From positions 9,032-73,031 of the forward strand of contig MFKV01000006.1 in the NCBI GenBank assembly GCA_001781105.1: a stretch of 64,000 bases of DNA. The letters are read 5' to 3'. This DNA is from Candidatus Kaiserbacteria bacterium RIFCSPHIGHO2_01_FULL_54_36 (GTDB lineage: Bacteria > Patescibacteriota > Minisyncoccia > Phycocordibacterales > UBA2100). The notes below the pieces were generated by a model, which searched no databases, had not been told where the DNA came from, and was given only the letters and a program-made list of their open reading frames with translations. The position numbers and the translations under genes were made by a program. Shown here piece by piece: positions 1-64,000 of the stretch (positions within the stretch are counted from its first letter, which is position 1; every line of letters starts with the position of its first letter).

Positions 1-2
1 CG

Positions 3-671
3 CGCCGCCACCCAAGCGCATCTGTGTACCTGTTTGGCACAAAGGACCGAACCGATATATTTGATCTCGAGGAAACGACGAAGCGGCTCGATGCGGCTGT
101 AGCTCTTGCGACCTCGGTCGCTTCGAGTGGAAAACACGTCCTCTTTGTCGGGGGCAAACATGAAGCGCTCGGCATTGTAAAAGATGCCGCAGAGCGCGTC
201 GGTGCCCCGTATGTCGCGGGCAGATGGATCGGCGGGACCCTCACTAATTTCAAGAACATCCGCAAGCGCCTCGAACGTCTTGAAAAGCTCACGTCTGAGC
301 GCTCCTCGGGCGAGCTTGATAAATACACAAAGCGCGAGCGACTTATGATCGATCGCGAGATCACGGAGCTCCTCGGGCGTTTCGGTGGGCTTGTGAAGAT
401 GCTCGACTTGCCGGGGGCACTCTATGTCGTTGATACTCGCCACGAAGACACCGCAATGCAAGAAGCCAATCAGCTAGGTATTCCAGTGATCGGTCTTGCA
501 AGTTCGGATTGCGATTTTTCGCTCGTGCGCTACCCCATCCCTGGCAACGACACTTCTATCCGGAGCATCATGCTCGTTACCAACATGATCGCGGAGGCGT
601 ACGCTGCGGGCAAACGCCTGCCTGCGCAGGCAGGCGCTCCCGCCGCCCCCGCTCCTGCAGCTTCGAAATAA
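3..671 (+). CDS. rpsB: 30S ribosomal protein S2, 5'-truncated at window edge
   Basis: Translation matches central and C-terminal S2 (…HVLFVGGKHEALGIVKDAAERVGAPYVAGRWIGGTLTNF…). The frame is open from the window start. tsf follows, the conserved rpsB-tsf order. Confidence 0.85.
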   Translation, partial: RRHPSASVYLFGTKDRTDIFDLEETTKRLDAAVALATSVASSGKHVLFVGGKHEALGIVKDAAERVGAPYVAGRWIGGTLTNFKNIRKRLERLEKLTSERSSGELDKYTKRERLMIDREITELLGRFGGLVKMLDLPGALYVVDTRHEDTAMQEANQLGIPVIGLASSDCDFSLVRYPIPGNDTSIRSIMLVTNMIAEAYAAGKRLPAQAGAPAAPAPAASK

Positions 672-763
672 ATACCATGGCAGTTGATGAGCTTCTCAAG
701 CAGCTTCGGGACCCCGGTAGCACATGCTCGCACAGGCTACGGGGCAGGCGAAACTAAATCATT

Positions 764-1345
764 ATGGCAGTATCAGACGAACTGAAACAATTGCGAGACG
801 AGACTGGCGTGTCTATCATGCAGTGCAAGAAGGCGCTTGCTGAGGCGGGTGGCGATATTGAGAAAGCGAAGATCATTTTGCGCAAGCAGAGCTCTGCTAT
901 CGCCTCGAAGAAGTCTGATCGCGCGCTTGGCGCGGGGATTGCTGCAGCATACACACATGCTGGCGGATCCGTCGTCGGAGCGGTCGTGCTCGCATGTGAG
1001 ACAGACTTCGTTTCAAAGAACGAGGAATTCTCAAAGCTGGCATATCAGATCGCGATGCATGTTGCTGCGATGGGCCCACAGTTCCGCGCGCGCGAGGATA
1101 TCAAAGAACAGGATCTTGTGGCAGCGAGAGAGGTCTTTGCAGCCGAAGCGGCGAAAGTACCGGAAGCCGCGCGCGGGAAAGCCATCGAAGGTAAGGTAGA
1201 TAGCTACCTGCGCGAGCGCGTACTCCTGGAGCAGCCGTATGTCAAAGACCCCAGCATTACGATTCGCGAGCTCATTGACACGGCAGTACAGAAATTTGGC
1301 GAGAAGATAGAAGTCGTTCGCTTCGAACGCCTTTCGGTGAAATAA
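764..1345 (+). CDS. tsf: elongation factor Ts (short form, 193 aa)
   Basis: N-terminal UBA-like MAVSDELKQLRDETGVSIMQCKKALAEAGGDIEKAKIILRK, then EF-Ts core motifs. Sits directly after rpsB. Confidence 0.85.
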   Translation: MAVSDELKQLRDETGVSIMQCKKALAEAGGDIEKAKIILRKQSSAIASKKSDRALGAGIAAAYTHAGGSVVGAVVLACETDFVSKNEEFSKLAYQIAMHVAAMGPQFRAREDIKEQDLVAAREVFAAEAAKVPEAARGKAIEGKVDSYLRERVLLEQPYVKDPSITIRELIDTAVQKFGEKIEVVRFERLSVK

Positions 1346-1348
1346 ACC

Positions 1349-1489
1349 ATGCCCGGCAGGACAATTTCGAATCGCCTTGATATGAACATTCACCAACACT
1401 CACTGAAAGAAATAGCGTTCGTTTTTTTGCAAACGACCCGCAGTTCGACCTGCGGCAGGAATTATTCGAAATTGTACTAGCCGGGTATG
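1349..1489. mobile_element. 141-bp miniature (gene-less) copy of the GIY-YIG inverted-repeat element, MITE-like
   Basis: Left end ATGCCCGGCAGGACAATTTCGAATCGC and right end ATTATTCGAAATTGTACTAGCCGGGTATG match the two ends of the 310-bp element at 28940-29249. The ends are imperfect inverted repeats of each other. Confidence 0.6.
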
Positions 1490-1879
1490 TTTTTTGCAAC
1501 CATCGTTTTTTTCGTATCGCTTGGGGGCATTGTGGCGCTTTTCGGACTTAAGTCTTGGGAGATCGCACGTGGACGTATTCTAGCGCCCGTGATGCGAACA
1601 AGGTTCGACGATCGCGCAATGCAGTTGAAAGACCTGCTCGCAGCCGCACGCCTCGACGCCGCCAAGCTGTTGCCGCTCGCCGTCGTTTATACGCGCATTG
1701 GGATACACGAGGCCGCGCTCGCCCTTGCAGTGTTCGCGCGGTTTGCAGAGCGCCAAGCGCATCGGCTCGCCGACCTCGTTTCGTACAAGCACCACTATGA
1801 GAAGCGGGAAACGCAGTCTGAATTCTTGAAGAAAGTTTCTGAAGGAAAGAACAGCAACGGACTTGATACAACAGAATAG
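1487..1879 (+). CDS. hypothetical protein with N-terminal TM helix
   Basis: 130-aa ORF. Its ATG lies inside the right inverted repeat of the miniature element. Hydrophobic N-terminus MFFATIVFFVSLGGIVALFG. Confidence 0.4.
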   Translation: MFFATIVFFVSLGGIVALFGLKSWEIARGRILAPVMRTRFDDRAMQLKDLLAAARLDAAKLLPLAVVYTRIGIHEAALALAVFARFAERQAHRLADLVSYKHHYEKRETQSEFLKKVSEGKNSNGLDTTE

Positions 1880-1903
1880 AATGCTACGGTAGTCTTACCA
1901 GGT

Positions 1904-1976
1904 GCCGGGGTAGCTCAGCGGTTAGAGCTCCTGTTTTGTAAACAGGGGGCCGTGGGTTCGAATCCCACCCCCGGCT
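1904..1976 (+). tRNA. tRNA-Thr (anticodon UGU)
   Basis: Cloverleaf folded by hand. Acceptor GCCGGGG/CCCCGGC, D-arm GCTC..GAGC, anticodon stem CCTGT/ACAGG with loop TTTGTAA, T-arm GTGGG-TTCGAAT-CCCAC. Short variable loop. CCA not encoded. Confidence 0.8.
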
Positions 1977-2012
1977 CAACATATCAACAGGGGAGCAGTG
2001 ATTGAGTAACTG

Positions 2013-2639
2013 TTGCTCAGGTATAATGATAACGTGCCTGAAGATAATCAAATCGTAGAATTTTATATCTCAGAAAAGCTCTCCGAGACGCAGGTTGCAG
2101 CACGACTATCTATAGCACCTAAACATGTTCGTCGGGTGCTTAACAGACATAAAGTGTCGCGAAGGACCCGCAGTGAAGCGATACGCTACTTATATATAAC
2201 CAAGTTTAACAAAAAGCCGTTTGATCTCAAAAAAGACCTGAGCAAAAAAGAACAGACACTAAAGATTGCTGGCGTGATGCTCTATTGGGGTGAAGGAAGT
2301 AAAAGGGGTAACACAGTCGCTCTTGCGAACTCAGACCCAGCAATGGTCTTGGTATTTATGAAATTTCTGAGGGATATTTGTGGAATCGATAAGAATAGAA
2401 TCCGTGCGACCATACATTATTACGGCGACCATGACCCTCAAAGACTCCTAAGCTATTGGTCGCGTATCACACGCATACTCGCGGGACAGTTCTATAAACC
2501 TTTTCTGCACGCCGATACAAAAGGGACGTATAAGAAAAAATCCCAATACGGGACCATTTCTGTTCAGTACTCTGACAAGAAACTGCTGGAATTAATCAAT
2601 GGCTGGATACAAGAATATCAAAATTTACTAATAAGATAG
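2013..2639 (+). CDS. putative HTH + LAGLIDADG-like homing endonuclease
   Basis: Low-GC ORF directly after tRNA-Thr. N-terminal HTH-like SETQVAARLSIAPKHVRRVLNRHKV. Central IAGVMLYWGEGSK plus downstream FMKFLRDICGI resemble single-motif LAGLIDADG endonucleases. The motif is imperfect. Confidence 0.4.
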   Translation: MLRYNDNVPEDNQIVEFYISEKLSETQVAARLSIAPKHVRRVLNRHKVSRRTRSEAIRYLYITKFNKKPFDLKKDLSKKEQTLKIAGVMLYWGEGSKRGNTVALANSDPAMVLVFMKFLRDICGIDKNRIRATIHYYGDHDPQRLLSYWSRITRILAGQFYKPFLHADTKGTYKKKSQYGTISVQYSDKKLLELINGWIQEYQNLLIR

Positions 2640-2655
2640 AAATGCAAAATACACC

Positions 2656-4248
2656 TTGCCGTTATTGATGGGAACGGGCACAATGCGCGCTAAGAACATC
2701 CTCATGGATCCCAAAGATACATACTGGTATTTGCATGTGGGCCGTGCGAGCGACCTTACCGGTACCGACCGAGTGATATATCGGTTCTTCGAGATGCTAC
2801 CCGGAATACTCTCACTCGGGACGCTCCTTCTTTTTGTCGTACTCTCTTTCAAACGCCCCGTCTGGGCCGCGTACCTCACTATTGTTTTCGCCATTTATTG
2901 GCTCTTGAAGACCGTGTATCTCTCGGTGCATCTTCGGCACAACTTCAAGCGGGTGCGCCACAATCTTTCTATCGACTGGAACGATCGTTTGAAAAACATC
3001 GCGCACGGAGATATCGTGCACCTTGTCATCTTCCCTTTTTATAGCGAGGGATACGAAGTCGTCGCCGAAAGCGTTCGCGGATTGCTGCGCTCCACGTGGG
3101 ATCTCAAGCGCGTCGTAGTAGTGCTTGCAGCGGAGGAGCGAGCTGGGCAAGCACAGCACACTATTGCGCGTCGCATTAGAGATGAATTCTCCGAACATTT
3201 CAAAACATTCATAGTTACCGTCCACCCCGAGGGCATCCTTGGGGAAATTCCTGGCAAAGGCTCGAATATTTCGTATGCCGCAGAAGAAGCGCGTTTGCGT
3301 ATACTTGAGGCGCAGCAGATCTCATACGAAAAGGTAATCGTGTCCGCATTCGACATCGACACGGTCGTCTATCCGCAATACTTCAGCTGCCTCACCTGGC
3401 ACTTTCTCACCGCAGAAAATCCGCAGCGCACATCGTTCCAGCCAGTTCCGCTCTACAACAACAACATCTGGGATGCGCCCATGCTCTCGCGTGTCATTGC
3501 CTACTCCAGCTCATTCTGGCAGATGATCCAGCAGGAGCGCCCCGAGCGCCTCGCCACGTTCTCCTCTCACGCCACGCCCTTCAAGCCGCTCTATGAGGCG
3601 GGATATTGGCAGAAGAATGTCGTTTCGGAAGACTCACGCATTTTCTGGAATCTTTTTGTGCGTTATGACGGCGCCTACGACGTTGTGCCGATGGCCTACC
3701 CCGTCTCGATGGATGCCAACGTCGCACCCACCTTTTGGGGCACTGCTCGCAATATTTATCTCCAACACCGAAGGTGGACCTATGGGGCCGAGAATATCGC
3801 CTATATTCTTTTTGCATTCCTAAAAAATCCGCGCATTCCCTTCGGCAAAAAACTTCGCGCAGCCTTCGTCCAGATCGAAGGGTTCTGGTCGCTGACCACG
3901 AATCCGTTAGTTCTTTTTGCGGTAGGATGGCTGCCGCTCATCGTTGGTGGCCGGGCATTCAACGCGACGGTTCTCTCCTACAATTTGCCGCTTGTCGCAA
4001 AGACGTTCCTCACTATCTCTCTCTTCGGTCTTATCGTATCGGCTGCGATATCCATGCAGCTGGTGCCAGCGCGGCCCAAAGAATACGGCCGCTTCCGCAG
4101 CCTGATGCTCTTTTTGCAGTGGATACTCGTGCCAATGACCATGGTCGCCTTTAGCGCCATCCCGGGCCTTGATTCACAAATACGGCTTATGACTGGGCGC
4201 TACCTTGGATTTTGGGTCACACCCAAATCGCGCAACTCAAAGACTTGA
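2656..4248 (+). CDS. membrane glycosyltransferase family 2 (processive, cellulose/chitin-synthase-like)
   Basis: Multiple TM segments. DxD-like SAFDIDTVV and the QxxRW motif (LQHRRWTYG) typical of processive GT2 enzymes. Confidence 0.65.
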   Translation: MPLLMGTGTMRAKNILMDPKDTYWYLHVGRASDLTGTDRVIYRFFEMLPGILSLGTLLLFVVLSFKRPVWAAYLTIVFAIYWLLKTVYLSVHLRHNFKRVRHNLSIDWNDRLKNIAHGDIVHLVIFPFYSEGYEVVAESVRGLLRSTWDLKRVVVVLAAEERAGQAQHTIARRIRDEFSEHFKTFIVTVHPEGILGEIPGKGSNISYAAEEARLRILEAQQISYEKVIVSAFDIDTVVYPQYFSCLTWHFLTAENPQRTSFQPVPLYNNNIWDAPMLSRVIAYSSSFWQMIQQERPERLATFSSHATPFKPLYEAGYWQKNVVSEDSRIFWNLFVRYDGAYDVVPMAYPVSMDANVAPTFWGTARNIYLQHRRWTYGAENIAYILFAFLKNPRIPFGKKLRAAFVQIEGFWSLTTNPLVLFAVGWLPLIVGGRAFNATVLSYNLPLVAKTFLTISLFGLIVSAAISMQLVPARPKEYGRFRSLMLFLQWILVPMTMVAFSAIPGLDSQIRLMTGRYLGFWVTPKSRNSKT

Positions 4249-4265
4249 TACTTGCTACCTGATAC

Positions 4266-5111
4266 TTGATACTTGACGGAATGCAGCCGCTCTCAAAGAG
4301 GAAGCGCCGCCTCTATCTCTATGGGCTCATATTGGTATTCGCTCTTTGTGTGCCTTTCGTCATGTTCTATGCCAACGGCTACCGCTTCAAAGGCGAGCAG
4401 GGATTTGTAAAAACTGGCAGCGTCATCATTTCGGTCCCCGAGACGAATGCGGTGGTCTCCTTAAACGGCGAGGAGGTAGGTGCCAGCGGCTTTCTTCGGC
4501 ACAGCTTTTACATAGATGATCTCACTCCTGGCGCCTATGCCGTCCTCGTGACGCGCGAAGGGGATTATCCGTGGCACCGCACGCTCATCGTTGAGCAGGA
4601 GCTCGTGACGGATGCCGAAGCATTCCTCGTGCCGCAAGAAATAGAGCCGATCCGGCTTGTGGTCTCCACGAGCACGGCGTCTTCGACGATGCGCGTTTCT
4701 CCAGCGACGTACGAAATGTATCGCCTCGCGTTTGCGCCTACTGCCACATCCACGGTACTCAACAGTGCTATGCGGCAGGGAGAGATCGTCGTCGTCGAAA
4801 AAGGAAATGTGCTCGTACGCCACACGGATCCAAGTGCCCTACCGCCGAGTCGTTATTGCACGCGCCCTTCAGTGTGTGTACAAGAAATTCCGATCGAAAG
4901 TGGGAAGCAACAAGCTATCAATGCGGCATTTTTCGGGGGAGGGGTAGTGTATGCCACGAGGGAAGGAGGAGTCTTCCTCGCGGAAGCTGATATTCGCCCG
5001 GCACCGGTCGTTGCACCCTTGTATTCCGGACGCAACGTGGATTTTCGTATCGTGAATGGACACCTCATCATCAAAGATGGGGTGGCACTCTACGAGATAG
5101 TGGAATTATAG
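4266..5111 (+). CDS. membrane-anchored PEGA-domain-like protein
   Basis: N-terminal TM helix. VISVPETNAVVSLNGEEVGASGF resembles a PEGA domain. Otherwise hypothetical. Confidence 0.4.
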   Translation: MILDGMQPLSKRKRRLYLYGLILVFALCVPFVMFYANGYRFKGEQGFVKTGSVIISVPETNAVVSLNGEEVGASGFLRHSFYIDDLTPGAYAVLVTREGDYPWHRTLIVEQELVTDAEAFLVPQEIEPIRLVVSTSTASSTMRVSPATYEMYRLAFAPTATSTVLNSAMRQGEIVVVEKGNVLVRHTDPSALPPSRYCTRPSVCVQEIPIESGKQQAINAAFFGGGVVYATREGGVFLAEADIRPAPVVAPLYSGRNVDFRIVNGHLIIKDGVALYEIVEL

Positions 5112-5270
5112 GTACTCGCTGGCATGTGTTTCTCCGGATACGGATTTTTCCTGCTGGAAAAATCCTCGGTTCTCACACCGCCGTGCTCGAAAGCCCCTCT
5201 GAAACACATGCCCGCTCGCCTAGAAAATGTCTTCGACGAGTTTGTTGGGAGGGAGTAGAATGGGGAACAC

Positions 5271-6011
5271 ATGCAAGAAACAAATCGTGGTCATATTCAT
5301 CCCATTTCGTCGCTCATCCGCGAGGCGAATCAGATCTTCTACGCGATGGGCTTCACCTTTGCCGACGGGCCGCTACTCGAATCGGAGTGGTACAACTTCG
5401 ACGCGCTCAATGTTCCCAAGGACCATCCCGCGCGCGACATGCAAGACACCTTTTTCATCAAAGATGAACCAGGCTGTGTCTTGCGCACGCATACCTCACC
5501 GGTGCAGGTGCGCTACATGGAGTCGCAGATGAAAGCAGGGATGCCGCCGCCGTACCGTATCATCGTGCCCGGCAAAGTATTTCGCAACGAGGCGACCGAT
5601 ATAACGCACGAGGCAGAATTTTTCCAAATAGAAGGACTTGCTGTTGGAGAAGATATCTCGCTCGCGCACCTCAAGGGAACCCTCGCACACTTTCTCAAGG
5701 AGCTCTTTAAAGGCGCATCGGTCGAGATACGGTTTCGCCCGAGCTTTTTTCCTTTTACCGAGCCGTCAGTGGAGGTGGATATGAGGGTTGTCGGCCCCCA
5801 TGTTCCAGAGAAGCTCCGCGATACGTGGATAGAAATGATGGGGGCGGGCATGGTACATCCCAGTGTCTTGAAGAATGCGGGAGTCGATCCCGAAAAGTAT
5901 CAGGGTTTTGCATTCGGCATGGGGCTCGATCGCCTCGCGATGCTTCGGTGGGGCATCGACGACGTGCGCCTCATGCACTCCGCCGATCTGCGGTTCGTCA
6001 ATCAGTTCTAG
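5271..6011 (+). CDS. pheS: phenylalanine--tRNA ligase alpha subunit (short, 246 aa)
   Basis: Class II catalytic motifs: FRNEATDITHEAEFFQIEG, GAGMVHPSVL, GFAFGMGLDRLAML. Lacks the N-terminal coiled-coil extension. Confidence 0.85.
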   Translation: MQETNRGHIHPISSLIREANQIFYAMGFTFADGPLLESEWYNFDALNVPKDHPARDMQDTFFIKDEPGCVLRTHTSPVQVRYMESQMKAGMPPPYRIIVPGKVFRNEATDITHEAEFFQIEGLAVGEDISLAHLKGTLAHFLKELFKGASVEIRFRPSFFPFTEPSVEVDMRVVGPHVPEKLRDTWIEMMGAGMVHPSVLKNAGVDPEKYQGFAFGMGLDRLAMLRWGIDDVRLMHSADLRFVNQF

Positions 6012-6013
6012 CC

Positions 6014-7831
6014 ATGAAAATCTCACGCGCTTGGCTCCAGACGTTTTTTGATGCTCCGCTGCCGGACGCGGCGGCGATAGGCGATGCTCTTACGTTCCAC
6101 GCGTTCGAGATCGAGAGCACTGAGAATGTTGCGGGCGACGATATTTTGGATGTGAAGGTAACGCCCAATCGCGGGCATGATGCGCTTTCACATCATGCGA
6201 TCGCCAAAGAGCTTGGAGCAATTCTCGGCATTCCGCACAAGAGTGATCCACTGCAAGCTGTTATATCGCTCGAACCAAAGACTGATGCCGTGAAAGTCGC
6301 AATAGAAAACCCAGATCTGTGCCGGCGATTTACTGTAGCCCTCATTCAAGGAGTACATGTCGGACCATCTCCGGATTGGCTTCGGGAGCGCCTTGAATCT
6401 ATCGGCCAACGCTCGATCAACAATGTGGTTGATGCGACGAATTTCGTAATGTTCAACATCGGCCAGCCGCTGCACGCATTCGATGCCGGCAAACTCTCGA
6501 GTCAAAATGGTCATTCGCTTATTGTGCGCAAAGCAAAAGACAAAGAGAAGATGCTTGGCCTCGACGACAAAGAGTACATACTCACGGGCGCCATGCTCGC
6601 GATTGCTGACGGTCATACCAACGAGGTCGTGAGCATTGCCGGCATCAAGGGCGGTAAGCCCACGGGCATCGATGAGACGACGAGCGCGCTTATCCTTGAG
6701 GCCGCTAATTGGGATGGCGTGCTCATTCGGAAGACTTCGCAAGTGCTCAAGCTTCGCACTGACGCATCGGAGCGCTTCCAACAAGTCATTTCACCTGAGC
6801 TCGCCGCGTATGGCTTACACGCTGCGGCCAACCTCATCCTCGAGCTTGCGGGCGGAGAGATAGTAGGATTCGTCGATGAGTATCCGATGCCGCAGGGGAA
6901 GCGTGAAGTCGCAGTATCGACAGAAAAGGTAAATCACGTGTTGGGCACGGAGCTTTCGGTGGAGGACGTTGGCAATGCGTTCACGCGCCTTGGCCTGCCG
7001 CACGCACAGGTTGGAGACCACTTCACCGTGACTGTGCCGTTCGAGCGGCTCGACATCACTATCCCCGAAGATCTGATAGAAGAAGTAGCGCGCGTACTCG
7101 GGTACGACAAAATACCAACGCTCGATCTCCCGCCGTTCCCAAATGCGCCAGAAGTAAATGCCAACTATTACGCTGCCGAACAGACTCGAGAGGAGCTCAT
7201 GGCAAAGGGATACTCGGAAGTCTACACGTCCGTGTTTGCCGATACTGGCGAGCGGGCTGTTGCCAACAAAGTGGATAGCGTGCACCCGTACTTGCGCTCT
7301 AATCTTGTAGACGGTCTCACGCAAGCACTGCGACGCAACGTGCACAACAAAGACCTACTTGGCCTCACAGAAGTGAGGTTGTTCGAGATAGGCACGGTAT
7401 GGACGAAAAAGGGAGAAGAGATGCATGCCGCAACCGTCGGTGAAAAAGAAAAGCCCGAAGAGCAGATCGTGAAGCCTGAAGCTGGGGATACCTACAACAC
7501 GTTGGCTCTCTCGATCGCGGCGCGCTACCAATCATTCTCAAAGTATCCATTTATCGTGCGTGATATTGCGCTGTGGGTACCGAAAGGGTCAGATCCTGAT
7601 GCCGTGCTCCAGATCATCCGTGCCGCTGCCGGGGCACTCCTCGTCCGCGCAGAACTTTTCGATACATTCGAAAAAGGCGACCCTTCGACAGGCTCAGGGC
7701 AAGTAAAACTTTCACTTGCATTTCGTCTCGTTTTCCAATCACTCGAAAAGACGCTTACGGATATCGAGGCGAATGCAGCGATGGAAAATGTCTACTCGGA
7801 AGCCAAAAATCAGGGCTGGGAAGTGAGGTAA
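6014..7831 (+). CDS. pheT: phenylalanine--tRNA ligase beta subunit (short, 606 aa)
   Basis: Starts MKISRAWLQTFFDAP right after the pheS stop. B3/4 and B5 domains plus the C-terminal anticodon-binding region. The upstream 63-aa in-frame extension of the ORF track overlaps pheS and is rejected. Confidence 0.8.
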   Translation: MKISRAWLQTFFDAPLPDAAAIGDALTFHAFEIESTENVAGDDILDVKVTPNRGHDALSHHAIAKELGAILGIPHKSDPLQAVISLEPKTDAVKVAIENPDLCRRFTVALIQGVHVGPSPDWLRERLESIGQRSINNVVDATNFVMFNIGQPLHAFDAGKLSSQNGHSLIVRKAKDKEKMLGLDDKEYILTGAMLAIADGHTNEVVSIAGIKGGKPTGIDETTSALILEAANWDGVLIRKTSQVLKLRTDASERFQQVISPELAAYGLHAAANLILELAGGEIVGFVDEYPMPQGKREVAVSTEKVNHVLGTELSVEDVGNAFTRLGLPHAQVGDHFTVTVPFERLDITIPEDLIEEVARVLGYDKIPTLDLPPFPNAPEVNANYYAAEQTREELMAKGYSEVYTSVFADTGERAVANKVDSVHPYLRSNLVDGLTQALRRNVHNKDLLGLTEVRLFEIGTVWTKKGEEMHAATVGEKEKPEEQIVKPEAGDTYNTLALSIAARYQSFSKYPFIVRDIALWVPKGSDPDAVLQIIRAAAGALLVRAELFDTFEKGDPSTGSGQVKLSLAFRLVFQSLEKTLTDIEANAAMENVYSEAKNQGWEVR

Positions 7832-7866
7832 AACAACACACATATCCCCGCTTTTTGAGCTAGCCA

Positions 7867-9981
7867 ATGGGGTCGTTTTTTGCTATACTGAACCCACTAA
7901 ATATGGCTGAAAAGAAGGCAAAAAAGGCCAATGATATGGCCGCCAAAACAGGCTCCTATGGAGCCTCTGACATTACTGTCCTTGAGGGATTGGAGGCAGT
8001 GCGCCGCCGGCCCGGCATGTATATCGGCACGACCGGCACTTCTGGCTTGCACCATTTGGTTTGGGAAGTCTTCGACAACTCGCGCGATGAGGCAATGGGA
8101 GGATTTGCCAACGACATTGAGATCGCACTTCTCCCGGGCAGTCGTGTGCGTGTCGCCGACAACGGCCGCGGCATTCCGGTAGAGATCCATCCCAAGACCA
8201 AAGTCTCGACCCTCGAAACGGTCATGACCAAGCTGCACGCAGGCGGAAAATTCGGCGGCGAGGGATACAAGGTATCCGGTGGCTTGCACGGCGTAGGCGT
8301 CTCGGTTGTCAATGCGCTCTCTTCCCGCGTGCGTGCGGAAGTGTATCGCGACGGCGGGAAGTACATGCAAGAGTACAAAGACGGCGGCAAACCTATCGGG
8401 AAAACGAAAAAAATAGAATCCTCCAAATTGCACGGCACCATCGTTACGTTCGAAGCCGACGCAAAGATCTTTCCCGACCGGCAGCTCCATTGGGACACGA
8501 TCGTCTCGCACATGCGCCAGCAGGCCTACCTCGTAAAGGGGCTTCGTATCTCTATCCTCGATCTTCGTACGGTAGAACAAGTGGATGACGAGAGCATATT
8601 TTATCTGCGTGATCTAAGAATCGACGCGCCATCCACCACATTCTATTTCGAGGGCGGGCTGCGCTCGCTCGTCGGATTCCAGAATCGCTACCTTGAAATA
8701 ATCCACAAAAATATCTTTTATGTCGAAAAGGAGCAAGACGGCGTTGCAGTAGAGATCGCACTCCAGTATGTCGACGACATCACATCGCGTCTCTCGGCGT
8801 TTGCAAACAATATCTACAACATCGAGGGCGGCATGCACGTCACGGGATTCAAGGCTGCGCTTACGCGCACCCTAAATGCCCAGATCAAGAATGGCGGCGG
8901 AAAGGAGAGCGATACCTTTACCGGCGATGATGTACTGGAAGGCATGACCGCAGTCATTTCCGTCAAGATGCGCGAAGTGCAATTCGAAGGTCAGACCAAG
9001 TCGAAGCTCGGCTCAGTAGAAGCGCGTGGCGCCACCGAGACGGTGTTCGCGGAAGCTTTCAACGCATTCCTCGAGGAGCATCCTGACGATGCTCGCGCGA
9101 TCATTGGCAAGGTAACGCTTGCGATGAAGGCGCGTAAAGCGGCGAAGGCAGCGAAAGACTCGATCCTGCGCAAAGGCGCGCTTGATGGCATGACCCTTCC
9201 GGGCAAGCTTGCCGATTGTCAGACCAAGCTTGCCGAGGAAGCCGAGCTTTTCATCGTCGAAGGAGATTCAGCTGGCGGCACGGCAAAAATGGGGCGCGAT
9301 CGCCGCGTGCAGGCCGTGCTCCCGCTTCGCGGCAAGATCCTCAACATCGAGCGAGCACGACTCGACAAAATGCTGGCGAGCGAGCAGATAAAAAACCTTG
9401 TCGTTGCGCTCGGCACGGCGATCGGCGACATTTTCGATATCGCGAAGTTGCGCTACCACAAGATCATCATCGCGACTGATGCCGATGTGGATGGCGCCCA
9501 CATCCGGACGCTCTTGCTGACGCTCATGTACCGCCACTTCCGCCCCGTGATCGACGGCGGGTACCTCTACATCGCGCAGCCGCCGCTTTTTAAAGTACGC
9601 AAAGGCAAGGAGATCGCGTACGCCTATACCGATGAAGAACGCATCAAGCTTGTGGGCAAGGACATGCCGCTTGAAACAGTCGACCCCGAAGTACAGCAAG
9701 CTGACTACGGGGCAGGCAGTGAACAGGAAGTTGAGGAATCTGACGATAAGAAAAAACGTGCGCCCAAGGTATCAGTCCAGCGATATAAGGGTTTGGGAGA
9801 AATGAATTCAGACGAACTCTGGGAAACCACGATGGACCCTGCTCGCCGGATATTGAAGCAGGTGACGATCGAGGATGCGCAAGAAGCCGATACGGTGTTC
9901 GACATGCTCATGGGCACCGATGTGCCCGCACGCAAGTCATTCATTCAGAGCCACGCAAAAGAAGCGACACTCGATATTTAA
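7867..9981 (+). CDS. gyrB: DNA gyrase subunit B
   Basis: GHKL ATPase motifs and Toprim (EGDSAGG, PLRGKILN). The real start may be the internal Met at ~7903 (MAEKKAKK…). Confidence 0.9.
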   Translation: MGSFFAILNPLNMAEKKAKKANDMAAKTGSYGASDITVLEGLEAVRRRPGMYIGTTGTSGLHHLVWEVFDNSRDEAMGGFANDIEIALLPGSRVRVADNGRGIPVEIHPKTKVSTLETVMTKLHAGGKFGGEGYKVSGGLHGVGVSVVNALSSRVRAEVYRDGGKYMQEYKDGGKPIGKTKKIESSKLHGTIVTFEADAKIFPDRQLHWDTIVSHMRQQAYLVKGLRISILDLRTVEQVDDESIFYLRDLRIDAPSTTFYFEGGLRSLVGFQNRYLEIIHKNIFYVEKEQDGVAVEIALQYVDDITSRLSAFANNIYNIEGGMHVTGFKAALTRTLNAQIKNGGGKESDTFTGDDVLEGMTAVISVKMREVQFEGQTKSKLGSVEARGATETVFAEAFNAFLEEHPDDARAIIGKVTLAMKARKAAKAAKDSILRKGALDGMTLPGKLADCQTKLAEEAELFIVEGDSAGGTAKMGRDRRVQAVLPLRGKILNIERARLDKMLASEQIKNLVVALGTAIGDIFDIAKLRYHKIIIATDADVDGAHIRTLLLTLMYRHFRPVIDGGYLYIAQPPLFKVRKGKEIAYAYTDEERIKLVGKDMPLETVDPEVQQADYGAGSEQEVEESDDKKKRAPKVSVQRYKGLGEMNSDELWETTMDPARRILKQVTIEDAQEADTVFDMLMGTDVPARKSFIQSHAKEATLDI

Positions 9982-10033
9982 GCTGCAGACAAAAAGCGCC
10001 GGCCCCTCTTGGGGCCGGCGCTTTGAGTTTGCG

Positions 10034-11125
10034 TTAGTAGTTCCCGTACGGATACTGCGGGTATTGATATGGCTGCGGGTACGGTTGCGAATATGGTTGC
10101 GGCTGCATGTAGTTGTAGTTCGGCGCGTAGTTGTAGTTATTGTTGTAATTGTTGTTGTAGTTATATGGCATCGAGACGTACCGCGAAGCATAGTTGTTGC
10201 CTTGATTTCCATCTGCGGCGTTGATCGAGACGCGGAAGGTGCCGGCGGTTGCCATGGTGAAGCGCAGCGTGTTGATCATGTGACCTCCTGGAGCAAGCGA
10301 TGCCTGAATAGGAGAGCTATAGGTATACCCGCTCTGAGTCGGGAGCTGGGCGGTGAATGTATACGCCCCAGTCGAGCTTCCGCCGATGTTACCGATGTCG
10401 AAGACGGCGGTCGCGAGTCCTGAAGCGTCCACAGTGACCGACGTAATGTGCACCGAGATGTCAGCCGGAGTGCGCGGCATAGGTGTTGGGTTCGGTGTTG
10501 GGGTCGGAGTAGGCGTCGGAGTGGGCGTAGGCGTTGGGGTACTCGGCGTCGTTGGGGTGGTGGTCCCTGTGCGAGGATCGACGATGATGGTGGCAGAGCC
10601 TTGTGCTTGCTTGGTGCTCGTTGAACTCGGCATGAATATCACCGAGACGGGGATACTCGTCGAGGTCGTTCCGATAAGGATACTCTGGAGCTTCAGCGCA
10701 TTGCTTCCCGAAGAGACAGTCGAAGCTGCGCCGCATGGTAGTGCCGCCATTACACCATTCGGACCTTCTGCGAGTATGTGAATATTGCCTTTGCACTGGT
10801 ACAAGAAGGCGTAGCTGCCTTTTTCGGTAGTCGAGTAGTTCCAGCTTACGGTGAACATATCACCCGAGATGACACGCGCAGGTGCTGTAACCTTGATCGT
10901 AGTTGAAGGCGTGGTGTTGAAAAGGGAAGAAAGCCATGGACTTCCGAGGTTTGCGATGTGGAAAAGGCCCCAGAGAATAATGACGATAAGAATGATGAAC
11001 CCGACGATCGCCAGAATGTTGGAAAGCATGCTGGTTTTCGGCTCGCGAGGCACTGGAGGAGGCACCGGGCGATTGATAGTCTGTACGGTCTCGGTCGTTT
11101 TGACTGTTTGTATCTCGTCGGACAT
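10034..11125 (-). CDS. N-terminally anchored surface protein with PT-repeat linker and Tyr/Asn/Gln/Pro-rich C-terminal tail
   Basis: Single TM (ILAIVGFIILIVIILWGLF). (TP)n linker TPTPTPTPTPTPTPNPTP. C-terminal low-complexity NYNNNYNNNYNYAPNYNYMQPQPYSQPYPQPYQYPQYPY. Confidence 0.55.
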   Translation of the reverse strand: MSDEIQTVKTTETVQTINRPVPPPVPREPKTSMLSNILAIVGFIILIVIILWGLFHIANLGSPWLSSLFNTTPSTTIKVTAPARVISGDMFTVSWNYSTTEKGSYAFLYQCKGNIHILAEGPNGVMAALPCGAASTVSSGSNALKLQSILIGTTSTSIPVSVIFMPSSTSTKQAQGSATIIVDPRTGTTTPTTPSTPTPTPTPTPTPTPTPNPTPMPRTPADISVHITSVTVDASGLATAVFDIGNIGGSSTGAYTFTAQLPTQSGYTYSSPIQASLAPGGHMINTLRFTMATAGTFRVSINAADGNQGNNYASRYVSMPYNYNNNYNNNYNYAPNYNYMQPQPYSQPYPQPYQYPQYPYGNY

Positions 11126-11199
11126 GGGCGCTATATTACTACATGCAGAAGCGCTCTGTCAAGGGCTTCGCGGAGCCGGATTTTCGGGCGGAAATTGAA

Positions 11200-11583
11200 T
11201 CACCAGTCAAAAGAGACGCCATGTGTCCGTAGCAAAAACGTGAGATACCAGGAAGAAAAGTTGCAGATGAGCGAAAGGAGAAACGATACCTTCCAGCTCG
11301 TCTTGAGTACCATGCGGTAAAACAGTGCTTCGATAAAGAAGACAAACGTTTCGCTCACCATGAGCGATGTGTTGTATGGCCATTTGGTTATGCGGGGGAA
11401 AATGAACATGACGTACGGATTGGTAGCATACGTCGCAAACATTCCTGCGAAAAGCAAACGCAAGGAGGAAATCTCTTTGTCTTTAAACACGTATCGCACC
11501 AGGAAAAAGAGGATCGTCGTCTCAACGAGTACTGAGAAGCTTGCGATTGATATGAATTTATGGACGTAGGCAATGGATGGCAC
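11200..11583 (-). CDS. small polytopic membrane protein, hypothetical
   Basis: 127 aa. Three or four hydrophobic helices. AT-richer than neighbours. Confidence 0.4.
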   Translation of the reverse strand: MPSIAYVHKFISIASFSVLVETTILFFLVRYVFKDKEISSLRLLFAGMFATYATNPYVMFIFPRITKWPYNTSLMVSETFVFFIEALFYRMVLKTSWKVSFLLSLICNFSSWYLTFLLRTHGVSFDW

Positions 11584-11745
11584 CGGCTATTCATAGCTGT
11601 TTAGGCTGGTATGTCAACTGGCGGCCAAAACGCGGTTCATTGACCCTACAGGCGAAGGATTGTACAGTCGCCGCGAGGAAGTGGGTCGAGAGCTCTACCC
11701 ACTTGCCCTCATCAACGCATGCAGAGCATGCAGAGAAGGAGTGAA

Positions 11746-12318
11746 ATGAAGGTTCTTTCTATCGTTGCCGTTGTAGCCGCGCTCGCGGCTTTGGCGGTGA
11801 CACCGGCGCAAGCCCAAAATTCCACATGGGCCGCAGTCGCAATCAGCACGAGTCCGCTCAAGGACGCGTTCGGCTTCCAGTACCTGAAGACTTCACAGGC
11901 TGGTGCCGAGAATGACGCGATTCGGTTCTGTGAGGAACGATTCGCGAAATACAGAATCCGCGGAGCGACCTGCGCGGTGAAGTCCACGACCGACTGGGTC
12001 ATCGGCGTCTACTGCCTCAACGGCGGCAAGGTCGGCGTCGGTATCGGAGTCGGAGCGACTCCAGTGGAAGCCGCAAACGAAGCGCTGAAGGAGGCAGGTG
12101 CCTTCCAAGCGCGTCGCTGCGTATTCCAGGCCATGCGTCACGGCACCAATGCCAAGGCCACGATCGAGGGCCGTGAGTGGACCGCGACCGTCTCGTGCGG
12201 CGCCGGCACGTTTACGTTCAAGGTGAACGGTGCCGTTGCGGCGCTGAACCGCGCCCTTCGTTCCTGTGAGAACACCAATGTCTCGGCCTGCAACGTGACG
12301 GCCTTCACCGGCAGCTGA
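11746..12318 (+). CDS. secreted protein, possibly DUF4189-like
   Basis: SD GAAGGAG 7 nt upstream of the MKVLSIVAVVAALAALAVTPAQA signal peptide. Cys-containing repeats (AAVAIS…FQY…C…C) are reminiscent of DUF4189. Unverified. Confidence 0.45.
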   Translation: MKVLSIVAVVAALAALAVTPAQAQNSTWAAVAISTSPLKDAFGFQYLKTSQAGAENDAIRFCEERFAKYRIRGATCAVKSTTDWVIGVYCLNGGKVGVGIGVGATPVEAANEALKEAGAFQARRCVFQAMRHGTNAKATIEGREWTATVSCGAGTFTFKVNGAVAALNRALRSCENTNVSACNVTAFTGS

Positions 12319-12411
12319 CGCAGCCCGCGAACGTCTGGCCAGCGTTTGCCCTTACCCGGCGGTCGCGCATGCGAGCATGCGCGACCGACCGGCCTTTTTT
12401 CAATTCACACC

Positions 12412-13707
12412 ATGAACGATCAATTAAAAACTCAACTACCCAAATCCGTCGTCGGCTGGTTCGACGCTTTTTTTGGGCTTGGAATAATTCTCACCCTTTT
12501 CTTTACACTGCGCGTTGTCGCCATGAGCGACCACGTGTTTTCCATACTACTGGTTGCAGGTCTCGCACTCGTGATTGGCGCGATCGAAATAGCGCGCGCT
12601 CCGTGGCGAGGGCTTCCACCATCGCAGGCATCTAGTAATGTGATCCTCAGCCGCGCTGCGTTCAAGCTCTTGGGCTTCATCGTGACGCTCGCTGTCATCG
12701 GATTTCTCTACTGGCTCTTTCCCGAATACCACCGCACGTACTACCGCTCATTCTTCGAGTCCGTGGGGATCGTCCTACCATGGTTTATTCTGCTCGCCAT
12801 CCCGTATTTCGTGTATGTCGAGTGGCGGCTTCCGAAAGAAGAGGGCGGTATGTGGAACACAGCGCTCTTCGCAACGGCGCGCTGGAGTGAGGTCGATTGG
12901 TCATGCCTCCGGCAGCACGCACTGGGATGGCTCGTGAAAGCATTCTTCTTGCCGATCATGTTTGGCGATATCGTGAATAATATCGGCGCACTGCGCGTGG
13001 CCAATTGGGACCTCGCCTCACTTGATTTCGTACCGGTCTTCACGCTTCTTTTTGATTCACTCATCCTGCTCGAACTCGTGTTCGTCTCCGCAGGGTATGT
13101 GTTTACCTGCAGGCTTTTTGATTCGCATATCCGCAGGGTAGAGGACACCCTTTTCGGCTGGACGGTCGCGCTTATATCCTACACGCCGTTTCTCGGACTC
13201 TTTTATGTCCGATACTTTAATTACAGTGCCGACAACATTGACTGGTTGGTGTGGCTCGGCGCAAATCCCAAGCTGGTCGTCGCATGGGGCTCAGCGATCC
13301 TTGTGTTACTTTTTCTCCACCTGTGGAGTGACGCGTGTTTCGGCCTTCGCTTCTCCAACCTTACAAATCGCGGGATCATTACCAACGGGCCGTTCCGTTT
13401 TTGTAAACACCCGGCATATCTGATCAAGAATCTCCGCTGGTGGCTCGTTTCGGTCCCGTTCATTGCACTCGATCCGGTTGAGGGCTTACGGCTATCGCTA
13501 CTACTTGTGTGTGTGAATATGTTGTACACCGTGCGCGGGTATACGGAGGAGAAACTTCTCTCACGCGACCCCACGTACGTTGCGTATGCGAAGTGGATGG
13601 AAGATCACAGCCTTCTGCGGTTTTTGAAGCGGATCCCTATCTTTTCGTATGAGTGGCGACTTGCGCGGTGGCAGCGAATGTGGCCCGATGTATACCCCGG
13701 CGTATAA
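12412..13707 (+). CDS. polytopic membrane protein with C-terminal isoprenylcysteine carboxyl methyltransferase / phospholipid methyltransferase-like domain
   Basis: Many TM helices. C-terminal GPFRFCKHPAYLIKNLRWW matches the ICMT/PEMT family signature (G-x-Y/F…RHP-x-Y). Start chosen at MNDQLK; the upstream in-frame extension is unlikely. Confidence 0.5.
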   Translation: MNDQLKTQLPKSVVGWFDAFFGLGIILTLFFTLRVVAMSDHVFSILLVAGLALVIGAIEIARAPWRGLPPSQASSNVILSRAAFKLLGFIVTLAVIGFLYWLFPEYHRTYYRSFFESVGIVLPWFILLAIPYFVYVEWRLPKEEGGMWNTALFATARWSEVDWSCLRQHALGWLVKAFFLPIMFGDIVNNIGALRVANWDLASLDFVPVFTLLFDSLILLELVFVSAGYVFTCRLFDSHIRRVEDTLFGWTVALISYTPFLGLFYVRYFNYSADNIDWLVWLGANPKLVVAWGSAILVLLFLHLWSDACFGLRFSNLTNRGIITNGPFRFCKHPAYLIKNLRWWLVSVPFIALDPVEGLRLSLLLVCVNMLYTVRGYTEEKLLSRDPTYVAYAKWMEDHSLLRFLKRIPIFSYEWRLARWQRMWPDVYPGV

Positions 13708-13861
13708 AATGGCTGGTTTCCTATGTACAGCAGGGTTGATTTCATCTTCATTGACTATTCAGGTCACAAGCGCTAGCGTTGCGGCAAGAGATTCGGGAAA
13801 CGTCTCTTAGAACAGTTTTCGAAGATTTTACCATTGACGTTCTAATTGATTAATTCCCGCT

Positions 13862-15703
13862 ATGAATACAGTGCAAATGGCGTTCAGAAAATACTGGGCG
13901 ATTTTCTTTTTTATAGGTGTTGTTGCATCCGTAATCGCATTTCTTGAAATAGCACCATTGACGGTATCGTCGACTTCTCACAGTGTTTTGGGAACCCATG
14001 TCTTATATGCCGATGGTGACGGAGGAGGCGATGGTGGTGGCGATGGCGGTGGAGATGGTGGCGGAGATGGTGGCGGAGATGGCGGTGGAGATGGAGGAGG
14101 TGATGGCGGTGGAGATGGTGGCGGAGATGGCGGAGGCGACGGAGGCGGTGATGGCGGAGGCGACGGAGGCGGTGACGGAGGAGGCGATGGTGGTGGTGAT
14201 GGCGGAGGTTGTGTCAGAAACTGCATCCCTGTGACGCCCCCTGGCTGCATCATTATCATCAAAGAAACGTTCGATGCGCAAGGCAATCCTATTACACCAG
14301 TCGCGCAGTTTACGTTTCGGCTCGACAATTCGCGCACTGCCCAAAACGACGCTTCGGGGAGAGTGACATTCACGAATGTGTCTGCGGGCTTCCATTCGGT
14401 CTCGGAGATCGTGCCGTCTGGCTGGACTCTTTTCTCGGTCACCCCACAAAACGGCTCCGTGTTTGTGAGCTCTGGGGTGAATTGCGCAACGGTAGTCTTC
14501 AAAAACAGGCAAACTGTCCCACCACAGAGCTGCATCACGGTGATCAAAGAAACCTACGATACACAGGGCAATCCTATTACACCGGTCGCGCAATTTACGT
14601 TCAGTCTCGACGGGGTTCGCACGATACAAAACGACGGCTCAGGTCGCGCAACGTTCAACAACGTGTTGCCCGGCAGCCATCAAATTACAGAGCAGGTCCC
14701 CCTTGGCTGGACGCTTTTTTCGGTGACGCCAACAAACGGGATCGTCCAGGTTACTTCTGGCACCAATTGTGCGGCGGTTATTTTCAAGAACAGGCAAACG
14801 ATCCCGCAATGTCCACCCGGCCAGGTCGGCACGTACCCAAATTGTCACGAGCAGCAATGTCCACCCGGTCAGATCGGTACCTATCCCAATTGCAGCATTC
14901 CACAGTGCCCACCGGGACAGACGGGAGTCTATCCCAACTGTATTCCCAACCAGTGTCCTCCGGGCCAGATCGGGACCTACCCCAATTGCAGCATTCCACA
15001 GTGCCCACCTGGCCAAACGGGGACGTATCCGTACTGCATCCCAAATCAGTGTCCGAGCGGCTACACGGGTACCTATCCAAATTGTTACCCGCCGCAGTGC
15101 CCTTCAGGCTACATAGGCACGTATCCAAGTTGTTACCCACCTCAACAAAATCTATACTGCACGCTCACCGCAAGCATCACCTCGATATACAATGGCCAGG
15201 CAGTCTATCTCTCCTGGACTTCGACGGGCGCTACCTCGGCATCCCTCGATTCCGTGGGCCAAGTCGGCGTATTCGGCTCGTACACGATCTACCCGCAACA
15301 CTCACGCGTATACACGCTCACCGTATACGATTCACAGGGTCGCTCCAACAATTGCCAGGTCTCGATCTCGGTGAACCCGGCGTACATCCCGCCTCCTCCG
15401 TACTTCCCGCCACCGCCACAATATATTCCACCACCACCTCAGTACATCCCGCCTCCGCAATATATCCCGCCGCCTACTTCCCAGATCTCTCTAGTACAGA
15501 TCCCATACACCGGGTTCGACTTCGGACCGGTAGGGAATGCGATCTACTGGCTCGCCATGCTCCTCTTCGCCTTTGCGCTGACCTACCTACTCCTGTACTA
15601 CCAAGGTGGGTTCTGGGTTCTTATGGTCGTCGCGATCCGATACCAGGCGCAACTGTGGGAGTTGGGACTGCAAAGAATAGGCCTCTCCTCAAGGACGCAA
15701 TAG
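13862..15703 (+). CDS. large surface protein: signal anchor, (DGGG)x26 repeat, two CnaB-type domains, eight CPPGQxGTYPNC repeats, conserved C-terminal module, PPPPQYI repeats, IPYTG sortase-type sorting signal
   Basis: Domains read directly from the translation. CnaB-like …RTAQNDASGRVTFTNVSAGFHSVSEIVPSGWTL… appears twice. The C-terminus SLVQIPYTGFDFGPVGNAIYWLAMLLFAFALTYLLLYY is an LPXTG-like motif plus a hydrophobic segment. A sortase gene lies downstream. Confidence 0.7.
   Translation: MNTVQMAFRKYWAIFFFIGVVASVIAFLEIAPLTVSSTSHSVLGTHVLYADGDGGGDGGGDGGGDGGGDGGGDGGGDGGGDGGGDGGGDGGGDGGGDGGGDGGGDGGGDGGGDGGGCVRNCIPVTPPGCIIIIKETFDAQGNPITPVAQFTFRLDNSRTAQNDASGRVTFTNVSAGFHSVSEIVPSGWTLFSVTPQNGSVFVSSGVNCATVVFKNRQTVPPQSCITVIKETYDTQGNPITPVAQFTFSLDGVRTIQNDGSGRATFNNVLPGSHQITEQVPLGWTLFSVTPTNGIVQVTSGTNCAAVIFKNRQTIPQCPPGQVGTYPNCHEQQCPPGQIGTYPNCSIPQCPPGQTGVYPNCIPNQCPPGQIGTYPNCSIPQCPPGQTGTYPYCIPNQCPSGYTGTYPNCYPPQCPSGYIGTYPSCYPPQQNLYCTLTASITSIYNGQAVYLSWTSTGATSASLDSVGQVGVFGSYTIYPQHSRVYTLTVYDSQGRSNNCQVSISVNPAYIPPPPYFPPPPQYIPPPPQYIPPPQYIPPPTSQISLVQIPYTGFDFGPVGNAIYWLAMLLFAFALTYLLLYYQGGFWVLMVVAIRYQAQLWELGLQRIGLSSRTQ
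14012..14208 (+). repeat. 12-bp tandem repeat (GATGGNGGNGGN)x~16 encoding (DGGG)n
   Basis: Direct reading of near-identical 12-nt units with synonymous third-position variation. Confidence 0.85.
14806..15140 (+). repeat. 39-bp tandem coding repeat x8 (QCPPGQIGTYPNCSIP)
   Basis: Eight consecutive units with conserved Cys spacing. Confidence 0.8.
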
Positions 15704-15718
15704 GGTAAAGCAGGGGGG

Positions 15719-16441
15719 TTGACATTGGGCCATTTATGGTGTATTATCTCGCCCTCTATGAGTTTTGACCATACGTCTCCGCAGACTCCTCCAAAAGGGG
15801 TGTACTTGGCGAGTGTCATCGTCGTCTTTTTCTGTACGCTCAGCGTCGCCGACTCTGTGGGCTTCGTGCCGTACTACATTGATGGCACACTCCCGACCGC
15901 TTCTGCCGATCCTGTGACCGTTGATTCAGTGATGCTTTCAAATTTGCCGCAGCTTGGCGAAGACTCTACCGGAACGGTTGAAATTCCTACAGGAGAAGTG
16001 GTGCTCCCCGAGCGGCTCAAGATCCCAGCGATCTCGCTCGATCTTCCCGTACAAAATCCCAACACCCGCGACACCAAGGCGCTCGACCTCATCATCCAAA
16101 AAGGCCCCGCGCGCTACGTGGACTCAGCAAAGCTCGGGGAGAAGGGCAACATGATCATCTACGCACACTCTTCCGTGTACCCAGTATTGCGCAACCAAAT
16201 GTGGAAGGCGTTCAATCGCATTCACGAGCTCCAGGTCGGCGATCCGATCACGCTCGAGGCAGGAGGCAAGCAGTATGTCTACACCGTGAGCGCCGTGCGA
16301 CAAGTGGATACTGCCGACACGATCATTGACCTCTCGCCCACGCAAGGCACGAAGCTCACGCTCGTTACCTGCGACATCGCGACCGGCAAAACTGCCCGCT
16401 TCATCGTCGAGGCAGACTTCGTCGGCATTGTCGGTCAATAA
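15719..16441 (+). CDS. sortase family transpeptidase
   Basis: N-terminal TM anchor. Catalytic LTLVTC motif, with Arg 13 residues downstream (TARFIVEA) and a His in IIYAHSS. Sits directly downstream of an IPYTG substrate gene. Confidence 0.7.
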   Translation: MTLGHLWCIISPSMSFDHTSPQTPPKGVYLASVIVVFFCTLSVADSVGFVPYYIDGTLPTASADPVTVDSVMLSNLPQLGEDSTGTVEIPTGEVVLPERLKIPAISLDLPVQNPNTRDTKALDLIIQKGPARYVDSAKLGEKGNMIIYAHSSVYPVLRNQMWKAFNRIHELQVGDPITLEAGGKQYVYTVSAVRQVDTADTIIDLSPTQGTKLTLVTCDIATGKTARFIVEADFVGIVGQ

Positions 16442-16447
16442 GAAAAT

Positions 16448-17122
16448 ATGTCACGCGCTAAAACACTTATCTCAATCCTTATCGTTATGGGAATCGCCTC
16501 GGCTCCCGTTGTCGAAGCGGCGACCTATTATGAGATCGGCACACCTGTCTCGATCGGACAACCTGCCTCGTATGCGTATCCCTTTTCGTACGGCATGCCC
16601 GCAACGGCAGGGTATGCCACACCGGCTGGATACAGTCAGACAGTGGGTTTCCCCGCATCGGCAGGATATCCAGCGGCAGTAGGCTATGGCGTCTCAGTTG
16701 GTTCTCCCGTGAGCGTCGGGCATCCAGTTTCTGTTGGCCGTCCCGTAAACGTCGGCTATCCAGTCAACGTGGGCTATCCCGTGAATGTCGGATACCCGGT
16801 CAATATCGGCTATCCGGTAAACGTCGGTCGCCCTGTAGATATAGGTCGGCCAGTTGACGTTGCTCATCCAGTGGACATTGGACGTGTCGTTGATATCGGT
16901 CATGTCGTTGAGATCGCGCACGCAGTAGATCTCTACGGCCCCGGGAAACTTTTCGCACTTGTAAGCATAGGGGAGGGGGTAGCTGTAGGTCGTGCTGTCG
17001 ATATTGCGCACTCGGTCACGATCGCTCACGCCGTCACGATCGCCCGCCCGGTAGATATCGCCCACGCTGTCGAGGTAGGGTACGCTGTACCGGTCGGCCG
17101 CGGCTACACTTTAGCGAAATAA
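16448..17122 (+). CDS. secreted protein made of ~25 tandem hexapeptide repeats (x-P-V-x-V/I-G)
   Basis: Signal peptide MSRAKTLISILIVMGIASAPVVEA. Repeats GYPVNVGYPVNVGYPVNIGYPVNVGRPVDIGRPVDV… The antisense ORF 16694-17065 is a repeat artefact. Confidence 0.6.
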   Translation: MSRAKTLISILIVMGIASAPVVEAATYYEIGTPVSIGQPASYAYPFSYGMPATAGYATPAGYSQTVGFPASAGYPAAVGYGVSVGSPVSVGHPVSVGRPVNVGYPVNVGYPVNVGYPVNIGYPVNVGRPVDIGRPVDVAHPVDIGRVVDIGHVVEIAHAVDLYGPGKLFALVSIGEGVAVGRAVDIAHSVTIAHAVTIARPVDIAHAVEVGYAVPVGRGYTLAK

Positions 17123-17148
17123 GCCCGTTTTTAAGGCTTTTCTAGCCC

Positions 17149-17177
17149 TTGACGAAAGGGCATATTTGATGTATTAT
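17149..17177 (+). promoter_or_regulatory. sigma70-like promoter TTGACG-N17-TATTAT
   Basis: Hexamers and spacing read directly. 61 nt upstream of the 17239 CDS. Confidence 0.5.
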
Positions 17178-17238
17178 CCTACTATGTCCGTTCAGGCTCT
17201 CGTCCCGAGAGTCTGCGGCAAGCGCTAGGGAGGTTCCA

Positions 17239-17574
17239 ATGCGCTCGACTTTGTTTGCTGTTCTTCTCGCTTCTGCCTCGATCGCTCTCGCCCCGGCTCC
17301 TGCATCCGCTCAGCCTTCAGGTTGCGGCGGCTACTACGGAGAAGGGTGCTGGACTCCTCAGCAGCGAGATCAACTGGCTCGTCGGCTGGGATTGCCTCAG
17401 TGGCGAGGCGGCCAGCAGCGTCATCACCGCGGTCAGCGCGGGCATGGCCACTCCTACGGCCATAGCAGCCGCGGGGCCGTGCTCGAGGTCTACACGTGGA
17501 CCCGGCGCACCTGCCGCGACTGGGTGATGCAGGGTGGCGTGAAGATCTACATCGGTCCGCCGCGTTCCTGCTGA
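17239..17574 (+). CDS. small secreted protein, hypothetical
   Basis: Signal peptide with AxA site (…LAPAPASAQP). Cys-containing, His/Gly/Arg-rich. Has its own promoter and terminator. Confidence 0.5.
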   Translation: MRSTLFAVLLASASIALAPAPASAQPSGCGGYYGEGCWTPQQRDQLARRLGLPQWRGGQQRHHRGQRGHGHSYGHSSRGAVLEVYTWTRRTCRDWVMQGGVKIYIGPPRSC

Positions 17575-17602
17575 TCTCATATCAGCAGCGGCCCAGCTTG
17601 AA

Positions 17603-17650
17603 CGGCGCGCAGACAATCCTTCGGGACCTGCGCGCCGTTTTCTTTTGTCT
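17603..17650 (+). terminator. rho-independent terminator
   Basis: AACGGCGCGCAG…CTGCGCGCCGTT stem followed by TTTCTTTTGT. Confidence 0.6.
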
Positions 17651-17679
17651 ATGGAAAGAGTGAAGCAATAAGCCAATAT

Positions 17680-17707
17680 TTGACATTTGCAGATAAAATG
17701 ATATAAT
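17680..17707 (+). promoter_or_regulatory. consensus sigma70 promoter TTGACA-N16-TATAAT
   Basis: Perfect -35 and -10 hexamers. Followed by SD AGGAGG and the 17775 CDS. Confidence 0.6.
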
Positions 17708-17774
17708 CCCCGCTCGCTCGCCGGCATCCCGCCGGCAGCTTGATCGTTCACTCAAAACAAGGAAGGAGGCCCTA

Positions 17775-18095
17775 ATGGGGTTCTTCACACGCCTAATTGG
17801 GAGGGGCCTCTTCAAAGCGACGGCTCTTCTTATCGGCTTTGCGGGTGCTGCTGGTCTGTTTGTCGTCGATCCAAAAAAATATGCGGTCGCAGTCAAACTG
17901 AATCAGGAATACATTGGCACGTGGATTGCTTGGCTTCTAGGTAAGCTACCGCACGTCGGTGCTCACCTGGAGGCTTTTCTCGCAACCCACAGCCCTGGAT
18001 TCACCCTACTAGTCGTGGAGGTAGCGGTACTCGCCAAGCTGATTATGCTTGGCTCCCGCTTGTGCTTTCGTCTCACTCCTCCGCGGCGCGACTGA
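17775..18095 (+). CDS. small membrane protein, hypothetical
   Basis: 106 aa, two or three TM helices. Strong SD AAGGAGG 6 nt upstream. Confidence 0.5.
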   Translation: MGFFTRLIGRGLFKATALLIGFAGAAGLFVVDPKKYAVAVKLNQEYIGTWIAWLLGKLPHVGAHLEAFLATHSPGFTLLVVEVAVLAKLIMLGSRLCFRLTPPRRD

Positions 18096-18123
18096 ACCCG
18101 AAACTGAACCACATGGAGTCAAC

Positions 18124-18828
18124 ATGCAGCTCATCCTCACCCTTCTGGCGTTCGTGGCTGGCATAGCCACCGCGATCGCCATGCCCGCTACGTTCATTGC
18201 GATCCCGTACCTGAGCCAGGAAATGAGCCAGTACGTCACAATCCTCGTGGCGAATGGCGTTTTCGTGGGCGTCGCGTACGCGGTTCTCAATGCACTGGAT
18301 GCGACCCCACCCCAGACGAGCAAGTTCCTCTACTGGCTGAGTGCGGTCGGCTCGTTCATCCCGTGGCTCTCGCTCACGGGCACAACGATCTTCGTCACAC
18401 TCAACAGGTGGTCCGGCGGGCAACTGAACTCCCTGTCGGACATCAACGGTGCGATGGCACTGCTCTATGCGTTGACTGCCTTCGCCCAGCTCGACTTCTT
18501 CTACCTGCAGCGCCAGAAATGGCGGGCGCTGCGCAGGGGCGAGCATCGGGCACCAGACGCGCCCGCGCATGTCCCGGTCATCCCTCCCGCAACAACGGAC
18601 AACTGGGGCGGGGCGGTCGCGGCAATTGCCATGGTGCTGCTGATCGGCCTGGGTGTGTTGATCTACCAGCTGTACGGCTCCGGCGACTCATCCCAACAAA
18701 GCGCCGCAGGTCCGACGGTGACGTTGCCACCCATCGACAACACGCAGGCAAGTGTCCCGAGAGACAAGGGGCACAACGACAACCGTGGCGTCTGCGAGGT
18801 GTTTCCGGACGGAAGCCGCTTGTGCTGA
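18124..18828 (+). CDS. polytopic membrane protein, hypothetical
   Basis: Start chosen at MQLILTLLAFVAGIATAIAM. Five or six TM helices with a Gly/Ser-rich C-terminal tail. Confidence 0.45.
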   Translation: MQLILTLLAFVAGIATAIAMPATFIAIPYLSQEMSQYVTILVANGVFVGVAYAVLNALDATPPQTSKFLYWLSAVGSFIPWLSLTGTTIFVTLNRWSGGQLNSLSDINGAMALLYALTAFAQLDFFYLQRQKWRALRRGEHRAPDAPAHVPVIPPATTDNWGGAVAAIAMVLLIGLGVLIYQLYGSGDSSQQSAAGPTVTLPPIDNTQASVPRDKGHNDNRGVCEVFPDGSRLC

Positions 18829-18854
18829 CTTCGGCTTCGGCCTACCTTGTTACC

Positions 18855-18898
18855 CTGCAGCGCGCCCCTTCTTGGCGCGCTGCAGGACCCATCTTTTT
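18855..18898 (+). terminator. rho-independent terminator
   Basis: CTGCAGCGCGCC-CCTTCTT-GGCGCGCTGCAG stem-loop followed by ATCTTTTT. Confidence 0.6.
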
Positions 18899-18915
18899 AG
18901 CCATCCTACCAGCTC

Positions 18916-18943
18916 TTGACATTTGGATAATAAGTGCTACAAT
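18916..18943 (+). promoter_or_regulatory. sigma70 promoter TTGACA-N16-TACAAT
   Basis: Read directly. Drives a ~200-nt leader before the 19145 CDS. Confidence 0.55.
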
Positions 18944-19144
18944 TGCACACTAACGATTGCTTCGTTGGAATTCTCGAGACCCATCTTAGGCTGGTGCTCG
19001 AGAGTCCCTGTGAAGGGATATGATCTTTGTCAGAGTAGAGATATCGATGTAACGCGGAGGTTGTTATGCGCACGAACTAATTTCGTGCTCAGAAAGCCCT
19101 CGCGTTCTGCAGAAACCCTGCGAGGCCAACTCCGGAGAACTGTC

Positions 19145-19492
19145 ATGACGAAGTTCCTCACTGCCACCACCGCAATCATCCTCGTCGCCACCGCGGCCGC
19201 GTTCGCCCAGACCACGCCTGCTCCGGCACCCGCGGCCACTCCGGCAGCGACGGCGGCGCCCCGCGTCCTCACGGTCGACCGCAAGCAGGTCAAGGTGTGG
19301 GGCGTGCCGAAGAACCAGCACTTCACTGCCAACAGGTTGTTCCCCAACTTCTGGCAGCGGTGCCCGACTGGCCTGGTGCGTGCTGACATCGTGACGGATC
19401 CGGCACTCATCAAGAAGTACAAGGCGCCGAACGTCGACTATCTCTACCACTTCGTCTGCCTGGAGGAGGAGCCCACGTCACCCGCGACGTGA
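19145..19492 (+). CDS. small secreted protein, hypothetical
   Basis: Signal peptide MTKFLTATTAIILVATAAAFAQTTPAPAP. 116 aa. Confidence 0.45.
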   Translation: MTKFLTATTAIILVATAAAFAQTTPAPAPAATPAATAAPRVLTVDRKQVKVWGVPKNQHFTANRLFPNFWQRCPTGLVRADIVTDPALIKKYKAPNVDYLYHFVCLEEEPTSPAT

Positions 19493-19514
19493 CGCCCGAA
19501 TCCGCGCGGACCTT

Positions 19515-19574
19515 GGGAGCAGGCAAAAGGACTCAACATCCTAATGCCTGCTCCCGAGATCTATCTTTCGTTTG
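19515..19574 (+). terminator. rho-independent terminator
   Basis: GGGAGCAGGC…GCCTGCTCCC stem followed by a T-rich tail. Confidence 0.5.
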
Positions 19575-19738
19575 CAATTTCTCGATACGAGCCAATTCCT
19601 TGGATCGCGCCGAGCTCTCGCAAGAGAGCTATGTAAAAATCGTGAAGTACTTGACAGGCGAGAAATATCAAGTATAATCGCGCCGTTCAGCTAATTAACA
19701 ATATTATTAGTTTTTGAGACATTAATTAATACACGATT

Positions 19739-21193
19739 ATGACAAATGCATCGATAAAGAATACGTTTGCAACTCTCGCTGTTGTCGCGCTTGCGATGGC
19801 GGTTTCTTTCGGCACATTTGCCACAATCGTGCGTGCGGACGATGATCTTGGCTACTATGGCACGTCTGAAAACTACTATGGCACGGACTCCAGTGACCTC
19901 GGCTACTACGGTACGTCCGATAACCTTGGGTATTGGGGAACCGACTCAGGTGATCTCGGTTACTACGGCACGTCCGACAACCTCGGCTATTTTGGCACTG
20001 ATTCTGGTGATCTTGGTTACTACGGCACCTCGGATAATCTCGGGTACTACGGTACTTCCGATAACGATCTCGGCTACTACGGCACGTCCGACAACCTCGG
20101 CTACTACGGAACTCAAGAAGAGGTTTTCGGCACGGATGTCTACGGTACTGATGTCATCGAAGAGCACGGCGTCGGATACTCGTATCACGAATATGAGAAC
20201 GATTTCTCGCAGAGCTACTCTTCGCCTTCCTGTTACTCTTGTTCCTCTTCTTCAAAGCCATTCAGCTTCTCGGCTCCTTCTACCTACTACCCGCCGAGCC
20301 GTCCTCAGAGCTATCCGGCTCCGCAGCCTCAGTCACAACCTCGTCCGCAGCAATTCCCGGTCTTCTATCCGCAGCAACAGCAGCAGCAACAGCAGCAACA
20401 GCAACAGGGAAGCGCGCAGCCGATCAACATCAACAACGTCAACAACAATAACAACGTCAACCAGAACACCAACACGAATCCGGTGACCGTGACGACGGTT
20501 ATACCTGTGACGCAGGCACCGATTACGTATCCGGTACAGTACGTCTACCCGCAACAGCCTGTCTATCCGACTCCTCCTGCCCCGAACCTCTACTGTGTCA
20601 TCTCTGTCTCGCCAAGCACGATCTCGAATGGTCAGGCAGCGTACCTCACGTGGAGCTCGACAGGTGCTACGAGCGCATGGCTCTCTGACGGAATCGGCAA
20701 TGTCTCGATCAACGGCTCACTCGCAGTTCGCCCGAACAACTCGAAGACCTATACACTTACGGTCTCTGGCTACGGCGGTACTCGTACCTGCAACGTCTAC
20801 GTCAGCGTCAACAATGCGTATCCGTACGTCTCACTCTCGCAGATCCCATACACAGGCTTTACCCTGGGGCCGCTCGGCAACGCGCTCTACTGGCTCTCGA
20901 TGCTCAGCTTCGCAGCCGCTGGTGCCTACCTCTTGGTTTACTACAAAGGCGGTGCATTCACGCTCGCCTCTGCAATGATCGGCCAGCGCTCGGTCAATCG
21001 CTCTGAAATAGAAGTGCCTGCAGGAGACGTAGAACCTATCGAAACTCCCGTAGAACCTACTCCGAGCCCGGTCCAGATGGAAATGCTTGAGAATCTCCCA
21101 ATCGCACCGGCCAGCTTCCGCTCCATCGACAGCATGAAGCTCATGCACGGTACCGAGGGCAGCGCTCCGCGCATCGTGATCACTCGCAACTAA
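19739..21193 (+). CDS. second IPYTG-type surface protein: signal peptide, (DLGYYGTSDN)x~10 repeats, poly-Q, Asn-rich tract, conserved C-terminal module, IPYTG signal
   Basis: C-terminal ~110 aa align with the 13862 protein (LYC..S.S.I.NGQA.YL.W.STGATSA … SL.QIPYTGF..GP.GNA.YWL.ML.FA…YLL.YY.GG). Low-complexity repeats are read directly. Confidence 0.65.
   Translation: MTNASIKNTFATLAVVALAMAVSFGTFATIVRADDDLGYYGTSENYYGTDSSDLGYYGTSDNLGYWGTDSGDLGYYGTSDNLGYFGTDSGDLGYYGTSDNLGYYGTSDNDLGYYGTSDNLGYYGTQEEVFGTDVYGTDVIEEHGVGYSYHEYENDFSQSYSSPSCYSCSSSSKPFSFSAPSTYYPPSRPQSYPAPQPQSQPRPQQFPVFYPQQQQQQQQQQQQGSAQPININNVNNNNNVNQNTNTNPVTVTTVIPVTQAPITYPVQYVYPQQPVYPTPPAPNLYCVISVSPSTISNGQAAYLTWSSTGATSAWLSDGIGNVSINGSLAVRPNNSKTYTLTVSGYGGTRTCNVYVSVNNAYPYVSLSQIPYTGFTLGPLGNALYWLSMLSFAAAGAYLLVYYKGGAFTLASAMIGQRSVNRSEIEVPAGDVEPIETPVEPTPSPVQMEMLENLPIAPASFRSIDSMKLMHGTEGSAPRIVITRN
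19838..20115 (+). repeat. 30-bp tandem coding repeat (DLGYYGTSDN)
   Basis: About nine or ten consecutive units. Confidence 0.75.
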
Positions 21194-21228
21194 TTTCGCC
21201 GCCGCCTCAAGCGCTCCAAGGTGAAAAC

Positions 21229-21259
21229 AAAAACTCTCCTGAAAAGGAGAGTTTTTGTT
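21229..21259. terminator. bidirectional terminator between convergent genes
   Basis: AAAAACTCTCC-TGAAAA-GGAGAGTTTTT: a perfect hairpin flanked by A- and T-runs. Confidence 0.7.
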
Positions 21260-22995
21260 TAAGCGGCCCGAGTTTGTATCTCTTCTTTCAACCTCGCAAT
21301 GATTTCGGCAATAGGGAAGGCGCCGATCTTTCCTGCGCGGCCTTCGAGCGTTGCGGTCTTCGCCCTCATTTCCTCGTCGCCAACGACGAGCACATACGGG
21401 ATCTTTTCCACCTTGCTGCTGCGGATACGCTTGCCGAGGGAGTCCGAGTCGTGCAGATCTGCGCGAATACCAGTGGCGAGAAGTTGGTCCTGAAGCTCTT
21501 TCGCGTATTCTGAGAATTTGTCGGAGACTGGAAGCACGCGCGCTTGTACCGGCGCCATCCATAGTGGGAATGCTCCAGCATAGTGTTCGATGAGGATCCC
21601 GAGAAATCGGTCAGGCGAGCCGATCAACGCGCGGTGGATCATGACCGGGGTTTTGGCCCTCCCATCCTCTCCTGTGTATTCAAGTTTAAATCGGGAAGGC
21701 TGAACGAAATCGAGCTGGATCGTCGAGATCTGCCACTGCCTCCCGATCGCATCGACCGCCATAATGTCTATCTTGGGCCCATAGAAAGCTGCCTCACCCA
21801 CTGCCTCTTTGAACTCAACTCCTTTCTTCTGCAGCAGTTCTCGCATAATCGTTTGCGCGTGTTCCCACACTGCGGGATCACCAAGGTATTTTTCACCGTT
21901 CTCTGGGTCTCGGAGCGAGAAGCGCATCCAATAATCGATCCTGTACGTTGCGAGCGCTTCTTGGATGGCGCTCAAAACAGCGGACACTTCAGATTCGATC
22001 TGGTCCTCGCGACAGAAGATGTGACCGTCATCTTGTGCGAATGCCCGCAATCGAGTAAGGCCCGAAAGTTCGCCCGGCCGCTCATCGCGATACAGATTTG
22101 CAAAATCCGCATAACGAATGGGGAGGTCGCGATAGCTGCGCATCTGCGAGGCATAGATCTGCGTGTGTTGGGGACAGTTCATCGGCTTCATGTACATCTC
22201 GTCAGCGACATACTGCGAAGAGACCTTGAGCATGTCGTCTTTGAACGCATCGTAGTGACCAGAGATCTTGAAGAGTTCAGCCTTGTTGATGTTGGGAGTA
22301 TGCACCTCACCGAACCCAAGTTTGTCGTTGAGTTCCCGGGAGTAATTGACGATGGCATTGCGGACAATGTTGCCTTTTGGGGTGTAGAGCGGCATGCCGG
22401 AGCCGACCAAGTCGGAAAATACCAGTAGCCCTTGCTCTCGAGCGATCTTCCGGTGATCCCGCTTTTTCGCTTCCTCGCGCTGCTTCAGATACGCGTCGAG
22501 TTCCTGCTTGGAAGGGAAGGCGAGACCGTAGATGCGCGTGAGCATTTTGTTCTTTTCGTCTCCGCGCCAGTAGGCCCCAGCGATGCGATCCAACTTGAAA
22601 GAATCCGGAGCGATTTCTTTAGCCGGGTTTTCCACGTGGCCGCCGCGGCAGAGGTCCACTAGTCCTGGCGCATTGTGAAAAGTAATCTTTTTACCCTGGC
22701 CTGCGAACTCTTCGATAAGTTCGCTTTTGTATGTGTTCCACGCGAATTCTTTCAGAGCTTCTTCCTTGCTCACTTCTTTCTTCTCGAAACCAGTCCATTT
22801 TGGCAAGAGTTCCCGCATTTTCGCTTCTATCTTTGGCAGATCGGCATCGCTTATTGTTCCCGCAATTTCAAAATCTTGATAAAAGCCGTTGTCGATCGAG
22901 GGGCCGATCGCATTTTGGGATCCAGGCCATAACTCGCGCACCGCGGCTACGGTGAGGTGTGCGAGGGTGTGCCCAATTTGTTCAATTTCGGCCAT
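21259..22995 (-). CDS. thrS: threonine--tRNA ligase (short form lacking N-terminal TGS/editing extension)
   Basis: Class II motifs. HDSDSLGKRIRS… anticodon-binding tail. Zn-binding CPQHTQ…H. Confidence 0.85.
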   Translation of the reverse strand: MAEIEQIGHTLAHLTVAAVRELWPGSQNAIGPSIDNGFYQDFEIAGTISDADLPKIEAKMRELLPKWTGFEKKEVSKEEALKEFAWNTYKSELIEEFAGQGKKITFHNAPGLVDLCRGGHVENPAKEIAPDSFKLDRIAGAYWRGDEKNKMLTRIYGLAFPSKQELDAYLKQREEAKKRDHRKIAREQGLLVFSDLVGSGMPLYTPKGNIVRNAIVNYSRELNDKLGFGEVHTPNINKAELFKISGHYDAFKDDMLKVSSQYVADEMYMKPMNCPQHTQIYASQMRSYRDLPIRYADFANLYRDERPGELSGLTRLRAFAQDDGHIFCREDQIESEVSAVLSAIQEALATYRIDYWMRFSLRDPENGEKYLGDPAVWEHAQTIMRELLQKKGVEFKEAVGEAAFYGPKIDIMAVDAIGRQWQISTIQLDFVQPSRFKLEYTGEDGRAKTPVMIHRALIGSPDRFLGILIEHYAGAFPLWMAPVQARVLPVSDKFSEYAKELQDQLLATGIRADLHDSDSLGKRIRSSKVEKIPYVLVVGDEEMRAKTATLEGRAGKIGAFPIAEIIARLKEEIQTRAA

Positions 22996-23071
22996 GAAGC
23001 TGCATCATAGCAATAATCGCCAAACGCGCAAAAAACAGCGACCCCGAAGGGCCACTGATAGGCGAGCAATC

Positions 23072-23290
23072 TTAGTTCAGTTTATCCTTATCAATCTCGC
23101 TCTGATGCTGGTCGGGGAAGGTCTCTTTGAGCTGACTCGTGTAGTCATCTTCTTTTACCTCGTTACCATCCCAGACTAGCTTTCCTCGTTCTTGACCGGC
23201 TTGTTGTTGCGCCGACTCTTTTTCTTGTTTCTTCTTCTCGGCATCCTTTTTCGCTCTCATGATTGCCTCACGCGGTTTAGAATTCTCCAT
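23072..23290 (-). CDS. small highly charged hypothetical protein
   Basis: 72-aa Lys/Glu-rich ORF in the 325-nt thrS-dnaE spacer. Confidence 0.3.
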   Translation of the reverse strand: MENSKPREAIMRAKKDAEKKKQEKESAQQQAGQERGKLVWDGNEVKEDDYTSQLKETFPDQHQSEIDKDKLN

Positions 23291-23320
23291 AGTCAGGCTT
23301 CAGTATATCATGTCGCAGTT

Positions 23321-26300
23321 TTAAAGCGCTTTGGCCCGCTCTACCACGAAGCTCGACTCGCCGTTGCGCTCCGAAATTTTTCCCTTGACGGCAACGCACG
23401 CGCCGAGCGAAAGGAGTGATTCGAGCTCCTTCAAGACGCGCGGGAAGACTACCATTTCTATCGCATCCGAATAATCTGCGATCTTCATGAATCCCATGCG
23501 CTCGCCGGCTTTCGTCATATTGATGCGCGTTTCTTCGATGTGGCCCGCGATCACCGTCTCTACGCCGCGCAAGTGTTCCTTGGCATGTTTGATGGTCTTC
23601 TTGGGGTCACCAAATTTACGCTTGTGCTTGTCGAGCGGGTGGCCGGAGACGTAGAGGCCAAGCAGCTCCTTTTCCCACCCAAGGCGCTCTTCCATAGTTG
23701 CGGGCGCAGAGGTGGGAAGTTTCAAAGGCGCGGGCTTGGAATTACCGGCGCCGAAGAGCGAGCCTTGGTCGGTCGGCGCTTTCATGTGTTCTCTCTGGTA
23801 GCTAAGCAGTGCATCAATGTTGGTAAGCAGCTGCCCGCGTTCTCCTAGGTCGTCGAGCGCACCACTTTGGATGAGCGCTTCGAGCGATTTTTTGTTGAGA
23901 TTCCTGTCCGCGATCCTGGATAGAAAATTGCCGATGTCGGCAAAGGGTCCTCCTGACTCGCCTGCCTGCGCAGGCAGGCGTGCGGTAATAATTGAATCAG
24001 CAACTCCGGTGCCGAAGTTTTTTATGGAATACAAACCAAAGCGGATGTTTGTATCGTCTATCACGGTAAAGTTGCCTTTGCTCTCTTGCACCGAAGGGGG
24101 CCAGACTTTGATGCCCATGCGCTTACACTCCGCCACGACCTCGGCGATCTTCTCTACATCGCCCGCATCGGCGGTAAGGAGAGCCGCCATGTAATCGACG
24201 GGGAAGTTGGCTTTCATGTAGGCTGTTTTGTAGGCGAGATTGCCGTAGCTTGCGGCGTGTGCTTTGTTGAATCCGTATGCCGCGAACGTCTCGATCTGCT
24301 CCCACAATTTCTGCACAGCCTCTTTCTTCATGCCCCCCGCACCACAGCCTGCGATGAATTTTTCTTTTTGAGCGGCCATTTCTTTCGGTATCTTCTTCCC
24401 CATCGCTTTGCGGAACTTGTCGGCCTCACCCCATGAGTAGCCAGCCAGTTGTACCGCGATCATCATGACGTCGTCTTGATAGATGAGGACGCCATAGGTT
24501 GGCTTCAATATCTCTTCCATGCGCGGATCGAGATACTTCACACGCGCAGGATCTTTTTTGCGCTCAATATACTCGGGAATAAACGCCATAGGACCGGGGC
24601 GGTACAGCGCGACCATCGCATTAATGTCATGGATGACAGTGGGCTTGAGGTCTTTGAGATACGAGGTCATTCCGCCGCCCGCCATCTGGAAGACACCGAG
24701 TGTCTCGCCGCGCGTGAGAAGCTCGTACACTTTCGTGTCGTCGAGCGGGATCTTATCGAGGTCTATATCAACGCCGAGCCGCACGCTCACTCTTGCCACA
24801 GAATCTGCCAAGACCGACAGGTTGGTAAGCCCGAGAATATCGAACTTGAGAAGGCCGATGCCGCCGTACTCATCGGCGATCGAGTACATATCGTATTGTG
24901 TGATGATGTGGTTTCCCTTGGGATCGATCTGGATGGGGGAATAATCTACGATCGGAGTGGGTGCGATAACCACTCCCGCGGCATGCACGCCGACGTGCCG
25001 TGCATTGCCTTCGATCTTTCGCGCGAGATCCAAGATCTCGCGCGAGTCGCCGTCTGTTTTGTACACTTGCGCAAGCTCCGGCACGTCTTCGAGCGATCTC
25101 TGGATGGTGACGGGGAAGCCTTGTTTCCCGAAGGGGATAAGCTTCGCAAGCCGATCGCCGATCGCGTACGGATGTCCCATGGCGCGCGCGACATCGCGCA
25201 CCGCAGCGCGAGCCATCATCGTGCCGAACGTGCCGACTTGTGCCACTTTATCCTCTCCGTATTTGCGCCGTACGTATTCGATGAGCTCGTCGCGGCGGTT
25301 GTCGGCGATATCCATGTCGATATCCGGCGCGGAAGGCCGTTCAGGGTTGAGAAAACGCTCGAACGGCATGTTGAATTCGATAGGATCAACCGTCGTGATA
25401 CCGCAGAGGTATGAGACAAGGGAGCCGGCAGCGGAGCCGCGCGTGTTGGTGAAGATGCCACTGTCCCTAGCGTGGCGCAGAAGATCGGCGACAATAAGGA
25501 AATACGAAGCGTAGCCCTTGTCGGCAATTATCTTGAGTTCATAGTTGATGCGCGTATGTAGCTCCGGCGTATCGCCCATTTGGCGCTCACCGATCCCATG
25601 CTCGGCAAGCACTCGCAGCTCCCTGTCATCGCTCGAACTTTTGGGAATGGGAAATGTGGGAAATATGGCTTTGCCGAGTTTCAGCTCGAGTTCACACAGC
25701 TCGGCAATACGTACGGTATTCTCTACCGCTTCCGGCAGGTCGGCGAAGAGCTCGAGCGCGCGAGCGCGCGAGGCGAATGAGTAATCATGCGCAGCTTGTT
25801 CGAAATCTCTGTTAAAAACGCCCGCTGTGCGAATTTTGTTGACGAGCTCGCGCGCGAGCGCATCCTCTTGCTGCAGATAGTACGTCTCGCACGCAGCTAC
25901 GGGTTCGATAAGTTCACCGCGAGCCAGCTCGAGTATTGCTTTCGTCTGTTCATCATGCCTGGCGATCTCCGGGTGGCGCGTGATCTCAGCGAAGCAATCA
26001 TCCCCAAAGATTTTCTTGTACCACGCTAATATTTCCCGAGCGCGCTCTTTGTTTCCATTGCGAAGCGTCTGCGCATGCTCTCCGCCTGATGCCGGCAGTA
26101 TTGCGATCAAGCCCTCGTGGTGTAATTCTATTAATTCACGGTCAATGCGCGGACGGTAGTAGAAGCCCTCGAGATGCGATTTGGAGACGAGCTGCAAAAG
26201 ATTCTGATAGCCCGACATATTTTTGGCGAGCAACACAAGTCTGGAAGGGTGGTCGTCTACCCGGTGCTCCTTTTGCGCCCTCGCACGAGGCGCTACGAAA

Positions 26301-26509
26301 AAATCAACGCCGAGGATGGGCTTGATGCCATTTTCTTTGCACTCCTTGTAGAACTCTATGGCTCCGTACAGGTTGCCGTTGTCGGTCAGCGCGAGCGCTT
26401 GCTGCCCATCTACCTTTGCCGCTTCCACGAGGTCGGGGATTTTGGGTAGCGCTTCAAGCAATGAATAGTGCGAGTGTGTGTGAAGATGAACAAAATCCGC
26501 ACGCAACAT
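23321..26509 (-). CDS. dnaE: DNA polymerase III alpha subunit
   Basis: PHP domain start MLRADFVHLHTHSHYSLLEA, polymerase core, C-terminal OB fold. The 109-aa N-terminal extension in the ORF track is rejected. The ATG is at 26509-26507. Confidence 0.9.
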   Translation of the reverse strand: MLRADFVHLHTHSHYSLLEALPKIPDLVEAAKVDGQQALALTDNGNLYGAIEFYKECKENGIKPILGVDFFVAPRARAQKEHRVDDHPSRLVLLAKNMSGYQNLLQLVSKSHLEGFYYRPRIDRELIELHHEGLIAILPASGGEHAQTLRNGNKERAREILAWYKKIFGDDCFAEITRHPEIARHDEQTKAILELARGELIEPVAACETYYLQQEDALARELVNKIRTAGVFNRDFEQAAHDYSFASRARALELFADLPEAVENTVRIAELCELELKLGKAIFPTFPIPKSSSDDRELRVLAEHGIGERQMGDTPELHTRINYELKIIADKGYASYFLIVADLLRHARDSGIFTNTRGSAAGSLVSYLCGITTVDPIEFNMPFERFLNPERPSAPDIDMDIADNRRDELIEYVRRKYGEDKVAQVGTFGTMMARAAVRDVARAMGHPYAIGDRLAKLIPFGKQGFPVTIQRSLEDVPELAQVYKTDGDSREILDLARKIEGNARHVGVHAAGVVIAPTPIVDYSPIQIDPKGNHIITQYDMYSIADEYGGIGLLKFDILGLTNLSVLADSVARVSVRLGVDIDLDKIPLDDTKVYELLTRGETLGVFQMAGGGMTSYLKDLKPTVIHDINAMVALYRPGPMAFIPEYIERKKDPARVKYLDPRMEEILKPTYGVLIYQDDVMMIAVQLAGYSWGEADKFRKAMGKKIPKEMAAQKEKFIAGCGAGGMKKEAVQKLWEQIETFAAYGFNKAHAASYGNLAYKTAYMKANFPVDYMAALLTADAGDVEKIAEVVAECKRMGIKVWPPSVQESKGNFTVIDDTNIRFGLYSIKNFGTGVADSIITARLPAQAGESGGPFADIGNFLSRIADRNLNKKSLEALIQSGALDDLGERGQLLTNIDALLSYQREHMKAPTDQGSLFGAGNSKPAPLKLPTSAPATMEERLGWEKELLGLYVSGHPLDKHKRKFGDPKKTIKHAKEHLRGVETVIAGHIEETRINMTKAGERMGFMKIADYSDAIEMVVFPRVLKELESLLSLGACVAVKGKISERNGESSFVVERAKAL

Positions 26510-26972
26510 ATTTTGAGTATACCACCGTGAGTTTTCCCCACTTCGCTTTGACTTCATTTGACTGGCACCGTAGAGTGGTGGCGGTTGAATAACAGTACAA
26601 GAGTGCGGCGGCAACGTTGGGTCCGGCATTCCCGACAAATTCACATGTAAGGAAGGCAAGCCATGGATCGAGATGATCCCCCAAAGCGTGTCTATGGGAG
26701 CCAGTATGATGGGCGACCTCGTCCAGCACACTCCAGCATTTCGAGGGAAAACCGGGGCCAGATTGGCGGACTTTCGTTCGGTCCGGCGGGGAAAACGCGA
26801 ACCGGTTCCTCGACCGTCACGATTGAGAGTCGTCATGGTCTTGGACGATACAAAGGCGCCGGTTCGTGAACTGACGCCCTGAAATCCAGAGTAAGGCTGC
26901 TCCTCGCAGGAATACCTTGCGCGTTACGAACCGCCCTTCCACCGGCGGTTCGTTTGTTATTATGATGAATGC

Positions 26973-27569
26973 ATGCGCTATCTCATCGGCATTGACGAAG
27001 CGGGGCGGGGGCCGTTGGCGGGGCCCGTGGCAGTGGGAGCGGTGATGGTGCCGCAGGATTTTAGTTTCAATATATTGACGGGGATACGTGATTCGAAGCA
27101 GCTGACGATGCTGCAGCGCGAGGAGTGGTACGAGCGCCTTCGCGCTCTGCGGCGCGAAGGCGCTCTGAATTTTGCGGTCGCTTTTTCTTCAGCCGCCACT
27201 ATCGATCGGCATGGCATCGTGCCCTCTATATATAGAGCACTTTGTAGGGCATTAGAGAAACTCGAGGCAACAGATGTGTGCGAGATCCGCCTAGATGGAG
27301 GGCTGCGCGCACCGGGAAGGTTCAACTTGCAGAAAACAATTATCCGCGGAGATGAATCAGAGCCCGTCATTTCACTTGCATCTATCGCCGCGAAAGTGAT
27401 GCGTGACCGATTGATGGTCCGCCTTGCCAGCAGGTTTCCAGCCTATGCGTTCGATTCGCATAAAGGGTACGGTACGACCCAACATCGCGAAACGATCGCC
27501 CAATTCGGCCTCTCGGAGGTCCACCGTGCGAGCTTTTGTTCTCGCATTCTCCTAGAACCTAGTCCCTAG
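26973..27569 (+). CDS. rnhB: ribonuclease HII
   Basis: MRYLIGIDEAGRGPLAGPVAVGAV…DSK… catalytic motifs. Confidence 0.85.
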   Translation: MRYLIGIDEAGRGPLAGPVAVGAVMVPQDFSFNILTGIRDSKQLTMLQREEWYERLRALRREGALNFAVAFSSAATIDRHGIVPSIYRALCRALEKLEATDVCEIRLDGGLRAPGRFNLQKTIIRGDESEPVISLASIAAKVMRDRLMVRLASRFPAYAFDSHKGYGTTQHRETIAQFGLSEVHRASFCSRILLEPSP

Positions 27570-27656
27570 CACCTAGAACCTTGTCAAACGCGTTGCAAAA
27601 AAGAAGTAGCATCAATCCTTGCCCAACACTCACAAATCACGTATAGTGTGCCGTCT

Positions 27657-27929
27657 ATGGTAGTCCGAATGCGTCGAAATCACTCCCAAACCGCCAAGCG
27701 GCGCTCTCATCATGCGCTGATCGGCGCACAGCTTGCCACGTGTGAATGCGGCACGCTTCGCGTCTCGCACCGCGCATGCCCACAATGCGGTAAATACAAC
27801 GGCAGGGTCGTGATAGACGTCGTCGCTCGCGCGAAGCGCGATCAACGCCGCACGCAGAGGAAGCAAAAAGAATTGCGCGCAAGCGGCCAGAGCACTGAGA
27901 CAAAAGAAAAGGAGGAAGCGAAAGCGTAA
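27657..27929 (+). CDS. rpmF: 50S ribosomal protein L32 with Lys/Glu-rich C-terminal extension
   Basis: MRRNHSQTAKRRSHHAL…C.C…HRACPQCGKYNGRVV matches the L32 zinc-ribbon pattern. A TTGCCC-N17-TATAGT promoter lies just upstream. The start could be 27648, 27657 or 27669. Confidence 0.7.
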   Translation: MVVRMRRNHSQTAKRRSHHALIGAQLATCECGTLRVSHRACPQCGKYNGRVVIDVVARAKRDQRRTQRKQKELRASGQSTETKEKEEAKA

Positions 27930-28019
27930 GCATTCCACATTTCTGGCTATTTTTTCATTTGCTCTTTATGATTGCCGTGTATACTCAGGAAATGTTCATT
28001 GTGGTGAAGTTGTTCTTCT

Positions 28020-28934
28020 ATGGCAAATAGGCACCTCGCACGATCAGTCGTATTACAAGTCCTTTTTGAGCGGGACTCTACGGAAGGGAAATTGAGCAAC
28101 GAGCAGGCGTTCGGCCGCCTTGTCGATTACGGCAAGGAATTCGGCACGCGAGACAGTGACATGCCATTCATGAGGGAACTCCTCCAAACGGCGATCGCCA
28201 AGCAAAAAGAAATAGATGAAGTAATCGTGCGCGCAGCGCCCGAGTGGCCGATAGATCGTATTGCAGCGATCGACCGCAACATCCTGCGGCTCGGGCTCAC
28301 AGAGCTCCTCTTTGCCGATCGCGCGCAGGTACCGGCAAAAGTCGCCATCAACGAAGCCATCGAGCTCGCAAAATCATTCGGAAGCGCCTCGTCGGGCAGG
28401 TTCGTGAACGGCGTCTTAGGCGCTGTCTATGTAGAGCTCGGCGAGCCGGGAAAGAATGAGGGTGGTGCGCGCAAGCAAGGAGGAGAGCGGCTAGCAAAAA
28501 TGCCCACAGAACATCTGGCTGGCGCCGTCGTGTATGCGCGCTCGGAAGGCGAGACGTATCTCGCATTCGTCCACGATATTTTTGGGCACTGGACCATCTC
28601 GAAGGGCAAGATCGAAGAAGGGGAAGATGTCAAAGCGGGCGCAATACGGGAGATACAAGAAGAGATGGGGCTCGATATCAAGATCGTCCAAGAGCTCGGT
28701 GTCAACGAATACATCGCCAACGATTCCAAGGTGGAGGGTGGTAAGAAACGCAAGCGCGTGAGCTACTTCCTCGCCGAATCCCCTTTCACCGAGCTCAAAC
28801 TCGGTTCATCGGGAGGCCTCGATGATGCGCAGTGGTTCCCGCTTTCGGCAGTAGGGGACCTCAATTTCTATGATGATACTCTGAAAATAATTGTGCCGGC
28901 GATCAATGCGCTCGCTCGCGGCGAAAAACGCTAG
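28020..28934 (+). CDS. nusB: NusB antitermination factor fused to a C-terminal Nudix hydrolase domain
   Basis: N-terminal ~140 aa is NusB. C-terminus carries the canonical Nudix box GKIEEGEDVKAGAIREIQEEMGL. Confidence 0.75.
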   Translation: MANRHLARSVVLQVLFERDSTEGKLSNEQAFGRLVDYGKEFGTRDSDMPFMRELLQTAIAKQKEIDEVIVRAAPEWPIDRIAAIDRNILRLGLTELLFADRAQVPAKVAINEAIELAKSFGSASSGRFVNGVLGAVYVELGEPGKNEGGARKQGGERLAKMPTEHLAGAVVYARSEGETYLAFVHDIFGHWTISKGKIEEGEDVKAGAIREIQEEMGLDIKIVQELGVNEYIANDSKVEGGKKRKRVSYFLAESPFTELKLGSSGGLDDAQWFPLSAVGDLNFYDDTLKIIVPAINALARGEKR

Positions 28935-28939
28935 GAGGT

Positions 28940-29221
28940 ATGCCCGGCAGGACAATTTCGAATCGCTTTTACTACGTCTATGTGCTGGAAAGTATGAAGG
29001 ACGCCAAACAATACATCGGATTCACGACTGATCTGCGGAAGCGTATGGATCAACACCAGCAAGGCAAAAGTTTTGCCACAGCCCCGCGACGACCTTTCGT
29101 TTTAGCGTATTATGAAGCCTGTCGGTCCAAAATAGACGCTATGCGTCGAGAAGACTACCTGAAGCATTCAGAAGGTCGTCGCTTTCTTGTAAAACGATTG
29201 AAAGATTATTATGGAAAGTAA
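28940..29221 (+). CDS. GIY-YIG domain nuclease (YhbQ/UPF0213-like, 93 aa)
   Basis: YYVYVLESMKDAKQYIGFTTDLRKRMDQH…R…E..L matches the GIY-YIG catalytic core. Its ATG is the first 3 nt of the left inverted repeat. Confidence 0.65.
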   Translation: MPGRTISNRFYYVYVLESMKDAKQYIGFTTDLRKRMDQHQQGKSFATAPRRPFVLAYYEACRSKIDAMRREDYLKHSEGRRFLVKRLKDYYGK

Positions 29222-29249
29222 TTATTCGAAATTGTACTAGCCGGGTATG
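28940..29249. mobile_element. 310-bp element bounded by ~25-bp imperfect inverted repeats and carrying a GIY-YIG nuclease gene
   Basis: Left end ATGCCCGGCAGGACAATTTCGAAT. Right end ATTCGAAATTGTACTAGCCGGGTAT (reverse-complement ~21/25 identical). The same two ends bound a 141-bp gene-less copy at 1349-1489. Confidence 0.6.
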
Positions 29250-29933
29250 GAATTCGGGACATTCGAGCAAAAGATCGGATACGATTTCAAAGATAAAGGT
29301 TTGCTTCAGCAAGCGTTTACGCATCGCTCGTATCTCAACGAAAATCGCACTTCAGGCGCGGAGCACAATGAACGCTTAGAATTCTTGGGAGACGCGGTCT
29401 TGGAGCTCGTCGTCACGGAATTCTTGTTTGCCAAGTACCCCGACAAACCCGAGGGCGATCTTACCGCCTATCGCGCAGCGCTCGTAAATACGCAGAGCAT
29501 ATCGGACGCTGCGACGAAGCTGGGGATGAACGAATACTTATTGCTCTCGCGCGGGGAAGCGCGCGATACCGGGCGCGCGCGGCAGATCATTTTGGCCAAC
29601 GCATTCGAGGCCCTCATCGGCGCCATATACCTCGATTCAGGCTACGCGGCCTCAAAGGATTTTATAGGGGTACAGCTTTTTCATAAGACTGACGAGGTGG
29701 TCTCGAAGCGCCTGTGGCAGGACGCCAAGAGCCGTTTGCAAGAAATTGCGCAGGAGCAAAAGGGCATTACCCCTACCTATGAAATGGTGAGCCAGACTGG
29801 GCCTGACCACGACAAACTATTCGTCGTTGCGGCCCACATCGGGAGTGAGCGCATAGCGACAGGCGAAGGCCGCTCAAAACAAGAGGCAGAACAAGATGCT
29901 GCGCAGAAAGCGCTTGCAGCGAAGGGGTGGTGA
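29247..29933 (+). CDS. rnc: ribonuclease III
   Basis: RNase III signature ERLEFLGDAVLELVV and a C-terminal dsRBD. Its ATG lies inside the right inverted repeat of the GIY-YIG element. Confidence 0.85.
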   Translation: MEFGTFEQKIGYDFKDKGLLQQAFTHRSYLNENRTSGAEHNERLEFLGDAVLELVVTEFLFAKYPDKPEGDLTAYRAALVNTQSISDAATKLGMNEYLLLSRGEARDTGRARQIILANAFEALIGAIYLDSGYAASKDFIGVQLFHKTDEVVSKRLWQDAKSRLQEIAQEQKGITPTYEMVSQTGPDHDKLFVVAAHIGSERIATGEGRSKQEAEQDAAQKALAAKGW

Positions 29934-30047
29934 GGGCGCTCGGCGGGGGATGCGTCCTCCGGGCACGCGATTTTCCTACTGAAAAATCGCTCGGGCTTCG
30001 CGCCGACGCGCTGCAGAGTCCCTCCGAACGCATCCCCCGCCTCGCTT
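29934..30047 (+). repeat. 115-bp structured repeat, copy 1 (directly after rnc stop)
   Basis: ~96% identical to 34114-34227. Nested hairpins GCGGGGGATGCGTCC…GAACGCATCCCCCGC and GCGATTTT…AAAATCGC. Confidence 0.7.
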
Positions 30048-30512
30048 GAAGTTGGAAAGAAAGTCAACACGTCGCAGCTGCGAAGGGCCTTCCTCAAGGC
30101 CCACCCCGTCCCTTGCTGAGAGTTGAAGAATGTGGAAAAAGACATATGTCCGTACTCACTTTGGTTTGGAAATTCACGTAATCTTTATCTACACCTTGCC
30201 CCTTGCGCCGGGCTGGCAATGGTGGCATTGTGATAGTAGGACTGATCGGTTCTGGTCGGTCCTAAAGGTCCGATAAGGACCTTTTGACTAGGGAGCAAAA
30301 CAATGGCTCGGCATCACGACACCGACTACACTGGTGTACCGCAGTTCGCACGGAGCGGCGTTATGGACGGCATCTTCTGGGTGATGCTTGCCATCGCGCT
30401 GATCGGTCCTGCGGCTGCGGCTGCGTTCAGCTGATCGAGCGAATCATGATGCGGCGGCGGGCTCCCCCCGGGGGGCCCGCCGATCGATTTTATTTTGATA
30501 CAATGAAGCCCA

Positions 30513-32726
30513 ATGTTCCTCAGCCTGAAGTCCATCGAGCTCTCCGGTTTCAAGTCGTTCGGTAAGAAAACCGAGCTCGTCTTCACGTCGCCCATAGCCG
30601 CGATCGTTGGCCCCAACGGCTCAGGCAAATCCAATGTCGCGGAAGGATTCCGTTTCGTTCTGGGCGAGCAATCAATGAAGTCGCTGCGTAGTAAGCGCGG
30701 CGAAGACCTTATCTGGGGCGGCTCGCCTGCACTGCCGCGGATGAATCGCGCGGGAGTGAAAGTGGTTTTTGACAACAGTAAACGCCTTCTCGATCTCGAT
30801 TTTAAAGAAGTTGTGGTGGAGCGTGTCGTGTATCGCGACGGGCAGAACGAGTACTTGTTGAACGGCACTGTCGTGCGGCTCAAGGATGTCATCCGCCTCC
30901 TCGCAGGAGCCAATATCGGCGGCTCGGGCTACCAGATCATCTCCCAAGGCGAGGCGGATAGGATATTGAATGCTCGCCCACGCGAGCGTCGAGAAATGGT
31001 AGAAGACGCGCTGGGACTCAAGCTCTATCAGCACAAAAAAGCCGAGAGCGAGCGCAAGCTAGAGGACGCTCGGAATAATATCGAGAAGACAAAATCGCTT
31101 CGCCGGGAGATCGCGCCACACCTCAATTTCTTGCGCACGCAGGTAGAAAGAATAGAGAAAGCGCGCGAGATGAAGGAGGAGCTCGCCGTGAAGCTCAACG
31201 AATACCTTGCGCGCGAACATGCGTGGATCACCCAAGAGGACGCCCGCCTTCGCCAGGAAGAACAGGTACAGGTAAATGAGTTGAAGGAACTGACCGAATC
31301 TGTTTCCCGCAGCCGTTCGACGACGGCTTCGGCAGGGCAAAGCACGTTGCGCGAGTTGCAAGGTACGTTGTCGGAGCGCGAAGGAAAACTCTCGGAAGCG
31401 CGGCGCGAAAGCGAGAAATTAGGTAGGGAACTGGGTCGCGCGGAAGGTGCCTTGGCAGCCAATACCGTGACGGTGGAGCAGATCGTGCCAGTGCCGCACG
31501 TGCGCCAATTCACGCGCGAGCTCTCGGAGGTGATCGGCGAAGCTGAGCGAGAGAGCGACGTACATACGATCAAGAGCAAGCTCGCTCACATCCGCGGGCG
31601 CATCAAGGCGTTCGTTGAGGGGCTTTCGGGCTTCGCGCCGGAGACCAACGAAGAAGTGCGCCAGCAAGTGGAGCGCCTGACAAAATCACTCGACCGTGTA
31701 CAGGAGGAAGAAAAGGCGCTCGCAGGCGAGCTTGAAGCGCTTCGCAAAGAGATAGCAAAAACGCGCGAGGCCGGGTTTGCGGCCGAGCGCGATCTTCTGG
31801 CGCTCGAATCGCATGTGCGCGAAGCACAAGGCAAGCTCTCGTCGGTGCGGGCCGCACGGAGCGCCATCCAGAGTCTACGGCAGCGATTTGAAGAAGAGGT
31901 GCGCGAGGGCATCGCGCTCATTGGCGAGGCCGTCCACGGGTGGGAGAAGTCGCACGTGCCCGAAGGCGCGCTCCATGAAGATGATAGGACAAAGCAAGAG
32001 AAGCGGCGGCGCGAGATCGAGCGCTTGAAGATCAAGATAGAAGAGTCCGGTATCGGCGGGGGAGACGCGGTCATCAAAGAATTTAATCAGACGAAGGAGC
32101 GCGAGCAATTTCTTGGCAAAGAGCTTGCCGACCTTGAGAGTTCTGTCGAGAAGCTCGAGGACATAATCGCGGAGCTCGAGAAGACGATTGATGCGCGTTT
32201 TACTGAAGGGCTAAAACACATCAACGAAGCCCTTAGAAGTTTTTTCAGCAAACTTTTTGGGGGCGGTTATGTGAAGTTGGAGGTTGAACAGCCCAAACGA
32301 GCCGCGCGCTCAAAGATCGGAGAAGAGGATGAGGGGGATGAATGGGAAGAACGGGAGGAAGAGGATCTCTATGCCGGCCTTTCGATCGATGTCTCACTCC
32401 CCCGCAAGAAAATCCGCGGGCTCGATGTCCTCTCCGGTGGTGAGCGCGCGCTTACCTCCATCGCCCTCATCTTTTCTTTTGTTGCAGTGAATCCCCCACC
32501 GTTCCTTATTTTGGACGAGACAGATGCGGCGCTCGACGAGGCCAATTCAAAGCGCTATGCCGACATGATCAGGGAGCTCGGGGCAAAATCGCAGCTCATC
32601 GTCATCACACACAACCGCGCGACTATGAGTGCCGCTGGCGAGCTCTACGGCGTCACCATGGGGCAGGATGGAGTGTCGAAATTACTGTCAGTCAAATTAG
32701 AGGAGGCGGAGCAGGTTGCCAAGTGA
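30513..32726 (+). CDS. smc: chromosome partition protein Smc (short, 737 aa)
   Basis: Walker A GPNGSGKSN, coiled-coil arms, signature LSGGERALTSIALIF, Walker B ILDETDAALD. Confidence 0.85.
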   Translation: MFLSLKSIELSGFKSFGKKTELVFTSPIAAIVGPNGSGKSNVAEGFRFVLGEQSMKSLRSKRGEDLIWGGSPALPRMNRAGVKVVFDNSKRLLDLDFKEVVVERVVYRDGQNEYLLNGTVVRLKDVIRLLAGANIGGSGYQIISQGEADRILNARPRERREMVEDALGLKLYQHKKAESERKLEDARNNIEKTKSLRREIAPHLNFLRTQVERIEKAREMKEELAVKLNEYLAREHAWITQEDARLRQEEQVQVNELKELTESVSRSRSTTASAGQSTLRELQGTLSEREGKLSEARRESEKLGRELGRAEGALAANTVTVEQIVPVPHVRQFTRELSEVIGEAERESDVHTIKSKLAHIRGRIKAFVEGLSGFAPETNEEVRQQVERLTKSLDRVQEEEKALAGELEALRKEIAKTREAGFAAERDLLALESHVREAQGKLSSVRAARSAIQSLRQRFEEEVREGIALIGEAVHGWEKSHVPEGALHEDDRTKQEKRRREIERLKIKIEESGIGGGDAVIKEFNQTKEREQFLGKELADLESSVEKLEDIIAELEKTIDARFTEGLKHINEALRSFFSKLFGGGYVKLEVEQPKRAARSKIGEEDEGDEWEEREEEDLYAGLSIDVSLPRKKIRGLDVLSGGERALTSIALIFSFVAVNPPPFLILDETDAALDEANSKRYADMIRELGAKSQLIVITHNRATMSAAGELYGVTMGQDGVSKLLSVKLEEAEQVAK

Positions 32727-33179
32727 AGAAGGCCAGTGGTTTCCGGAGAGGAAACGCGACGCTGGCCCTCCTTGGCAAGATTTCAGGCATGGTTTGCCCC
32801 CATGGTTACGGTGCGGACTTCTCGGATTGCCCTTAATGCAGTCTCAATCTCGACGGCATCATGCGCGGTCGTAACCGCAAATTTTGCCGCCGCACGCAAG
32901 TTGCCAGCCCTCGGGAACGACAATATTTGCTCGACGCTCCCAAACTTGCCGAGCGCATACCGTATTCTCCGAACGCCGTTCTTGTCAAAGTCGCCTGTGA
33001 CCGTGACAAGCAATCTTGTACACTGGCTCGTGCTGTCCACTTTACTCACCTCCTTCACTACCCGCATTCAATCAAATATGCAGAAAAGGGCAAACGACAT
33101 TCGCGGGGATGAGGCCGGCCCCGCCATGGCGGGGCCGGCATTGATTTTTGGGGCTTTTTCTAGTAGAGTCTCCGGACAT

Positions 33180-33671
33180 ATGTTGAAAATCAGAATGCAA
33201 CGCACCGGGCGGATCAATACGCCTTCTTACCGCATTGTTGTCGTCGAGCATACCGCGAGCCCTACAGCAGGTAGGTTCGTCGATAAGGTCGGCACCTACG
33301 ACCCGAAGAGCAAGGCGCGCAACCTCAATGTGGAGCGAATCAAGCACTGGATGTCGGTAGGCGCGAAGCCCTCGGCGACCGTCCACAATATGCTTGTTTC
33401 CCTCGGCGTCATTAACGCAAAGAAAATCAACGTCCTTCCCGCCTACAAGGCTCCCGCCGAAGCGGCTGCGGCAGAACAAGAAGCTGAGGCGGCAAAAGCT
33501 GCGGAACAAAAAGCAAAGGAGGAAGCTAAAGCTGCGCACGAGGCTTCGGTAGAAGCGGAGAAAGCACAAAAGGAAGCTGAAGCAGCAGCCCCCGCCCCAG
33601 CAGAGGAGGCACCGAAGGAGGAAACGAAGGCAGAGCCGGAAGCGGTCGCTGCGGAAGCAAAAGCGGAGTAG
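33180..33671 (+). CDS. rpsP: 30S ribosomal protein S16 with Ala/Glu/Lys-rich C-terminal extension
   Basis: MLKIRMQRTGRINTPSYRIVVVEH…GTYDP matches S16. The tail is low-complexity AEAAKAAEQKAKEE. Upstream in-frame ORF sequence (32736-33179) is not protein-like. Confidence 0.8.
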   Translation: MLKIRMQRTGRINTPSYRIVVVEHTASPTAGRFVDKVGTYDPKSKARNLNVERIKHWMSVGAKPSATVHNMLVSLGVINAKKINVLPAYKAPAEAAAAEQEAEAAKAAEQKAKEEAKAAHEASVEAEKAQKEAEAAAPAPAEEAPKEETKAEPEAVAAEAKAE

Positions 33672-33747
33672 TGGTATACCCCATGAGATAGCAAAGCTTT
33701 ATCTCACGGGGTATACTTTTGATGGTATTAGTTAACACATCACAGAT

Positions 33748-34113
33748 ATGGAACAAGATCAACAGTTTCTTGAATACGTAGTTAAAGCTTTGGCGGATCA
33801 TCCCGGCGACGTCAAAATTGCGCGCACAGTGGATGAGATGGGCGTGCTACTCACGCTCTCGGTGCACAAAGACGACATGGGCAAAGTCATCGGCCGCTCG
33901 GGCCAGACTGCAAAAGCGATACGCACGGTACTGCGCGTAGTCGGCATGAAAAATGAGGCACGCGTAAATCTCAAGATCGAGGAGCCAGAGGGAAGCGAGC
34001 GCCTGTCCGGCCAGGGCGGGATGGGAGGCGGCGGAGCGAGCGAGCGACCTTCTGAGCCCTACCAACGCGACACAACCGTGGATGATGTCATCAAGGATCT
34101 GAAAGGGGAGTAG
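33748..34113 (+). CDS. KH-domain RNA-binding protein (YlqC/UPF0109-like)
   Basis: VIGRSGQTAKAIRTVLRVVG has the KH GxxG motif. Conserved position between rpsP and trmD. Confidence 0.7.
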   Translation: MEQDQQFLEYVVKALADHPGDVKIARTVDEMGVLLTLSVHKDDMGKVIGRSGQTAKAIRTVLRVVGMKNEARVNLKIEEPEGSERLSGQGGMGGGGASERPSEPYQRDTTVDDVIKDLKGE

Positions 34114-34227
34114 GGGCGCTCGGCGGGGGATGCTTTCTCCGGGCACGCGATTTTCCTGCTGAAAAATCGCTCGGGCTTCGCGCCGACGCGCTGCAGAGTC
34201 CCTCCGAAAGCATCCCCCGCCTCGCTG
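34114..34227 (+). repeat. 115-bp structured repeat, copy 2 (directly after KH gene stop)
   Basis: Same element as 29934-30047. It differs by a paired G>T / C>A change that preserves the long stem. Confidence 0.7.
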
Positions 34228-34246
34228 GAGAAGAAAAAGAAAAGAT

Positions 34247-34894
34247 ATGCTTCACTTTCATATCGTTACGTTGTTTCCTGAATCCATCGAGCCGTATCTC
34301 AAGAGCTCGATCATTGGCCGCGCGCTCGCGGCGAGGAAAATAAAGATTTCATATTACGACCCTAAGAAGTTCACTCGGGACAAATATGGTCGCGTGGATA
34401 GGCGGCCATATGGCGGCGGACCCGGCATGGTGCTCGAGCCGGATGGAATGTTGCGCGCGGCTGAAAAGGCGGTCGGAAAGAAAAGGGGAGCTGAAAAGAT
34501 ATTTTTTGCTACCGACGGGGTGCTGTTTGACGAAGCGATGGCGAGAAAGCTCTCGAAGAAGAAAGACATTCTATTGATCTGCGGACACTACGAAGGTGTG
34601 GATGCGCGTGTGCAGAAAATATTGAAAGCAAAGAAAGTCTCCGTCGGTCCGTACGTGCTGACCGGCGGCGAGCTTCCAGCAGCTACGGTGATTGATGCCG
34701 TTACCCGCTTCGTTCCGGGAGTTTTAGGCAAAGCCGAATCACTCGAAGCCTCACGCGTATCGAGCCCCGAAGTTTACACGCGTCCGGAGGCCCTCATTTG
34801 GAAGGGTAGGAAATACAAGGTCCCCAAAGTACTCCTCTCCGGCCACCATGCTGAAATCGAGAAGTGGAAAAAGTCCCGAATCTCCGGAGGTTAA
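34247..34894 (+). CDS. trmD: tRNA (guanine37-N1)-methyltransferase
   Basis: TrmD SPOUT motifs (…YGGGPGMVL…, …LICGHYEGVD…). The last codons and stop (ISGG*) are encoded inside a REP-like palindrome. Confidence 0.85.
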   Translation: MLHFHIVTLFPESIEPYLKSSIIGRALAARKIKISYYDPKKFTRDKYGRVDRRPYGGGPGMVLEPDGMLRAAEKAVGKKRGAEKIFFATDGVLFDEAMARKLSKKKDILLICGHYEGVDARVQKILKAKKVSVGPYVLTGGELPAATVIDAVTRFVPGVLGKAESLEASRVSSPEVYTRPEALIWKGRKYKVPKVLLSGHHAEIEKWKKSRISGG

Positions 34895-34905
34895 ACCTCC
34901 GGGGA
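34879..34905. repeat. REP-like palindrome copy 1 (TCTCCGGAGGTTAAACCTCCGGGGA)
   Basis: Inverted repeat read directly. Overlaps the trmD stop and the RAYT stop. Confidence 0.7.
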
Positions 34906-35571
34906 ATACTCTCGGTAGTAATCGCGAGCGTCTTGAAGCATCTGGGAAAGATCCGGGAGCGAATCGTAGTATTCTTCGATTACTGGTCCGGTGATCTTTC
35001 GGGCTAAAGGATCTCTGCTGAAGAATTCCCTCGCACTTGAATACGGATATTCGAGAATTTGTGTGCGCATCTTTTTGATGTCGCACTTTCCCTGTTTCCA
35101 TTTTGGCTCAAACAACTCAGCGGGGTTCAAGATAACGTATGGTATTACTTGCTTCAGATACCGATCGTCGTCGATATGCTTTGCCTTATACGTACCTGCA
35201 AATAACGCTCCCGTCCGATCCCGTCGTGCATTGAAGTGCATTGTGTAGGCAGTAAATACTTTTTGCATGAACTTCGCTATCCCGCCGTCTTGAAGTTGTT
35301 GCAGCACAAAGTGCACGTGTGTCGGCATGAGCGAGAACGCCGCAATCTCGACAAGTGGTTTGCCTCGTTCTTGCGGATCACTCGCGAGGATCGATCGCAG
35401 ATCCCTGCGGTATCGGTCGGAGATAGCCTCGGTGTTGTCTCCGTTTGAAACGTATAAAAGCGACATAAAACGCTCGTAGTCGGCTTTCGACTCGAAAACC
35501 CTACGCTTGTCGACCCCTCTGTTGTAGCAGTGGTACCACTCCTCCGTCACGCATGGTGCTCTCGTTGCCAT
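34891..35571 (-). CDS. IS200-like / REP-associated tyrosine transposase (RAYT, Y1 HUH family)
   Basis: HUH motif MPTHVHFVL and catalytic Tyr region YPYSSAREF. Flanked on both sides by the same palindrome. Confidence 0.7.
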   Translation of the reverse strand: MATRAPCVTEEWYHCYNRGVDKRRVFESKADYERFMSLLYVSNGDNTEAISDRYRRDLRSILASDPQERGKPLVEIAAFSLMPTHVHFVLQQLQDGGIAKFMQKVFTAYTMHFNARRDRTGALFAGTYKAKHIDDDRYLKQVIPYVILNPAELFEPKWKQGKCDIKKMRTQILEYPYSSAREFFSRDPLARKITGPVIEEYYDSLPDLSQMLQDARDYYREYSPEV

Positions 35572-35588
35572 GCAGTAAAGACTACCAC

Positions 35589-35617
35589 GAATCTCCGGAG
35601 GTTTAACCTCCGGAGAT
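35589..35617. repeat. REP-like palindrome copy 2 (AATCTCCGGAGGTTTAACCTCCGGAGATT, perfect)
   Basis: Read directly. Confidence 0.75.
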
Positions 35618-35892
35618 TGTGCACAAGCTCCTTGTGGCGATTTTACGAGGACCGACGTACAATAGGTCTTGTAGCACTCTTTGTTGCTGCCGAGTTCTTA
35701 CAATTGAAGAGCGAAAAGTAGCCTAAACCGCCGAGCAATCGGCGGCATGGCGAAAAGTCCAATGAAGCATGGAAAACCCATCATGGGATTGCTTCATTGG
35801 CCGTACGGGGAAACCCGTATGCTCGGCGCAAGCCGGGACCCGTGGTGGGCTTTGTGTTTTTGCTCGCCACGATAGTCAGTCAGGGAGCAGTT

Positions 35893-36945
35893 ATGCAAAG
35901 ACCAATACACTCACGACGCGCAAATCGCAAATCCCGAAAATGGCCGTCGGCAACTTTGGCGTTGGCAATTGTTCTTGTCGCGTTCGGGTCACTCGTACTT
36001 GGCTCGACGATTTTTGCCACTGCAAAAAATGCACAGCTTGCGGCGGCACTGCAGCCGTCTTCCTGCACAGGCGCGAAGAACGCAGGGTGTCCAAAGGAAG
36101 ATGCAAAAAATACGTACAAGTGCCCGGTCTCGCAGGGGAAATCAAAAGATAAAGTGCCAAAAAACTGTGTCTTGAATAAAGTCTGTTCAGAGAAAGGAGG
36201 CGCGAGCGGGAAGACAATAATGGGTACCTGTGCGTGTCCGGAGATCTGTAAGGCCAATGCCGACGAAGCGACCGACAAGAATGATCCAGGAAAAGACAAA
36301 GGAAAAGGCGCAATGCCAACACTTCCGGGACAAGAAAGTGGCCAACCCCCGCAAATGCAGGGAATGCCAAAAGCAGAGCAAGTTGAACAGCTGCCACAGC
36401 AAACCCCAATCGCGCCAAACAGCGCTGCGACACCGCCACCAGCTGAGAATAAATCTTGGGCTGGCAATGCTTGGGACACCATTCAAAGATTCGCCGGTAT
36501 TGAACCCGCGTCGGTTGATCCGCAAGCGGTGGAAAACATCGAACTCGGCAATGTGTCGGACGATCTAAACAGTCGCCCGCCGATTGCGGAGGGTCGCACA
36601 TTTGATGCTGGCGAACAAGCAAATTATGACGATACGACGGGCATGTATCAGTCGTCTGAGCCTACGCCAAAGACTTCCGACAATATTCCCGACCCCCCTC
36701 CTGCATACGACAATTCTAATTCGACATTCGCTTCATCTGAACAGAGACCTTTCTATTTCGAGAATCTATCGCCTGACGCTAGGGAGATTCATGTTTATAC
36801 AGACGCCGATGGAAAAATCCGCGACATCACTTGGAGCGATTTACCTGATGTCTTTCGAAGGAACATAGGATCTCTCTTATACAATCACCCCTTTACGCAA
36901 GGTGTCATTATTAGACCATGGTCATGGCTTACTAGTTTCTTCTAA
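35893..36945 (+). CDS. membrane-anchored Cys-rich secreted protein, hypothetical
   Basis: Start at MQRPIHS…, TM ATLALAIVLVAFGSLVLG. Cys-rich then Pro/Gln-rich low-complexity. Lower GC. Confidence 0.45.
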   Translation: MQRPIHSRRANRKSRKWPSATLALAIVLVAFGSLVLGSTIFATAKNAQLAAALQPSSCTGAKNAGCPKEDAKNTYKCPVSQGKSKDKVPKNCVLNKVCSEKGGASGKTIMGTCACPEICKANADEATDKNDPGKDKGKGAMPTLPGQESGQPPQMQGMPKAEQVEQLPQQTPIAPNSAATPPPAENKSWAGNAWDTIQRFAGIEPASVDPQAVENIELGNVSDDLNSRPPIAEGRTFDAGEQANYDDTTGMYQSSEPTPKTSDNIPDPPPAYDNSNSTFASSEQRPFYFENLSPDAREIHVYTDADGKIRDITWSDLPDVFRRNIGSLLYNHPFTQGVIIRPWSWLTSFF

Positions 36946-36963
36946 ATATATTCCTAGAAAAAT

Positions 36964-37521
36964 ATGAAAAATCTAAATCAATTTTCTCCGCCTCCGTACG
37001 CAAGATCTGGAGACGAGACTGAGAACCAAAAAACGCTCGACGCACGAGAAAGACTTGAGGCGGACATGCATGAGATGGGAGCAATGTACCAAGCGTATCT
37101 TGAAAATCCGGGAACATTTATCGAATCGTACAAACCGATTGGCGGTGAAATCGCAGAAATGTTTGCGGGATTTGCCGAAGACGGTATAACGCCAGAGATG
37201 ATACTGGAAATAGCGAACGAGAGGGCTGCTGTGAAAGAAAGAATTGCCGTGTTTCAATCTACCCTTGCGGCAATGAGAGATGAGGAATTTGCCAAAATAC
37301 AGAGTCTGCGACACGTGCCTCCGAGATCCGTGCAAATTGCAGACAAATATGGCCAGGCCAATAGAGATACAAAATTTGAAGGGGAGAAACCATATGAAGG
37401 TCAATCTCTGGATTTCTACAAACACGATACATGGCGCTTGGAGCAAGAGTTGCGGCAGAGAGCGGTAACTGCTGAATACGAAAAGAGGAGGAGGCGAGGC
37501 ACTGAATCTCCGGAGGTTTAA
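36964..37521 (+). CDS. hypothetical protein (lower GC); last codons supplied by REP-like palindrome
   Basis: 185-aa ORF ending ESPEV*, encoded by GAATCTCCGGAGGTTTAA. Confidence 0.4.
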   Translation: MKNLNQFSPPPYARSGDETENQKTLDARERLEADMHEMGAMYQAYLENPGTFIESYKPIGGEIAEMFAGFAEDGITPEMILEIANERAAVKERIAVFQSTLAAMRDEEFAKIQSLRHVPPRSVQIADKYGQANRDTKFEGEKPYEGQSLDFYKHDTWRLEQELRQRAVTAEYEKRRRRGTESPEV

Positions 37522-37527
37522 CCTCCC
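37504..37527. repeat. REP-like palindrome copy 3 (degenerate)
   Basis: GAATCTCCGGAGGTTTAACCTCCCAAG. Confidence 0.6.
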
Positions 37528-37758
37528 AAGTTGTTACGTTTGGAATCGCGCGACGGCACGTAATTTCATTATTGTCAAGGTTGACCATGCGGCATCCAGC
37601 ATATATACTCCCGACACATTTGCTGTTAGCTGATTGAGTCACTGTTGCGCTTTTCAAGCAAAGGGGAGGAGGCGTCGAAAGATGCGTTTTCATAAGAAAA
37701 TTTAATAACGGTTCTCACACCTAGGTGCCGCAGACACCTATGGATAGCTTGTTGTAAA

Positions 37759-40700
37759 ATGGCAAAAACGAAGCACGTGCGACCGCAGAAATACTTCGGC
37801 AAGTTCCGGGAACCGCTCGTTAAGTTCCCCTCGCTCGTCGAGTCGCAAATTGCTTCCTTCCGTGATTTCGTGGAGGGTGGCGCCGAGCGCGTGTTCAAGG
37901 AATTCTCGCCCATCTCTGACCACTCAGGGAAGAAATTCGAGCTCAAGCTCGTGAAGTTCACCTTTGGAGAGCTTCGCTGGGACGAGCACTATGCAAAGCG
38001 CACGATGCGCACGTATGAGACGCCACTTTCGATGGTGGTACGCTTAAAGAATAAGACGACAAACGAGGAGAAAGAGCAGGAAATTTTCCTTGCCGATTTC
38101 CCGTGGATGACCGCACACGGCACCTTCATCATCAACGGTGTGGAGCGTATCGTCGTGCCGCAGCTTGCGCGCTCGTACGGCGTGTTTTTCGAATCGATCC
38201 CCTACAAAGGAAAAAATTATTTCGCGGCAAAGATCATTCCCGCGCGCGGCGTGTGGATCGAGATAGAGTCCGACGCTGATGGCGGCATCTACGTAAAGAT
38301 CGATCGCAAGCGCAAGTTCCCCGTGACTTCGCTTTTGCGCGTCTTGGGGCTTACGACCGAGAAGGAGATCTTGGGCGCATTCTCCGCCAAAGGCGGATCC
38401 GCCTCCGGCGGAGAAAAATCTCCCCTCGCGCACGACGCAGTCGCGAAGACGCTTGAGCACGACCATGCGCACACACCTGAGGAGGCATTTGTCGAGATAT
38501 ACCGAAGGCTGCGCGACGGCGACATCGCGACCCCAGAGTCAGCTCGCGACCACGTAAACTCCATTCTTTCCGCTGAGCGCTACGACTTTTCGCGCGTCGG
38601 ACGCTTCCACTTCAACCGCCGCTTCGGGCTCAGTATTGCCGAAAAAGACCTGGCCAATGCCACACTCACGCTCTCCGATGTCGTGCGCATCATTACCCAC
38701 ATTGCGGAGTTGAACGCCAATCCAGCGGCGCTTCCAGACGACATCGACCACCTCGGTTTTCGCCGCGTGCGCTTCGCGGGCGAGCTCCTTGAGAGCCGAA
38801 TGCGCGTCGGGCTTTCACGCATGAAGCGCAACATCCAGGACCGTATGGCGATGGTGGACGCAGAAACCACTTCGCCGGTCACGTTTGTGAATCCCAGACC
38901 CTTCCAGGCAGCGATCCGAGAATTTTTCACTACGGATCAGCTCTCGCAGCTCATGCAGCAGTACAATACGCTCGACGAGATCGAGCACTTGCGCACGCTC
39001 TCGACTCTTGGCCGCGGCGGGCTCACAAGCGAGCGCGCAGGATTGGAAGTGCGTGATGTGCACTCTTCTCACTACGGCCGCGTATGCCCCATCCATACTC
39101 CTGAGGGCAAGAACATCGGGCTCGTGCTTCACATGTCGCTCTACGCGCGCCCCAATGAATTCGGCATCATCGAAACTCCGTATGCAAAAGTCGAGAAGGG
39201 CATCGTGACCAAAGAGATCAAGTATTTGAATGCCTTGGAGGAAGAACAGTATGCGATCGCGCACGCGGGGATCCCGCGCGACGCGAGCGGACACATTACG
39301 GTGAAGATGGTTGAGGTGCGCAAGGAGGGCAATCCCACGCTTGTGAAGCGCGAACAGGTAGATTTCATGGAAGTTGCGACCAACCAGCCGTTTTCTGTTG
39401 CGACGTCGCTCATTCCGTTCGTCGAGAACGACGACGCCAACCGCGCGCTCATGGGTTCGAACATGCAAAAGCAGGCTGTCCCGCTCGTCGTCCCAGAGGC
39501 GCCCTACGTTGCAACAGGCGTCGAGGCTGCAGCAGCACGCGACTCGGGACGACTTATCGTTGCCGAAGAAGCGGGAGAGGTTACCTATGCAGACGCGCAG
39601 ACCATCAAGGTCAAGAACGCGGACGGAAAGACGAAAGAGTATCCACTCGTCAACTTCTCCCGCACCAACGGCTTTACCACCTTTCATCAGCGCCCCCTTA
39701 TTTCCGTGGGGGATTCCGTGAAGAAGGGGGGTATTCTCGCTGATACCTCGACCTCGGTCGGAGGCCAGCTTGCTATAGGCCAGAACGTGCGGGTGGCCTT
39801 CTTGCCGTGGTTTGGCGCCAACTTCGAAGACGCCATCGTCATTTCAGAAAAACTCGCAAAAGAAGCACGATTCACCTCAATACACATGGAGGAATTTATT
39901 TGCGTTGTGCGCGATACCAAGCTCGGCGCTGAAGTGACGACCCACGACATTCCCAACGTTTCCGAATTCAAACTCCGCAATCTGGATGAAGACGGTGTCA
40001 TACGCATCGGCGCGGAAGTGCGCTCCGGCGACATCTTAGTCGGCAAAGTGACGCCGAAAGGCGAAACACAGCTCACTCCCGAAGAGCGCCTTTTGCACGC
40101 CATCTTCGGCGAGAAGGCGAAAGACGTGAAAGATACATCGCTTCGTATGGAGGGCGGCAAGCGTGGTCGCGTCATTGGCGTCAAAGTATTCTCGCGCGAA
40201 ACGGGCGATCAGCTCGAATCGGGCGTTATCAAGCGTGTGCATATCGAAGTGGCGCAGCTGCGCACGATCTCGGTAGGCGACAAGCTCGCCGGCCGCCATG
40301 GCAACAAAGGCGTCATCTCGCGCATTTTGCCGGAAGAGGACATGCCATTCGACGAGGACGGCAATCCGGTTGACATCATTCTCACACCGCTCGGCGTGCC
40401 TTCGCGCATGAACTTGGGCCAGATCCTCGAGCTGCACTTGGGGCTTGCGGCTGAAATGCTCGGCTACCAGGCGGTCGTGCCATCGTTCGCTGGGGCGACC
40501 GAAGAGGAGATCCGGAGCGAACTTAAGAAAGCTGGGGTAGCTGAAAGCGGCAAGCGAGTCCTATACGATGGCCGTACAGGCGAAGCTTTCGCGCAGCCCG
40601 TTTCGGTCGGCGTCATGTATATATTGAAACTCCATCACATGGTGGAGGACAAGATCCACATGCGCTCTATCGGCCCGTACTCGCTCACGACGCAGCAGCC

Positions 40701-40965
40701 TTTGGGCGGCAAAGCGCAGAACGGCGGCCAGCGCGTGGGGGAAATGGAAGTCTGGGCATTCTTGGGCTACGGCGCCGCATATTCACTCCGGGAAATCCTC
40801 ACCATCAAATCCGATGACATCTTGGGCCGCTCTGCAGCCTTTGATGCTATCGTCTCCGGCAAGCGCATCGAAGAGAGCAACACGCCTGCCACGTTCAACG
40901 TCTTGGTCCGGCATTTGCGCGGTCTGGGGATCGATATTGAATTCAAGGAAAGAGTCAGTAGTTAG
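37759..40965 (+). CDS. rpoB: DNA-directed RNA polymerase beta subunit
   Basis: Full-length RpoB (1068 aa) with conserved regions. Confidence 0.95.
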   Translation: MAKTKHVRPQKYFGKFREPLVKFPSLVESQIASFRDFVEGGAERVFKEFSPISDHSGKKFELKLVKFTFGELRWDEHYAKRTMRTYETPLSMVVRLKNKTTNEEKEQEIFLADFPWMTAHGTFIINGVERIVVPQLARSYGVFFESIPYKGKNYFAAKIIPARGVWIEIESDADGGIYVKIDRKRKFPVTSLLRVLGLTTEKEILGAFSAKGGSASGGEKSPLAHDAVAKTLEHDHAHTPEEAFVEIYRRLRDGDIATPESARDHVNSILSAERYDFSRVGRFHFNRRFGLSIAEKDLANATLTLSDVVRIITHIAELNANPAALPDDIDHLGFRRVRFAGELLESRMRVGLSRMKRNIQDRMAMVDAETTSPVTFVNPRPFQAAIREFFTTDQLSQLMQQYNTLDEIEHLRTLSTLGRGGLTSERAGLEVRDVHSSHYGRVCPIHTPEGKNIGLVLHMSLYARPNEFGIIETPYAKVEKGIVTKEIKYLNALEEEQYAIAHAGIPRDASGHITVKMVEVRKEGNPTLVKREQVDFMEVATNQPFSVATSLIPFVENDDANRALMGSNMQKQAVPLVVPEAPYVATGVEAAAARDSGRLIVAEEAGEVTYADAQTIKVKNADGKTKEYPLVNFSRTNGFTTFHQRPLISVGDSVKKGGILADTSTSVGGQLAIGQNVRVAFLPWFGANFEDAIVISEKLAKEARFTSIHMEEFICVVRDTKLGAEVTTHDIPNVSEFKLRNLDEDGVIRIGAEVRSGDILVGKVTPKGETQLTPEERLLHAIFGEKAKDVKDTSLRMEGGKRGRVIGVKVFSRETGDQLESGVIKRVHIEVAQLRTISVGDKLAGRHGNKGVISRILPEEDMPFDEDGNPVDIILTPLGVPSRMNLGQILELHLGLAAEMLGYQAVVPSFAGATEEEIRSELKKAGVAESGKRVLYDGRTGEAFAQPVSVGVMYILKLHHMVEDKIHMRSIGPYSLTTQQPLGGKAQNGGQRVGEMEVWAFLGYGAAYSLREILTIKSDDILGRSAAFDAIVSGKRIEESNTPATFNVLVRHLRGLGIDIEFKERVSS

Positions 40966-41040
40966 TAGTAAGTAGAAAATAGTATGAATACAAAATACAA
41001 ACACGCGCCACTACTAACTACTAACTACTAACTATTTACT

Positions 41041-44000
41041 ATGCAACGAAAAAAAGACATCATACCTCAAGATTTTGAAGCAGTGGCGATGCGGCTTGCT
41101 TCCCCCGAGCGCATGGCCGAGTGGAGCTTTGGCGAGATCACAAAGCCAGAGACCATCAACTACCGGACACAGCGTCCGGAGAAAAACGGCCTCTTCGACG
41201 AACGCGTCTTCGGGCCCGAGAAAGATTACGAATGCTACTGTGGCAAATATCGAGGCATTCGCTTCCGCGGCATCGTCTGCGAGAAGTGTGGCGTCGAGAT
41301 CACGCGCGCGATCGTGCGCCGGGAGCGCATGGGCCACATCGATCTTGCGACTCCCGTTTCGCACATCTGGTTTTTGCGCGGCATCCCGTCGCGCATCGCA
41401 CTCATGCTGGGCCTTTCTGCTGCAGAGGTGGAAAAAGTAGTTTACTTTGCCGGCTACATCGTGACGCACGTGGATGAAAAAGAGCGCGACCGGCTCCTGA
41501 AGGACCTCGAACAGGAATTTTCGACAAAGAACAAATCCGCCGCGACCGCGGAGGTCAAAACCGATCTCAAGGAGCGTGCCACGAAGGCGAAGAAAGAGAT
41601 CGAATCCGTTGAACAGGGCGTCGTCCTTGATGAAGCCGCATACCACCTTTTCGCCGTGAAATATGGCGCAATGTTCCGAGCAGCGATAGGCGCCGAGGCC
41701 TTGTATAACATTTTGAAGCACATAGACATCGATGCGTTCATTAAGAAGGTGAAAGAGCAATACGAGAAATCAGGTGCTGCCGATCGCGATAAGCTGCGCA
41801 AGCGCTTGGGGCTCGCCGAGAGCTTGCAGCGCGCGGGCGTGCGCCCCGAGTGGATGTTTATGACACGCTTACCGATCGTTCCGCCAGCTCTCCGCCCCAT
41901 GGTCGCGCTCGAAGGCGGCCGCCACGCATCAAGCGACCTCAACGACCTCTACCGCCGTGTTATCAACAGAAACAACCGCCTGAAGCGCCTTTTGGCCATT
42001 CACGCGCCCGAAGTCATTTTGCGCAACGAGAAGCGCATCTTGCAGGAAGCAGTGGATGCCCTCCTCGACAACTCGATGCGCCGCGGCGCGGGGGTGTTAG
42101 GTATCCTCGGTGGCCGCCGTCGCGCGCTCAAATCTCTTGCTGACTACTTGAAGGGCAAGCACGGGTATCTGCGCCAAAATCTCCTGGGCAAGCGCGTCGA
42201 TTACTCGGGCCGCTCGGTCATCGTCGTCGGCCCGGATCTCGCGCTCGATGAGTGCGGTTTACCCAAGCATATGGTGCTCGAACTGTTCCGCCCGTTCGTT
42301 ATCGCGGGCCTTCTCGCGCGCGAGCTTGCATACAACATCCGCGGCGCCGGCCGCCTCATAGAAGACGAGGCGCCGGAGGTATGGCCGATTCTCGAAGAGG
42401 CTATCAAAGATAAGTACGTACTTCTCAACCGCGCGCCAACACTTCACCGCCAATCGATCCAGGCGTTCCGCCCGGTCTTGATCGAAGGCAATGCGATCCA
42501 GGTGCATCCGCTCGTGTGCCCCGCGTACAACGCTGACTTCGACGGCGACGCGATGGCTGTGCACGTGCCGCTCTCGGAGGCCGCGCAGAAAGAGGCGCAG
42601 ATGATAATGTCCGCCAACAAGAACGTTTTGAAGCCAGGCTCGGGCGACGTCGTCGTAGCAAGTAAGCTTCTCGATATCGTCTTGGGCTGCTACTGGATGA
42701 CAAAGTCGGTTGAGAAGGCGAAAGGCGAGGGCAGCGCATTCCCTTCCACCAACGCGGCCATCACCGCGCACGATTTTGGTGCGGTAGATCTGCGCGCCAA
42801 GATCAAGGTCTTGCCGACGGAAAACAAGAAATACGAGCAGTTCCAGGGCAAAGTATTCGAGACCACCGTTGGCCGCCTGCTTTTCAATTCGGTCCTGCCG
42901 AGCGACTTTCCGTTCCTCAACGAAGAGATAACCAACAAGCGTATGGGCGCCCTGGTACAAAACCTTGTTACGCACTACAAGCTCGACGGCATTCCCGTCA
43001 TCCTCGACAAGATCAAAGCCTTCGGCTTCCGCTACGCCACGTACGCAGGCATTACCTGGTCAATTTCAGACGTTATCGTGCCTTCGCAAAAAGAAGCGAT
43101 GGTACGTGAAGGGCGCGAGCAAGCTGCGCGCGAGCTCGAGAACTACCTGAGCGGGCTTCTTACCGAAGATGAACGCCGCCGCATGACGATCGAGATCTGG
43201 GGCAAAGTCTCCGGCGAGCTCCGCAAGCATGTGGTAGACGCGCTCGACAACACGGGCTCCGTGCACGACATGATCCAATCGGGCGCCCGCGGCTCGGTGG
43301 TCCAGCTGCACCAAATGGTGGGCATGAAAGGCCTCATTACCAACCCGCGTGGCGAGATCATCGAATTCCCTATTACCTCGTCGCTGAAAGAGGGCCTTAC
43401 GCCAATTGAATACTTCATTTCGACGCACGGCGCTCGCAAAGGCTTGGCCGATACCGCGCTCAATACCGCGCGCGCGGGGTATCTCACACGCCGTCTATTC
43501 GATGTGGCGCACGACGTGGTCGTCCTGGAGAACGACTGCGGCACCAAAGAAGGCGTTCTCATCAAACGCCCGGGAAAGGAAAATATCGGCGGCTCATTTA
43601 CTGACCGGGTGAATGGCCGCGTACTTGCGGAAGAGGTGGTTGCATTTAAGCGCAACCATCTTCTTAATCGCGATGATGCGAAAGCGATAGAAGAAAGCGA
43701 TGCACAAGAGGTAGTGGTACGCAGCCCGATGACCTGCAGGGTCGCAAGAGGCGTGTGCCAAAAGTGCTACGGCATGGACCTTACGACCGGCGAGATCGTG
43801 GATGTGGGCGAAGCGATCGGCGTTATCGCCGCGCAAGCCATCGGCGAGCCGGGAACTCAGCTTACGATGCGCACCTTCCACACCGGAGGTGTGGCAACAG
43901 CTGGCGGCGACATTACGATGGGCTTGCCCCGCGTCGAAGAAGTCTTCGAGACGCGCGCACCAAAATTGCCAGCCACCATTTCCCGTGTTGACGGCGTTGT

Positions 44001-44733
44001 TACCGACATCCAGAAAGACGGGCAGGAGACTGTCATCACCATTCTTCCTGAAGCCTCGACCGCGAAGCAGACAGCGAAGGCTGCGAAGAAAGATGCCGAA
44101 TACCGCATACACCCACTCCGTACGATCCTTGTGAAGAAGGGAGCAAACGTTGCAAAAGGGGATTTCCTCACCGACGGCTCGGCGGATCTCGAAGAACTCT
44201 TCACGCTTGCCGGCAAGGAGCGCTCGCAGCAATACATAATCGACGAGATCACGCGTATCTACGAATTGCAGGGTGTCTCTACGGGTCGCAAGCACCTCGA
44301 AGTCATCGTGAAGCAAATGTTCTCCCGCGTCTCCGTTACGACTTCCGGCGATACTGGAGTCTCTGCAGGAGAGATCGTTGCAGACTTCGAATTCGAACGC
44401 ATCAACAAGGTGCAGAAAGAAGTGGACGGCGAGCTCGCGAAAGGCAAGCAGCTCCTGCTCGGCATTACTGAGGTCTCGCTCACACGCGCATCCTTCCTCT
44501 CAGCTATCTCCTTCCAAAACACCCCGCGCAAGCTCGCTGAAGCGGCTGTAAGCGGTGCCGTAGACCGCTTGGTGGGTCTCAAGGAGAACGTCATCATCGG
44601 CCGCCTCATCCCCGCCGGCACCGGATTCCCCGGCTCTAAAAAACACGCGATGATAGAAGAAATGGAAGCAGGCTTCGCCGCCTCAGCACCCGCCGAAGTG
44701 CCGCAAACCGAACGGGAGCGCTCGGAGCGGTAG
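41041..44733 (+). CDS. rpoC: DNA-directed RNA polymerase beta' subunit
   Basis: Zn finger [20 protein letters not shown] and catalytic NADFDGD. Confidence 0.95.
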
Positions 44734-44808
44734 CTTTGACAGCTAGTTTGTGTTCGCATATGGTGCAAGTCGGACTTCAGTCCGAGGTGTTCCACTTTGG
44801 AGGATGAT

Positions 44809-44955
44809 ATGCCTAAAAACCACGCGATCTATATTGGAGGTCTTGGCGTTGCAGTGTTCGGCGGCGTCATAATCGGAGTCGCTCTTGCCAATTTTACGCT
44901 CGGGGTCGGCATCGCCGTCCTCGGAATGGGCCTGGCGATGATGCTGAAGTCGTAG
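44809..44955 (+). CDS. small hydrophobic membrane peptide (48 aa)
   Basis: SD GGAGG 6 nt upstream. MPKNHAIYIGGLGVAVFGGVIIGVALANFTLGVGIAVLGMGLAMMLKS. Followed by a terminator. Confidence 0.5.
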   Translation: MPKNHAIYIGGLGVAVFGGVIIGVALANFTLGVGIAVLGMGLAMMLKS

Positions 44956-44970
44956 TTACCCAACATCGTA

Positions 44971-45004
44971 GCCCGGCGGCGTTCGCCGGGCTTTCGCTTT
45001 TCTT
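44971..45004 (+). terminator. rho-independent terminator
   Basis: GCCCGGCG-GCGTT-CGCCGGGC followed by TTTCGCTTTTCTT. Confidence 0.65.
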
Positions 45005-45028
45005 AATTTCTCGGAGCATAATAGGTGC

Positions 45029-46759
45029 ATGGCGGACACTGTTCAGCAAATAAAAGACCGGCTTTCAATAGTCGACGTTGTATCGCAATACGTAAAGCTT
45101 GAGCGCGCAGGCGCGAGCCTGCGCGCACGGTGTCCGTTCCACGCCGAGCGCACGCCTTCGTTCCACGTGTCTCCAGATCGAGGGACGTATCACTGCTTCG
45201 GTTGCAACGTTGGCGGCGATATCTTTTCATTCGTTGAGGCCATCGAAGGCTTGGATTTCAAAGGCGCGCTCAAAGTGCTGGCCGAGAAAGCCGGAGTTCC
45301 TTTGGTGTATGAGCGGCCAGAAAAGCGCGACGAGCGCGAGCGATTGTTTGAATTGATGGAAGTGGCAACAATATTTTACGCGTCACGTCTCTCGAGCGCC
45401 GCCACAAAATATCTCAAGGGGCGCGGCATCACTGAGGCGACAGCGCAGACGTTCCGCGTCGGGCTCGCGGGAGATGCATGGAGCGAGCTTTCGGATCACC
45501 TGAAGGACAAGAGATTTTCAGACAAAGAAATTATCGATGCAGGACTCGCCAAAAAGACCGAGCGTGGCGGCCTCAACGATAAATTTCGGAATCGCATTAT
45601 GTTCCCGATTGCAGATAGCGCCGGTCGCGTGGCTGGCTTCTCCGGGCGCATCTTTGGCGAGAAAGCTTCGCCCGAGGCGCCGAAATACCTCAATTCGCCT
45701 GAGACCCCACTCTTCCATAAATCCCGCATCCTGTATGGCTTCGACCGCGCGAAACAATCGATCCGCAAGAACAATTGCGCAGTGCTCGTAGAGGGACAAA
45801 TGGACTTATTGGCTAGTCACCAAGCTGGATGGGGAAATACGCTCGCGGTTTCGGGTACCGCATTTACTCTTGAGCACGCTGCTCTTATCCGACGCATGAC
45901 AGACAATCTCGTCATTGCACTCGACGCCGATGAAGCGGGCATCAAGGCGGCAGGGCGCGCCGCGCGCGCAGCGCTCCAAGGCGGGCTCAACGTCAAAGTC
46001 GCACAATTGCCCAAGGACCTCGATCCGGCGGACCTCATACTGCAAAAAGGCGCGGAGGAGTGGAAAAAAGCAATACGTGATTCGAAGGACATCATCACAT
46101 TTTTACTCGACGTCTTGGAAGAGCACATGAAAACGCCCGATAGGTTTCGCCGTTCAGTCGAACAGGTAGTCTTGCCATTCCTCTCCGATGTACAAAGCCC
46201 GATCGCGCGCGAGCAGTATCTGCGCGAGATCGCAGAGCGCCTCAATGTGTCAGAAGCCGCGGTTGCCGAAGCGCTGGAGAAGTTACCGCGCCCCGCCGAG
46301 GGCGGGGCGCGCGCAACAGCTGCGGAGAGTAGCAAGAAAGAAGTAGCGAGTAATCCCACGCACTCGCGCAGCTTCGATCGCGCTAAGCAAGCATTCTCGA
46401 TACTGCTCTGGCAGCAGTCGCTTCCGAAGCCGTCGCTGGACGTCGCGGCATATGCGCGTGAGCTCGAGGCGGCAATAGGCAAAGATGCGCTCACCGCACT
46501 CGGTACTCTCCCCGAGAACGAGCGCGAAGCGCTGCGCTTTTCGGCAGAGCGTCTGCACGGGAAGAGCCCCAACCCGCAGAAGGCGGCGGAGGCGCTTCTT
46601 TCGGTCATCTTGAAGGAGCTTTTTGCCGAAGAACTAAGGGAAGCAACTCTACAGCTGAAGAAAGCTGAAAGCGGTAAGAATGAGGACGAGGTGGAGCGGC
46701 TCATGGGTGTGTGTAAACTGTTGACAACTCGAATTGCACAATTGCACGAAAAAGTATAG
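45029..46759 (+). CDS. dnaG: DNA primase
   Basis: Zn ribbon CPFHAERTPSFHV…YHCFGC, Toprim EGQMD…DAD. Confidence 0.9.
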   Translation: MADTVQQIKDRLSIVDVVSQYVKLERAGASLRARCPFHAERTPSFHVSPDRGTYHCFGCNVGGDIFSFVEAIEGLDFKGALKVLAEKAGVPLVYERPEKRDERERLFELMEVATIFYASRLSSAATKYLKGRGITEATAQTFRVGLAGDAWSELSDHLKDKRFSDKEIIDAGLAKKTERGGLNDKFRNRIMFPIADSAGRVAGFSGRIFGEKASPEAPKYLNSPETPLFHKSRILYGFDRAKQSIRKNNCAVLVEGQMDLLASHQAGWGNTLAVSGTAFTLEHAALIRRMTDNLVIALDADEAGIKAAGRAARAALQGGLNVKVAQLPKDLDPADLILQKGAEEWKKAIRDSKDIITFLLDVLEEHMKTPDRFRRSVEQVVLPFLSDVQSPIAREQYLREIAERLNVSEAAVAEALEKLPRPAEGGARATAAESSKKEVASNPTHSRSFDRAKQAFSILLWQQSLPKPSLDVAAYARELEAAIGKDALTALGTLPENEREALRFSAERLHGKSPNPQKAAEALLSVILKELFAEELREATLQLKKAESGKNEDEVERLMGVCKLLTTRIAQLHEKV

Positions 46760-46898
46760 AGTTATCCGCTTGTGTCTTCAATCAGTCTGTTTAGGGCGTT
46801 TTTGATAATACATAGAGCCCTAGAATGGTAAGACACTCTGGGAAACAGCGTCCTCACAAGGGAGGCGGTTCGCTGCGCACCTGTAGATAACTATTGCA

Positions 46899-48182
46899 AT
46901 GGCAAAAAAGAAACAAATAAAGAAAGCACCTGTCCGGTCAGGAAAAAAGAAGGTCGCTCGGCGGCCGGTCAAGCGCCATATCCGCAAACCAGCACGAGCA
47001 AAGCATAAGGCAACTGCTCGTACCAGGAAATCGCGGGCCGTAAAACCCCTGAAGCGGAAACGGACGATTGCGCCCATTTCGGCTTCGAAGGGTAGGGCGA
47101 TGGATGGGAAGCGCCAAGGCAAGGTGGACGCGCTCATCAATCTCGGCAAGGAGCGCGGCTACATTACCTACGACGAGATCCTGCGAGAATTCCCTACAAT
47201 AGAGGATAATGTGACACTTCTGGAAGAAATGTATGAACTCTTCGGCACTGCCGGCATTGATGTCTTGGAAGGCGGCGGCATGCTCGAAGATACTTCTGCG
47301 GATACGGTCTTGGCGAGCAAGAAACTGCAGAACCGCCGCGCCGATGCTGGCTATGACTCCGTACAGATGTATTTGCGCGAGATAGGTCAGTACCCACTTC
47401 TCAACGGCCAGCAGGAGAAAGATCTCGCGAAGCGAATTTTGCAGAGCGATAGCGAGGCGCGCAACATTCTCGCGCGCTCCAACCTGCGCCTCGTCGTCTC
47501 TATCGCGAAGAAATATGTAAATCGTTCTCCCGACCTGACGCTCCTCGACCTCATCCAAGAAGGCAACCTCGGCCTCTTCAAAGCCGTAGACAAATTCGAT
47601 TACACGAAAGGATACAAATTCTCGACCTATGCTACCTGGTGGATCCGCCAGGCTATCACCCGCGCGCTCGCGGATCAGAGCCGCACTATCCGCATCCCCG
47701 TCCACATGGTGGAAACGATCGCGAAGTACAAGCAAAAAGTGCGCGAGTTGAGCCAGCACCTAGGCCGCGATCCGCTTCCCGAAGAGATCGCCGCGGAAAT
47801 GGGGATTGAGATTGAGAAGATCTACACTATCCAGAAGATCAATCAGGACACCGTCTCACTCGAGAGCCCGGTGGGCGAAGACGACGACGAGCGCTCAACG
47901 CTTGGCAGCTTCATCGCCGACGATACGATCGCAAGCCCCGACATGGATGCCTCGCGCCGCATTCTCAATGAGCAGATGGTAGAGATCCTCGACGAGCTTT
48001 CGCCCAAGGAGCGAAAGATCCTCGAAATGCGCAACGGCCTCACTGACGAGGGGATTTGCTTTACCTTGGAGGAGGTGGGTCGCGAATTCGGCGTCACCCG
48101 CGAACGCATCCGCCAAATCGAAGCCAAGGCGCTTGAAAGAATCAGATTTCACGAAAGAGCCAAGCAACTTCGCAGCTACTAG
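46899..48182 (+). CDS. rpoD: RNA polymerase sigma factor RpoD (sigma70) with Lys/Arg-rich N-terminal extension
   Basis: Regions 1.2-4.2 present (…[27 protein letters not shown]…). dnaG-rpoD order conserved. Confidence 0.9.
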
Positions 48183-48241
48183 CGTAACGACACCGTTTTG
48201 CATATAGGACATATTCGCCCGAATAAGTCCTATAACGGATT

Positions 48242-48291
48242 GTTTGTCCAAATCGAACGGCCGGGCGATTCCATCTTGTGGGGCCCGGCCG
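48242..48291 (-). repeat. conserved terminator-hairpin module copy 1 (GC hairpin + TTCGATTTGGACAAAC)
   Basis: See findings. Lies between convergent rpoD and the 48299-48586 gene. Confidence 0.55.
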
Positions 48292-48298
48292 CGTGTTG

Positions 48299-48586
48299 TC
48301 AGAGCACAAGGCGTATCAGTGCGGCCACGCAAGTGACTACAATGATGCCGCCACCGATCCGCATGAGGCGGCTTCCGTTCGCCGTATGTTTCTCCCCGAG
48401 TTCTTTGAGGGTGTTCAGCGCGCTGTGCTCTGCGGCCAGCACGATCATTGAGTTGGGCGGCAGAACTCTCGCGAACGGGTTGATGGTCGCGGCCAATCGG
48501 CCGATAGATCGCAGCTTATGCCCGCGCCAGAACGTATACGCGCCGGCGAGAAGAGCTGCGATAAAGAGCAGATCCCAGTAACTCAT
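48299..48586 (-). CDS. small membrane protein, hypothetical
   Basis: 95 aa, two TM helices. Confidence 0.45.
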   Translation of the reverse strand: MSYWDLLFIAALLAGAYTFWRGHKLRSIGRLAATINPFARVLPPNSMIVLAAEHSALNTLKELGEKHTANGSRLMRIGGGIIVVTCVAALIRLVL

Positions 48587-48664
48587 GGTTGAACTCCCGG
48601 TTGTCTTCCCGTGAGATGTTATACCCCTATTAAAATTTATCCAAACTGGACTGCAGAGCGCGAT

Positions 48665-49087
48665 TTAAGGAGTAGTGAAGTCGACGCCGAGGGCTAATCC
48701 GGCGAAAAATATGAGGCCGATCAAGACGAGTGGGACGATCAAGAGCCACTTGAGGATATTAGTGTGTTTGTCGGAGAGCTCTTTTGGTGCCGGGCCGAAG
48801 CGATTGTCTATGCCGTTGCCTTTGTAGAAAAGGGGAACGATGGTGTTGTAAATGGGAATGAGCACGTACCATCCACTTTTGTCCAGATCGTGCATCCTGG
48901 AGATGCCAAAAAGTATGGCGCTCGCAAAAGTGATCGCGTTCCAAGCGTAGTCGATATTGCGAGCGGTGTCTCCTGAGAAAGCCAGTTCAATAAGTCCGAG
49001 CACAAGCCCCCCATAGAGAAGGATTATCAGGTAGAGCCAATAGTAGCTGCGGCTGAGGCGTTGTGCACCAAAAGCGTTCCAGTCCAT
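48665..49087 (-). CDS. DUF805 family inner-membrane protein (YhaH-like)
   Basis: RLSRSYYW…, ISRMHDLDKSGWYVLIPI…GNRFGP match the DUF805 signature. Confidence 0.7.
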   Translation of the reverse strand: MDWNAFGAQRLSRSYYWLYLIILLYGGLVLGLIELAFSGDTARNIDYAWNAITFASAILFGISRMHDLDKSGWYVLIPIYNTIVPLFYKGNGIDNRFGPAPKELSDKHTNILKWLLIVPLVLIGLIFFAGLALGVDFTTP

Positions 49088-49112
49088 CCCGCCATGCTAC
49101 TCCTTCATGAAT

Positions 49113-49160
49113 GGTTCCACAAATCGAACGGCCGGGCTCCCAGAGGGTAGGCCCGGCCGG
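49113..49160 (-). repeat. conserved terminator-hairpin module copy 2
   Basis: CGAACGGCCGGGC…GCCCGGCCG hairpin flanked by TTCGATTTGTGGAAC (minus sense). Confidence 0.5.
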
Positions 49161-49183
49161 TGGTTCGCGTTGGCGAGATCGCT

Positions 49184-49507
49184 CTACCAGTTGGCATAGG
49201 CGGTTTCGCGGCGCACGGGCTCGTAGTTGTAGGTGCCAACGGTCACCACGCGCCGTGGGACCCCCATGTTTTCCGTGATCTGGCAGCAGTGGGTCTCGAA
49301 CTGCTGGACGGTCATACCGAGCTTTGCGGCCTCGGCAGCCTTCCAATCGTTGTTGGCGCGTTGGCGTGCCCGCTTGCGCGGAGCGCTAAGCGCTTGGCCG
49401 CGGGTAGCCTTCGACATTGAGTGTTGTCTCGGAGCCTTCAAGCTAGTGTGCAACGACATTGGTTGTCTCCCGGGTGCTCGGACAATGCTAGATTGCCGGA
49501 CAGCCAT
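49184..49507 (-). CDS. small basic hypothetical protein
   Basis: 107 aa. Its ATG is embedded in the conserved TAGGATGG motif. Confidence 0.4.
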   Translation of the reverse strand: MAVRQSSIVRAPGRQPMSLHTSLKAPRQHSMSKATRGQALSAPRKRARQRANNDWKAAEAAKLGMTVQQFETHCCQITENMGVPRRVVTVGTYNYEPVRRETAYANW

Positions 49508-49572
49508 CCTATACTTTCATTTAACATTTGTCCAAATGAAGCGGCCGTACCATCCTCCAGGTGGTACGGCCG
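49503..49572 (-). repeat. conserved module copy 3
   Basis: CGGCCGTACCA…TGGTACGGCCG hairpin + CATTTGGACAAATG…TATAGGATGG. Confidence 0.5.
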
Positions 49573-49810
49573 AAATGAGCGCGGGAAGAGCACGCTTTTC
49601 ACAGCGGGAACTTCCCGCGTGGCGGCTCCGCGAGTTGCCGGCGGGTGTGGGCAGTGCGGCCCTTTTTCAACGCGGCACGTGTACGAACGTTCGGCTTCTT
49701 GAAGTATGGGTGCCCATCGGACCTTCCATTGCCCGAGTTGGCCCCACTGCTGGCTCTTTTCATGGCTCGTTCCCGTTGTTTGAGACATTCCGAATCACGC
49801 AGGACTGTTT

Positions 49811-49872
49811 GCATCCTAGCTCCTCGCACAGGTTTGTCCAAATCGAACGGCCGGGCGAGAAGGCCCGGCCGG
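49811..49872 (-). repeat. conserved module copy 4
   Basis: GGCCGGGC-GAGAAG-GCCCGGCC hairpin + TTCGATTTGGACAAACCTGTGCGAGGAGCTAGGATG. Confidence 0.5.
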
Positions 49873-49885
49873 TCACGATCGCCTG

Positions 49886-50287
49886 CTACTGACGGCGATG
49901 CACCTTCACTGTTGTGCCCGCGGTTTGCCGCTTATTCACACGGGTGATGGTGATGCCCCCGTCGTCGGTGTCGTCGATCCAGTGGACTGTCCCCTCTGGG
50001 TCGTAGGTGTTGTCTTGCGAAGAACCAGTGAGAAGGAATTCGTAGGCCCATGCATTCCCGTCGACCGTTCCCAGATCAACGAAAAAGCGATTGCCTGAGT
50101 ACGTCCCCAAGGTCCACGGACCCTTGCTTGTCATCAAGCCTTCGCAGAGCTTGTGTTTGAATTCGACGAGGGCATCCCTCTTCTCCGGGTTTGGGAATTG
50201 GGCCGCGACTCGCTCAATGACGAACGCTTGCTCGCCAGTCAGCCTCTTACCTCGCCAGTCGATAACAAGGCTTCCAAAGTTTGCCAC
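49886..50287 (-). CDS. hypothetical protein (133 aa), GTG start with strong SD
   Basis: AGGAGGAAGAG precedes GTG. Globular composition, no TM. Confidence 0.45.
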   Translation of the reverse strand: MANFGSLVIDWRGKRLTGEQAFVIERVAAQFPNPEKRDALVEFKHKLCEGLMTSKGPWTLGTYSGNRFFVDLGTVDGNAWAYEFLLTGSSQDNTYDPEGTVHWIDDTDDGGITITRVNKRQTAGTTVKVHRRQ

Positions 50288-50330
50288 CTCTTCCTCCTGC
50301 TTTGAAAAAACGAACTGAAGACCAGGGCGC

Positions 50331-50364
50331 CATCCTAGCCCCTCGCACAGGTTTGTCCAAATCG
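50331..50364 (-). repeat. conserved module copy 5 (motif only, no hairpin)
   Basis: CGATTTGGACAAACCTGTGCGAGGGGCTAGGATGG, ~50 nt upstream of the 49886-50287 gene. Confidence 0.5.
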
Positions 50365-50407
50365 TCCCCCCTCTATATTCTAATTCGCGCGAATAAGCAC
50401 ATTAAGC

Positions 50408-50677
50408 TTATTCGGGCTTTTGTGAAGCGACTGAGAGTATTTTGGAGGGCGAGTGGTGCCCTTTGACGATCCTAACCGCTGAAACGGGTACGCCAAGCTG
50501 CGCTGCGATGAGGGCAACAACGCGGGCATTGGCGAGATTATTCTCTGGCTTCTCGCGCACCGAGAGCTCGAAGTGAGTATCGGATATTTTGTGCACCTTC
50601 TCATTCTTCACCCCCGTCTGCACACGAACTTTGATGTGCACGGATCTCATCTGCGCAGTATACTCGCCCAATGGCAC
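50408..50677 (-). CDS. DUF167 (YggU-like) family protein
   Basis: HIKVRVQTGVKNEKV…FELSVREKPENNLANARVVALIAAQLGVPVSAVRIVKGHHSPSKIL matches the YggU pattern. The start may be the internal Met. Confidence 0.6.
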   Translation of the reverse strand: MPLGEYTAQMRSVHIKVRVQTGVKNEKVHKISDTHFELSVREKPENNLANARVVALIAAQLGVPVSAVRIVKGHHSPSKILSVASQKPE

Positions 50678-51513
50678 GGACGCGAAACAAAAAGAAAAAG
50701 CCGGCGCTTCCCATCAAACATTGGAGCCACTCGTCGCTCATGGCATTTCTGCGCAATCCGCTTGCCTGGTACAAGCGCTACGTGGAGCAAGTGTACGATA
50801 CCCCTTCTTCGCCCGCTGGGATCGTTGGCCGCACAGCGCACGTGGCGCTTCAGCACTTCTACGGAGGAATAGGGAAGGAGGGTGCGATCGCGCTTGGTCT
50901 CGAGCACCTGCGCAACGTGCCGGATTTTGAGATCAATTTTGGCAAGGCCCGCTCACGCGCCGCACAAAAGAAAAAGCGCGCAGCGATGGAGCGGGAGTAC
51001 CTACAGGCCATTTCTTTCTACCTTACGCGGCCGCCAAGGCACAAAGTGCTCGGGGTTGAGGTGATAGCGATGGCGAAGGTGAAAGGGCTTTCGCTTCCAG
51101 TCAAAGCAGTTTCTGACCTCGTAGTTGTTTCTGCGATGGATAAGAACGCCGTAGACATCGTTGACCACAAATTCGTCGAGAATTTCAGCATGGGACGCGC
51201 CAACAAAACACTTTTCCTCGTGCAGGCCATATTCAACTACTACACCGTCAGAGAAAAGTACGGCAGGGAAGTTCGCAGATTTATCGTCTATGAATGCCGC
51301 AAGCGGCGCAACGCCGACGGCTCCGCACAGATGCGGAAATACGTTATTGATTTCGAAAAGCACAAAGGGGAATTCACCCTTTTCCATCGTCTTGTGAATG
51401 ACGCGACCGCCGAGATCTCCCGCAAGCGCCTGTATCTCCCCAATCCCTCAGACATGTTCGAGGGCGAAAATTCGTTCGATATCTACCGCCTCGGGCTCGT
51501 GGATGAGTCGTAG
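50671..51513 (+). CDS. PD-(D/E)xK nuclease superfamily protein (RecB/Cas4-like fold)
   Basis: N-terminal KHWSHSSLMAF…W, motif II D (AVSDLVVV), motif III DIVDHK, and the Q-x3-Y motif (LVQAIFNYY) typical of RecB-family nucleases. Confidence 0.55.
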   Translation: MARTRNKKKKPALPIKHWSHSSLMAFLRNPLAWYKRYVEQVYDTPSSPAGIVGRTAHVALQHFYGGIGKEGAIALGLEHLRNVPDFEINFGKARSRAAQKKKRAAMEREYLQAISFYLTRPPRHKVLGVEVIAMAKVKGLSLPVKAVSDLVVVSAMDKNAVDIVDHKFVENFSMGRANKTLFLVQAIFNYYTVREKYGREVRRFIVYECRKRRNADGSAQMRKYVIDFEKHKGEFTLFHRLVNDATAEISRKRLYLPNPSDMFEGENSFDIYRLGLVDES

Positions 51514-51581
51514 ATGAAGGTTGGTATTGCGCGCTTTCTTGCAGAAGCTAAAATGCCGGGACAACATTTCGGAGGTGTCGA

Positions 51582-51755
51582 ATGTTGGGAACCCTGAAGT
51601 TCTTCTGGGAGTTGGGAATGCTGCTGATCGTCGTCTTCGTGGCGCCGGTGGTGGGACTGCTGTGGCCCATCGGTATGCTAGCGTGGGCGGGCGTCAGTGC
51701 CATCATTTCGCCTTTCAGCAAGTCCCACCCTGCCAAATCCTATCCGCCGATGTAG
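51582..51755 (+). CDS. small membrane peptide (57 aa)
   Basis: SD GGAGGTG 6 nt upstream. MLGTLKFFWELGMLLIVVFVAPVVGLLWPIGMLAWAGVSAI…. Confidence 0.45.
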   Translation: MLGTLKFFWELGMLLIVVFVAPVVGLLWPIGMLAWAGVSAIISPFSKSHPAKSYPPM

Positions 51756-51772
51756 AGTCGGCGGAAAGAAAA

Positions 51773-51800
51773 AGCGCCCCGCCGCGGCGGGGCGCTTTCA
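51773..51800. terminator. bidirectional terminator (22-nt perfect GC palindrome)
   Basis: GCGCCCCGCCGCGGCGGGGCGC flanked by A/T runs. Sits between convergent genes. Confidence 0.65.
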
Positions 51801-51802
51801 TC

Positions 51803-52294
51803 TTATCTGCTTCTCACCTTGAGTTTCGTTTGTCTCTTTTTATTAATTTTGGGCAAGCGGATCATGAGAATGCCGTGCTTCTCGGAGGCCTCGGCGATAT
51901 CTACGTCGACTTCTTCCGGGAGAAGGATGGTGCGGGAGAATGAGCCCCAGTACAACTCGCGCTGGAAATAGTTGTCTTCTTCTACTTCGCGCTCGTCTTC
52001 GCGCTGGCCTGAGATGGTGAGCATCTCTCGGGTGAGGGAAATGTCTATCGAGGTCGGCTGCACGCCGGCGACGAGCGCTTTGACGACGATCGCATCCGGT
52101 GTCTGATAAATATCCACTGCTAGTTCACCTTGCGGCTCCTCGGCCGCCCAGTTCTCGTCTCTCGTATTGATGTGCGCATGGCGCTCGGGGCCTTCGCCTT
52201 CGAATACTGCCGGTATGCCGGTATCGTCGAAATCGTAGTCGTTGCCTCCGCCCGTGAGGCGGGAGAAAAAGCCAGGTTTCTTCAGAAGCGCCAT
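51803..52294 (-). CDS. Hsp20/alpha-crystallin family small heat-shock protein
   Basis: Alpha-crystallin domain (…DIYQTPDAIVVKALVAGV…LTISGQRE…ILLPEEVD…GILMIRLPK). Start chosen at MALLKKPG. The 175-aa upstream extension is rejected. Confidence 0.75.
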   Translation of the reverse strand: MALLKKPGFFSRLTGGGNDYDFDDTGIPAVFEGEGPERHAHINTRDENWAAEEPQGELAVDIYQTPDAIVVKALVAGVQPTSIDISLTREMLTISGQREDEREVEEDNYFQRELYWGSFSRTILLPEEVDVDIAEASEKHGILMIRLPKINKKRQTKLKVRSR

Positions 52295-53025
52295 AGTTTT
52301 TGTTTGACGACGGGGTGTATCCGTTTGATATATTCTAACACGGCTAGGAGGGCGATAAGGCCAATCCAGACGAGCCCGAATGTGCGCATCAAATGGCTCT
52401 CGGGTGTATTCAGTATAAGGAAGTTGAAAGTGCTGTGCAAAAGGGATGCGAGGATAACTCCCATGAGCACATACCAGCGCTTCGCGGAGCGTGACTTGTA
52501 GAAAGAAAGCGCCAAAAAGACGCCTATTACGGCCGATGACAGCACATGCAAGAGGGTAGCACCCACGAAACGCAGATTGCCCGTGAGGATGGTTTGAAGT
52601 ACCGTATTGCCGGAGAGGGGCGAGAGGAGAAACAGCGTGTTTTCCGCCGCCGCGAAGCCGAGCGCGACCGTTACCATATAGATGACAGGATCGATAGGCT
52701 CGTCGTCTTCGCGGCGGCGCAAGACCGTGAGCTTCGCCATAACGAACTTGACGATCTCCTCGAGTGCAGACCAGACGATGAAGGTGAGGGTGGTGACACC
52801 GAGCGCGGCTGGGATCCACAGACTTTGATCTGAAATGAGTGTCTGCGCCATTTTCTCCAGTGGTATCACGATGCCGACGGCCACCATGCCCGCGAGGAAG
52901 GCGAGCGCTATCAAACGCCGTGGCTCTGGATGCACGCTATCCTCTCGGCGCCAAAACCACAGCCACGCAAGCGCGGGCAAAATCCCGCCTGCCATTGCCG
53001 CGATTATCGGCTCGAATTCACCCAT
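52282..53025 (-). CDS. PrsW-family intramembrane metalloprotease
   Basis: Polytopic, with the conserved EExxK (EEIVKF) and FAAAENTLF motifs of PrsW/YpdC proteases. Confidence 0.6.
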   Translation of the reverse strand: MGEFEPIIAAMAGGILPALAWLWFWRREDSVHPEPRRLIALAFLAGMVAVGIVIPLEKMAQTLISDQSLWIPAALGVTTLTFIVWSALEEIVKFVMAKLTVLRRREDDEPIDPVIYMVTVALGFAAAENTLFLLSPLSGNTVLQTILTGNLRFVGATLLHVLSSAVIGVFLALSFYKSRSAKRWYVLMGVILASLLHSTFNFLILNTPESHLMRTFGLVWIGLIALLAVLEYIKRIHPVVKQKLWRF

Positions 53026-53032
53026 CTGTCTA

Positions 53033-55156
53033 TTATACCGGCCATTTGGCGACCATCAGGAGATCATTCTCCTTTTTTGGTAATTGCTGCCAGATCGCTT
53101 CGGTGACGAAGGGCATGAAGGGGTGGAGGAGTTTTAAAGACGTATTCAGTATTCCGTATAACGTATTCCGCCGCGAAGTTGCTGTAGCAGCGTCAGAACC
53201 TTTGAGAATGTCTTTAGATTCTTCGAGTATTTTTGCGGCAAAGCGATCCCACACGTAATGATAGAGTTTCTCGGCGGCGAGATACACGCGGTAGTTCTCC
53301 ATGTCCGCTGTTACTTCTTTTTCAAGTGCGTGCAACTCGTCCAAAAGCTTCTGATCAGTTTCGGTCACCGGAGCATCTTGTTCGCCATCGGTATTCTCAA
53401 GCACGAATCGGGCGATGTTCCAGAGTTTGTTGGAGAAGAGCTTGTAGCCTTTGATCTTTGGTTCCGCGAGTGATATATCCATGCCCGGCGTATTGCCTAC
53501 GAGCAGCGCCATGCGCAGCGCATCGGTGCCGTATATCTCCGTCATCTCAAGAGGATTGATGACATTGCCCTTGCTCTTACTTATCTTTATTTTCTGCGCG
53601 TCGCGCACAAGGCCATGTAGGTACACGTCACGGAAAGGGACTTCGCCTGTGCGGTAGAGCCCGAGCATGATCATGCGCATGACCCAAAAGAAAAGGATAT
53701 CGTACCCGGTTTCCATGACCGATGTCGGATAATAGGTCTTGAAATCCTTACCATCAGGATACCCAAGCGTGGCGTATGGCCACTGGCCCGAGGAAAACCA
53801 CGTATCGAACGTGTCGGGGTCCTGCTGCCAGTCCTCGCCTGACGGCTTTTCTCCAATCGCTATCTCTCCGTCCTTAAACCAGGCCGGGATTGGAATGCCC
53901 CACACGATCTGTCTCGATATGTTCCAGTCCCGTAAATTCTCGAGCCAGTGAAAGAATATCTTCTTTTGGAATTCGGGAAATATTCGTATCTTCCCATTCT
54001 CGACTGCTTCCCGAGCTCTCTCTGCGAGCGGCGCCATTTTGATGAACCATTGCGACATGATACGCGGTTCGAGGATATCGTTCTCGTTCTTGTAGTTGAC
54101 CAAGATGTTGTGGACGTAGGTCTCGTCCACTTTTTCCAATAGCCCTTTTTCCTCCAGATCCTTCGCCACAGCCGCGCGCGCCTCCAGTATCTTCATCCCC
54201 GCGTATTTGCCGCACTTCTCATTGAGCTTACCGAACCGATCAATGACCTCGACGGCCGGAAGTCCGTGCCGCTGTGCGACCTCGAAGTCGTTGGGGTCGT
54301 GCGCGGGCGTGATCTTCACTACCCCGGTGCCGAATGTCATATCCACGTACTCGTCTGCGACAACCTTGAGCTTTACCGGGCCGATCAGCCCGTCGAACTC
54401 GACTTCTTTTCCAACCCATTCTTTATAACGATCGTCGTTGGGGTTTACCGCGATCGCTGTATCACCGAACTTAGTCTCTGGGCGGACGGTGGCAAGTACA
54501 AACGGGCCGTACTTCATATAGTAGAGCGGATCCTTGCGCTCGACCGTTTTCGTCTCCAGATCGGAAAGGGAAGTCTGATACTTGGTGCTCCAATTGACCG
54601 GCCGCTCGCCACGATAGACGAGACTGTCGTCATACAACTTCTTGAAGGTCGCGTACACGGTCGTGACGATGTCCGGATCGAGTGTGAATTTCTCGCGGCT
54701 CCAATCGCACGAAGCCCCGAGCTGGCGCAACTGCCCTTCCATGAATTTCTTATTCTCTAGCGTAAAAGCGAGTGTCTCTTTATAAAATTCTTCTCGCTCC
54801 ATCTTGAAGCGAGACCGCCCCTCTTTCTCCAGCTTCTTTTCATATACGAGCTGTGTCTCGAATCCCGCGTGATCCGCGCCCGGCAGCCAGAGCGTTTTAA
54901 ACCCTCGCATGCGTTTGTAGCGGATCAGGAGGTCTTGGAGGGTGACGAAGAGGGCATGGCCCACATGCAAAGAGCCGTTGGCATTCGGCGGCGGCATAAT
55001 GATGGTATACGGCTCTTTCGCGTCTTTCAGGTTGTCAGGGTTGAAGTAGCCACTCTCCTCCCACTTCTTATATATCCCAGGCTCCATCCCTCCGGGATCG
55101 TAGGGTGTGAGGAATATTTCGGGCGCTCCTGACCGGACAGGTTTTAACGGCTCCAT
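53033..55156 (-). CDS. valS: valine--tRNA ligase (short form, 707 aa)
   Basis: PPPNANGSLHVGHAL (HIGH region) and KISKSKGN (KMSKS variant). ValRS-type editing domain. Lacks the C-terminal coiled coil. Confidence 0.8.
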   Translation of the reverse strand: MEPLKPVRSGAPEIFLTPYDPGGMEPGIYKKWEESGYFNPDNLKDAKEPYTIIMPPPNANGSLHVGHALFVTLQDLLIRYKRMRGFKTLWLPGADHAGFETQLVYEKKLEKEGRSRFKMEREEFYKETLAFTLENKKFMEGQLRQLGASCDWSREKFTLDPDIVTTVYATFKKLYDDSLVYRGERPVNWSTKYQTSLSDLETKTVERKDPLYYMKYGPFVLATVRPETKFGDTAIAVNPNDDRYKEWVGKEVEFDGLIGPVKLKVVADEYVDMTFGTGVVKITPAHDPNDFEVAQRHGLPAVEVIDRFGKLNEKCGKYAGMKILEARAAVAKDLEEKGLLEKVDETYVHNILVNYKNENDILEPRIMSQWFIKMAPLAERAREAVENGKIRIFPEFQKKIFFHWLENLRDWNISRQIVWGIPIPAWFKDGEIAIGEKPSGEDWQQDPDTFDTWFSSGQWPYATLGYPDGKDFKTYYPTSVMETGYDILFFWVMRMIMLGLYRTGEVPFRDVYLHGLVRDAQKIKISKSKGNVINPLEMTEIYGTDALRMALLVGNTPGMDISLAEPKIKGYKLFSNKLWNIARFVLENTDGEQDAPVTETDQKLLDELHALEKEVTADMENYRVYLAAEKLYHYVWDRFAAKILEESKDILKGSDAATATSRRNTLYGILNTSLKLLHPFMPFVTEAIWQQLPKKENDLLMVAKWPV

Positions 55157-55175
55157 TGCGACACTTTAGCACGAG

Positions 55176-56363
55176 TTACGCTAGTTTCAGATTGCCCACA
55201 GCGTTCAAATTTTCGGGCTCTACGAACTCTTTATGAAGGGCGCGAAAGTAGCCGCTCAAGGCGATCATGAGAGCATTGTCGGTGGCAAACTCCACAGGGG
55301 GAGTTAACAGTTTACAGTCTACAGTTGACAGCTCAGCATCAAGGCGGCGGCGGATCTCGGCATTAGCCGAGACGCCGCCGCCTACTACGACTATTTGCGC
55401 GCCATACTCATCCACCGCGCGCATAGTCTTTGCAATGAGCACGTCTGCCACGGCATCCTCAAATTCCCGAGCGATCTCGTGTTTGAGTTGGTCCGTAATT
55501 TCATTCGATTCAACGATCCTTCGCACTGCCGTTTTCAATCCCGAAAACGAGAAATCGAAGTTGTCCTCGTGCATCATTGGCCGCGGCAGTGAAATCCGAT
55601 GAGGTGACACCTCATCGGATTTGCGAGCGGCCTCGGCGAAGCGTGAGATCTCCGGCCCACCTGGATATCCGAGCTCGAGGAGCCGCGCGACCTTATCGAA
55701 TGCTTCACCGGCAGCGTCGTCGCGCGTTTGCCCTACAAGCTCGTATTTTCCAAACTCGCGCGAAAGGACGAGTTCCGTGTGGCCACCGGAAATAAGGAGC
55801 GCCAGCAGGGGAAACTCTAAGTCCGACATCCTAACATTTTGCAAAACCTTTGAATGTTGCATGAGGGACATGATGACATGCCCCTCCATATGATTGACGC
55901 CAACAATAGGCACGTCCCAGACAGCGCTGAGTGCTTTTGCAAAATTCACGCCGACCCAAAGGCATGGCTCGAGCCCTGGGCCATGAGTCACCGCAATTAC
56001 ATCAATATCGGGCTTTTCGTGCGTTTGTAAAAAAGGCACGAGTTGCTGCAAAAGTTCGGGCTCTCGTTCTAATACCCTCGATAGATCAGCAATGTTCGAC
56101 CTCGTAGGTCGAACATTGGATGCTCCGGCCTCGTCCAAACACTTACTAAGCAAGGGGACAAGATTCTTGGCATGTTCGCGCTTGGCGAGATTGGGAAACA
56201 CTCCGCCGTATTGCGCGTGCAACGCTGCCTGGGAGGTGAGTCCTTCGCCAAGTACTCGAAACTCGAAGCTCGGCCCGCCTGCCCGGCCAGGGAAGTCTCC
56301 GCCAGCCTCAATAACACAAACGGCCGTTTCGTCGCAACTTGTTTCTATTCCCAATACTTTCAT
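55176..56363 (-). CDS. tsaD: tRNA N6-adenosine threonylcarbamoyltransferase TsaD/Kae1
   Basis: MKVLGIETSCDETAVCV… and the His pair VNHMEGH. The 83-aa upstream extension is rejected. Confidence 0.8.
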   Translation of the reverse strand: MKVLGIETSCDETAVCVIEAGGDFPGRAGGPSFEFRVLGEGLTSQAALHAQYGGVFPNLAKREHAKNLVPLLSKCLDEAGASNVRPTRSNIADLSRVLEREPELLQQLVPFLQTHEKPDIDVIAVTHGPGLEPCLWVGVNFAKALSAVWDVPIVGVNHMEGHVIMSLMQHSKVLQNVRMSDLEFPLLALLISGGHTELVLSREFGKYELVGQTRDDAAGEAFDKVARLLELGYPGGPEISRFAEAARKSDEVSPHRISLPRPMMHEDNFDFSFSGLKTAVRRIVESNEITDQLKHEIAREFEDAVADVLIAKTMRAVDEYGAQIVVVGGGVSANAEIRRRLDAELSTVDCKLLTPPVEFATDNALMIALSGYFRALHKEFVEPENLNAVGNLKLA

Positions 56364-56472
56364 ACCGCGCGTTATAGCATAGCGGAGCGAGAGAAGCGAA
56401 AGCGCTTGCGTTTTCGCTTCCGAGCGAAGACATGCTATATGAAAGCTTTCATATAGCATAAAATGAACAAAT

Positions 56473-58251
56473 ATGGCTTCTATCTGGAGAGATGACTTCC
56501 CAAAGAGCACCAACCCTCTCAAATTCCTCTGGTTTGCTTCCAGGCCGCATTGGTGGTCAATAGTTGCTGCGGCGACGGCGGTGACCATTGCTGCAAGCTT
56601 GAGCGCGAGCATCTCCTACGTCTTCAAGCTTATAGCCAACGCGGCCGCAGCCCTCGCTGATGGCGGCTCGTACGACGCTCTCTTATGGGCATCAGCCACG
56701 TATATCCTTGTGACGCTTGCCGCTGAGATGACGTGGCGCCTAAGCGGGTTTGCGGCGGCGGTCTGGGCCAACAACGCTCGCGCGACAGCTCGGCACGTGC
56801 TTACCGCCTATGTGACGCTGCACAGCCGCACTTACTTTTCGGATCGCTTCGCGGGGGCGCTCTCGAGCAAGATCGGGCACGCGGCAAATGGGCTTCGAGA
56901 AATGATCGAGCAGATACTCTGGCAGTTCTTGGAATTCTCCGTCGCTGTTATTGTGAGTTTCTTCCTCGCTTTTTTCACCAACCACCTCATTGCGTACGTG
57001 TTTCTTGCCTGGGTCGTTGCGGTCATCCTTCTCAATATTTTTCTTGCGCGCAAGCGCTTGCCAATATCGAAAGAGCTACAACGGATCGAAACAAAGCTCA
57101 ACGGAAGTACCGTGGACCTGCTCTCCAATATTTCTGCCATGCAAGAATATGCACGCCGCTTTTTCGAAATAGAGCGCATCAAGACCGTGATCGAGCAGCG
57201 GCGCAGGATCGGGCTTCGCAATTGGCGCTTTGGAGAAACGACACTCACGATCAATGGGCTTGTGCAGGCGATCTTTGCGGGACTCATGATATTCCTCGCG
57301 GTGCATCTCGCAGAGAGAGGCGCAATATCAGTGGGCGACATCATCCTCGTCATCACCATCATCTTCCGGATAGAGAGCTACATGCTCTTTGTCGGGCGTA
57401 CCCTCAATTCATTTGGTGAAAAGTGGGGTGAGATCGAGGAGAGCCTTGCGGAGATCCTTCAGCCGCACGAAATTCCTGACAAGCCAGGTGCCACGGAACT
57501 GCGCGTCGCGGACGCTTCTATCGTCTTCGATCACGTGAGATTCTCATACTCTGGCCGCCCCATATTTGCCGACCTCTCGCTCGATATTACACCCGGAGAG
57601 CGCGTGGGCATCGTTGGGAAAAGCGGGGCAGGAAAAAGCACGTTTATCCGGCTCCTCCTTCACCACCACGACATTCAAGGCGGAAGGATAAAGATCGGCG
57701 GAACCGACATCGCTTCGGTGACACAGGAGAGTTTGCGTAATGCAATTTCGGTAGTTCCGCAGGAGCCGATACTTTTCCACCGCACGGTAAAGGAGAATAT
57801 CGCGTATGGCAATCCGAGCGCCTCGCAAGAAGAGATCGTGCAGGCTGCGCAGCTTGCACAGGCGCACGACTTCATCGTGCGGCTTCCCAAGCAGTATCAA
57901 TCGCTGGTAGGAGATCGCGGCATCAAACTCTCCGGCGGTGAGCGCCAGCGCGTCGCAATTGCGCGCGCCATCGTCAAGAATGCGCCCATTCTCCTTCTGG
58001 ATGAGGCCACGAGCTCGCTCGATTCGGAGAGCGAAGTTGCGATACAGAAAGCTCTGCATGAGCTCATGATCGGCAAGACCGTGATCGCTATCGCGCATCG
58101 GCTCTCGACCCTGCGCGAGATGGACCGCATCATCGTGCTCGATCAAGGTAAGATTACGGAAGAAGGCACGCACGACGAGCTCGTCGCCGGCAGTGGCATT
58201 TATGCCGAACTCTGGAAACATCAGGCTGGAGGGTTCCTCCAAGACGAATAA
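56473..58251 (+). CDS. ABC transporter, fused permease/ATP-binding (MsbA-like exporter)
   Basis: Six TM helices. Walker A GKSGAGKST, signature LSGGERQRVAIARA, Walker B ILLLDEATS. Confidence 0.85.
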   Translation: MASIWRDDFPKSTNPLKFLWFASRPHWWSIVAAATAVTIAASLSASISYVFKLIANAAAALADGGSYDALLWASATYILVTLAAEMTWRLSGFAAAVWANNARATARHVLTAYVTLHSRTYFSDRFAGALSSKIGHAANGLREMIEQILWQFLEFSVAVIVSFFLAFFTNHLIAYVFLAWVVAVILLNIFLARKRLPISKELQRIETKLNGSTVDLLSNISAMQEYARRFFEIERIKTVIEQRRRIGLRNWRFGETTLTINGLVQAIFAGLMIFLAVHLAERGAISVGDIILVITIIFRIESYMLFVGRTLNSFGEKWGEIEESLAEILQPHEIPDKPGATELRVADASIVFDHVRFSYSGRPIFADLSLDITPGERVGIVGKSGAGKSTFIRLLLHHHDIQGGRIKIGGTDIASVTQESLRNAISVVPQEPILFHRTVKENIAYGNPSASQEEIVQAAQLAQAHDFIVRLPKQYQSLVGDRGIKLSGGERQRVAIARAIVKNAPILLLDEATSSLDSESEVAIQKALHELMIGKTVIAIAHRLSTLREMDRIIVLDQGKITEEGTHDELVAGSGIYAELWKHQAGGFLQDE

Positions 58252-58252
58252 T

Positions 58253-59074
58253 ATGGAATTCAAGTATTTCTCACGTAATGGAAAGATACTACCGATAAAA
58301 GAGGCGGTAGTGCCGCTTGCCAATATTGAATACCAGTACGGCTTTGGCGTCTATGAGAGCATCAGGGTCGCGGGTGGAACTCCCTACTTTATGGCGGACC
58401 ATGTCGAGCGTCTGATGGGCTCAGCAACAGAAATTGGCCTTGCCCATGCATTCAAGGCAGCTCAAGTGGAGCAGGCGATCCTCGAGCTATTGGAGAGAAA
58501 TGCAGTAGAGAGCTGCAACGTGAAAATATTGTTGATCGGTGGAAAGGGCGCGGAAGATGCGTCCCTCGAAATACTGTGCCTCAATCCCCTCTATCCCGAT
58601 CCCAAACTCTATCGTGATGGCGTGCACTGCATCACGTACCCGTATGAGCGCCCTTTTCCGCATGCGAAGACCTTAAGCATGTTGGGGAGCTATCTCGCCT
58701 ATACGGCGGCAAAGATCGCCGACGCGTATGATGCCCTGCTTCTCAATCGTGACGGATACATTACGGAGGGGACGCGCACCAATTTTTTCTGCCTCAAAGG
58801 CAAGACGCTCTATTCTCCTCCGGAGGAGCAGATACTCCTTGGTGTGACTCGAAGACATGTCCTTGCTGTCGCGCGAGAAAAAGGATTCACTGTTGAGATT
58901 ACAAATATCAAATGTAGCGATATATCGCACTACGAGGGCGCATTCCTCACGAGTTCTTCTTCAAAGATTGTGCCCGTGCGCTCAGTAGACGCGTTTAGCT
59001 TCAAAGACCAGCCCGCGGCACTCAAGGAGCTCATGCGGACTTTTGATGAGTTCCTAGCTGAACACAAGGGATAG
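58253..59074 (+). CDS. class IV aminotransferase (BCAT / D-amino-acid aminotransferase / ADC lyase family)
   Basis: Fold-type IV pattern (…EGTRTNFF…, …LLGVTR…). Exact specificity cannot be assigned from sequence alone. Confidence 0.6.
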   Translation: MEFKYFSRNGKILPIKEAVVPLANIEYQYGFGVYESIRVAGGTPYFMADHVERLMGSATEIGLAHAFKAAQVEQAILELLERNAVESCNVKILLIGGKGAEDASLEILCLNPLYPDPKLYRDGVHCITYPYERPFPHAKTLSMLGSYLAYTAAKIADAYDALLLNRDGYITEGTRTNFFCLKGKTLYSPPEEQILLGVTRRHVLAVAREKGFTVEITNIKCSDISHYEGAFLTSSSSKIVPVRSVDAFSFKDQPAALKELMRTFDEFLAEHKG

Positions 59075-59114
59075 ATTGAAAAGGCTGCTATCTAAAGGTA
59101 TATTGGACGGCGTT

Positions 59115-59186
59115 GCGCGGTTAGCTCAGTGGTAGAGCATCGTCTTGACGTGACGAGGGCCAAAGGTTCGATCCCTTTACCGCGCA
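59115..59186 (+). tRNA. tRNA-Val (anticodon GAC)
   Basis: Acceptor GCGCGGT/ACCGCGC, D-arm GCTC-AGTGGTA-GAGC, anticodon stem TCGTC/GACGA with loop TTGACGT, T-arm AAAGG-TTCGATC-CCTTT. The tsaC ATG starts 2 nt after the 3' end. Confidence 0.8.
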
Positions 59187-59187
59187 C

Positions 59188-59820
59188 ATGAAGGTCTTGA
59201 GCTTGACGCAGGCGACACATTCCGAGGCTGTAGAAGCTGCTGTCGAGGTACTCAGAAAGGATGGTGTTGTTCTTATGCCGACAGACACACTTTATGCATT
59301 GGCTGTTTCAGCGTTCTCGGACAGAGCGGTAGAACGTATTTATGATATTAAGTCTAGAGATCCAAAAAAACCCTTGCATGCGCTCGTAGACAGCGTCGAG
59401 ATGGCAGGTTGGTACGGCTATATCAGTGAGCCCGCGCGAAATCTTTTGGAGTTGCTACCAAAAGGAAAAATAACATGTGTCGTACCTAGACACGTGGAAT
59501 GTGATGCAGGTATTTGCGCCGAAATTAACACATTCGGATTTCGTATCCCTGACGACAATTTGTGTGGGGAGATTATTTCTCGTTTCGGTTTTCCTATTAC
59601 TGCGACGAGTGCGAATAGGAGTGGTGAGCGGCCGGCGAGATTTGTTGAAAAGATCCTTACCCAACTTGGAGATGCCGAGGAGCACATTGACCTTGTACTA
59701 GACGCAGGAGAATTACCGGAGCGTGAGCCATCCACGGTAGTGGATTTCTCAGTAGACCCGCCGATTATTTTACGGGAGGGGGCTATCTCGGCGCAACAAA
59801 TTAAAAATATTTTGATGTAA
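59188..59820 (+). CDS. tsaC: L-threonylcarbamoyladenylate synthase (YrdC/Sua5 family)
   Basis: MPTDTLYALAVSAFSDRAVERIYDIKSRDPKKPL… the YrdC fold signature. Confidence 0.75.
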   Translation: MKVLSLTQATHSEAVEAAVEVLRKDGVVLMPTDTLYALAVSAFSDRAVERIYDIKSRDPKKPLHALVDSVEMAGWYGYISEPARNLLELLPKGKITCVVPRHVECDAGICAEINTFGFRIPDDNLCGEIISRFGFPITATSANRSGERPARFVEKILTQLGDAEEHIDLVLDAGELPEREPSTVVDFSVDPPIILREGAISAQQIKNILM

Positions 59821-60139
59821 TTCTAACCTTTGCGCGAACCTTTTTCGAGCAACAGTAGTCGCGCGCTCCGCGCGCGTGGTGGCTTTGTACGCAGTGGTAC
59901 GATTCGAGCCTGTGATGACTCTCCGGCGCGCGAGTACGCGTCGCCGGACGCCGCCTCCCACCAGTGGATGGCCGGAACACCCGTTCTTTGCTCATTCATT
60001 TCCCCCGCCGATTTTAGAAGACTTGAGGAAAAGAAGGTTTAATGAGTTTTGGTTCAGGCTTCATTGGAATTCTTTCCTCCTCTCATGGCTTGGTTGAATC
60101 TCTCTGCTCCTGACAAAGAACAAGAAAGAACAGACTGAA

Positions 60140-60190
60140 GAGGCCTTCACTTTTGGTGAAGGCCTCGGTTGTATCTGGATTTTTTCTTTA
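60140..60190 (+). terminator. rho-independent terminator in the non-coding region downstream of tsaC
   Basis: GAGGCCTTCAC-TTTTGG-TGAAGGCCTC followed by TTTTTTCTTT. Confidence 0.5.
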
Positions 60191-60437
60191 TCTAGACACA
60201 AGCAAAACCTCCACCCGAAGTGGTAAGGAGGAGTCCAAGGAGGCCCGAATTACTTCGCTTGCTCGACATGTAAGTATCCTACCCATCCTGGTGTAGCTGT
60301 CAAATTACTTTTTGTTGACAAATTTTCATGCACGATTATTCTGACATCCATGAGCAACACGAGCTCAATGGGCATCATTATTGGTTCCTCTAGTACCCGA
60401 GGGGCTGTTGCCTAATATTTCAACTACATACAAACAA

Positions 60438-60479
60438 CCAGCCCCTCCAAAAGAGGGGCTGGTTTCGTTCTGGGGTTTG
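60438..60479 (+). terminator. rho-independent terminator
   Basis: CCAGCCCCTC-CAAAA-GAGGGGCTGG followed by TTTCGTT. Confidence 0.5.
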
Positions 60480-60870
60480 CGTCGGAAAAGAACGGGTGTC
60501 CGGCCTCTGTTTTTGGTGGGGGCGGCGCAAACCCGAACGGCTCACATACCCGTTATGTGAGCCGTTCGAGGACTCAAAATGCAAATGCCAGCGGTGCCTT
60601 CGTTTATTCCTATTTGTATCGTCCAACGCCCATGGAGTCCATCCTCGGCATCCGCCTGTATCCTGCATTCAGAGAGGCGATAATGGAAACGGAGACGATC
60701 CCATCCGCCGAAGCTTCGAGCTTCTCCCGAGGAATATCGCTCCACTTTGACACCGAACGCCAATTGCTGGTTGCGCTTCGAGCGCCGAACACAAACAGGC
60801 CTGCGCGTCGGTTTCTTTCTTCTCTTTTCTCTTCTTTCTTTGACAGTTGAATAACTAACCACACAACACC

Positions 60871-61821
60871 ATGAATCAATCTGTTGGCATTGACGTTGGG
60901 AAGAGGGAGCTGGTTGCAAGCATCAGGGATACTGATGGCAAAACGGCAATCGCAGCCCCCTTTCCCAACACCAGTATCGGACTCCGAAAGCTCGCCGTCC
61001 ACCTTGCAAAGAGCAACGTCGGTGCAGACGATCCCGTTCTTCTTGAAAGCACGGGACCGTACCACTGGCTTCCCGCGCGTACGCTCACGGATCGCGGCTT
61101 CTTCGTGAAAGTCGCGAACCCATTGCATACCAAGCAGATCGCGCGGCACTCCATCAGGAAACGAAAGACGGACAAGGTGGACGCCTCGCACCTCGCGTTC
61201 CTCGCATCGCAGGGGTACGGGTATCGTTTCGTCGAGACCGCGGAGCTGGCGAAGAAGAAAGCGCTCGTCAGGCACTACTGGAAGCTCCGCTCCACCGCCA
61301 CGAGCTATCTTCTGCACGAGCGGTATCTCAAGGAGTATCGAGGCGTTTCCAAGCACGGCATCTTCCCGCTTCTCGAAAAACGATGCGAGGCCATGCAAGA
61401 AGCCATTGTTGAGGAGTGGAACGAGGGAAACGATCTGAAGTATCTTGACAGCATTCCCGGAGTCTCGCCCTTCATCGCCGCTACCATCCTCGCCGAACTT
61501 GCGCCCCTGAACCGCTTCGAGAGGATGGAGCAAATCGTCGCCTTCGCCGGCCTCGACCCGTCGGTGAAGCAAAGTGGCGGCGTACGCGGCACGCATGGTC
61601 CGATCTCAAAGCGAGGCTCTCCGTTCCTGCGCCACGCCCTGTATCTTGCGGTCTTCGGCTCCTTCTCGCACAGGCCCATGAACGCGGTATACAAGCGGTA
61701 CAAGGAGAGAGGTCTCCACCACAACGCCATCATGTGCGTGCTCTCAAGAAAGGTACTTCGTATTGCAATCGCCCTCTTGAGAAAACGGAGAACATTCGAT
61801 CCGAAATTCCTGAATGCTTGA
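60871..61821 (+). CDS. IS110-family transposase
   Basis: N-terminal DEDD domain (GIDVGK…, …KTDKVDASHLA…) and the C-terminal IS110 transposase domain (…AFAGLDPSVKQSGG…). Confidence 0.8.
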   Translation: MNQSVGIDVGKRELVASIRDTDGKTAIAAPFPNTSIGLRKLAVHLAKSNVGADDPVLLESTGPYHWLPARTLTDRGFFVKVANPLHTKQIARHSIRKRKTDKVDASHLAFLASQGYGYRFVETAELAKKKALVRHYWKLRSTATSYLLHERYLKEYRGVSKHGIFPLLEKRCEAMQEAIVEEWNEGNDLKYLDSIPGVSPFIAATILAELAPLNRFERMEQIVAFAGLDPSVKQSGGVRGTHGPISKRGSPFLRHALYLAVFGSFSHRPMNAVYKRYKERGLHHNAIMCVLSRKVLRIAIALLRKRRTFDPKFLNA

Positions 61822-61837
61822 CAGGGACATAACTGGT

Positions 61838-62203
61838 CCTCGGACATTTCCGCTAGGGCTACTCGCGCCTAGATGTCTAGGTTTGGCGCTTCTCCTCGCC
61901 ATTGCCCGCCTGCGGGCGGGTGGCTCGGGCGCCATGCTGTTTGGGGGAAGGAAGGAATCCTCCCCCCAGCTTCGGTCTCCTCCTCGCAGTGGTTTGCTAG
62001 AGTATTCAGTGCTTTATTTCGGTTAGTGGTTTGCGTGTGTCTTTGCCTTCGTTTTATGTGCCTTCGGAGTCCGCCCTCGCACAACCCCCTTCCTCGTTTT
62101 CAAAATAGCTTTCGTGGTGTCGCTTTCGCTTTGGATTTCTGTATTGCAAGATAACGGCGGCGCTCATCCAAGGGCATGGACGCCCTAGCGGAAATGTCCG
62201 AGG
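61838..62203. mobile_element. MITE-like unit bounded by perfect 22-bp inverted repeats (CCTCGGACATTTCCGCTAGGGC)
   Basis: IR copies at 61838-61859 and 62182-62203 are exact reverse complements. Internal sequence is non-coding. Confidence 0.5.
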
Positions 62204-62288
62204 CGCAAATACCTCTGTGCTTGCCCCTCCCACCCTGTGCGCGCACATCCCGCCCGCGAAGATTAGAAGGGATCGCGGGCGGGGCTCC

Positions 62289-63515
62289 CTAGAGTTTGGA
62301 ACGCAAATTCCTCAGATTCTCAAGAAGTTCATCGTACAAAATAAAGCTGATGTTTTTTAGCGACACACCGAGCTTTCGAAAATCACCAGATTCTTTCTTG
62401 TTCTTGAATTGACTACTTGTACCGGCAATAATATATCCGCGTGGACGGACAACACGAATATCAACGCCTTTCTTTTTCTTTACCGCGCGTACATAATCAT
62501 CAGCATTTCTGACGATTTCGTCTATATAATTTTCAATTTGAGATATTGCCTTTACTATGTCCGGTTTCCAATAGTAATTATCGTGGCTTTCATCCAGTGC
62601 CATGAGTGGAGTTTCGTGTCGCTTAATCTCAAAAACATCAACAAATCCATATACATCAGCCAACACAAAATCAGGGTAACTGACACTAATGCTCACATTC
62701 TGCTTTTCAATGGTCGTAACATAGTTCGCGAGGAAGCGAAAAACCTTTTCACTTAAAAACTTTTGCCAGTCATTTTCGGAAATTATTTTCTTGGCGAGAT
62801 TTCCCTCAAACTCTTTTATTACCTCATCGAGAAAAATCTTGTCTGTAACTTTTTTTGTCTCTCGAATAAGTGCGCTTCTTTCGACTTTAACTCCTTTTCT
62901 CTTTCCTTTGAGAGATGTTTCAAATATCTTTGGGAAAAAGTTTTTCAATGCCTCCAAATCTTCCTCATTCAGTTTTTGTGCAACCTTTTTTCTACGAAAA
63001 AGAGCGGCAACTTCACCACCTCTATAATCATCAAAATCTTCAGTGGAAATTCTGATCTGTTTAGGAAATTTTGTGCTCAAAAACGAAGCAACTTCGCTCC
63101 GTAAGTCGTTATTACTATCCTCGTTTATTCGTCCCAAGCGTACCAAAAGATTCTTTACATCAATAAGAGGAAGTGTCACGGAAGTTTTTAGCGTATTCTT
63201 TTTGACAGACTTGGTTTTCTTGGTAATCGTAAACTCCAAGAGTTTATTAGACGCAAGATTATCTTTCAGTGCAGATAGTAAAAAAGTACCCTTCTTACCA
63301 AATCCATAGCCATTCCTGTTTAGATACAAACCAGACGGAAGACCTTGGTAGCCATTTAAAATAATTTTGGAAAGAAATTTTGCCTGACCTCCTTGCAGAT
63401 AGTAAATTGTTCTATTTTGTTTGCGATAAACTTCATACACGCAAAAAGTACCTTTTTCTGAATCAAAGTGTTGTTCCGGTTTTTCTTCTACTTTTTTGGT
63501 ACTCTTTTTTGCCAT
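62289..63515 (-). CDS. Shedu/DUF4263-like PD-(D/E)xK nuclease (candidate anti-phage defense protein)
   Basis: Very low GC. C-terminal SYPDFVLADVYGFVDVFEIKRHETPL…AISQIENY fits a D…(D/E)xK…QxxxY restriction-endonuclease-like core, as in DUF4263. The N-terminus is a variable basic region. The family call rests on recalled pattern only. Confidence 0.5.
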   Translation of the reverse strand: MAKKSTKKVEEKPEQHFDSEKGTFCVYEVYRKQNRTIYYLQGGQAKFLSKIILNGYQGLPSGLYLNRNGYGFGKKGTFLLSALKDNLASNKLLEFTITKKTKSVKKNTLKTSVTLPLIDVKNLLVRLGRINEDSNNDLRSEVASFLSTKFPKQIRISTEDFDDYRGGEVAALFRRKKVAQKLNEEDLEALKNFFPKIFETSLKGKRKGVKVERSALIRETKKVTDKIFLDEVIKEFEGNLAKKIISENDWQKFLSEKVFRFLANYVTTIEKQNVSISVSYPDFVLADVYGFVDVFEIKRHETPLMALDESHDNYYWKPDIVKAISQIENYIDEIVRNADDYVRAVKKKKGVDIRVVRPRGYIIAGTSSQFKNKKESGDFRKLGVSLKNISFILYDELLENLRNLRSKL

Positions 63516-63517
63516 AA

Positions 63518-63967
63518 TTAAATCTTGCCAGAATTTACCAATGCAGGGGTAAGAAAATAAACTTGTTGTGTTGGTGATCCGCGCTCCACCTTTATCTCGG
63601 AATAGAATTTATTGCCGTCTGAATTTTCGTATTCAAATCGCACCACGGTCGAAATTGATGGTTGAATCCTTTTTTCGTCGTGAAAATTTATCATCCTTGC
63701 AGTACCCGGACTTTTAACTCTTATGTAGTCTATGGGACCATTGAAATTCCATATCTCCGTAGGCACGTCTCGAAACATTTCTGTAGTTTCTTTAATATTC
63801 TTTGCGGTGTCAGTCCCCACATTCCGAAGAAATAAACCCGCATTGTCTGGTGTTTCTATTACTAATTTTGGAGTTTTGCTTGATAAGTAAGCTTTGTACG
63901 CATAACAAGCGGCGGCAATAGCGGCGATGGCAGAAACGATTCCTATAGTTAAATTTACATAGTCCAT
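63518..63967 (-). CDS. membrane-anchored hypothetical protein, translationally coupled upstream partner of the nuclease
   Basis: 149 aa with N-terminal TM (LTIGIVSAIAAIAAACYAY). Its stop is 2 nt from the nuclease ATG. Same low GC. Confidence 0.45.
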   Translation of the reverse strand: MDYVNLTIGIVSAIAAIAAACYAYKAYLSSKTPKLVIETPDNAGLFLRNVGTDTAKNIKETTEMFRDVPTEIWNFNGPIDYIRVKSPGTARMINFHDEKRIQPSISTVVRFEYENSDGNKFYSEIKVERGSPTQQVYFLTPALVNSGKI

Positions 63968-64000
63968 GTTTTTATTTTCCAGATTTCCGACGATTATCGT

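What the first reader, a model, noticed from the sequence alone, without database searches (positions are those of the whole stretch)
13862..16441. Sortase with an IPYTG-type substrate carrying CnaB-like domains
The 15719-16441 product carries the sortase catalytic Cys motif LTLVTC with the downstream Arg, plus an N-terminal membrane anchor. The gene immediately upstream ends in SLVQIPYTGF followed by a hydrophobic helix and a basic tail. IPxTG sorting signals are known for pilin-type sortase substrates. The two CnaB-type domains (…SGRVTFTNVSAGFHSVSEIVPSGWTL…) are typical of sortase-anchored adhesins. In a reduced genome this is a notable investment in covalent surface display.
Basis: partly seen in the sequence, partly recalled or inferred. 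Interest (0 to 1): 0.65.

Follow-up and report, generated by a model that had tools for sequence, protein, structure and literature searches.

The report
Sortase and its PYTG-tagged surface proteins
A small-genome Patescibacteria (Kaiserbacteria-like) bacterium encodes a surface-protein "stapling" enzyme (sortase) next to proteins carrying a strictly conserved IPYTG tag, and this pairing recurs across distant relatives, pointing to an undescribed lineage-specific version of Gram-positive-style surface anchoring.

Summary
ORF 15758-16441 is a genuine sortase. Its real start is ATG 15758, because the "TTG" at 15719 is the -35 box of its promoter. It passes the Pfam cut-off (PF04203, 78.7 bits against 26.6), has an invariant His137/Cys205/Arg214 triad and a sortase fold, but passes no curated class model (A-F, GN).

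The upstream gene p1 (13862-15703) carries two CnaB-fold domains (AF2 pLDDT 94, with top PDB matches UafA, SdrD-B, CnaB2 and pilins). It ends in SLVQ-IPYTG-FDFGP plus a membrane helix. A second gene, p2 (19739-21193), has the same C-terminal module.

In homologues P, T and G are invariant and Y nearly so. A sortase lies upstream on the same strand in 31 of 34 Kaiserbacteria-type loci. The same is true in 40 of 43 loci of a distant subfamily whose sortases are only about 34% identical.

The unexpected part is the tail. Most family members, including p2, continue 80-400 aa past the helix into conserved cytoplasmic tails, unlike a classical LPXTG signal. Neither Pfam, NCBIfam nor the searchable literature describes the module.

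Verdict: a real sortase-substrate system and a new variant of a known kind. Cleavage and the acceptor molecule are untested.

The parts
13862..15703 (+). p1: candidate sortase substrate, 613 aa (signal/anchor, (GGGD)n, 2x CnaB-fold, Cys-rich repeats, PKD/Ig-like domain, Pro-rich stalk, IPYTG module)
   Evidence: ORF. Domain map. Orthologue directly upstream of the sortase in L059, and another IPYTG protein in the same position in L005.
13862..13969 (+). p1 N-terminal hydrophobic signal/anchor (MNTVQMAFRKYWAIFFFIGVVASVIAFLEIAPLTVS)
   Evidence: Sequence inspection; inferred Sec signal.
14006..14209 (+). (GGGD)x17 acidic glycine repeat
   Evidence: Tandem Repeats Finder: period 12/24/48, 78-83% matches. 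The same repeat is in the L059 orthologue.
14234..14515 (+). CnaB-fold (prealbumin-like) domain 1, aa 125-218. Candidate isopeptide residues K134/E182/N215 and Cys pair C129/C208.
   Evidence: AF2 pLDDT 94.1. Foldseek PDB top hits: UafA, SdrD B, CnaB2, GBS52, RrgB, BcpA. Pfam SpaA/SdrD_B sub-threshold.
14525..14809 (+). CnaB-fold domain 2, aa 222-316 (70% identical to domain 1)
   Evidence: Alignment A5. Pfam SpaA_2/SpaA_4/SpaA sub-threshold.
14810..15142 (+). about 7 copies of a 16-aa Cys-rich repeat, QCPPGQxGTYPNC
   Evidence: TRF period 48/96. The same repeat occurs in IPYTG proteins of L059 (11 regex matches), L063, L073 and L078. No Pfam hit.
15143..15385 (+). PKD/Ig-like domain shared with p2 and widespread as a tandem repeat in large proteins
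   Evidence: 45% identity to p2. Weak K319L-like_PKD/BiPBP_C hits. PF22352 at 38.9 bits in homologue P0242. Dominates the 14,625 profile hits.
15386..15481 (+). Pro-rich stalk (PPPQYI repeats)
   Evidence: Sequence. Role as an envelope-spanning spacer is inferred.
15488..15529 (+). Extended sorting-type motif SLVQ-IPYTG-FDFGP (IPYTG = 15500-15514)
   Evidence: P, T and G are invariant, Y is 0.61-0.94, and the upstream Y[VI]xL[ST]Q is conserved in all tail classes.
15530..15700 (+). Membrane helix region (aa 557-592) and Arg-containing tail (aa 593-613). 62 aa follow the motif.
15719..15747 (+). Promoter-like site TTGACA-17-TATTAT; the ATG lies 10 nt after the -10 box (near-leaderless sortase mRNA)
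   Evidence: 11 of 12 matches.
15758..16441 (+). Sortase, 227 aa: TM helix aa 13-33, disordered linker, catalytic barrel from about aa 81 to 227. His137 (16166-16168), Cys205 (16370-16372), Arg214 (16397-16399).
19739..21193 (+). p2: the conserved PYTG partner, 484 aa. Signal peptide, low-complexity region, PKD/Ig-like domain, SLSQ-IPYTG-FTLGP (20843-20857), TM, 111-aa cytoplasmic tail with NLPIA (within ENLPIA, 21089-21106) and the C-terminal motif IDSMKLMHGTEGSAPRIVITRN (21125-21190).
16448..17122 (+). Secreted hexapeptide-repeat (left-handed beta-helix-like) protein directly downstream of the sortase; possible member of the unit
   Evidence: Sub-threshold LbH/LpxA/LpxD repeat hits. A homologue was found in 23 related loci, directly downstream of the sortase in all six loci whose gene order was printed and that had a hit. 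Not found in the distant loci.
10034..11125 (-). N-terminally anchored two-Ig-like-domain surface protein, divergent neighbour of the sortase in relatives; possible member of the unit
   Evidence: Homologue found in 42 Kaiserbacteria-type loci and 9 distant loci. It lies divergently next to the sortase in the loci whose gene order was printed.

Best explanation
This is a lineage-specific sortase system of Kaiserbacteria-like Patescibacteria.

SHOWN: A membrane-anchored cysteine transpeptidase (15758-16441) sits beside type-I surface proteins. Their ectodomains end in the motif Y[VI]xL[ST]Q-[IVL]PYTG, placed directly before the membrane helix.

INFERRED MECHANISM:
- p1 and p2 are exported by Sec and held in the membrane by the C-terminal helix.
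- The sortase Cys205 attacks the Thr-Gly bond of IPYTG and forms a thioacyl intermediate.
- The ectodomain is then transferred to an amine acceptor in the Gram-positive-like envelope, most likely a peptidoglycan precursor.
- This covalently displays the CnaB-fold, Cys-repeat and PKD-like adhesin domains on a proline-rich stalk.

p1 is a variable accessory cargo. p2 is the conserved, syntenic, dedicated target. Its membrane helix and conserved cytoplasmic tail (NLPxA ... PRIVITR) would stay behind as a stub. The conservation of that stub implies a function of its own, either before cleavage (targeting or positioning of the precursor) or after it (signalling). This last step is speculative.
For: Enzyme:
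- PF04203 at 78.7 bits against a cut-off of 26.6.
- Triad invariant in 42 homologues and aligned to solved sortases.
- AF2 core pLDDT 80-95, with Foldseek probability 1.0 to SrtA/SrtE/SrtC structures.

Motif:
- 78 of 84 homologues are exactly IPYTG.
- In 355 non-redundant xPxTG-plus-hydrophobic-segment sites from the proteins and six-frame ORFs in hand (including about a dozen spurious ORFs, and selected on PxTG so that P, T and G are invariant by construction), Y is conserved at 0.61-0.94. The region after Gly is free to vary in short-tail members. That is the pattern expected of an enzyme recognition site.
- About 20 members have classical-length signals (39-48 aa: motif, TM helix, basic end).

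Topology: N-terminal signal sequences, the motif on the outer face of a single TM helix, and Lys/Arg directly after the helix.

Linkage:
- A sortase lies upstream on the same strand in 31 of 34 Kaiserbacteria-type loci with at least 9 kb of upstream sequence.
- The same holds in 40 of 43 loci of a distant PYTGF[DE]AGP subfamily, 13 of them with a 96-303 nt gap.
- The sortases of that subfamily are only 29-41% identical to this one.
- A p1 orthologue lies directly upstream of the sortase in L059.

Cargo:
- The CnaB fold is typical of sortase substrates.
- The same domain occurs in a homologue ending in LPQTG-TM-KRFFF and in one anchored by SLH domains.

CPR context: a Gram-positive-like envelope and widespread sortases are already documented (PMC6744442).
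Against: - There is no biochemical evidence. Cleavage, the scissile bond and the acceptor are all inferred.
- Most family members, including p2, carry 80-400 aa of conserved cytoplasmic sequence after the helix. A disposable sorting signal should not have this. The motif could instead be a structural juxtamembrane element.
- The curated LPXTG-anchor models do not recognise the signal. TIGR01167 reaches at best 8.4 bits against a cut-off of 15.9, and PF00746 gives no hit.
- The sortase passes no class-specific model, so substrate specificity cannot be borrowed from a characterised class.
- Exceptions to linkage exist: L002 has a sortase with no PYTG gene within 10 kb, and L098, L109 and L113 have none of the sortase.
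- Part of the Kaiserbacteria linkage could be inherited synteny, since gyrB and thrS flank the block.
Confidence: 0.65

Rival explanations
1. Pilus-type polymerisation. The sortase joins IPYTG proteins head-to-tail through a lysine of the next subunit, building a covalent fibre as class C sortases do, rather than anchoring single proteins to the wall.
For: - Ile at the first motif position and CnaB-fold domains are typical of Gram-positive pilins. The top fold matches include GBS52, RrgB, BcpA, SpaD and Cpa.
- The substrate gene is adjacent to the sortase.
- A conserved Lys-Asn (VFKNRQ) sits in the last strand of each CnaB-fold domain.
Against: - Class C HMM scores 38.1 bits against a cut-off of 160.
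- There is no conserved DP[FWY] lid. The region before the barrel is variable and disordered.
- Only an N-terminal anchor is present, with no C-terminal TM.
- The window holds one sortase and no cluster of pilin genes.
- The conserved partner p2 has no CnaB domain. The p1 orthologue in L059 lacks the CnaB domains altogether.
- No YPKN pilin motif is present.
Confidence: 0.1
2. The PYTG motif is not cleaved. It is a structural juxtamembrane element of a family of bitopic receptor-like or adhesin proteins whose cytoplasmic domains are the functional output. The sortase is a neighbour for another reason, for example because it processes other proteins or uses the PYTG protein as a scaffold.
For: - Conserved cytoplasmic tails of 80-400 aa fall into distinct classes (PRIVITR; EDGWVVxNKERI; AxDxSY...KLAL) and share an NLPxA motif.
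- Extended conservation on both sides of the pentapeptide in long-tail members (FDxGPxGN...YW) goes beyond what sortases are known to need.
- Curated LPXTG models give no hit.
Against: - In the calls made on members of the family, P, T and G do not vary and Y varies little, in every tail class. This includes members with classical short tails, where the downstream region is free to vary.
- The motif matches the sortase consensus exactly and sits at the position where sortases act.
- Near-obligate same-strand adjacency to a sortase holds across clades that are 34% identical.
- No other candidate substrate motif is present in the window.
Confidence: 0.13
3. Sortase as a releasing or signalling protease. 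Cleavage at PYTG mainly serves to shed the ectodomain or to liberate the membrane/cytoplasmic stub as a signal, a form of regulated proteolysis, rather than to attach the protein covalently to the wall.
For: - The cytoplasmic tail is conserved, which implies the stub matters.
- The pairing is dedicated, one sortase to one target.
- From memory and not checked here: sortase-cleaved C-terminal peptides are sensed by a membrane signalling system in streptococci.
Against: - Short-tail members with no cytoplasmic domain use the same motif.
- The Pro-rich stalk and the adhesin-type ectodomains fit display rather than shedding.
- Known sortases resolve the acyl-enzyme intermediate by transpeptidation. 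Hydrolysis is a slow side reaction (established knowledge of sortase A).
Confidence: 0.1

Closest known systems
Housekeeping sortases with an N-terminal anchor (class E SrtE of Streptomyces/Thermobifida; class A-type SrtA of Actinomyces oris, streptococci, B. anthracis) and their LAXTG/LPXTG substrates
   Same: - Sortase fold and His-Cys-Arg triad, TLxTC motif and a single N-terminal membrane anchor.
- Best NCBIfam class score is class E.
- Best structural matches are 5utt, 3rcc, 9m6n, 5cuw and 2kw8.
- One sortase in the window serves more than one candidate substrate.
- The substrates are type-I proteins with the motif directly before the TM helix.
   Different: - Fails every class cut-off (class E 50.9 bits against 160).
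- The motif is [IVL]PYTG with a fixed Tyr and a conserved upstream Y[VI]xL[ST]Q.
- The curated LPXTG anchor models miss it.
- Most substrates have long conserved cytoplasmic tails.
Class C pilus sortases with IPxTG/LPxTG pilins built of CnaB/CnaA domains (e.g. RrgB, GBS52, BcpA, SpaA)
   Same: - Ile at the first motif position.
- CnaB-fold domains in the cargo.
- Substrate gene adjacent to the sortase gene.
   Different: - No lid motif and no C-terminal anchor.
- Class C HMM at 38.1 bits against a cut-off of 160.
- No pilin (YPKN) motif and no multi-pilin operon.
- The conserved partner p2 lacks CnaB domains.
Proteobacterial dedicated sortase system (class GN 'marine' sortase, TIGR03784, with a single adjacent target protein)
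   Same: The logic of one sortase gene paired with one conserved adjacent target gene, in a lineage outside the classical Gram-positives. The description of the proteobacterial system is from memory of the NCBIfam/TIGRFAMs annotation.
   Different: - TIGR03784 scores 24.5 bits against a cut-off of 158.
- Different motif and different target architecture.
- Here, extra non-adjacent substrates share the signal.
CnaB / prealbumin-like 'SpaA' domains of MSCRAMMs and pilins (PF05738, PF17802, PF17210)
   Same: - Predicted seven- to eight-strand beta-sandwich matching UafA, SdrD-B, CnaB2, GBS52 and RrgB.
- Lys in the first strand, Glu in the middle and Asn in the last strand are conserved, as in isopeptide-forming domains.
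   Different: - Below the Pfam cut-offs, with no PF05738 hit.
- Only two sequence homologues were found by the indexed search.
- An extra conserved Cys pair is present.
- The isopeptide geometry was not checked.

Membership tests
Sortase superfamily (PF04203 / TIGR01076) | HMM score above the curated cut-off | tested here: met
   PF04203 78.7 bits against 26.6. TIGR01076 42.4 bits against 39.35.
Sortase superfamily (PF04203 / TIGR01076) | Catalytic His, Cys (TLxTC) and Arg | tested here: met
   H137, C205 and R214 are invariant in 42 homologues. They align to AHS/GHN, TLITC and R of 2kw8 and 5go6. They are also kept in the 34%-identical clade.
Sortase superfamily (PF04203 / TIGR01076) | Eight-stranded beta-barrel sortase fold | tested here: met
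   AF2 core pLDDT 80-95. Foldseek: 127 PDB hits at E <= 1e-3, and all 50 listed hits are sortases, with probability 1.0 and TMt up to 0.79.
Sortase superfamily (PF04203 / TIGR01076) | Transpeptidase activity on a sorting motif | not testable with these tools
   Needs an enzyme assay.
Sortase class E | NCBIfam NF033747 above cut-off | tested here: not met
   50.9 bits against 160. The class E Tyr that selects LAXTG was not examined.
Sortase class C (pilus) | NF033745 above cut-off; lid (DP[FWY]) over the active site; additional C-terminal membrane anchor | tested here: not met
   38.1 bits against 160. The pre-barrel region is variable and disordered, with no conserved lid motif. The protein ends 13 residues after Arg214.
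Sortase classes D, F, GN | Class HMM above cut-off | tested here: not met
   D 30.5 against 165; F 29.5 against 166; GN 24.5 against 158.
LPXTG cell-wall sorting signal (TIGR01167 / PF00746) | Pentapeptide [LI]PxTG | tested here: met
   IPYTG at aa 547-551 of p1 and aa 369-373 of p2. Conserved in homologues.
LPXTG cell-wall sorting signal (TIGR01167 / PF00746) | Hydrophobic membrane segment right after the motif, and an N-terminal signal peptide | tested here: met
   Sequence inspection.
LPXTG cell-wall sorting signal (TIGR01167 / PF00746) | Protein ends in a short basic tail within roughly 35-40 aa of the motif | tested here: not met
   62 aa follow the motif in p1 and 111 aa in p2. Most homologues have 80-400 aa. 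About 20 family members do have 39-48 aa.
LPXTG cell-wall sorting signal (TIGR01167 / PF00746) | Match to the curated anchor HMMs | tested here: not met
   No hit for p1 or p2 even at E <= 10. The best hit in the family is 8.4 bits against a cut-off of 15.9.
LPXTG cell-wall sorting signal (TIGR01167 / PF00746) | Cleavage between Thr and Gly and amide linkage to the wall | not testable with these tools
   Needs biochemistry or proteomics.
CnaB / prealbumin-like SpaA domains | Pfam HMM above cut-off | tested here: not met
   SpaA 20.4 against 23.1; SpaA_2 17.2 against 25; SdrD_B 14.3 against 29.7; no PF05738 hit.
CnaB / prealbumin-like SpaA domains | CnaB-type beta-sandwich fold | tested here: met
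   AF2 pLDDT 94.1 and pTM 0.84. Foldseek top hits 3irp, 10ps, 8bdw, 3phs and 2x9y, with probability 1.0 and TMq 0.6-0.74.
CnaB / prealbumin-like SpaA domains | Intramolecular Lys-Asn/Asp isopeptide with catalytic Glu/Asp | tested here: inconclusive
   K134, E182 and N215 are conserved at the expected strands. Side-chain distances in the model could not be read.

The most novel reading that the evidence does not exclude
The PYTG module marks a dedicated sortase system that is widespread in Parcubacteria-type Patescibacteria. Its conserved target is a bitopic protein, not a disposable-signal precursor.

Under this reading, sortase cleavage splits the protein into two parts:
- a wall-linked ectodomain;
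- a membrane stub whose conserved cytoplasmic domain (NLPxA plus the PRIVITR, EDGWVVxNKERI or AxDxSY...KLAL classes) has its own role.

That role would be to position surface assembly at a defined site or to report it to the cytoplasm. It would be a sortase-coupled transmembrane device with no described counterpart.
Probability: 0.25. Interest if true: 0.75.

Novelty: new variant of a known kind. Interest (0 to 1): 0.55.

Why it matters
Patescibacteria (CPR) are thought to live attached to other cells, and how they build their surface is largely unknown.

- Sortases were known to be common in CPR (PMC6744442). Their substrates and recognition motif in Parcubacteria-type lineages are not described in Pfam, NCBIfam or the searchable literature, so annotation pipelines miss these proteins.
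- A defined motif, Y[VI]xL[ST]Q-[IVL]PYTG, gives a direct way to list the covalently displayed surface proteome (candidate host-attachment adhesins) of these uncultured organisms. It also gives a peptide for testing the enzyme.
- The conserved cytoplasmic tails behind the motif are unexpected for a sorting signal. They may reveal a link between surface assembly and the cell interior.

Tried and rejected
- TTG 15719 as the sortase start: rejected. It is the -35 box of a promoter-like site, and homologues start at the Met of 15758.
- Assignment to a sortase class with NCBIfam: no class model passes. Foldseek does not separate classes A, E and C either.
- Curated LPXTG-anchor HMMs on the isolated C-termini at E <= 10: no usable hit.
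- Literature searches for IPYTG, for PYTG plus sortase, and for sortase plus Patescibacteria plus sorting signal: nothing relevant.
- Exhaustive profile search with the whole module. The 14,625 hits are dominated by the PKD/Ig-like domain, so the count does not measure the PYTG module. Only the top 149 sequences were inspected (77 have the module).
- Third indexed homologue search, on the CnaB-fold region: only two hits. These were enough for a confident AF2 model but not for a family survey.
- Small genes lying between the sortase and the PYTG gene in distant loci. They are secreted, Cys-rich and not alike, so no conserved third component was found there. The hexapeptide-repeat protein downstream of the window's sortase was found only in loci of the Kaiserbacteria-type set.
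- Overlapping alternative-frame ORFs inside p1 (e.g. 14209-15708) are artefacts of the repeats.
- Side-chain geometry of the triad and of the candidate isopeptide could not be read from the models.


Full report
ORGANISM AND SETTING

The window is a housekeeping-rich stretch (pheT, gyrB, thrS, dnaE, nusB, rnc, smc, rpoB, rpoC, dnaG, rpoD, leuS) of a Patescibacteria genome. The closest relatives of the genes studied are MAGs labelled Candidatus Kaiserbacteria, Paceibacterota or Parcubacteria. One of them is a complete 859-kb chromosome.

THE SORTASE

The ORF listed from TTG 15719 hits Pfam Sortase (PF04203) at 78.7 bits against a cut-off of 26.6. It hits the generic TIGR01076 at 42.4 against 39.35.

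Start codon:
- The stretch 15719-15747 reads TTGACA-17 nt-TATTAT, and an ATG follows 10 nt later at 15758.
- All 41 aligned homologues begin at the equivalent Met.
- The gene is therefore 15758-16441 (227 aa) and probably has its own promoter and an almost leaderless mRNA.

Catalytic residues and fold:
- Numbered from that Met, His137 (AHSS), Cys205 (LTLVTC) and Arg214 (ARF) are invariant in the 42-sequence alignment.
- They align with the catalytic residues of B. anthracis SrtA (2kw8) and Streptomyces SrtE (5go6).
- An AlphaFold2 model (mean pLDDT 74.8, barrel 80-95) shows an N-terminal helix (aa 13-33), a disordered linker and a beta-barrel.
- Foldseek against the PDB returns 127 hits at E <= 1e-3. 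All 50 listed are sortases of classes A, E, C and D, with probability 1.0.

Class: no class-specific NCBIfam model comes close to its cut-off (E 50.9/160, C 38.1/160, D 30.5/165, F 29.5/166, GN 24.5/158). There is no conserved lid and no C-terminal anchor. The enzyme is a sortase, but not a member of a characterised class.

Distribution: more than 750 homologues exist. The best 120 are 54-100% identical, and where named they are Patescibacteria, with one evident mislabel.

THE UPSTREAM GENE p1 (13862-15703, 613 aa)

In order it contains:
- an N-terminal hydrophobic signal;
- a (GGGD)x17 repeat;
- two 70%-identical beta-sandwich domains;
- about seven copies of a 16-aa repeat QCPPGQxGTYPNC;
- a PKD/Ig-like domain;
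- a proline-rich stalk (PPPQYI repeats);
- the string SLVQ-IPYTG-FDFGP;
- a hydrophobic stretch and an Arg-containing end.

- Pfam does not meet it. SpaA scores 20.4 against 23.1, the other prealbumin-fold families are weaker, and PF05738 gives no hit.
- A four-sequence AlphaFold2 model of aa 125-218 is very confident (pLDDT 94.1).
- Its best PDB matches are CnaB-type domains of LPXTG proteins and pilins: UafA, SdrD B, L. plantarum CnaB2, GBS52, RrgB, BcpA and Cpa.
- Lys134, Glu182 and Asn215 are conserved where an isopeptide triad would lie, as is a Cys129/Cys208 pair. I could not check the geometry.
- The only two sequence homologues found for this domain are also surface proteins. One ends in LPQTG-TM-KRFFF, the other in SLH domains.

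A SECOND CARRIER OF THE MOTIF

A scan of all six frames finds only two [LIVM]PxTG motifs in ORFs of at least 100 aa, and both are IPYTG.
- The second is in p2 (19739-21193, 484 aa).
- Its C-terminal part (PKD/Ig-like domain, SLSQ-IPYTG-FTLGP, helix) aligns with p1 at 45% identity over 191 alignment columns, E 2e-34.

CONSERVATION OF THE MOTIF

A profile of the two modules finds 84 proteins. Of these, 78 have exactly IPYTG and three more have V/L/TPYTG.

I then took 355 non-redundant xPxTG sites followed by a hydrophobic segment, drawn from all proteins and six-frame ORFs in hand. About a dozen are spurious ORFs. The sites were selected on P-x-T-G, so the invariance of P, T and G in this set follows from the selection.
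- Tyr is conserved at 0.61-0.94.
- The upstream Y[VI]xL[ST]Q is conserved in every class.
- The downstream FDxGPxGN..YW is conserved only in members with long tails. In short-tail members the sequence after Gly varies freely.

Strongest constraint on the pentapeptide itself, whatever follows, is what an enzyme recognition site would show.

A classical sorting signal ends about 35 aa after the motif.
- Here only about 20 members do so, with 39-48 aa and a basic end.
- p1 has 62 aa and p2 has 111 aa.
- About 85% of the close homologues continue through a variable linker containing NLPxA to a conserved extreme C-terminus...DSMxVxHSKxGxAPRIVI[ST]R. p2 has it (IDSMKLMHGTEGSAPRIVITRN). p1 does not.
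- Among the top 149 representatives of an exhaustive profile search, 77 carry [IVL]PYTG[FL][DE]xGP plus a helix, with tails of 29 to 407 aa.
- These tails fall into further conserved classes, ending ...EDGWVVxNKERIxxLL or ...AxDxSYxxxxTGAKLALTRAL / AIDGTYxDEAAAVKxAIxKA.
- Neither Pfam nor NCBIfam has a model for the module or the tails. Full-text searches for IPYTG, or for PYTG with sortase, find nothing relevant.

LINKAGE TO THE SORTASE

Close relatives. A scan of species-representative genomes for QIPYTGFD gave 98 confirmed sites, all in Patescibacteria MAGs.
- In 31 of 34 loci with at least 9 kb upstream of the PRIVITR-type gene, a sortase lies upstream on the same strand.
- The loci whose gene order was printed share the arrangement: anchored Ig-like protein (-) | sortase | hexapeptide-repeat secreted protein | variable genes | p2-type gene. 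Homologues of the first two neighbours were found in 42 and 23 loci respectively.
- An IPYTG gene directly upstream of the sortase, as in the window, recurs in L005 and L059. The L059 protein is a clear p1 orthologue with (GGGD)n, at least 11 Cys repeats, an Ig-like domain, a Pro stalk and IPYTG, but without CnaB domains.
- CnaB-fold domains occur in other IPYTG proteins (L049, L068, L080).

Because this could be inherited synteny, I tested a distant subfamily.

Distant subfamily. A metagenome scan used the PYTGF[DE]AG / long-tail module.
- 40 of 43 loci with a complete gene and at least 1.5 kb upstream have a sortase upstream on the same strand.
- 13 of these have a gap of 96-303 nt. Most of the rest have one or two small unrelated secreted genes in between.
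- Those sortases are only 29-41% (mean 34%) identical to the window's enzyme. They keep GHS...LTL[AV]TC...DR[FY]IVEA.

The pairing is therefore maintained over deep divergence, which argues for function.

Exceptions: L002 has a sortase with no PYTG gene within 10 kb, and three distant loci have no sortase.

MECHANISM

Shown:
- a sortase with an intact active site and an N-terminal anchor;
- type-I proteins with an invariant sortase-type pentapeptide on the outer face of their membrane helix;
- tight and ancient gene linkage;
- cargo domains of the kind sortases usually display.

Inferred:
- Cys205 cleaves Thr-Gly of IPYTG.
- The ectodomain is transferred to an amine in a Gram-positive-like envelope. 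CPR are thought to have one (PMC6744442).
- The proline stalk acts as a spacer.

Speculative: the conserved helix-plus-tail stub of p2-type proteins acts in targeting or signalling.

I put 0.65 on sortase processing with covalent display. The rivals are an uncleaved structural motif (0.13), pilus-like polymerisation (0.10) and shedding or signalling without anchoring (0.10).

COMPARISON AND NOVELTY

It works like a Gram-positive housekeeping sortase system, and in gene logic like a dedicated one-sortase/one-target system. It is a member of the sortase superfamily but of no defined class. Its signal fails two defining features of the LPXTG anchor family: the short terminal tail and the HMM match.

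Sortases in CPR were already known. What appears to be new:
- the motif;
- its extended conservation;
- the dedicated pairing;
- the conserved cytoplasmic tails.

I rate it a new variant of a known kind, with interest 0.55.

Noticed in passing
window 16448-17122 (+): Signal-peptide protein made almost entirely of hexapeptide repeats (GxPVxV; sub-threshold LbH/LpxA/LpxD hits). It starts 7 nt after the sortase stop. A homologue was found in 23 Kaiserbacteria-type loci, directly downstream of the sortase in all six loci whose gene order was printed and that had a hit, but not in the distant loci. A secreted left-handed beta-helix next to a sortase is unusual. It could be a fibre or an acceptor.
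   Followed up: partly
window 10034-11125 (-): N-terminally anchored protein with two Ig/CARDB-like domains, a TP-rich linker and a Tyr/Asn/Pro-rich end. It is a divergent neighbour of the sortase in relatives (gyrB | this gene (-) | sortase). Homologues occur in 42 Kaiserbacteria-type loci and 9 of the distant sortase loci. It may belong to the system.
   Followed up: partly
window 12346-13707 (+); L059 7361-8704: Multi-pass membrane protein with an ICMT-family (isoprenylcysteine carboxyl methyltransferase-like) domain (28.4 bits against a cut-off of 24), directly upstream of p1. A homologue also lies next to the p1 orthologue in L059.
   Followed up: partly
window 15719-15747, 17149-17177, 17680-17707, 18916-18943, 19651-19678: Near-perfect sigma-70 consensus promoter-like sites (two at 12 of 12) precede almost every gene of this block. 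Ten were found against 4.1 +/- 1.9 expected. The sortase ATG lies 10 nt after its -10 box, suggesting leaderless translation.
   Followed up: partly
p2 tail, window 21089-21190; P0206-P0353: The cytoplasmic tails of PYTG proteins fall into several conserved classes (PRIVITR; EDGWVVxNKERI with a ~70-aa helical domain; AxDxSY...KLALTRAL). They share a short NLPxA motif. None has a Pfam or NCBIfam model.
   Followed up: partly
window 14006-14209 and 14810-15142; L059, L063, L073, L078: Two unusual repeats in p1: (GGGD)x17 and a 16-aa two-cysteine repeat QCPPGQxGTYPNC (7 copies here, at least 11 in L059). The Cys repeat recurs only in IPYTG proteins of the loci examined and has no Pfam match.
   Followed up: partly
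P0354, P0355 (homologues of p1 aa 125-316): The same CnaB-fold domain is found with a classical LPQTG-TM-KRFFF signal plus a DUF11 domain in one protein, and with three SLH domains in another. The same display domain therefore uses three different anchoring modes.
   Followed up: partly
window 62289-63515 (-), region 62001-64000: Shedu SduA C-terminal nuclease domain (PF14082, 89.7 bits) in a stretch where GC drops to 0.40 from about 0.54. This is probably a small acquired defence island at the window edge.
   Followed up: no
window 28020-28934 (+): A single ORF combining a NusB domain (aa 7-136) and a NUDIX hydrolase domain (aa 186-279).
   Followed up: no
window 32736-33671 (+) and 51803-52819 (-): The ribosomal protein S16 domain sits at aa 156-213 of a 311-aa ORF, and the HSP20 domain at aa 236-331 of a 338-aa ORF. 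Either the starts are over-called or both proteins carry long N-terminal extensions.
   Followed up: no
window 11719-12318 (+): Secreted DUF4189 protein (30.7 bits against a cut-off of 25), together with a small membrane protein (11200-11583, -). Both are inserted between the conserved neighbour and p1 and are absent from all related loci examined.
   Followed up: no

Follow-up and report, generated by a model that had tools for sequence, protein, structure and literature searches.

Sortase anchoring is among the best-understood mechanisms of surface display, and textbooks define its sorting signal by a motif with a hydrophobic helix behind it and a tail that is short and basic. The substrates of class E sortases include the chaplins. 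To our knowledge, no sortase substrate has been reported to carry an intracellular tail of ca. 80 residues with a conserved end motif. The C-peptide left behind by sortase can have a function of its own in Streptococcus gordonii (as cited in PMC11502775). For the CPR bacteria, the literature on sortases says only that these enzymes are common, and in our literature search the string IPYTG was found only in unrelated papers and the combination of Kaiserbacteria and sortase nowhere. The surface proteins of Kaiserbacteria are mostly annotated as hypothetical.

In the current study, we analyzed a 64,000-nucleotide stretch of a Kaiserbacteria genome (the window), which encodes two proteins with an IPYTG motif. 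The analysis points to a whole CPR lineage with an invariant variant of the sorting motif, QIPYTG, which is mostly joined to long, class-specific tails that would lie in the cytoplasm. In the commonest class of tail, the C-terminal peptide hardly varies.

A shared C-terminal region below variable cargo

A preliminary description of this DNA had proposed that the C-termini of the proteins encoded from positions 13862 and 19739 (proteins 1 and 2) align over ca. 110 residues, and that the common region is a family-specific anchoring or stalk domain joined to variable repeat cargo. The alignment is confirmed by BLASTP with compositional adjustment, which pairs residues 404 to 592 of protein 1 with residues 263 to 414 of protein 2 (E = 2e-34; 85 identities in 191 positions, 45%), the sole large gap being due to 27 Pro-rich residues (PPPPQYIPPP...) that are inserted in protein 1. 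The similarity is above chance, and the module is not confined to this genome, since hundreds of homologs carry it. The features concerned are collected in Table 1.

Table 1. Coordinates of the features discussed, in positions of the window
Feature	Position	Strand	Remarks
Protein 1	13862..15703	+	613 aa
Protein 1, Ig-like two-Cys module	15155..15373	+	aa 432-504
Protein 1, sorting signal QISLVQIPYTGFDFGPVGNAIYW and TM	15482..15604	+	aa 541-581; IPYTG nt 15500-15514
Protein 1, post-TM tail	15605..15700	+	32 aa, net +2
Sortase	15758..16441	+	Pfam PF04203; N-terminal TM helix; catalytic His/Cys/Arg
Promoter-like site	19651..19678	+	perfect sigma-70-type consensus TTGACA-16-TATAAT (12/12), ca. 60 nt upstream of the protein 2 ATG
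Protein 2 (class-A IPYTG protein)	19739..21193	+	484 aa
Protein 2, Ig-like two-Cys beta-sandwich	20591..20809	+	aa 285-357; Cys286, Cys351
Protein 2, sorting signal NAYPYVSLSQIPYTGFTLGPLGNALYW and TM helix	20813..20947	+	aa 359-403; IPYTG nt 20843-20857
Protein 2, tail part 1: juxtamembrane helix GGAFTLASAMIG, then linker	20948..21085	+	from AF2 and sequence
Protein 2, conserved end of the tail (part 2) LENLPIAPASFRSIDSMKLMHGTEGSAPRIVITRN	21086..21190	+	aa 450-484
Hairpin AAAACTCTCC-TGAAAA-GGAGAGTTTT	21224..21260		flanked by A and T runs; read directly from sequence

Outside this region, the two proteins are unrelated, as had been claimed (all other segment pairs gave E values above 4). However, their N-terminal parts had also been described as low-complexity repeats, and this does not hold in full for protein 1, since it contains two globular 89-residue repeats, which are 71% identical to one another and give weak SpaA/prealbumin-like Pfam matches. 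In protein 1, a signal peptide/TM segment is followed by (DGGG)n, the two SpaA-like repeats, seven Cys-rich CPPGQxGTYPNC repeats and, toward the C-terminus, the Ig-like module, a Pro-rich spacer, the QIPYTG signal, and the tail. Protein 2 is composed of a signal peptide (residues 1 to 33), D/Y/G-rich DLGYYGTSDN repeats (34 to 150), an S/P/Q/Y-rich segment with poly-Q and poly-N (151 to 283), the Ig-like module, the QIPYTG signal, and a long tail. The signal peptide of protein 2 (MTNASIKNTFATLAVVALAMAVSFGTFATIVRA, followed by DDD) and the hydrophobic N-terminal segment of protein 1, both read from the sequence, have the character of Sec signal peptides. The DGGG, 16-residue CPPGQxGTYPNC, DLGYYGTSDN, and poly-Q/poly-N repeats were confirmed at the DNA level, and the view of a common module joined to variable repeat cargo is upheld.

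The shared ca. 110 residues are in fact two separable parts, a ca. 73-residue Ig-like beta-sandwich and a lineage-specific LPXTG-type sorting signal; the idea of a stalk survives for the former, but that of a single anchoring domain does not. AF2 models the Ig-like part as a confident beta-sandwich of eight strands (residues 8 to 81 of the model; pLDDT of ca. 97). The best Foldseek matches of this model are SoxY, macroglobulin MG, CD4, and PKD domains (probability 1.0; E values of ca. 1e-3; TM(target) of 0.5 to 0.6), and the predicted resemblance is at the level of the fold only. In protein 1, a weak match to BiPBP_C is the one Pfam match relevant to an Ig-like fold. A profile built from the protein 2 module matches the protein 1 module (also aligned by BLASTP) with an E value of 4e-26. 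In accordance with its proposed family-specific character, the module is without a Pfam or NCBIfam model and is confined to Kaiserbacteria/Paceibacteria. The Cys pair which had been noted at its two ends is conserved: all 135 complete modules have exactly two Cys residues, spaced 62 to 70 residues apart and positioned in the first and last strands of the predicted beta-sandwich. The module is probably a membrane-proximal, disulfide-stapled stalk. Since it is missing from 22 of the 131 full-length class-A orthologs (and present in two to five copies in others), the anchoring function must lie in the part comprising QIPYTG and the TM helix.

Class A, to which protein 2 belongs, is a conserved and syntenic ortholog group in Kaiserbacteria/Paceibacteria. 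A profile search returned 708 clusters (50% identity) at E values of up to 1e-3 and 316 at up to 1e-10. The top 150 clusters match the profile essentially end to end (from positions 1-4 to 127-128) with one exception, a cluster listed only for profile positions 1 to 58 of its best stretch, and in nearly all of them the match ends at, or at most one residue away from, the C-terminus of the protein. Among the GTDB species genomes, there were 257 relatives, the best 80 of which all come from Kaiserbacteria/Paceibacterota-type MAGs. In 68 of 79 loci, the ortholog of protein 2 keeps its place facing ThrRS-DnaE in convergent orientation, and the neighboring genes of the window are likewise syntenic with Kaiserbacteria MAGs. 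A chimeric assembly, suspected from the small secreted-protein ORFs at 17.2 to 19.5 kb, was rejected because homologs of those at 18049 and 18923 hold the same position in another locus (L074) and the flanks are syntenic. The hairpin downstream of protein 2 is likely a bidirectional terminator between this gene and the convergent ThrRS gene, and we therefore take the stop codon of protein 2 to be its genuine end.

The QIPYTG signal and the neighboring sortase

When the window is translated in all six frames, IPYTG with a hydrophobic stretch behind it is encountered at just two places (nucleotides 15500 and 20843). The signal has the consensus [VI]-[SA]-L-[ST]-Q-I-P-Y-T-G-[FL]-D-[FL]-G-x-x-G-N-A-x-Y-W followed by a TM helix. 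L-x-Q-I-P-Y-T-G is invariant in an alignment of 37 sequences, and among 174 representatives clustered at 50% identity, QIPYTG is 99 to 100% conserved, with P, T, and G at 100%. AF2 places IPYTG ca. 9 residues ahead of a confidently predicted TM helix (in protein 2, residues 378 to 401, which are model residues 101 to 124; pLDDT of 87 to 93), and basic residues flank this helix in both window proteins. Four elements of a sortase-dependent cell wall sorting signal are found here, namely an N-terminal signal peptide, an [LIV]PxTG-like pentapeptide, a hydrophobic segment after the motif, and a cognate sortase nearby; the short, positively charged tail of a signal of ca. 30 to 40 residues is found in neither protein. 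After the TG, protein 1 continues for 62 residues and protein 2 for 111; after the TM-flanking Lys, the corresponding figures are 32 and 81. The same QIPYTG signal is also carried by paralogs with canonical basic endings of 30 to 42 residues (...ATLVARRFV and ...YYYRLQRA).

Neither window protein matches the curated LPXTG-anchor models (PF00746 and those of NCBIfam), even when the isolated signals were scanned at E values of up to 10. Two of the short-tail paralogs give matches to such models below the cutoff, namely to NF033073 (E = 5.5e-5; 23 bits against a cutoff of 48) and PF00746 (E = 0.017; 15.5 bits against 20). The NCBIfam models for PEP-CTERM/exosortase, PGF-CTERM/archaeosortase, GlyGly-CTERM/rhombosortase, and similar systems matched neither the full proteins nor their isolated signals.

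The sortase gene begins 54 nt after protein 1 and is the only one in the window. It lies 3.3 kb before protein 2, with which it does not form a direct operon pair. Its product matches PF04203 with an E value of 4e-22 (78.7 bits; cutoff, 26.6) and TIGR01076 with a score of 42.4 (cutoff, 39.35). Its AHSS, LVTCD (TLxTC), and TARF segments align to the His, Cys, and Arg of the solved sortases 2kw8 and 5go6, and by this alignment the catalytic triad is intact. Translation likely starts at the ATG at 15758; the -35 hexamer of a promoter-like site (11/12) accounts for the TTG at 15719. Because the best of the NCBIfam class models, that of class E, reached only 50.9 bits against a cutoff of 160, with every class far under its cutoff, membership in a sortase class is not established. 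Among the 51 related loci with a full 6-kb flank, 28 have a same-strand sortase upstream of the class-A gene, at a distance of 0.8 to 5.4 kb; in the other 23, none was found within 6 kb of this gene. The preliminary description had considered that the two proteins may be processed in another way than LPXTG proteins are; the occurrence of the same signal on short basic tails and the adjacent sortase with its intact triad favor ordinary sortase cleavage.

The class-A tail and its possible readings

The preliminary description had also remarked that protein 2 extends ca. 80 residues past its hydrophobic segment and is atypical when set against short, positively charged sorting tails. Both observations are borne out: the 81-residue tail is long and net acidic (6 K/R versus 10 D/E). 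In the AF2 model it begins with the juxtamembrane helix (residues 406 to 414), followed by a disordered, net acidic linker rich in Pro, Glu, and Val (residues 415 to 449; pLDDT of 52 to 59), whose length and sequence differ among the class-A orthologs. The terminal element of class A has the form LP...D-S-M...P-R-I-V-I-x-R-x-COOH, with the conservation P95 R93 I91 V83 I89 x R98 x-COOH, and the stop codon stands one residue past the Arg in nearly all of ca. 85 species. AF2 folds DSMKLM (residues 464 to 469) and RIVITR (residues 478 to 483) into a beta-hairpin with a pLDDT of 72 to 86. This is a moderately confident prediction, and an isolated hairpin would not constitute a stable fold. As the C-terminal motif is strongly conserved, the tail would be a functional addition rather than a mere long spacer. 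Several other conserved tail classes, beyond class A and the short basic tails, occur on the same QIPYTG signal. The tail of protein 1 is without a PRIVI end and bears only a loose likeness to one class, B-prime (P0031, P0186, and P0187).

A tail ending in a PRIVI-type motif is without description in Pfam, NCBIfam, or the searchable literature. Scans of the isolated protein 2 tail against Pfam and NCBIfam returned nothing at E values of up to 10. A tail-only profile (A3; the last 44 residues of 46 diverse members) had zero matches in a collection of 5.8 billion proteins and the PDB sequences, for which it is too short, its own family having gone unmatched as well. Within the window and 84 loci, no non-IPYTG protein with a PRIVI terminus was found, and no candidate partner of the tail emerged among the conserved neighbors, which are either housekeeping proteins (GyrB, ThrRS, DnaE, RNase HII, and NusB) or secreted/membrane proteins.

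On balance, we think it somewhat more likely than not that both proteins are sortase substrates and that, in class A, a conserved module for docking in the cytoplasm has been added to the leaving-group peptide. The conservation of this region could be read differently, however. Within the TM helix and immediately ahead of it (FDFGPxGNAxYW...AYL), ordinary sorting signals show far less conservation than the present ones do, and the difference could reflect a role other than, or besides, sortase recognition. Together with the nearly invariant cytoplasmic terminus, a long, net acidic tail unlike sorting tails, the absence of matches to curated anchor HMMs, and a syntenic position in the core genome, as expected of a housekeeping component, this would suit a permanent, never-cleaved bitopic membrane protein. 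QIPYTGFDFG would then be a conserved juxtamembrane or TM-packing motif, and the tail would tie the extracellular low-complexity domain to an intracellular partner, such as a cytoskeletal, division, or signaling protein, as receptor or landmark proteins do. We consider this unlikely, in that P-x-T-G is the exact core recognized by sortases and is entirely invariant, the identical motif is shared by the paralogs whose tails are short, basic, and canonical, and the neighborhood retains a sortase with an intact catalytic triad, for which the IPYTG proteins are the only candidate substrates nearby.

A second possibility, and to our minds a decidedly less likely one, is that the proteins are indeed sortase substrates but that the long tail only clears the C-peptide, acting as a handle or degron for a membrane protease or an FtsH-type AAA+ unfoldase. 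To engage a membrane substrate, FtsH requires some 20 or more residues of cytoplasmic tail, and a disordered linker together with a conserved extreme C-terminus at a fixed distance from the free carboxylate is what one would expect for terminus-recognizing proteases. However, the short-tail paralogs that coexist in this lineage do without such a handle, and the several different conserved tail classes suggest class-specific functions rather than generic disposal. Furthermore, the predicted beta-hairpin has hydrophobic residues on its two faces and resembles an element for binding or oligomerization more than a degron.

IPxTG-type motifs also occur in streptococcal pilins such as RrgB. The motif of the IPYTG proteins begins with Ile rather than Leu, an Ig-like domain stands ahead of the signal, and CPR cells are known to depend on surface appendages; one might thus imagine pilin subunits polymerized by sortase into a covalent pilus. 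We rejected this reading as very improbable: the 37-sequence alignment contains no invariant or near-invariant Lys (the pilin-motif nucleophile), the Ig-like module is missing from 22 of 131 class-A proteins, low-complexity sequence rather than tandem pilin domains makes up the bulk of the proteins, and the single sortase in the window is not of class C by NCBIfam. Finally, although both proteins are rich in low-complexity repeats, there is next to no chance that low-complexity matching, a frameshift, read-through, or misassembly has created the similarity or the long tail. Such an artefact is refuted by the significance of the compositionally adjusted alignment over nonrepetitive sequence, the recurrence of the tail and its exact stop in ca. 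85 species and hundreds of clusters, the terminator after the stop, and the synteny of the neighbors.

Proposed mechanism and comparison with known systems

For the reading that we prefer, namely, sortase cleavage of a precursor with a docking tail, the following sequence of events may be envisaged. The products of both genes would reach the surface of a Kaiserbacteria-like (Patescibacteria/CPR) bacterium by way of Sec, and after export, the TM helix would keep the precursor in the membrane. The neighboring membrane-anchored sortase would then cut IPYTG between Thr and Gly and move the ectodomain to the cell wall; we propose VSLSQIPYTGFDFG as a peptide target for the catalytic domain of the Kaiserbacteria sortase. 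In class A, the signal would be extended on the cytoplasmic side by the juxtamembrane helix, a disordered acidic tether of variable length, and the near-invariant C-terminal peptide. The latter may serve as a docking element, either for a conserved partner in the cytoplasm or, through pairing into beta-sheets, for other copies of itself. Docking before cleavage would position or cluster the precursor; docking after cleavage would make the terminal peptide a functional part of the membrane-bound C-peptide left by sortase. If the tail is functional in this way, the sortase paradigm would be extended to a leaving group that is itself an effector or docking module, and envelope biogenesis in Kaiserbacteria could be approached from a concrete starting point.

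A more speculative extension, which we put forward tentatively and do not ourselves expect to hold, is that the sortase cut would at once attach the ectodomain to the wall and free a membrane-tethered PRIVI peptide to bind a conserved partner, thereby coupling display to an intracellular process, with the tail classes forming a code. If so, this major, uncultivated CPR lineage might couple display to the control of expression by feedback, to growth of the wall, to division, or to attachment to a host, and the conserved tail classes, of which one invariant signal carries at least four, would specify different fates or readouts for the different substrates of a single sortase. The two patterns L[ST]QIPYTG[FL] and P-R-I-V-I-x-R-x-COOH are, in any case, simple and specific markers for annotating the sorted surface proteome, and both can serve in the design of sortase-substrate assays.

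Like the bacterial Ig-like, PKD-like, and SoxY-like stalks, the stalk described here is a beta-sandwich of ca. 75 residues that separates the cargo from the anchor and may occur in tandem, but it differs from these known domains in being without Pfam membership and in carrying two invariant Cys residues, one in the first strand and one in the last. With regard to the enzyme, the nearest described systems are the class E sortases of Actinobacteria and their LAXTG substrates; class E is the best NCBIfam class of the window sortase, albeit below the cutoff, and Streptomyces SrtE (5go5/5go6) is among its closest solved relatives. Class E substrates likewise include low-complexity or amyloid-prone surface proteins. 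The present system differs in having Pro rather than Ala at motif position 2 and in belonging to a CPR bacterium.

The Gram-positive LPXTG signals (sortase A/E/F; PF00746) share with the IPYTG proteins the signal peptide, an [LIV]-P-x-T-G motif ca. 9 residues before a helix of ca. 23 residues, basic residues right after the helix, and a membrane-anchored His/Cys/Arg sortase encoded nearby, and by comparison with them the short-tail paralogs of this lineage look fully canonical. Unlike in the Gram-positive signals, the motif is fixed as QIPYTG, its flanks are conserved (VSLSQ... and ...FDFGPxGNAxYW), and the curated HMMs score under threshold. Moreover, most QIPYTG members continue for 57 to 150 residues after the TG, compared with ca. 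30 to 40 in the Gram-positive signals, and the class-A tail, net acidic overall, finishes in a conserved motif of predicted structure rather than in a short Lys/Arg cluster. As to the fate of the leaving group, the C-pep of S. gordonii, as described in PMC11502775, is likewise a TM fragment left by sortase A that is not inert and can contact a membrane or cytoplasmic component. Two differences stand out. The streptococcal peptide is an ordinary short hydrophobic stub which, in that account, acts via its TM segment on a histidine kinase (PMC11502775), whereas a two-component system is not adjacent to the locus described here, and the class-A fragment would carry a cytoplasmic extension of ca. 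80 residues with a conserved terminal module of its own.

The two IPYTG proteins and their stalk domain

Both open reading frames of the preliminary description were found as noted, and a pairwise alignment (BLASTP, compositional adjustment) confirmed that the C termini of their products, protein 1 (residues 404 to 592) and protein 2 (residues 263 to 414), are homologous (E = 2e-34), with 45% identity across 191 columns and one large gap, where protein 1 carries 27 extra, Pro-rich residues. All remaining segment pairs gave E > 4. In a six-frame scan of the window, IPYTG plus a hydrophobic stretch occurred at exactly two sites (nt 15500 and 20843), and a single ORF ended in PRIVITRN.

TRF recovered the N-terminal repeats described earlier (DGGG, CPPGQ, DLGYYGTSDN and poly-Q/N arrays), but that description had missed globular repeats in protein 1, two units of 89 aa with 71% mutual identity and weak SpaA/prealbumin-like Pfam matches. 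The sequences suggest that small disulfide-knot modules may be shuffled among IPYTG paralogs. CPAGY...C units resembling the Cys-rich repeats of protein 1, with a faint cEGF match, were seen in the N terminus of P0003, a class-A homolog.

An AF2 model of protein 2 (residues 278 to 484, from a 37-sequence alignment) contains an eight-stranded beta-sandwich, whose PDB matches (Foldseek) were all generic Ig-like folds (SoxY, macroglobulin MG, CD4 and PKD; best E ~1e-3). Profiling of the collected family found exactly two Cys, 62 to 70 residues apart, in 135 of 135 complete sandwich copies; they lie in the first and last strands, and the domain is probably disulfide stapled. The sandwich is missing from 22 of the 131 full-length class-A proteins and present in 2 to 5 copies in some. 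The proposed C-terminal module of ~110 aa is thus shared in sequence but, given the Cys pair, the copy numbers and the AF2 model, is not a single unit; it is a separable stalk domain followed by a sorting signal.

Features of the window and of the two IPYTG proteins (aa, residues of the protein named)
Feature	Position	Strand	Description
No-Pfam protein	10034..11125	-	Divergent neighbour of sortase; conserved in 18 loci
ICMT/PEMT-like protein (isoprenylcysteine carboxyl methyltransferase family)	12346..13707	+	453 aa; directly 5' of protein 1
Protein 1	13862..15703	+	613 aa
Cys-rich repeats, protein 1 aa 311-425	14792..15136	+	Seven 16-aa units C-P-P-G-Q-x-G-T-Y-P-N-C, two Cys each
Promoter-like site, sortase	region 15719..15758		11/12; just 5' of sortase
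Secreted hexapeptide-repeat protein	16448..17122	+	GYPVNV-type repeats almost throughout; weak LbH/LpxA-like matches
Promoter-like site, protein 2	region 19651..19739		Perfect TTGACA-16-TATAAT (12/12), ~60 nt 5' of ATG
Protein 2	19739..21193	+	484 aa
Beta-sandwich, eight strands	protein 2 aa 285-358		pLDDT ~97 (AF2)
Linker bearing IPYTG	protein 2, after beta-sandwich		Low confidence, pLDDT 57-61 (AF2)
TM helix	protein 2 aa 378-401		pLDDT 87-93 (AF2)
Short helix	protein 2 aa 406-414		No separate pLDDT; 10-residue block means 68 and 59 (AF2)
Disordered stretch, about 50 residues	protein 2 tail		pLDDT 52-59 (AF2)
Beta-hairpin	protein 2 aa 464-469 (DSMKLM) and 478-483 (RIVITR)		pLDDT 72-86 (AF2)
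Shedu SduA_C-domain protein	62289..63515	-	E = 3e-25

The QIPYTG signal and its tails

L, Q, I, P, Y, T and G form invariant columns in the 37-sequence alignment, and QIPYTG is 99 to 100% conserved in 174 representatives (50% identity clustering), between strongly conserved flanks (upstream P-Y-V-S-L-[ST], downstream F-D-F-G-P-x-G-N-A-x-Y-W...F-A...A-Y-L). No Pfam or NCBIfam model passed threshold for the signal, and the window's two proteins matched none of their anchor models even at E <= 10; short-tail paralogs weakly match LPXTG-anchor models (NF033073, E = 5.5e-5; PF00746, E = 0.017).

The residues following the TM helix are likewise conserved, since several of the 42 proteins matched by the C-terminal 207 aa of protein 2 span 96 to 99% of that query. 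With a profile of signal, TM helix and tail, 708 clusters passed E <= 1e-3; 316 of them remained at E <= 1e-10, and 98 at a cutoff of E <= 1e-30. The top 150 matches run near end to end, except for that of the homolog P0127, whose best stretch was listed for positions 1-58 only, and in nearly all of them the match stops at the protein C terminus or at most one residue away.

Tail classes by length after TG
Class	Residues	Feature
A	86-149	End ...[TK]-D-[ST]-M-x-h-x-x-S-x-x-G-x-x-P-[RK]-I-[VI]-I-x-R-x-COOH
B	57-59	RFSFAxEVKxAMRNQxR helix
B-prime	~57	...KVAVKLDAVRG / ...ALRIDSIRG
C	30-42	Canonical short basic end
D	74-85	...LQYKAFxNVxAxAAAPI...RR

Conservation at the class-A terminus is P 95%, R 93%, I 91%, V 83%, I 89%, x, R 98%, x, with the stop codon one residue past the Arg in almost all species and a conserved h-L-P-[VTIA] element ~10 residues N-terminal to D-S-M; an extra subclass combines the PRIVI end with a juxtamembrane IRAGKxQ helix. 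Protein 2 has the features typical of class A, and its signal peptide (MTNAS...) also matches orthologs. The 32-aa tail of protein 1 lacks the PRIVI end; its only clear counterpart is the homolog P0031, and its likeness to B-prime is loose.

Given the perfect promoter-like site 5' of protein 2 and, 3' of its stop codon, a clean hairpin with flanking A/T runs that it has in common with the convergent ThrRS gene, the tail belongs to the genuine product. Promoter-like sites of sigma-70 type numbered 10 in the region, against 3.8 expected from shuffles.

The locus and its sortase

The window covers part of the core genome (PheT, GyrB, ThrRS, DnaE, RNase HII, NusB, RNase III, SMC, RpoB/C, DnaG and RpoD) whose gene order and sequences agree with Candidatus Kaiserbacteria/Paceibacterota MAGs (GyrB ~80% and DnaE ~73% identical to those of the related locus L005); NCBI taxonomy places Kaiserbacteria within the Parcubacteria group, Patescibacteria. 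Among GTDB species genomes we found 257 relatives, the best 80 of which are all Kaiserbacteria/Paceibacterota-type MAGs. Probing related loci with the window's genes gave a conserved order: GyrB, the no-Pfam membrane protein (minus), sortase, the secreted hexapeptide-repeat protein, variable small genes, the class-A IPYTG gene, often a second IPYTG paralog, ThrRS (minus), DnaE (minus) and RNase HII. ThrRS lies 3' of the class-A gene in 68 of 79 loci, and a same-strand sortase lies 5' of it (median, 3.2 kb) in 28 of the 51 loci having a full 6-kb flank.

In the window, protein 1 and two genes 5' of it (DUF4189 and ICMT-like) stand between the no-Pfam membrane protein and the sortase; in loci L018, L047 and L048, protein-1-like paralogs occur between class A and ThrRS. 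Protein 1 appears to be a relocated counterpart of the second paralog. That paralog lies directly 3' of class A in many relatives (e.g., L018, L029, L035, L044, L047 and L048) and has a different, conserved tail of 57 to 59 aa (RFSFAxEVKxAMRNQ or KVAVKLDAVRG type); its slot in the window holds no gene.

The gene 3' of protein 1 encodes the only sortase in the window (Pfam Sortase, E = 4e-22). It passed the general NCBIfam sortase model and fell far under the cutoff of every class-specific one (best, class E, 51 bits versus 160); in alignments to solved sortases, the catalytic His, Cys and Arg fall in its AHS, LVTCD and TARF motifs. Ortholog comparison makes ATG 15758 its likely start and, because this ATG follows the end of the -10 element by ~10 nt, its mRNA may be leaderless.

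The hexapeptide-repeat protein, which lacks a sorting signal, is possibly a beta-helical protein of the surface or wall with a functional link to the sortase. It is encoded directly 3' of the sortase, and 15 or more related Kaiserbacteria loci keep it in this position. Judged by eye, orthologs of the no-Pfam protein (L005, L006 and L011) appear to span the membrane once and to have a C terminus rich in Tyr, Gln and Pro. That a membrane carboxyl-methyltransferase might be linked to proteins with conserved free C termini is pure speculation. The ICMT-like protein looks polytopic by eye, and homologs occur near IPYTG paralogs only in L070 and L071. At the window edge, the Shedu gene lies in a stretch of low GC (0.40 at 62001..64000, down from ~0.54), and the region is probably an anti-phage defence island of acquired origin.

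Processing, the tail and comparison with LPXTG signals

We infer that sortase-mediated processing is the best-supported mechanism: P-x-T-G is invariant and well placed before the TM helix, each protein starts with a signal peptide, the signal also exists in canonical versions with short tails, and an intact sortase is conserved nearby. The N-out topology and the basic residues flanking the TM helix point to a cytoplasmic tail; the second hydrophobic patch of protein 2, GGAFTLASAMIG, is not long enough to cross the membrane. A variable disordered tether with a near-invariant C terminus, whose last strand has hydrophobic residues on both faces, is a layout typically seen in docking peptides on a tether or in beta elements that oligomerise. 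From this layout we propose that the terminal peptide might bind a conserved cytoplasmic partner or self-associate, acting before cleavage or as a functional part of the membrane-retained C-peptide. Neither the conserved neighbour genes nor the Pfam/PDB searches offered a candidate partner. In Streptococcus gordonii, C-peptides that remain after cleavage reportedly act in their own right (PMC11502775).

Sortases are common in CPR (PMC6744442), and we found no description in the literature of the QIPYTG signal, its tail classes, or sortase substrates whose long cytoplasmic tails are conserved; the long-tailed signal is a real, conserved and previously undescribed variant. Functionally, it would work like an LPXTG-type cell-wall sorting signal. 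It shares the signal peptide, the [LIV]PxTG-like pentapeptide, the hydrophobic segment after it and a neighbouring sortase with that signal but lacks the short basic tail and a match to a curated model, and for these two reasons we describe it as a divergent variant of the LPXTG-type signal rather than a member.

Follow-up and report, generated by a model that had tools for sequence, protein, structure and literature searches.

Two short segments of the 64,000-nucleotide stretch of Kaiserbacteria DNA analyzed here (the window), one at positions 28940–29249 that carries a nuclease gene and one at positions 1349–1489 that does not, probably belong to a single family of very small mobile elements of Patescibacteria, in which a GIY-YIG nuclease would cut the stem formed by the elements' own terminal arms. 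Presence/absence polymorphism, precise insertion at start codons and the existence of two size classes are demonstrated by the comparison of sequences from related genomes. Our search of the literature on GIY-YIG proteins with MITEs, Patescibacteria, start codons and transposition found no published account of this element.

Two Copies with Shared, Inverted Ends

The two segments (hereafter the full copy and the mini) are delimited by the same sequences. The 27-nt left end, ATGCCCGGCAGGACAATTTCGAATCGC, is present as two exact copies in the window, at 1349 and 28940, and the 30-nt right end, AATTATTCGAAATTGTACTAGCCGGGTATG, likewise as two exact copies, at 1460 and 29220; by comparison with shuffled sequence, the chance expectation for either end is none, even with up to three mismatches tolerated. 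A 12-mer core, ACAATTTCGAAT, occurs four times in the window, twice per strand, and is confined to these arms. Within the full copy (28940–29249) the ends enclose an ORF for a 93-aa GIY-YIG protein, and within the mini (1349–1489) they enclose an 84-bp insert. The arms are imperfect inverted repeats of one another whose pairing gives an interrupted stem of 21+3 bp, and folding recovers this long terminal stem in both copies (z = −4.6 for the mini and z = −3.8 for the full copy). The shared, imperfectly inverted ends reported in a preliminary description of this DNA are thus confirmed by the exact 27-nt and 30-nt matches and by the folded stem.

All features of the full copy lie on the forward strand. 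Its left (T)ATG target copy (28940–28942), at which the GIY-YIG ORF starts, stands 5 nt past the stop codon of nusB-nudix (TAG, 28932–28934); it is followed by the left arm, CCCGGCAGGACAATTTCGAATCGC (28943–28966), which also codes for nuclease residues 2–9 (PGRTISNR). The nuclease gene, which comprises 93 codons and a TAA stop, extends from 28940 to 29221, and the right arm, ATTCGAAATTGTACTAGCCGGG(T) (29224–29246), holds the TAG that is used as the ORF stop in 99-aa variants. The rnc gene (RNase III; 29247–29933, forward strand) begins with the right ATG target copy (29247–29249), and because an in-frame TAG occupies 29238–29240, 29247 is the earliest start possible for this gene.

The mini, also on the forward strand, consists of a left ATG target copy (1349–1351) 3 nt past the tsf stop codon (TAA, 1343–1345), a left arm (1352–1375) identical to that at 28943–28966, an interior (1376–1463), a right arm (1464–1486) identical to that at 29224–29246, and a right ATG target copy (1487–1489). 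The latter is the start codon of ORF 1487–1879, whose 130-aa product is a predicted membrane protein with no Pfam match. A relay ORF of 43 codons (1349–1480) opens at the left ATG and closes with the TAG of the right arm, which leaves 6 nt to the host ATG.

The Interior of the Mini Element

The family of minis, as seen in an alignment of 34 copies, has a common layout of arms, a conserved block (CGCCTTGTATGAATATTCAYCAGCGTATGA), a variable center and a small hairpin that adjoins the right arm. In the mini of the window, the interior (1376–1463) presents the conserved block as CCTTGATATGAACATTCACCA, followed by the variable center, the small hairpin (CCGCAGTTCGACCTGCGG) and a stretch of 3 bp that prolongs the main stem and covaries among the copies of the 34-mini alignment. 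Judged from its sequence, the mini is a conserved family in its own right and not a recent local deletion. Except for ~27 nt at its left end and ~36 nt at its right end it has no significant similarity to the GIY-YIG ORF. An origin of the mini as a deletion derivative of the ORF-bearing form was considered and rejected, the alignment of its interior to the ends of the ORF reaching z ≤ 1.9; on these alignments, descent from the ORF-bearing form lacks statistical support outside the arms. The 43-codon ORF that had been described as a remnant is a real ORF.

A common descent of the mini and the ORF-bearing form is hinted at only by the stretch TTGCAAA.CG.TT and by a distance to the stop codon that is the same in both. 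No Rfam family matched the mini or the arms, either in a scan of the entire window with gathering thresholds or in one of positions 1300–1540 with E ≤ 1, and a promoter and terminator scan around the mini returned nothing convincing on the sense strand.

Copies in Other Patescibacteria

A search with the arm pattern against one genome per species, which requires conserved arms and hence carries an ascertainment bias, recovered 40 non-redundant copies (34 minis and 6 full copies). These fall into two discrete size classes, of 131–136 bp for the minis and 300–303 bp for the full copies. Paired arms were found in this one-genome-per-species scan only in Patescibacteria (Kaiserbacteria, Saccharibacteria and other MAGs of the Parcubacteria group), and single arm matches in other phyla were at chance level; likewise, the search for viral carriers in IMG/VR returned just two arm matches, unpaired and chance-like. 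The most heavily populated example is the Kaiserbacteria genome RIFCSPHIGHO2_01_FULL_53_29, the fetched stretches of which contain 13 minis and one full copy, each arm having a partner at ~132 or ~303 bp. Homologs of the nuclease with 70–87% identity reside in unrelated neighborhoods (glycosyltransferases, sugar-nucleotide enzymes, ruvA|murE) between the same ends, and at these loci, too, the downstream gene begins at the right-hand ATG. A search for a larger element with these ends yielded just one degenerate copy (L022), one single arm (L092), one copy truncated by the end of the locus (L052) and a micro version of 64 bp (L097).

Insertion at Start Codons

All 40 copies have the arrangement xATG|CCCGG…CCGGG|TATG and the same orientation as the downstream ORF, which starts at the right ATG. 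The genes found downstream include rplB, rplV, rplX, rplO, ftsZ, mraY, an aminoacyl-tRNA synthetase gene, topA and rnc. Left flanks are of two kinds: in one, the upstream gene ends with its stop codon a few nucleotides before the left ATG, and in the other, a −10-like box lies 6–12 nt upstream of this ATG. The latter sequence suggests leaderless or short-leader transcripts.

Among the fetched loci, eight pairs of orthologous junctions are filled in one genome and empty in another, and the rnc junction provides a ninth empty site: nusB-nudix|rnc is without the element in Kaiserbacteria whose RNase III is 84–85% identical (e.g., …aaaTAActATGgca…). For the tsf|ORF1487 junction, the fetched loci contained no ortholog and hence no empty counterpart. 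Each empty junction carries a single start codon, which argues for a mobile element that duplicates, or inserts beside, (T)ATG. The base before this ATG is T in seven of the eight empty sites, compared with a background of ~33% at position −1 of start codons; at filled sites, T precedes the left ATG in 29 of the 40 copies and C in 8, whereas the right ATG is preceded by T in 38.

The simplest description of these sequences is an element CCCGG…CCGGG(T) with a 3–4 bp duplication of (T)ATG or, equivalently, with orientation-specific insertion beside (T)ATG; the boundary may lie anywhere within the repeated (T)ATG. CCCGG…CCGGG(T) is also the best reading of the element proper. This has consequences for the claim in the preliminary description that the left repeat supplies the ATG of the nuclease gene and the right repeat that of the downstream gene. 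Both ATGs do serve as start codons, of the nuclease on the left and of rnc and ORF 1487 on the right, but the host start codon, duplicated or targeted, accounts for both better than sequence supplied by the repeats. The further copies and the empty sites for which that description had proposed to look are both present, and so is a putative target duplication, with (T)ATG on both sides of filled sites and one copy at empty orthologous junctions. The explanation that it had set against a transposable element, a conserved promoter or ribosome-binding block upstream of many genes, is excluded because the sequence is missing at orthologous sites and because its two halves pair with covariation (see below).

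Several junctions recur. The murF|mraY junction is occupied in a Kaiserbacterium and in a Saccharibacterium, in each case by the mini subfamily of its own lineage; ftsZ is occupied in two Kaiserbacteria by elements whose interiors have diverged; and at ruvA|murE one genome has a full copy where another has a mini. Since the same junctions are occupied in different lineages, they point to a narrow range of usable targets and not to simple vertical inheritance.

A Standalone GIY-YIG Nuclease

The identity of the 93-aa ORF as a GIY-YIG protein, proposed at the outset, was corroborated by the Pfam model PF01541, which spans residues 11–79 (E = 3.7e-16); the protein belongs to a single-domain family of 93–99 aa and matches a protein of RIFCSPHIGHO2_01_FULL_54_3… with 100% identity. 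A profile search against solved structures returned the UPF0213 proteins BH0048 (1zg2, E = 6.5e-11) and EF2693 (1ywl), followed by Slx1. The AlphaFold (AF2) model, with a pLDDT of 78, consists of the bare GIY-YIG core, the arm-encoded residues 1–7 being disordered, and a Foldseek search with this model matched 1zg2 and Slx1 at TM 0.52–0.63. A set of 28 diverged homologs shows no variation at Y12, Y14, Y25, G27, R35, H39 and E59. The standalone Slx1-like/UPF0213 fold has been described as having conserved Tyr, Tyr, Arg and Glu residues and no C-terminal Asn motif (PMC1564403), and the profile and Foldseek searches find the same minimal fold and conserved residues in the nuclease. The model for group I intron endonucleases, TIGR01453, reached 18.3 bits against a cutoff of 56.05 and matched residues 13–42 only. 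The nuclease belongs with the standalone Slx1-like and, putatively, Ssn-like GIY-YIG proteins and not with the classical homing endonucleases. Of the initial reading of the two segments as a transposable or homing element with a MITE-like form, the mobile element and its short form are supported by the copies and empty sites, whereas a homing element of the classical type is not supported by this nuclease. A Pfam search found no HUH domain in the protein, and the GIY-YIG nuclease is the sole ORF of the element.

The arms leave their imprint on both termini of the protein: the arm-encoded N-terminus MPGRT(I/T)SN is present in 47 of 47 close homologs and the arm-encoded C-terminus NNSKLY in most of them. 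GIY-YIG homologs with ≤57% identity are without the arm-encoded N-terminus and adjoin tRNA genes instead. A tblastn search of plasmids returned Bacillus-type YazA/UPF0213 genes only, and no link of the protein to Ssn.

Co-evolution of Arms and Nuclease

Comparison of the full copies with one another reveals arms that are 92–100% identical, with an average of 0.89 at the third codon positions within the arms, and a nuclease that is 64–91% identical at the protein level. Third positions of the ORF are 31–73% identical (29–75% at identical amino acids), and synonymous sites in the nuclease ORF are near saturation. Because arms and protein are both conserved and third positions have diverged, purifying selection acts on the protein and, at the nucleotide level, on the arms.

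Pairing between the arms is likewise maintained. The alignment of the 34 minis has 98.8% of its stem cells paired, compared with 19–44% in slid registers; the sole G·T position is at the end of the stem, and the pairing is compatible with a stem of DNA or of RNA. Double-sided changes occur in six stem pairs, a number reached in 0 of 500 shuffles, and are exemplified by the copy L055:4140, in which TTCGAAT has become TTGGCAT in both arms; since the copies share descent, these covariation statistics and those for the ORF relay (below) overstate the independence of the copies.

A metagenome scan with the protein profile extended the comparison to diverged clades that have the same layout and different, mutually complementary arms. 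Among these are L127 (ATGCCCGGTAGTACAACTTGGAAT / ATTCCAAGTTGTACTAACCGGGTATG), L128 (…CCCAGTACTACAATGTTGAA / TTCAACATTGTAGTACATGGGTATG), L131 (a perfect 22-bp pair) and L134; the pair ACAACTTGGAAT/ATTCCAAGTTGT is an example of the co-varying arms of a diverged clade, and in a more distant clade the right arm TATCTCACGGGGTAA codes for the C-terminus YLTG*. Inverted repeats with a score ≥11 bracket 45 of 73 related GIY-YIG genes, as opposed to 4 of 73 controls. Across these alignments, arms and nuclease are seen to co-evolve.

Probable Translation through the Element

An open chain of reading frames leads from the left ATG to a stop codon in 28 of the 34 minis, compared with 5.0 ± 1.9 (maximum 11) when the mini interiors are shuffled. 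The chain consists either of one ORF of 42–46 codons or of an 11-codon ORF that overlaps, via ATGA, an ORF of 32–36 codons, and its stop lies 6 nt upstream of the host ATG or overlaps it (ATGA). The nuclease ORF of full copies has its stop 6 nt (99-aa form) or 22–25 nt (93-aa form) before the host ATG. Since lengths vary (131–136 bp) and the peptides are not conserved, the passage of translation, and not a peptide, appears to be what is kept. We infer, with good support from these reading frames, that the element takes over the initiation signals of the host and that ribosomes are passed on by termination–reinitiation; reading through and re-initiation would explain how insertions before essential genes (rplB, rplV, rplX, rplO, ftsZ, mraY, rnc) are tolerated.

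Relation to Known Systems

Each Ssn nuclease (Chenal et al., Nat Commun 2025; PMC11893778) has GIY-YIG as its only domain, is ~94 aa long and binds to a hairpin repeat (NTS/SRM), immediately upstream of which it cleaves ssDNA; dsDNA and RNA are left uncut, and cleavage still occurs when the stem is built from two oligonucleotides (PMC11893778). Ssn genes have the repeat on both sides, and the repeat is present in hundreds of copies (PMC11893778). The authors remark on the IS-like layout of repeat, gene and repeat and compare it to REP/RAYT, with mobility raised as a hypothesis only; their paper makes no mention of Patescibacteria or start codons (PMC11893778).

The Ssn family is the closest known system, and the element described here would work in the manner of an Ssn repeat unit with a different geometry. 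Both systems have a single-domain GIY-YIG protein of ~94 aa without a DNA-binding domain, and in both the nuclease co-evolves with its repeat. The short stem-forming sequences that bracket the gene, and the extra copies scattered often beside important genes (here at least 14 in one genome), may be a further resemblance. However, the two flanks here are halves of one stem that spans the gene or 84 bp, whereas each Ssn flank is a complete hairpin, and the SRM consensus HGTCWYN(0-2)YYVSBRHN(0-5)WNVSBRGN(0-2)RNCYNB has 0 matches on both strands of the 64-kb window (shuffles, mean 0.57). Unlike those of Ssn, the arms here overlap the start of the ORF (and its stop in 99-aa variants), the insertion falls exactly on host start codons with a translational relay, filled and empty sites provide comparative evidence of mobility, and the host group is Patescibacteria.

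The family also has features of a classical IS/MITE pair, namely a long and a short form that share terminal inverted repeats, and (T)ATG on both sides with one-copy empty sites, through duplication or insertion beside the target; absent from the long form, however, is any known type of transposase (DDE, HUH, serine or tyrosine recombinase). With REP/REPIN–RAYT and IS200/IS605 it shares one nuclease gene between inverted palindromic repeats, many gene-less doublets and orientation-specific insertion beside a 4–5 nt target, and may also share the recognition of a stem in ssDNA (as we propose here). In contrast to RAYT and IS200/IS605, which employ an HUH/Y1 transposase with a covalent intermediate, the enzyme here is a hydrolytic GIY-YIG nuclease; the stem is made from the two ends of the element and not from subterminal hairpins as in IS200/IS605, and the elements occupy start codons, whereas REPINs follow genes.

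Bacterial MITEs that are co-transcribed with host genes are familiar from the Correia/NEMIS elements of Neisseria and the Rickettsia palindromic elements (RPEs). Elements of this type are multicopy, 100–160 bp long, have terminal inverted repeats and a short target duplication, and are tolerated in transcription units and, in the case of RPEs, even within reading frames; we know of no cognate enzyme inside either. The family described here differs from them in its ORF-bearing form, its start-codon target and its preserved chain of read-through ORFs. Lastly, the nuclease resembles the T4 Seg proteins and I-TevI in its GIY-YIG catalytic domain and in the position of its gene, wedged between co-oriented operon genes. 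Unlike them, it has no DNA-binding domain, adopts the Slx1/UPF0213 fold, is accompanied by terminal inverted arms and a gene-less derivative, and is found at many unrelated loci per genome and not at one homing site.

Proposed Mechanism and Alternatives

We hypothesize that the autonomous form is the element of ~303 bp (CCCGG…CCGGG), nearly all of which is one ORF for the GIY-YIG nuclease of 93–99 aa, the first codons of the nuclease (and the last codons in 99-aa variants) lying within the terminal arms. The 131–136 bp form, with the same arms and no nuclease, would presumably be mobilized in trans. As the sequences show, every insertion is at (T)ATG in a single orientation and has the host start codon on both flanks, such that the left ATG, together with the RBS, stop-codon coupling or leaderless promoter of the host, now starts the ORF of the element and the right ATG starts the host gene. 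When the DNA is single-stranded, the arms would anneal into a 24-bp interrupted stem, to which an asymmetric internal loop would give an orientation; the GIY-YIG protein would then bind the stem and cut at its base, in the manner of Ssn nucleases at hairpin repeats, and host repair or ligation would finish the excision or copying of the element and its insertion at another (T)ATG.

We infer this mechanism, the role of the GIY-YIG protein as the mover included. Enzymology is its weakest step, because GIY-YIG enzymes hydrolyze DNA and, to our knowledge, none catalyzes strand transfer, and because staggered cleavage of duplex DNA would account for a duplication of (T)ATG no less well than a single-strand mechanism does. 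It is therefore only tentatively that we suggest that the ~303-bp form may be an autonomous transposable element, the smallest known, with a hydrolytic GIY-YIG nuclease that recognizes the stem of its own ends in ssDNA.

The first of the alternatives, which we consider unlikely, is that a MITE family is moved by an unrelated transposase and that the GIY-YIG gene is a passenger, or else encodes a nuclease for retention or homing by cleavage of empty sites, the part played by TnpB in IS200/IS605. Terminal inverted repeats with a short apparent target duplication are indeed the classical signature of DDE cut-and-paste transposition, GIY-YIG enzymes are not among the known transposases, and the minis far outnumber the full copies. 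Yet in the fetched loci the arms never bound a larger element, never lie more than 700 bp from their partner (the widest spacing is ~300 bp) and never enclose a gene other than that of the nuclease; across clades, the nuclease ORF has diverged together with the arms, in which the termini of the protein are encoded; and a strict single orientation relative to an asymmetric target would be unusual for DDE elements.

Ranking behind this, and doubtful in our view, is a domesticated Ssn-like nuclease that controls incoming ssDNA or recombination near important genes, the arms being old recognition sites maintained by the host, like NTS in Neisseria, and the copies being kept for their function. Such a role has a precedent in Ssn, with its hundreds of repeats near important genes, its self-flanked nuclease gene and its effect on natural transformation (PMC11893778), and would agree with the position of copies before essential genes and with arms that are strongly conserved despite diverged interiors. 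It is harder to reconcile with the many junctions that are filled in one close relative and empty in another, with the lineage-specific subfamilies that have occupied the same junction independently and with the site that different genomes fill with different forms (full or mini), and it leaves unexplained the exact placement at start codons and the ORF relay, both of which resemble the way in which a parasite limits the damage it does. Domestication need not rule out mobility.

A vertically inherited, cis-regulatory stem-loop acting at the RNA level (an RNase III site or a device for translational coupling), with the GIY-YIG ORF inside it by coincidence, is highly improbable: it would suit the sequestration of both start codons in mRNA, the copy immediately before rnc and the translational role suggested by the ORF relay, but not the missing element at orthologous junctions of close relatives, the unrelated genes that copies precede, the near-identical ends across Patescibacteria classes whose flanking proteins share only ~50–60% identity, or the lack of an Rfam match. 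An RNA function that helps the host to tolerate the insertion would agree with a mobile element, yet it leaves the distribution of copies unexplained.

Implications for Mobile Elements of Reduced Genomes

Our preferred reading, a family of mobile elements with a cognate GIY-YIG nuclease, bears on a question that the Ssn paper left open, namely whether units of repeat, gene and repeat are mobile; filled and empty sites, a gene-less form and recurrent junctions provide comparative evidence of movement. The 141-nt mini and the 93-aa protein constitute a candidate pair of substrate and enzyme for work on the mechanism, and the differing pairs of arms and nuclease are candidate tools for cutting ssDNA. 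In the annotation of Patescibacteria MAGs, 43-codon "genes" and host genes with miscalled N-termini are to be expected at these sites.

If the nuclease alone suffices, the size limit of an autonomous mobile element would fall to ~300 bp and a hydrolytic nuclease would join the enzymes of transposition; GIY-YIG nucleases of the Ssn type would then be prokaryotic "transposases" of a mechanistically new class. Start-codon capture with a read-through relay suits a parasite of streamlined genomes that have almost no intergenic space and, if the tentative reading above is true, would be a strategy for life in the essential operons of reduced genomes.

The nusB-nudix|rnc Junction and Other Features of the Window

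The gene immediately 5' of the full-length element in the window (28020-28934, forward strand) encodes a NusB-Nudix fusion of 304 amino acids, an architecture that is kept in related Kaiserbacteria, where Pfam NusB and NUDIX domains are both found at two loci (L207 and L209). At one related contig (L211:40-1116), gene calling joins RNase III to the Nudix portion of nusB-nudix in one ORF of 358 amino acids (P0087), and the point at which the two are joined is the junction that the element occupies in the window; P0087 could be either a gene fusion or the product of a frameshift at the junction.

Read in the antisense direction, the right arm of the element (that is, the terminal inverted repeat adjoining the host gene) contains a good -10 hexamer, TACAAT, at 1471-1476 on the reverse strand of the window and in the equivalent right arms. 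A simple promoter scan paired this hexamer with a TTGCAA inside the host gene, a promoter-like combination that probably arises by chance, antisense transcription from the arm being the less likely reading.

Elsewhere in the window, the forward strand at 35720-35837 matches the LOOT RNA family (RF03000) over its full length, scoring 93.8 bits where the gathering threshold is 46.4, and a tRNA gene (1904-1976) is immediately followed by an ORF of 208 amino acids (2013-2639, forward strand) that has no Pfam match.

Unusual Arrangements and a Possible Smaller Derivative

At L137 (approximately 1470-1800), two elements appear to stand in tandem with one common ATG, since a full element belonging to a diverged clade has the right-arm sequence TCGAATTTCTACTACCTGGTATG immediately 5' of its left ATG. 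One metagenomic contig (L001) carries a full copy (3004-3306) and a nuclease-less mini copy (5899-6030) separated by 2.6 kb, both within one glycosyltransferase/cell-envelope operon. A 64-bp hairpin from Candidatus Wildermuthbacteria (L097:730-793) has related arms, CCCAGCAGAAGAATTTCGAA and TTCGAAATTGTTCCACCGGG, and may represent a still smaller derivative of the element.

Distant GIY-YIG Homologs beside tRNA Genes

In L122 and L124, distant GIY-YIG homologs (at most 57% identity, and lacking the arm-encoded N-terminus) follow tRNA-Tyr and tRNA-Arg at a distance of 60-110 nt. In a patescibacterial genome (GCA_041665145.1; L123:1501-1853), the ORF of another such homolog, P0070, extends into tRNA-Ser(cga) (1766-1853), the first 11 nt of which, GGAGAGGTGCC, occur a second time approximately 80 nt 5' of the ORF; the layout looks as if the P0070 gene had inserted into or beside the tRNA-Ser(cga) gene.
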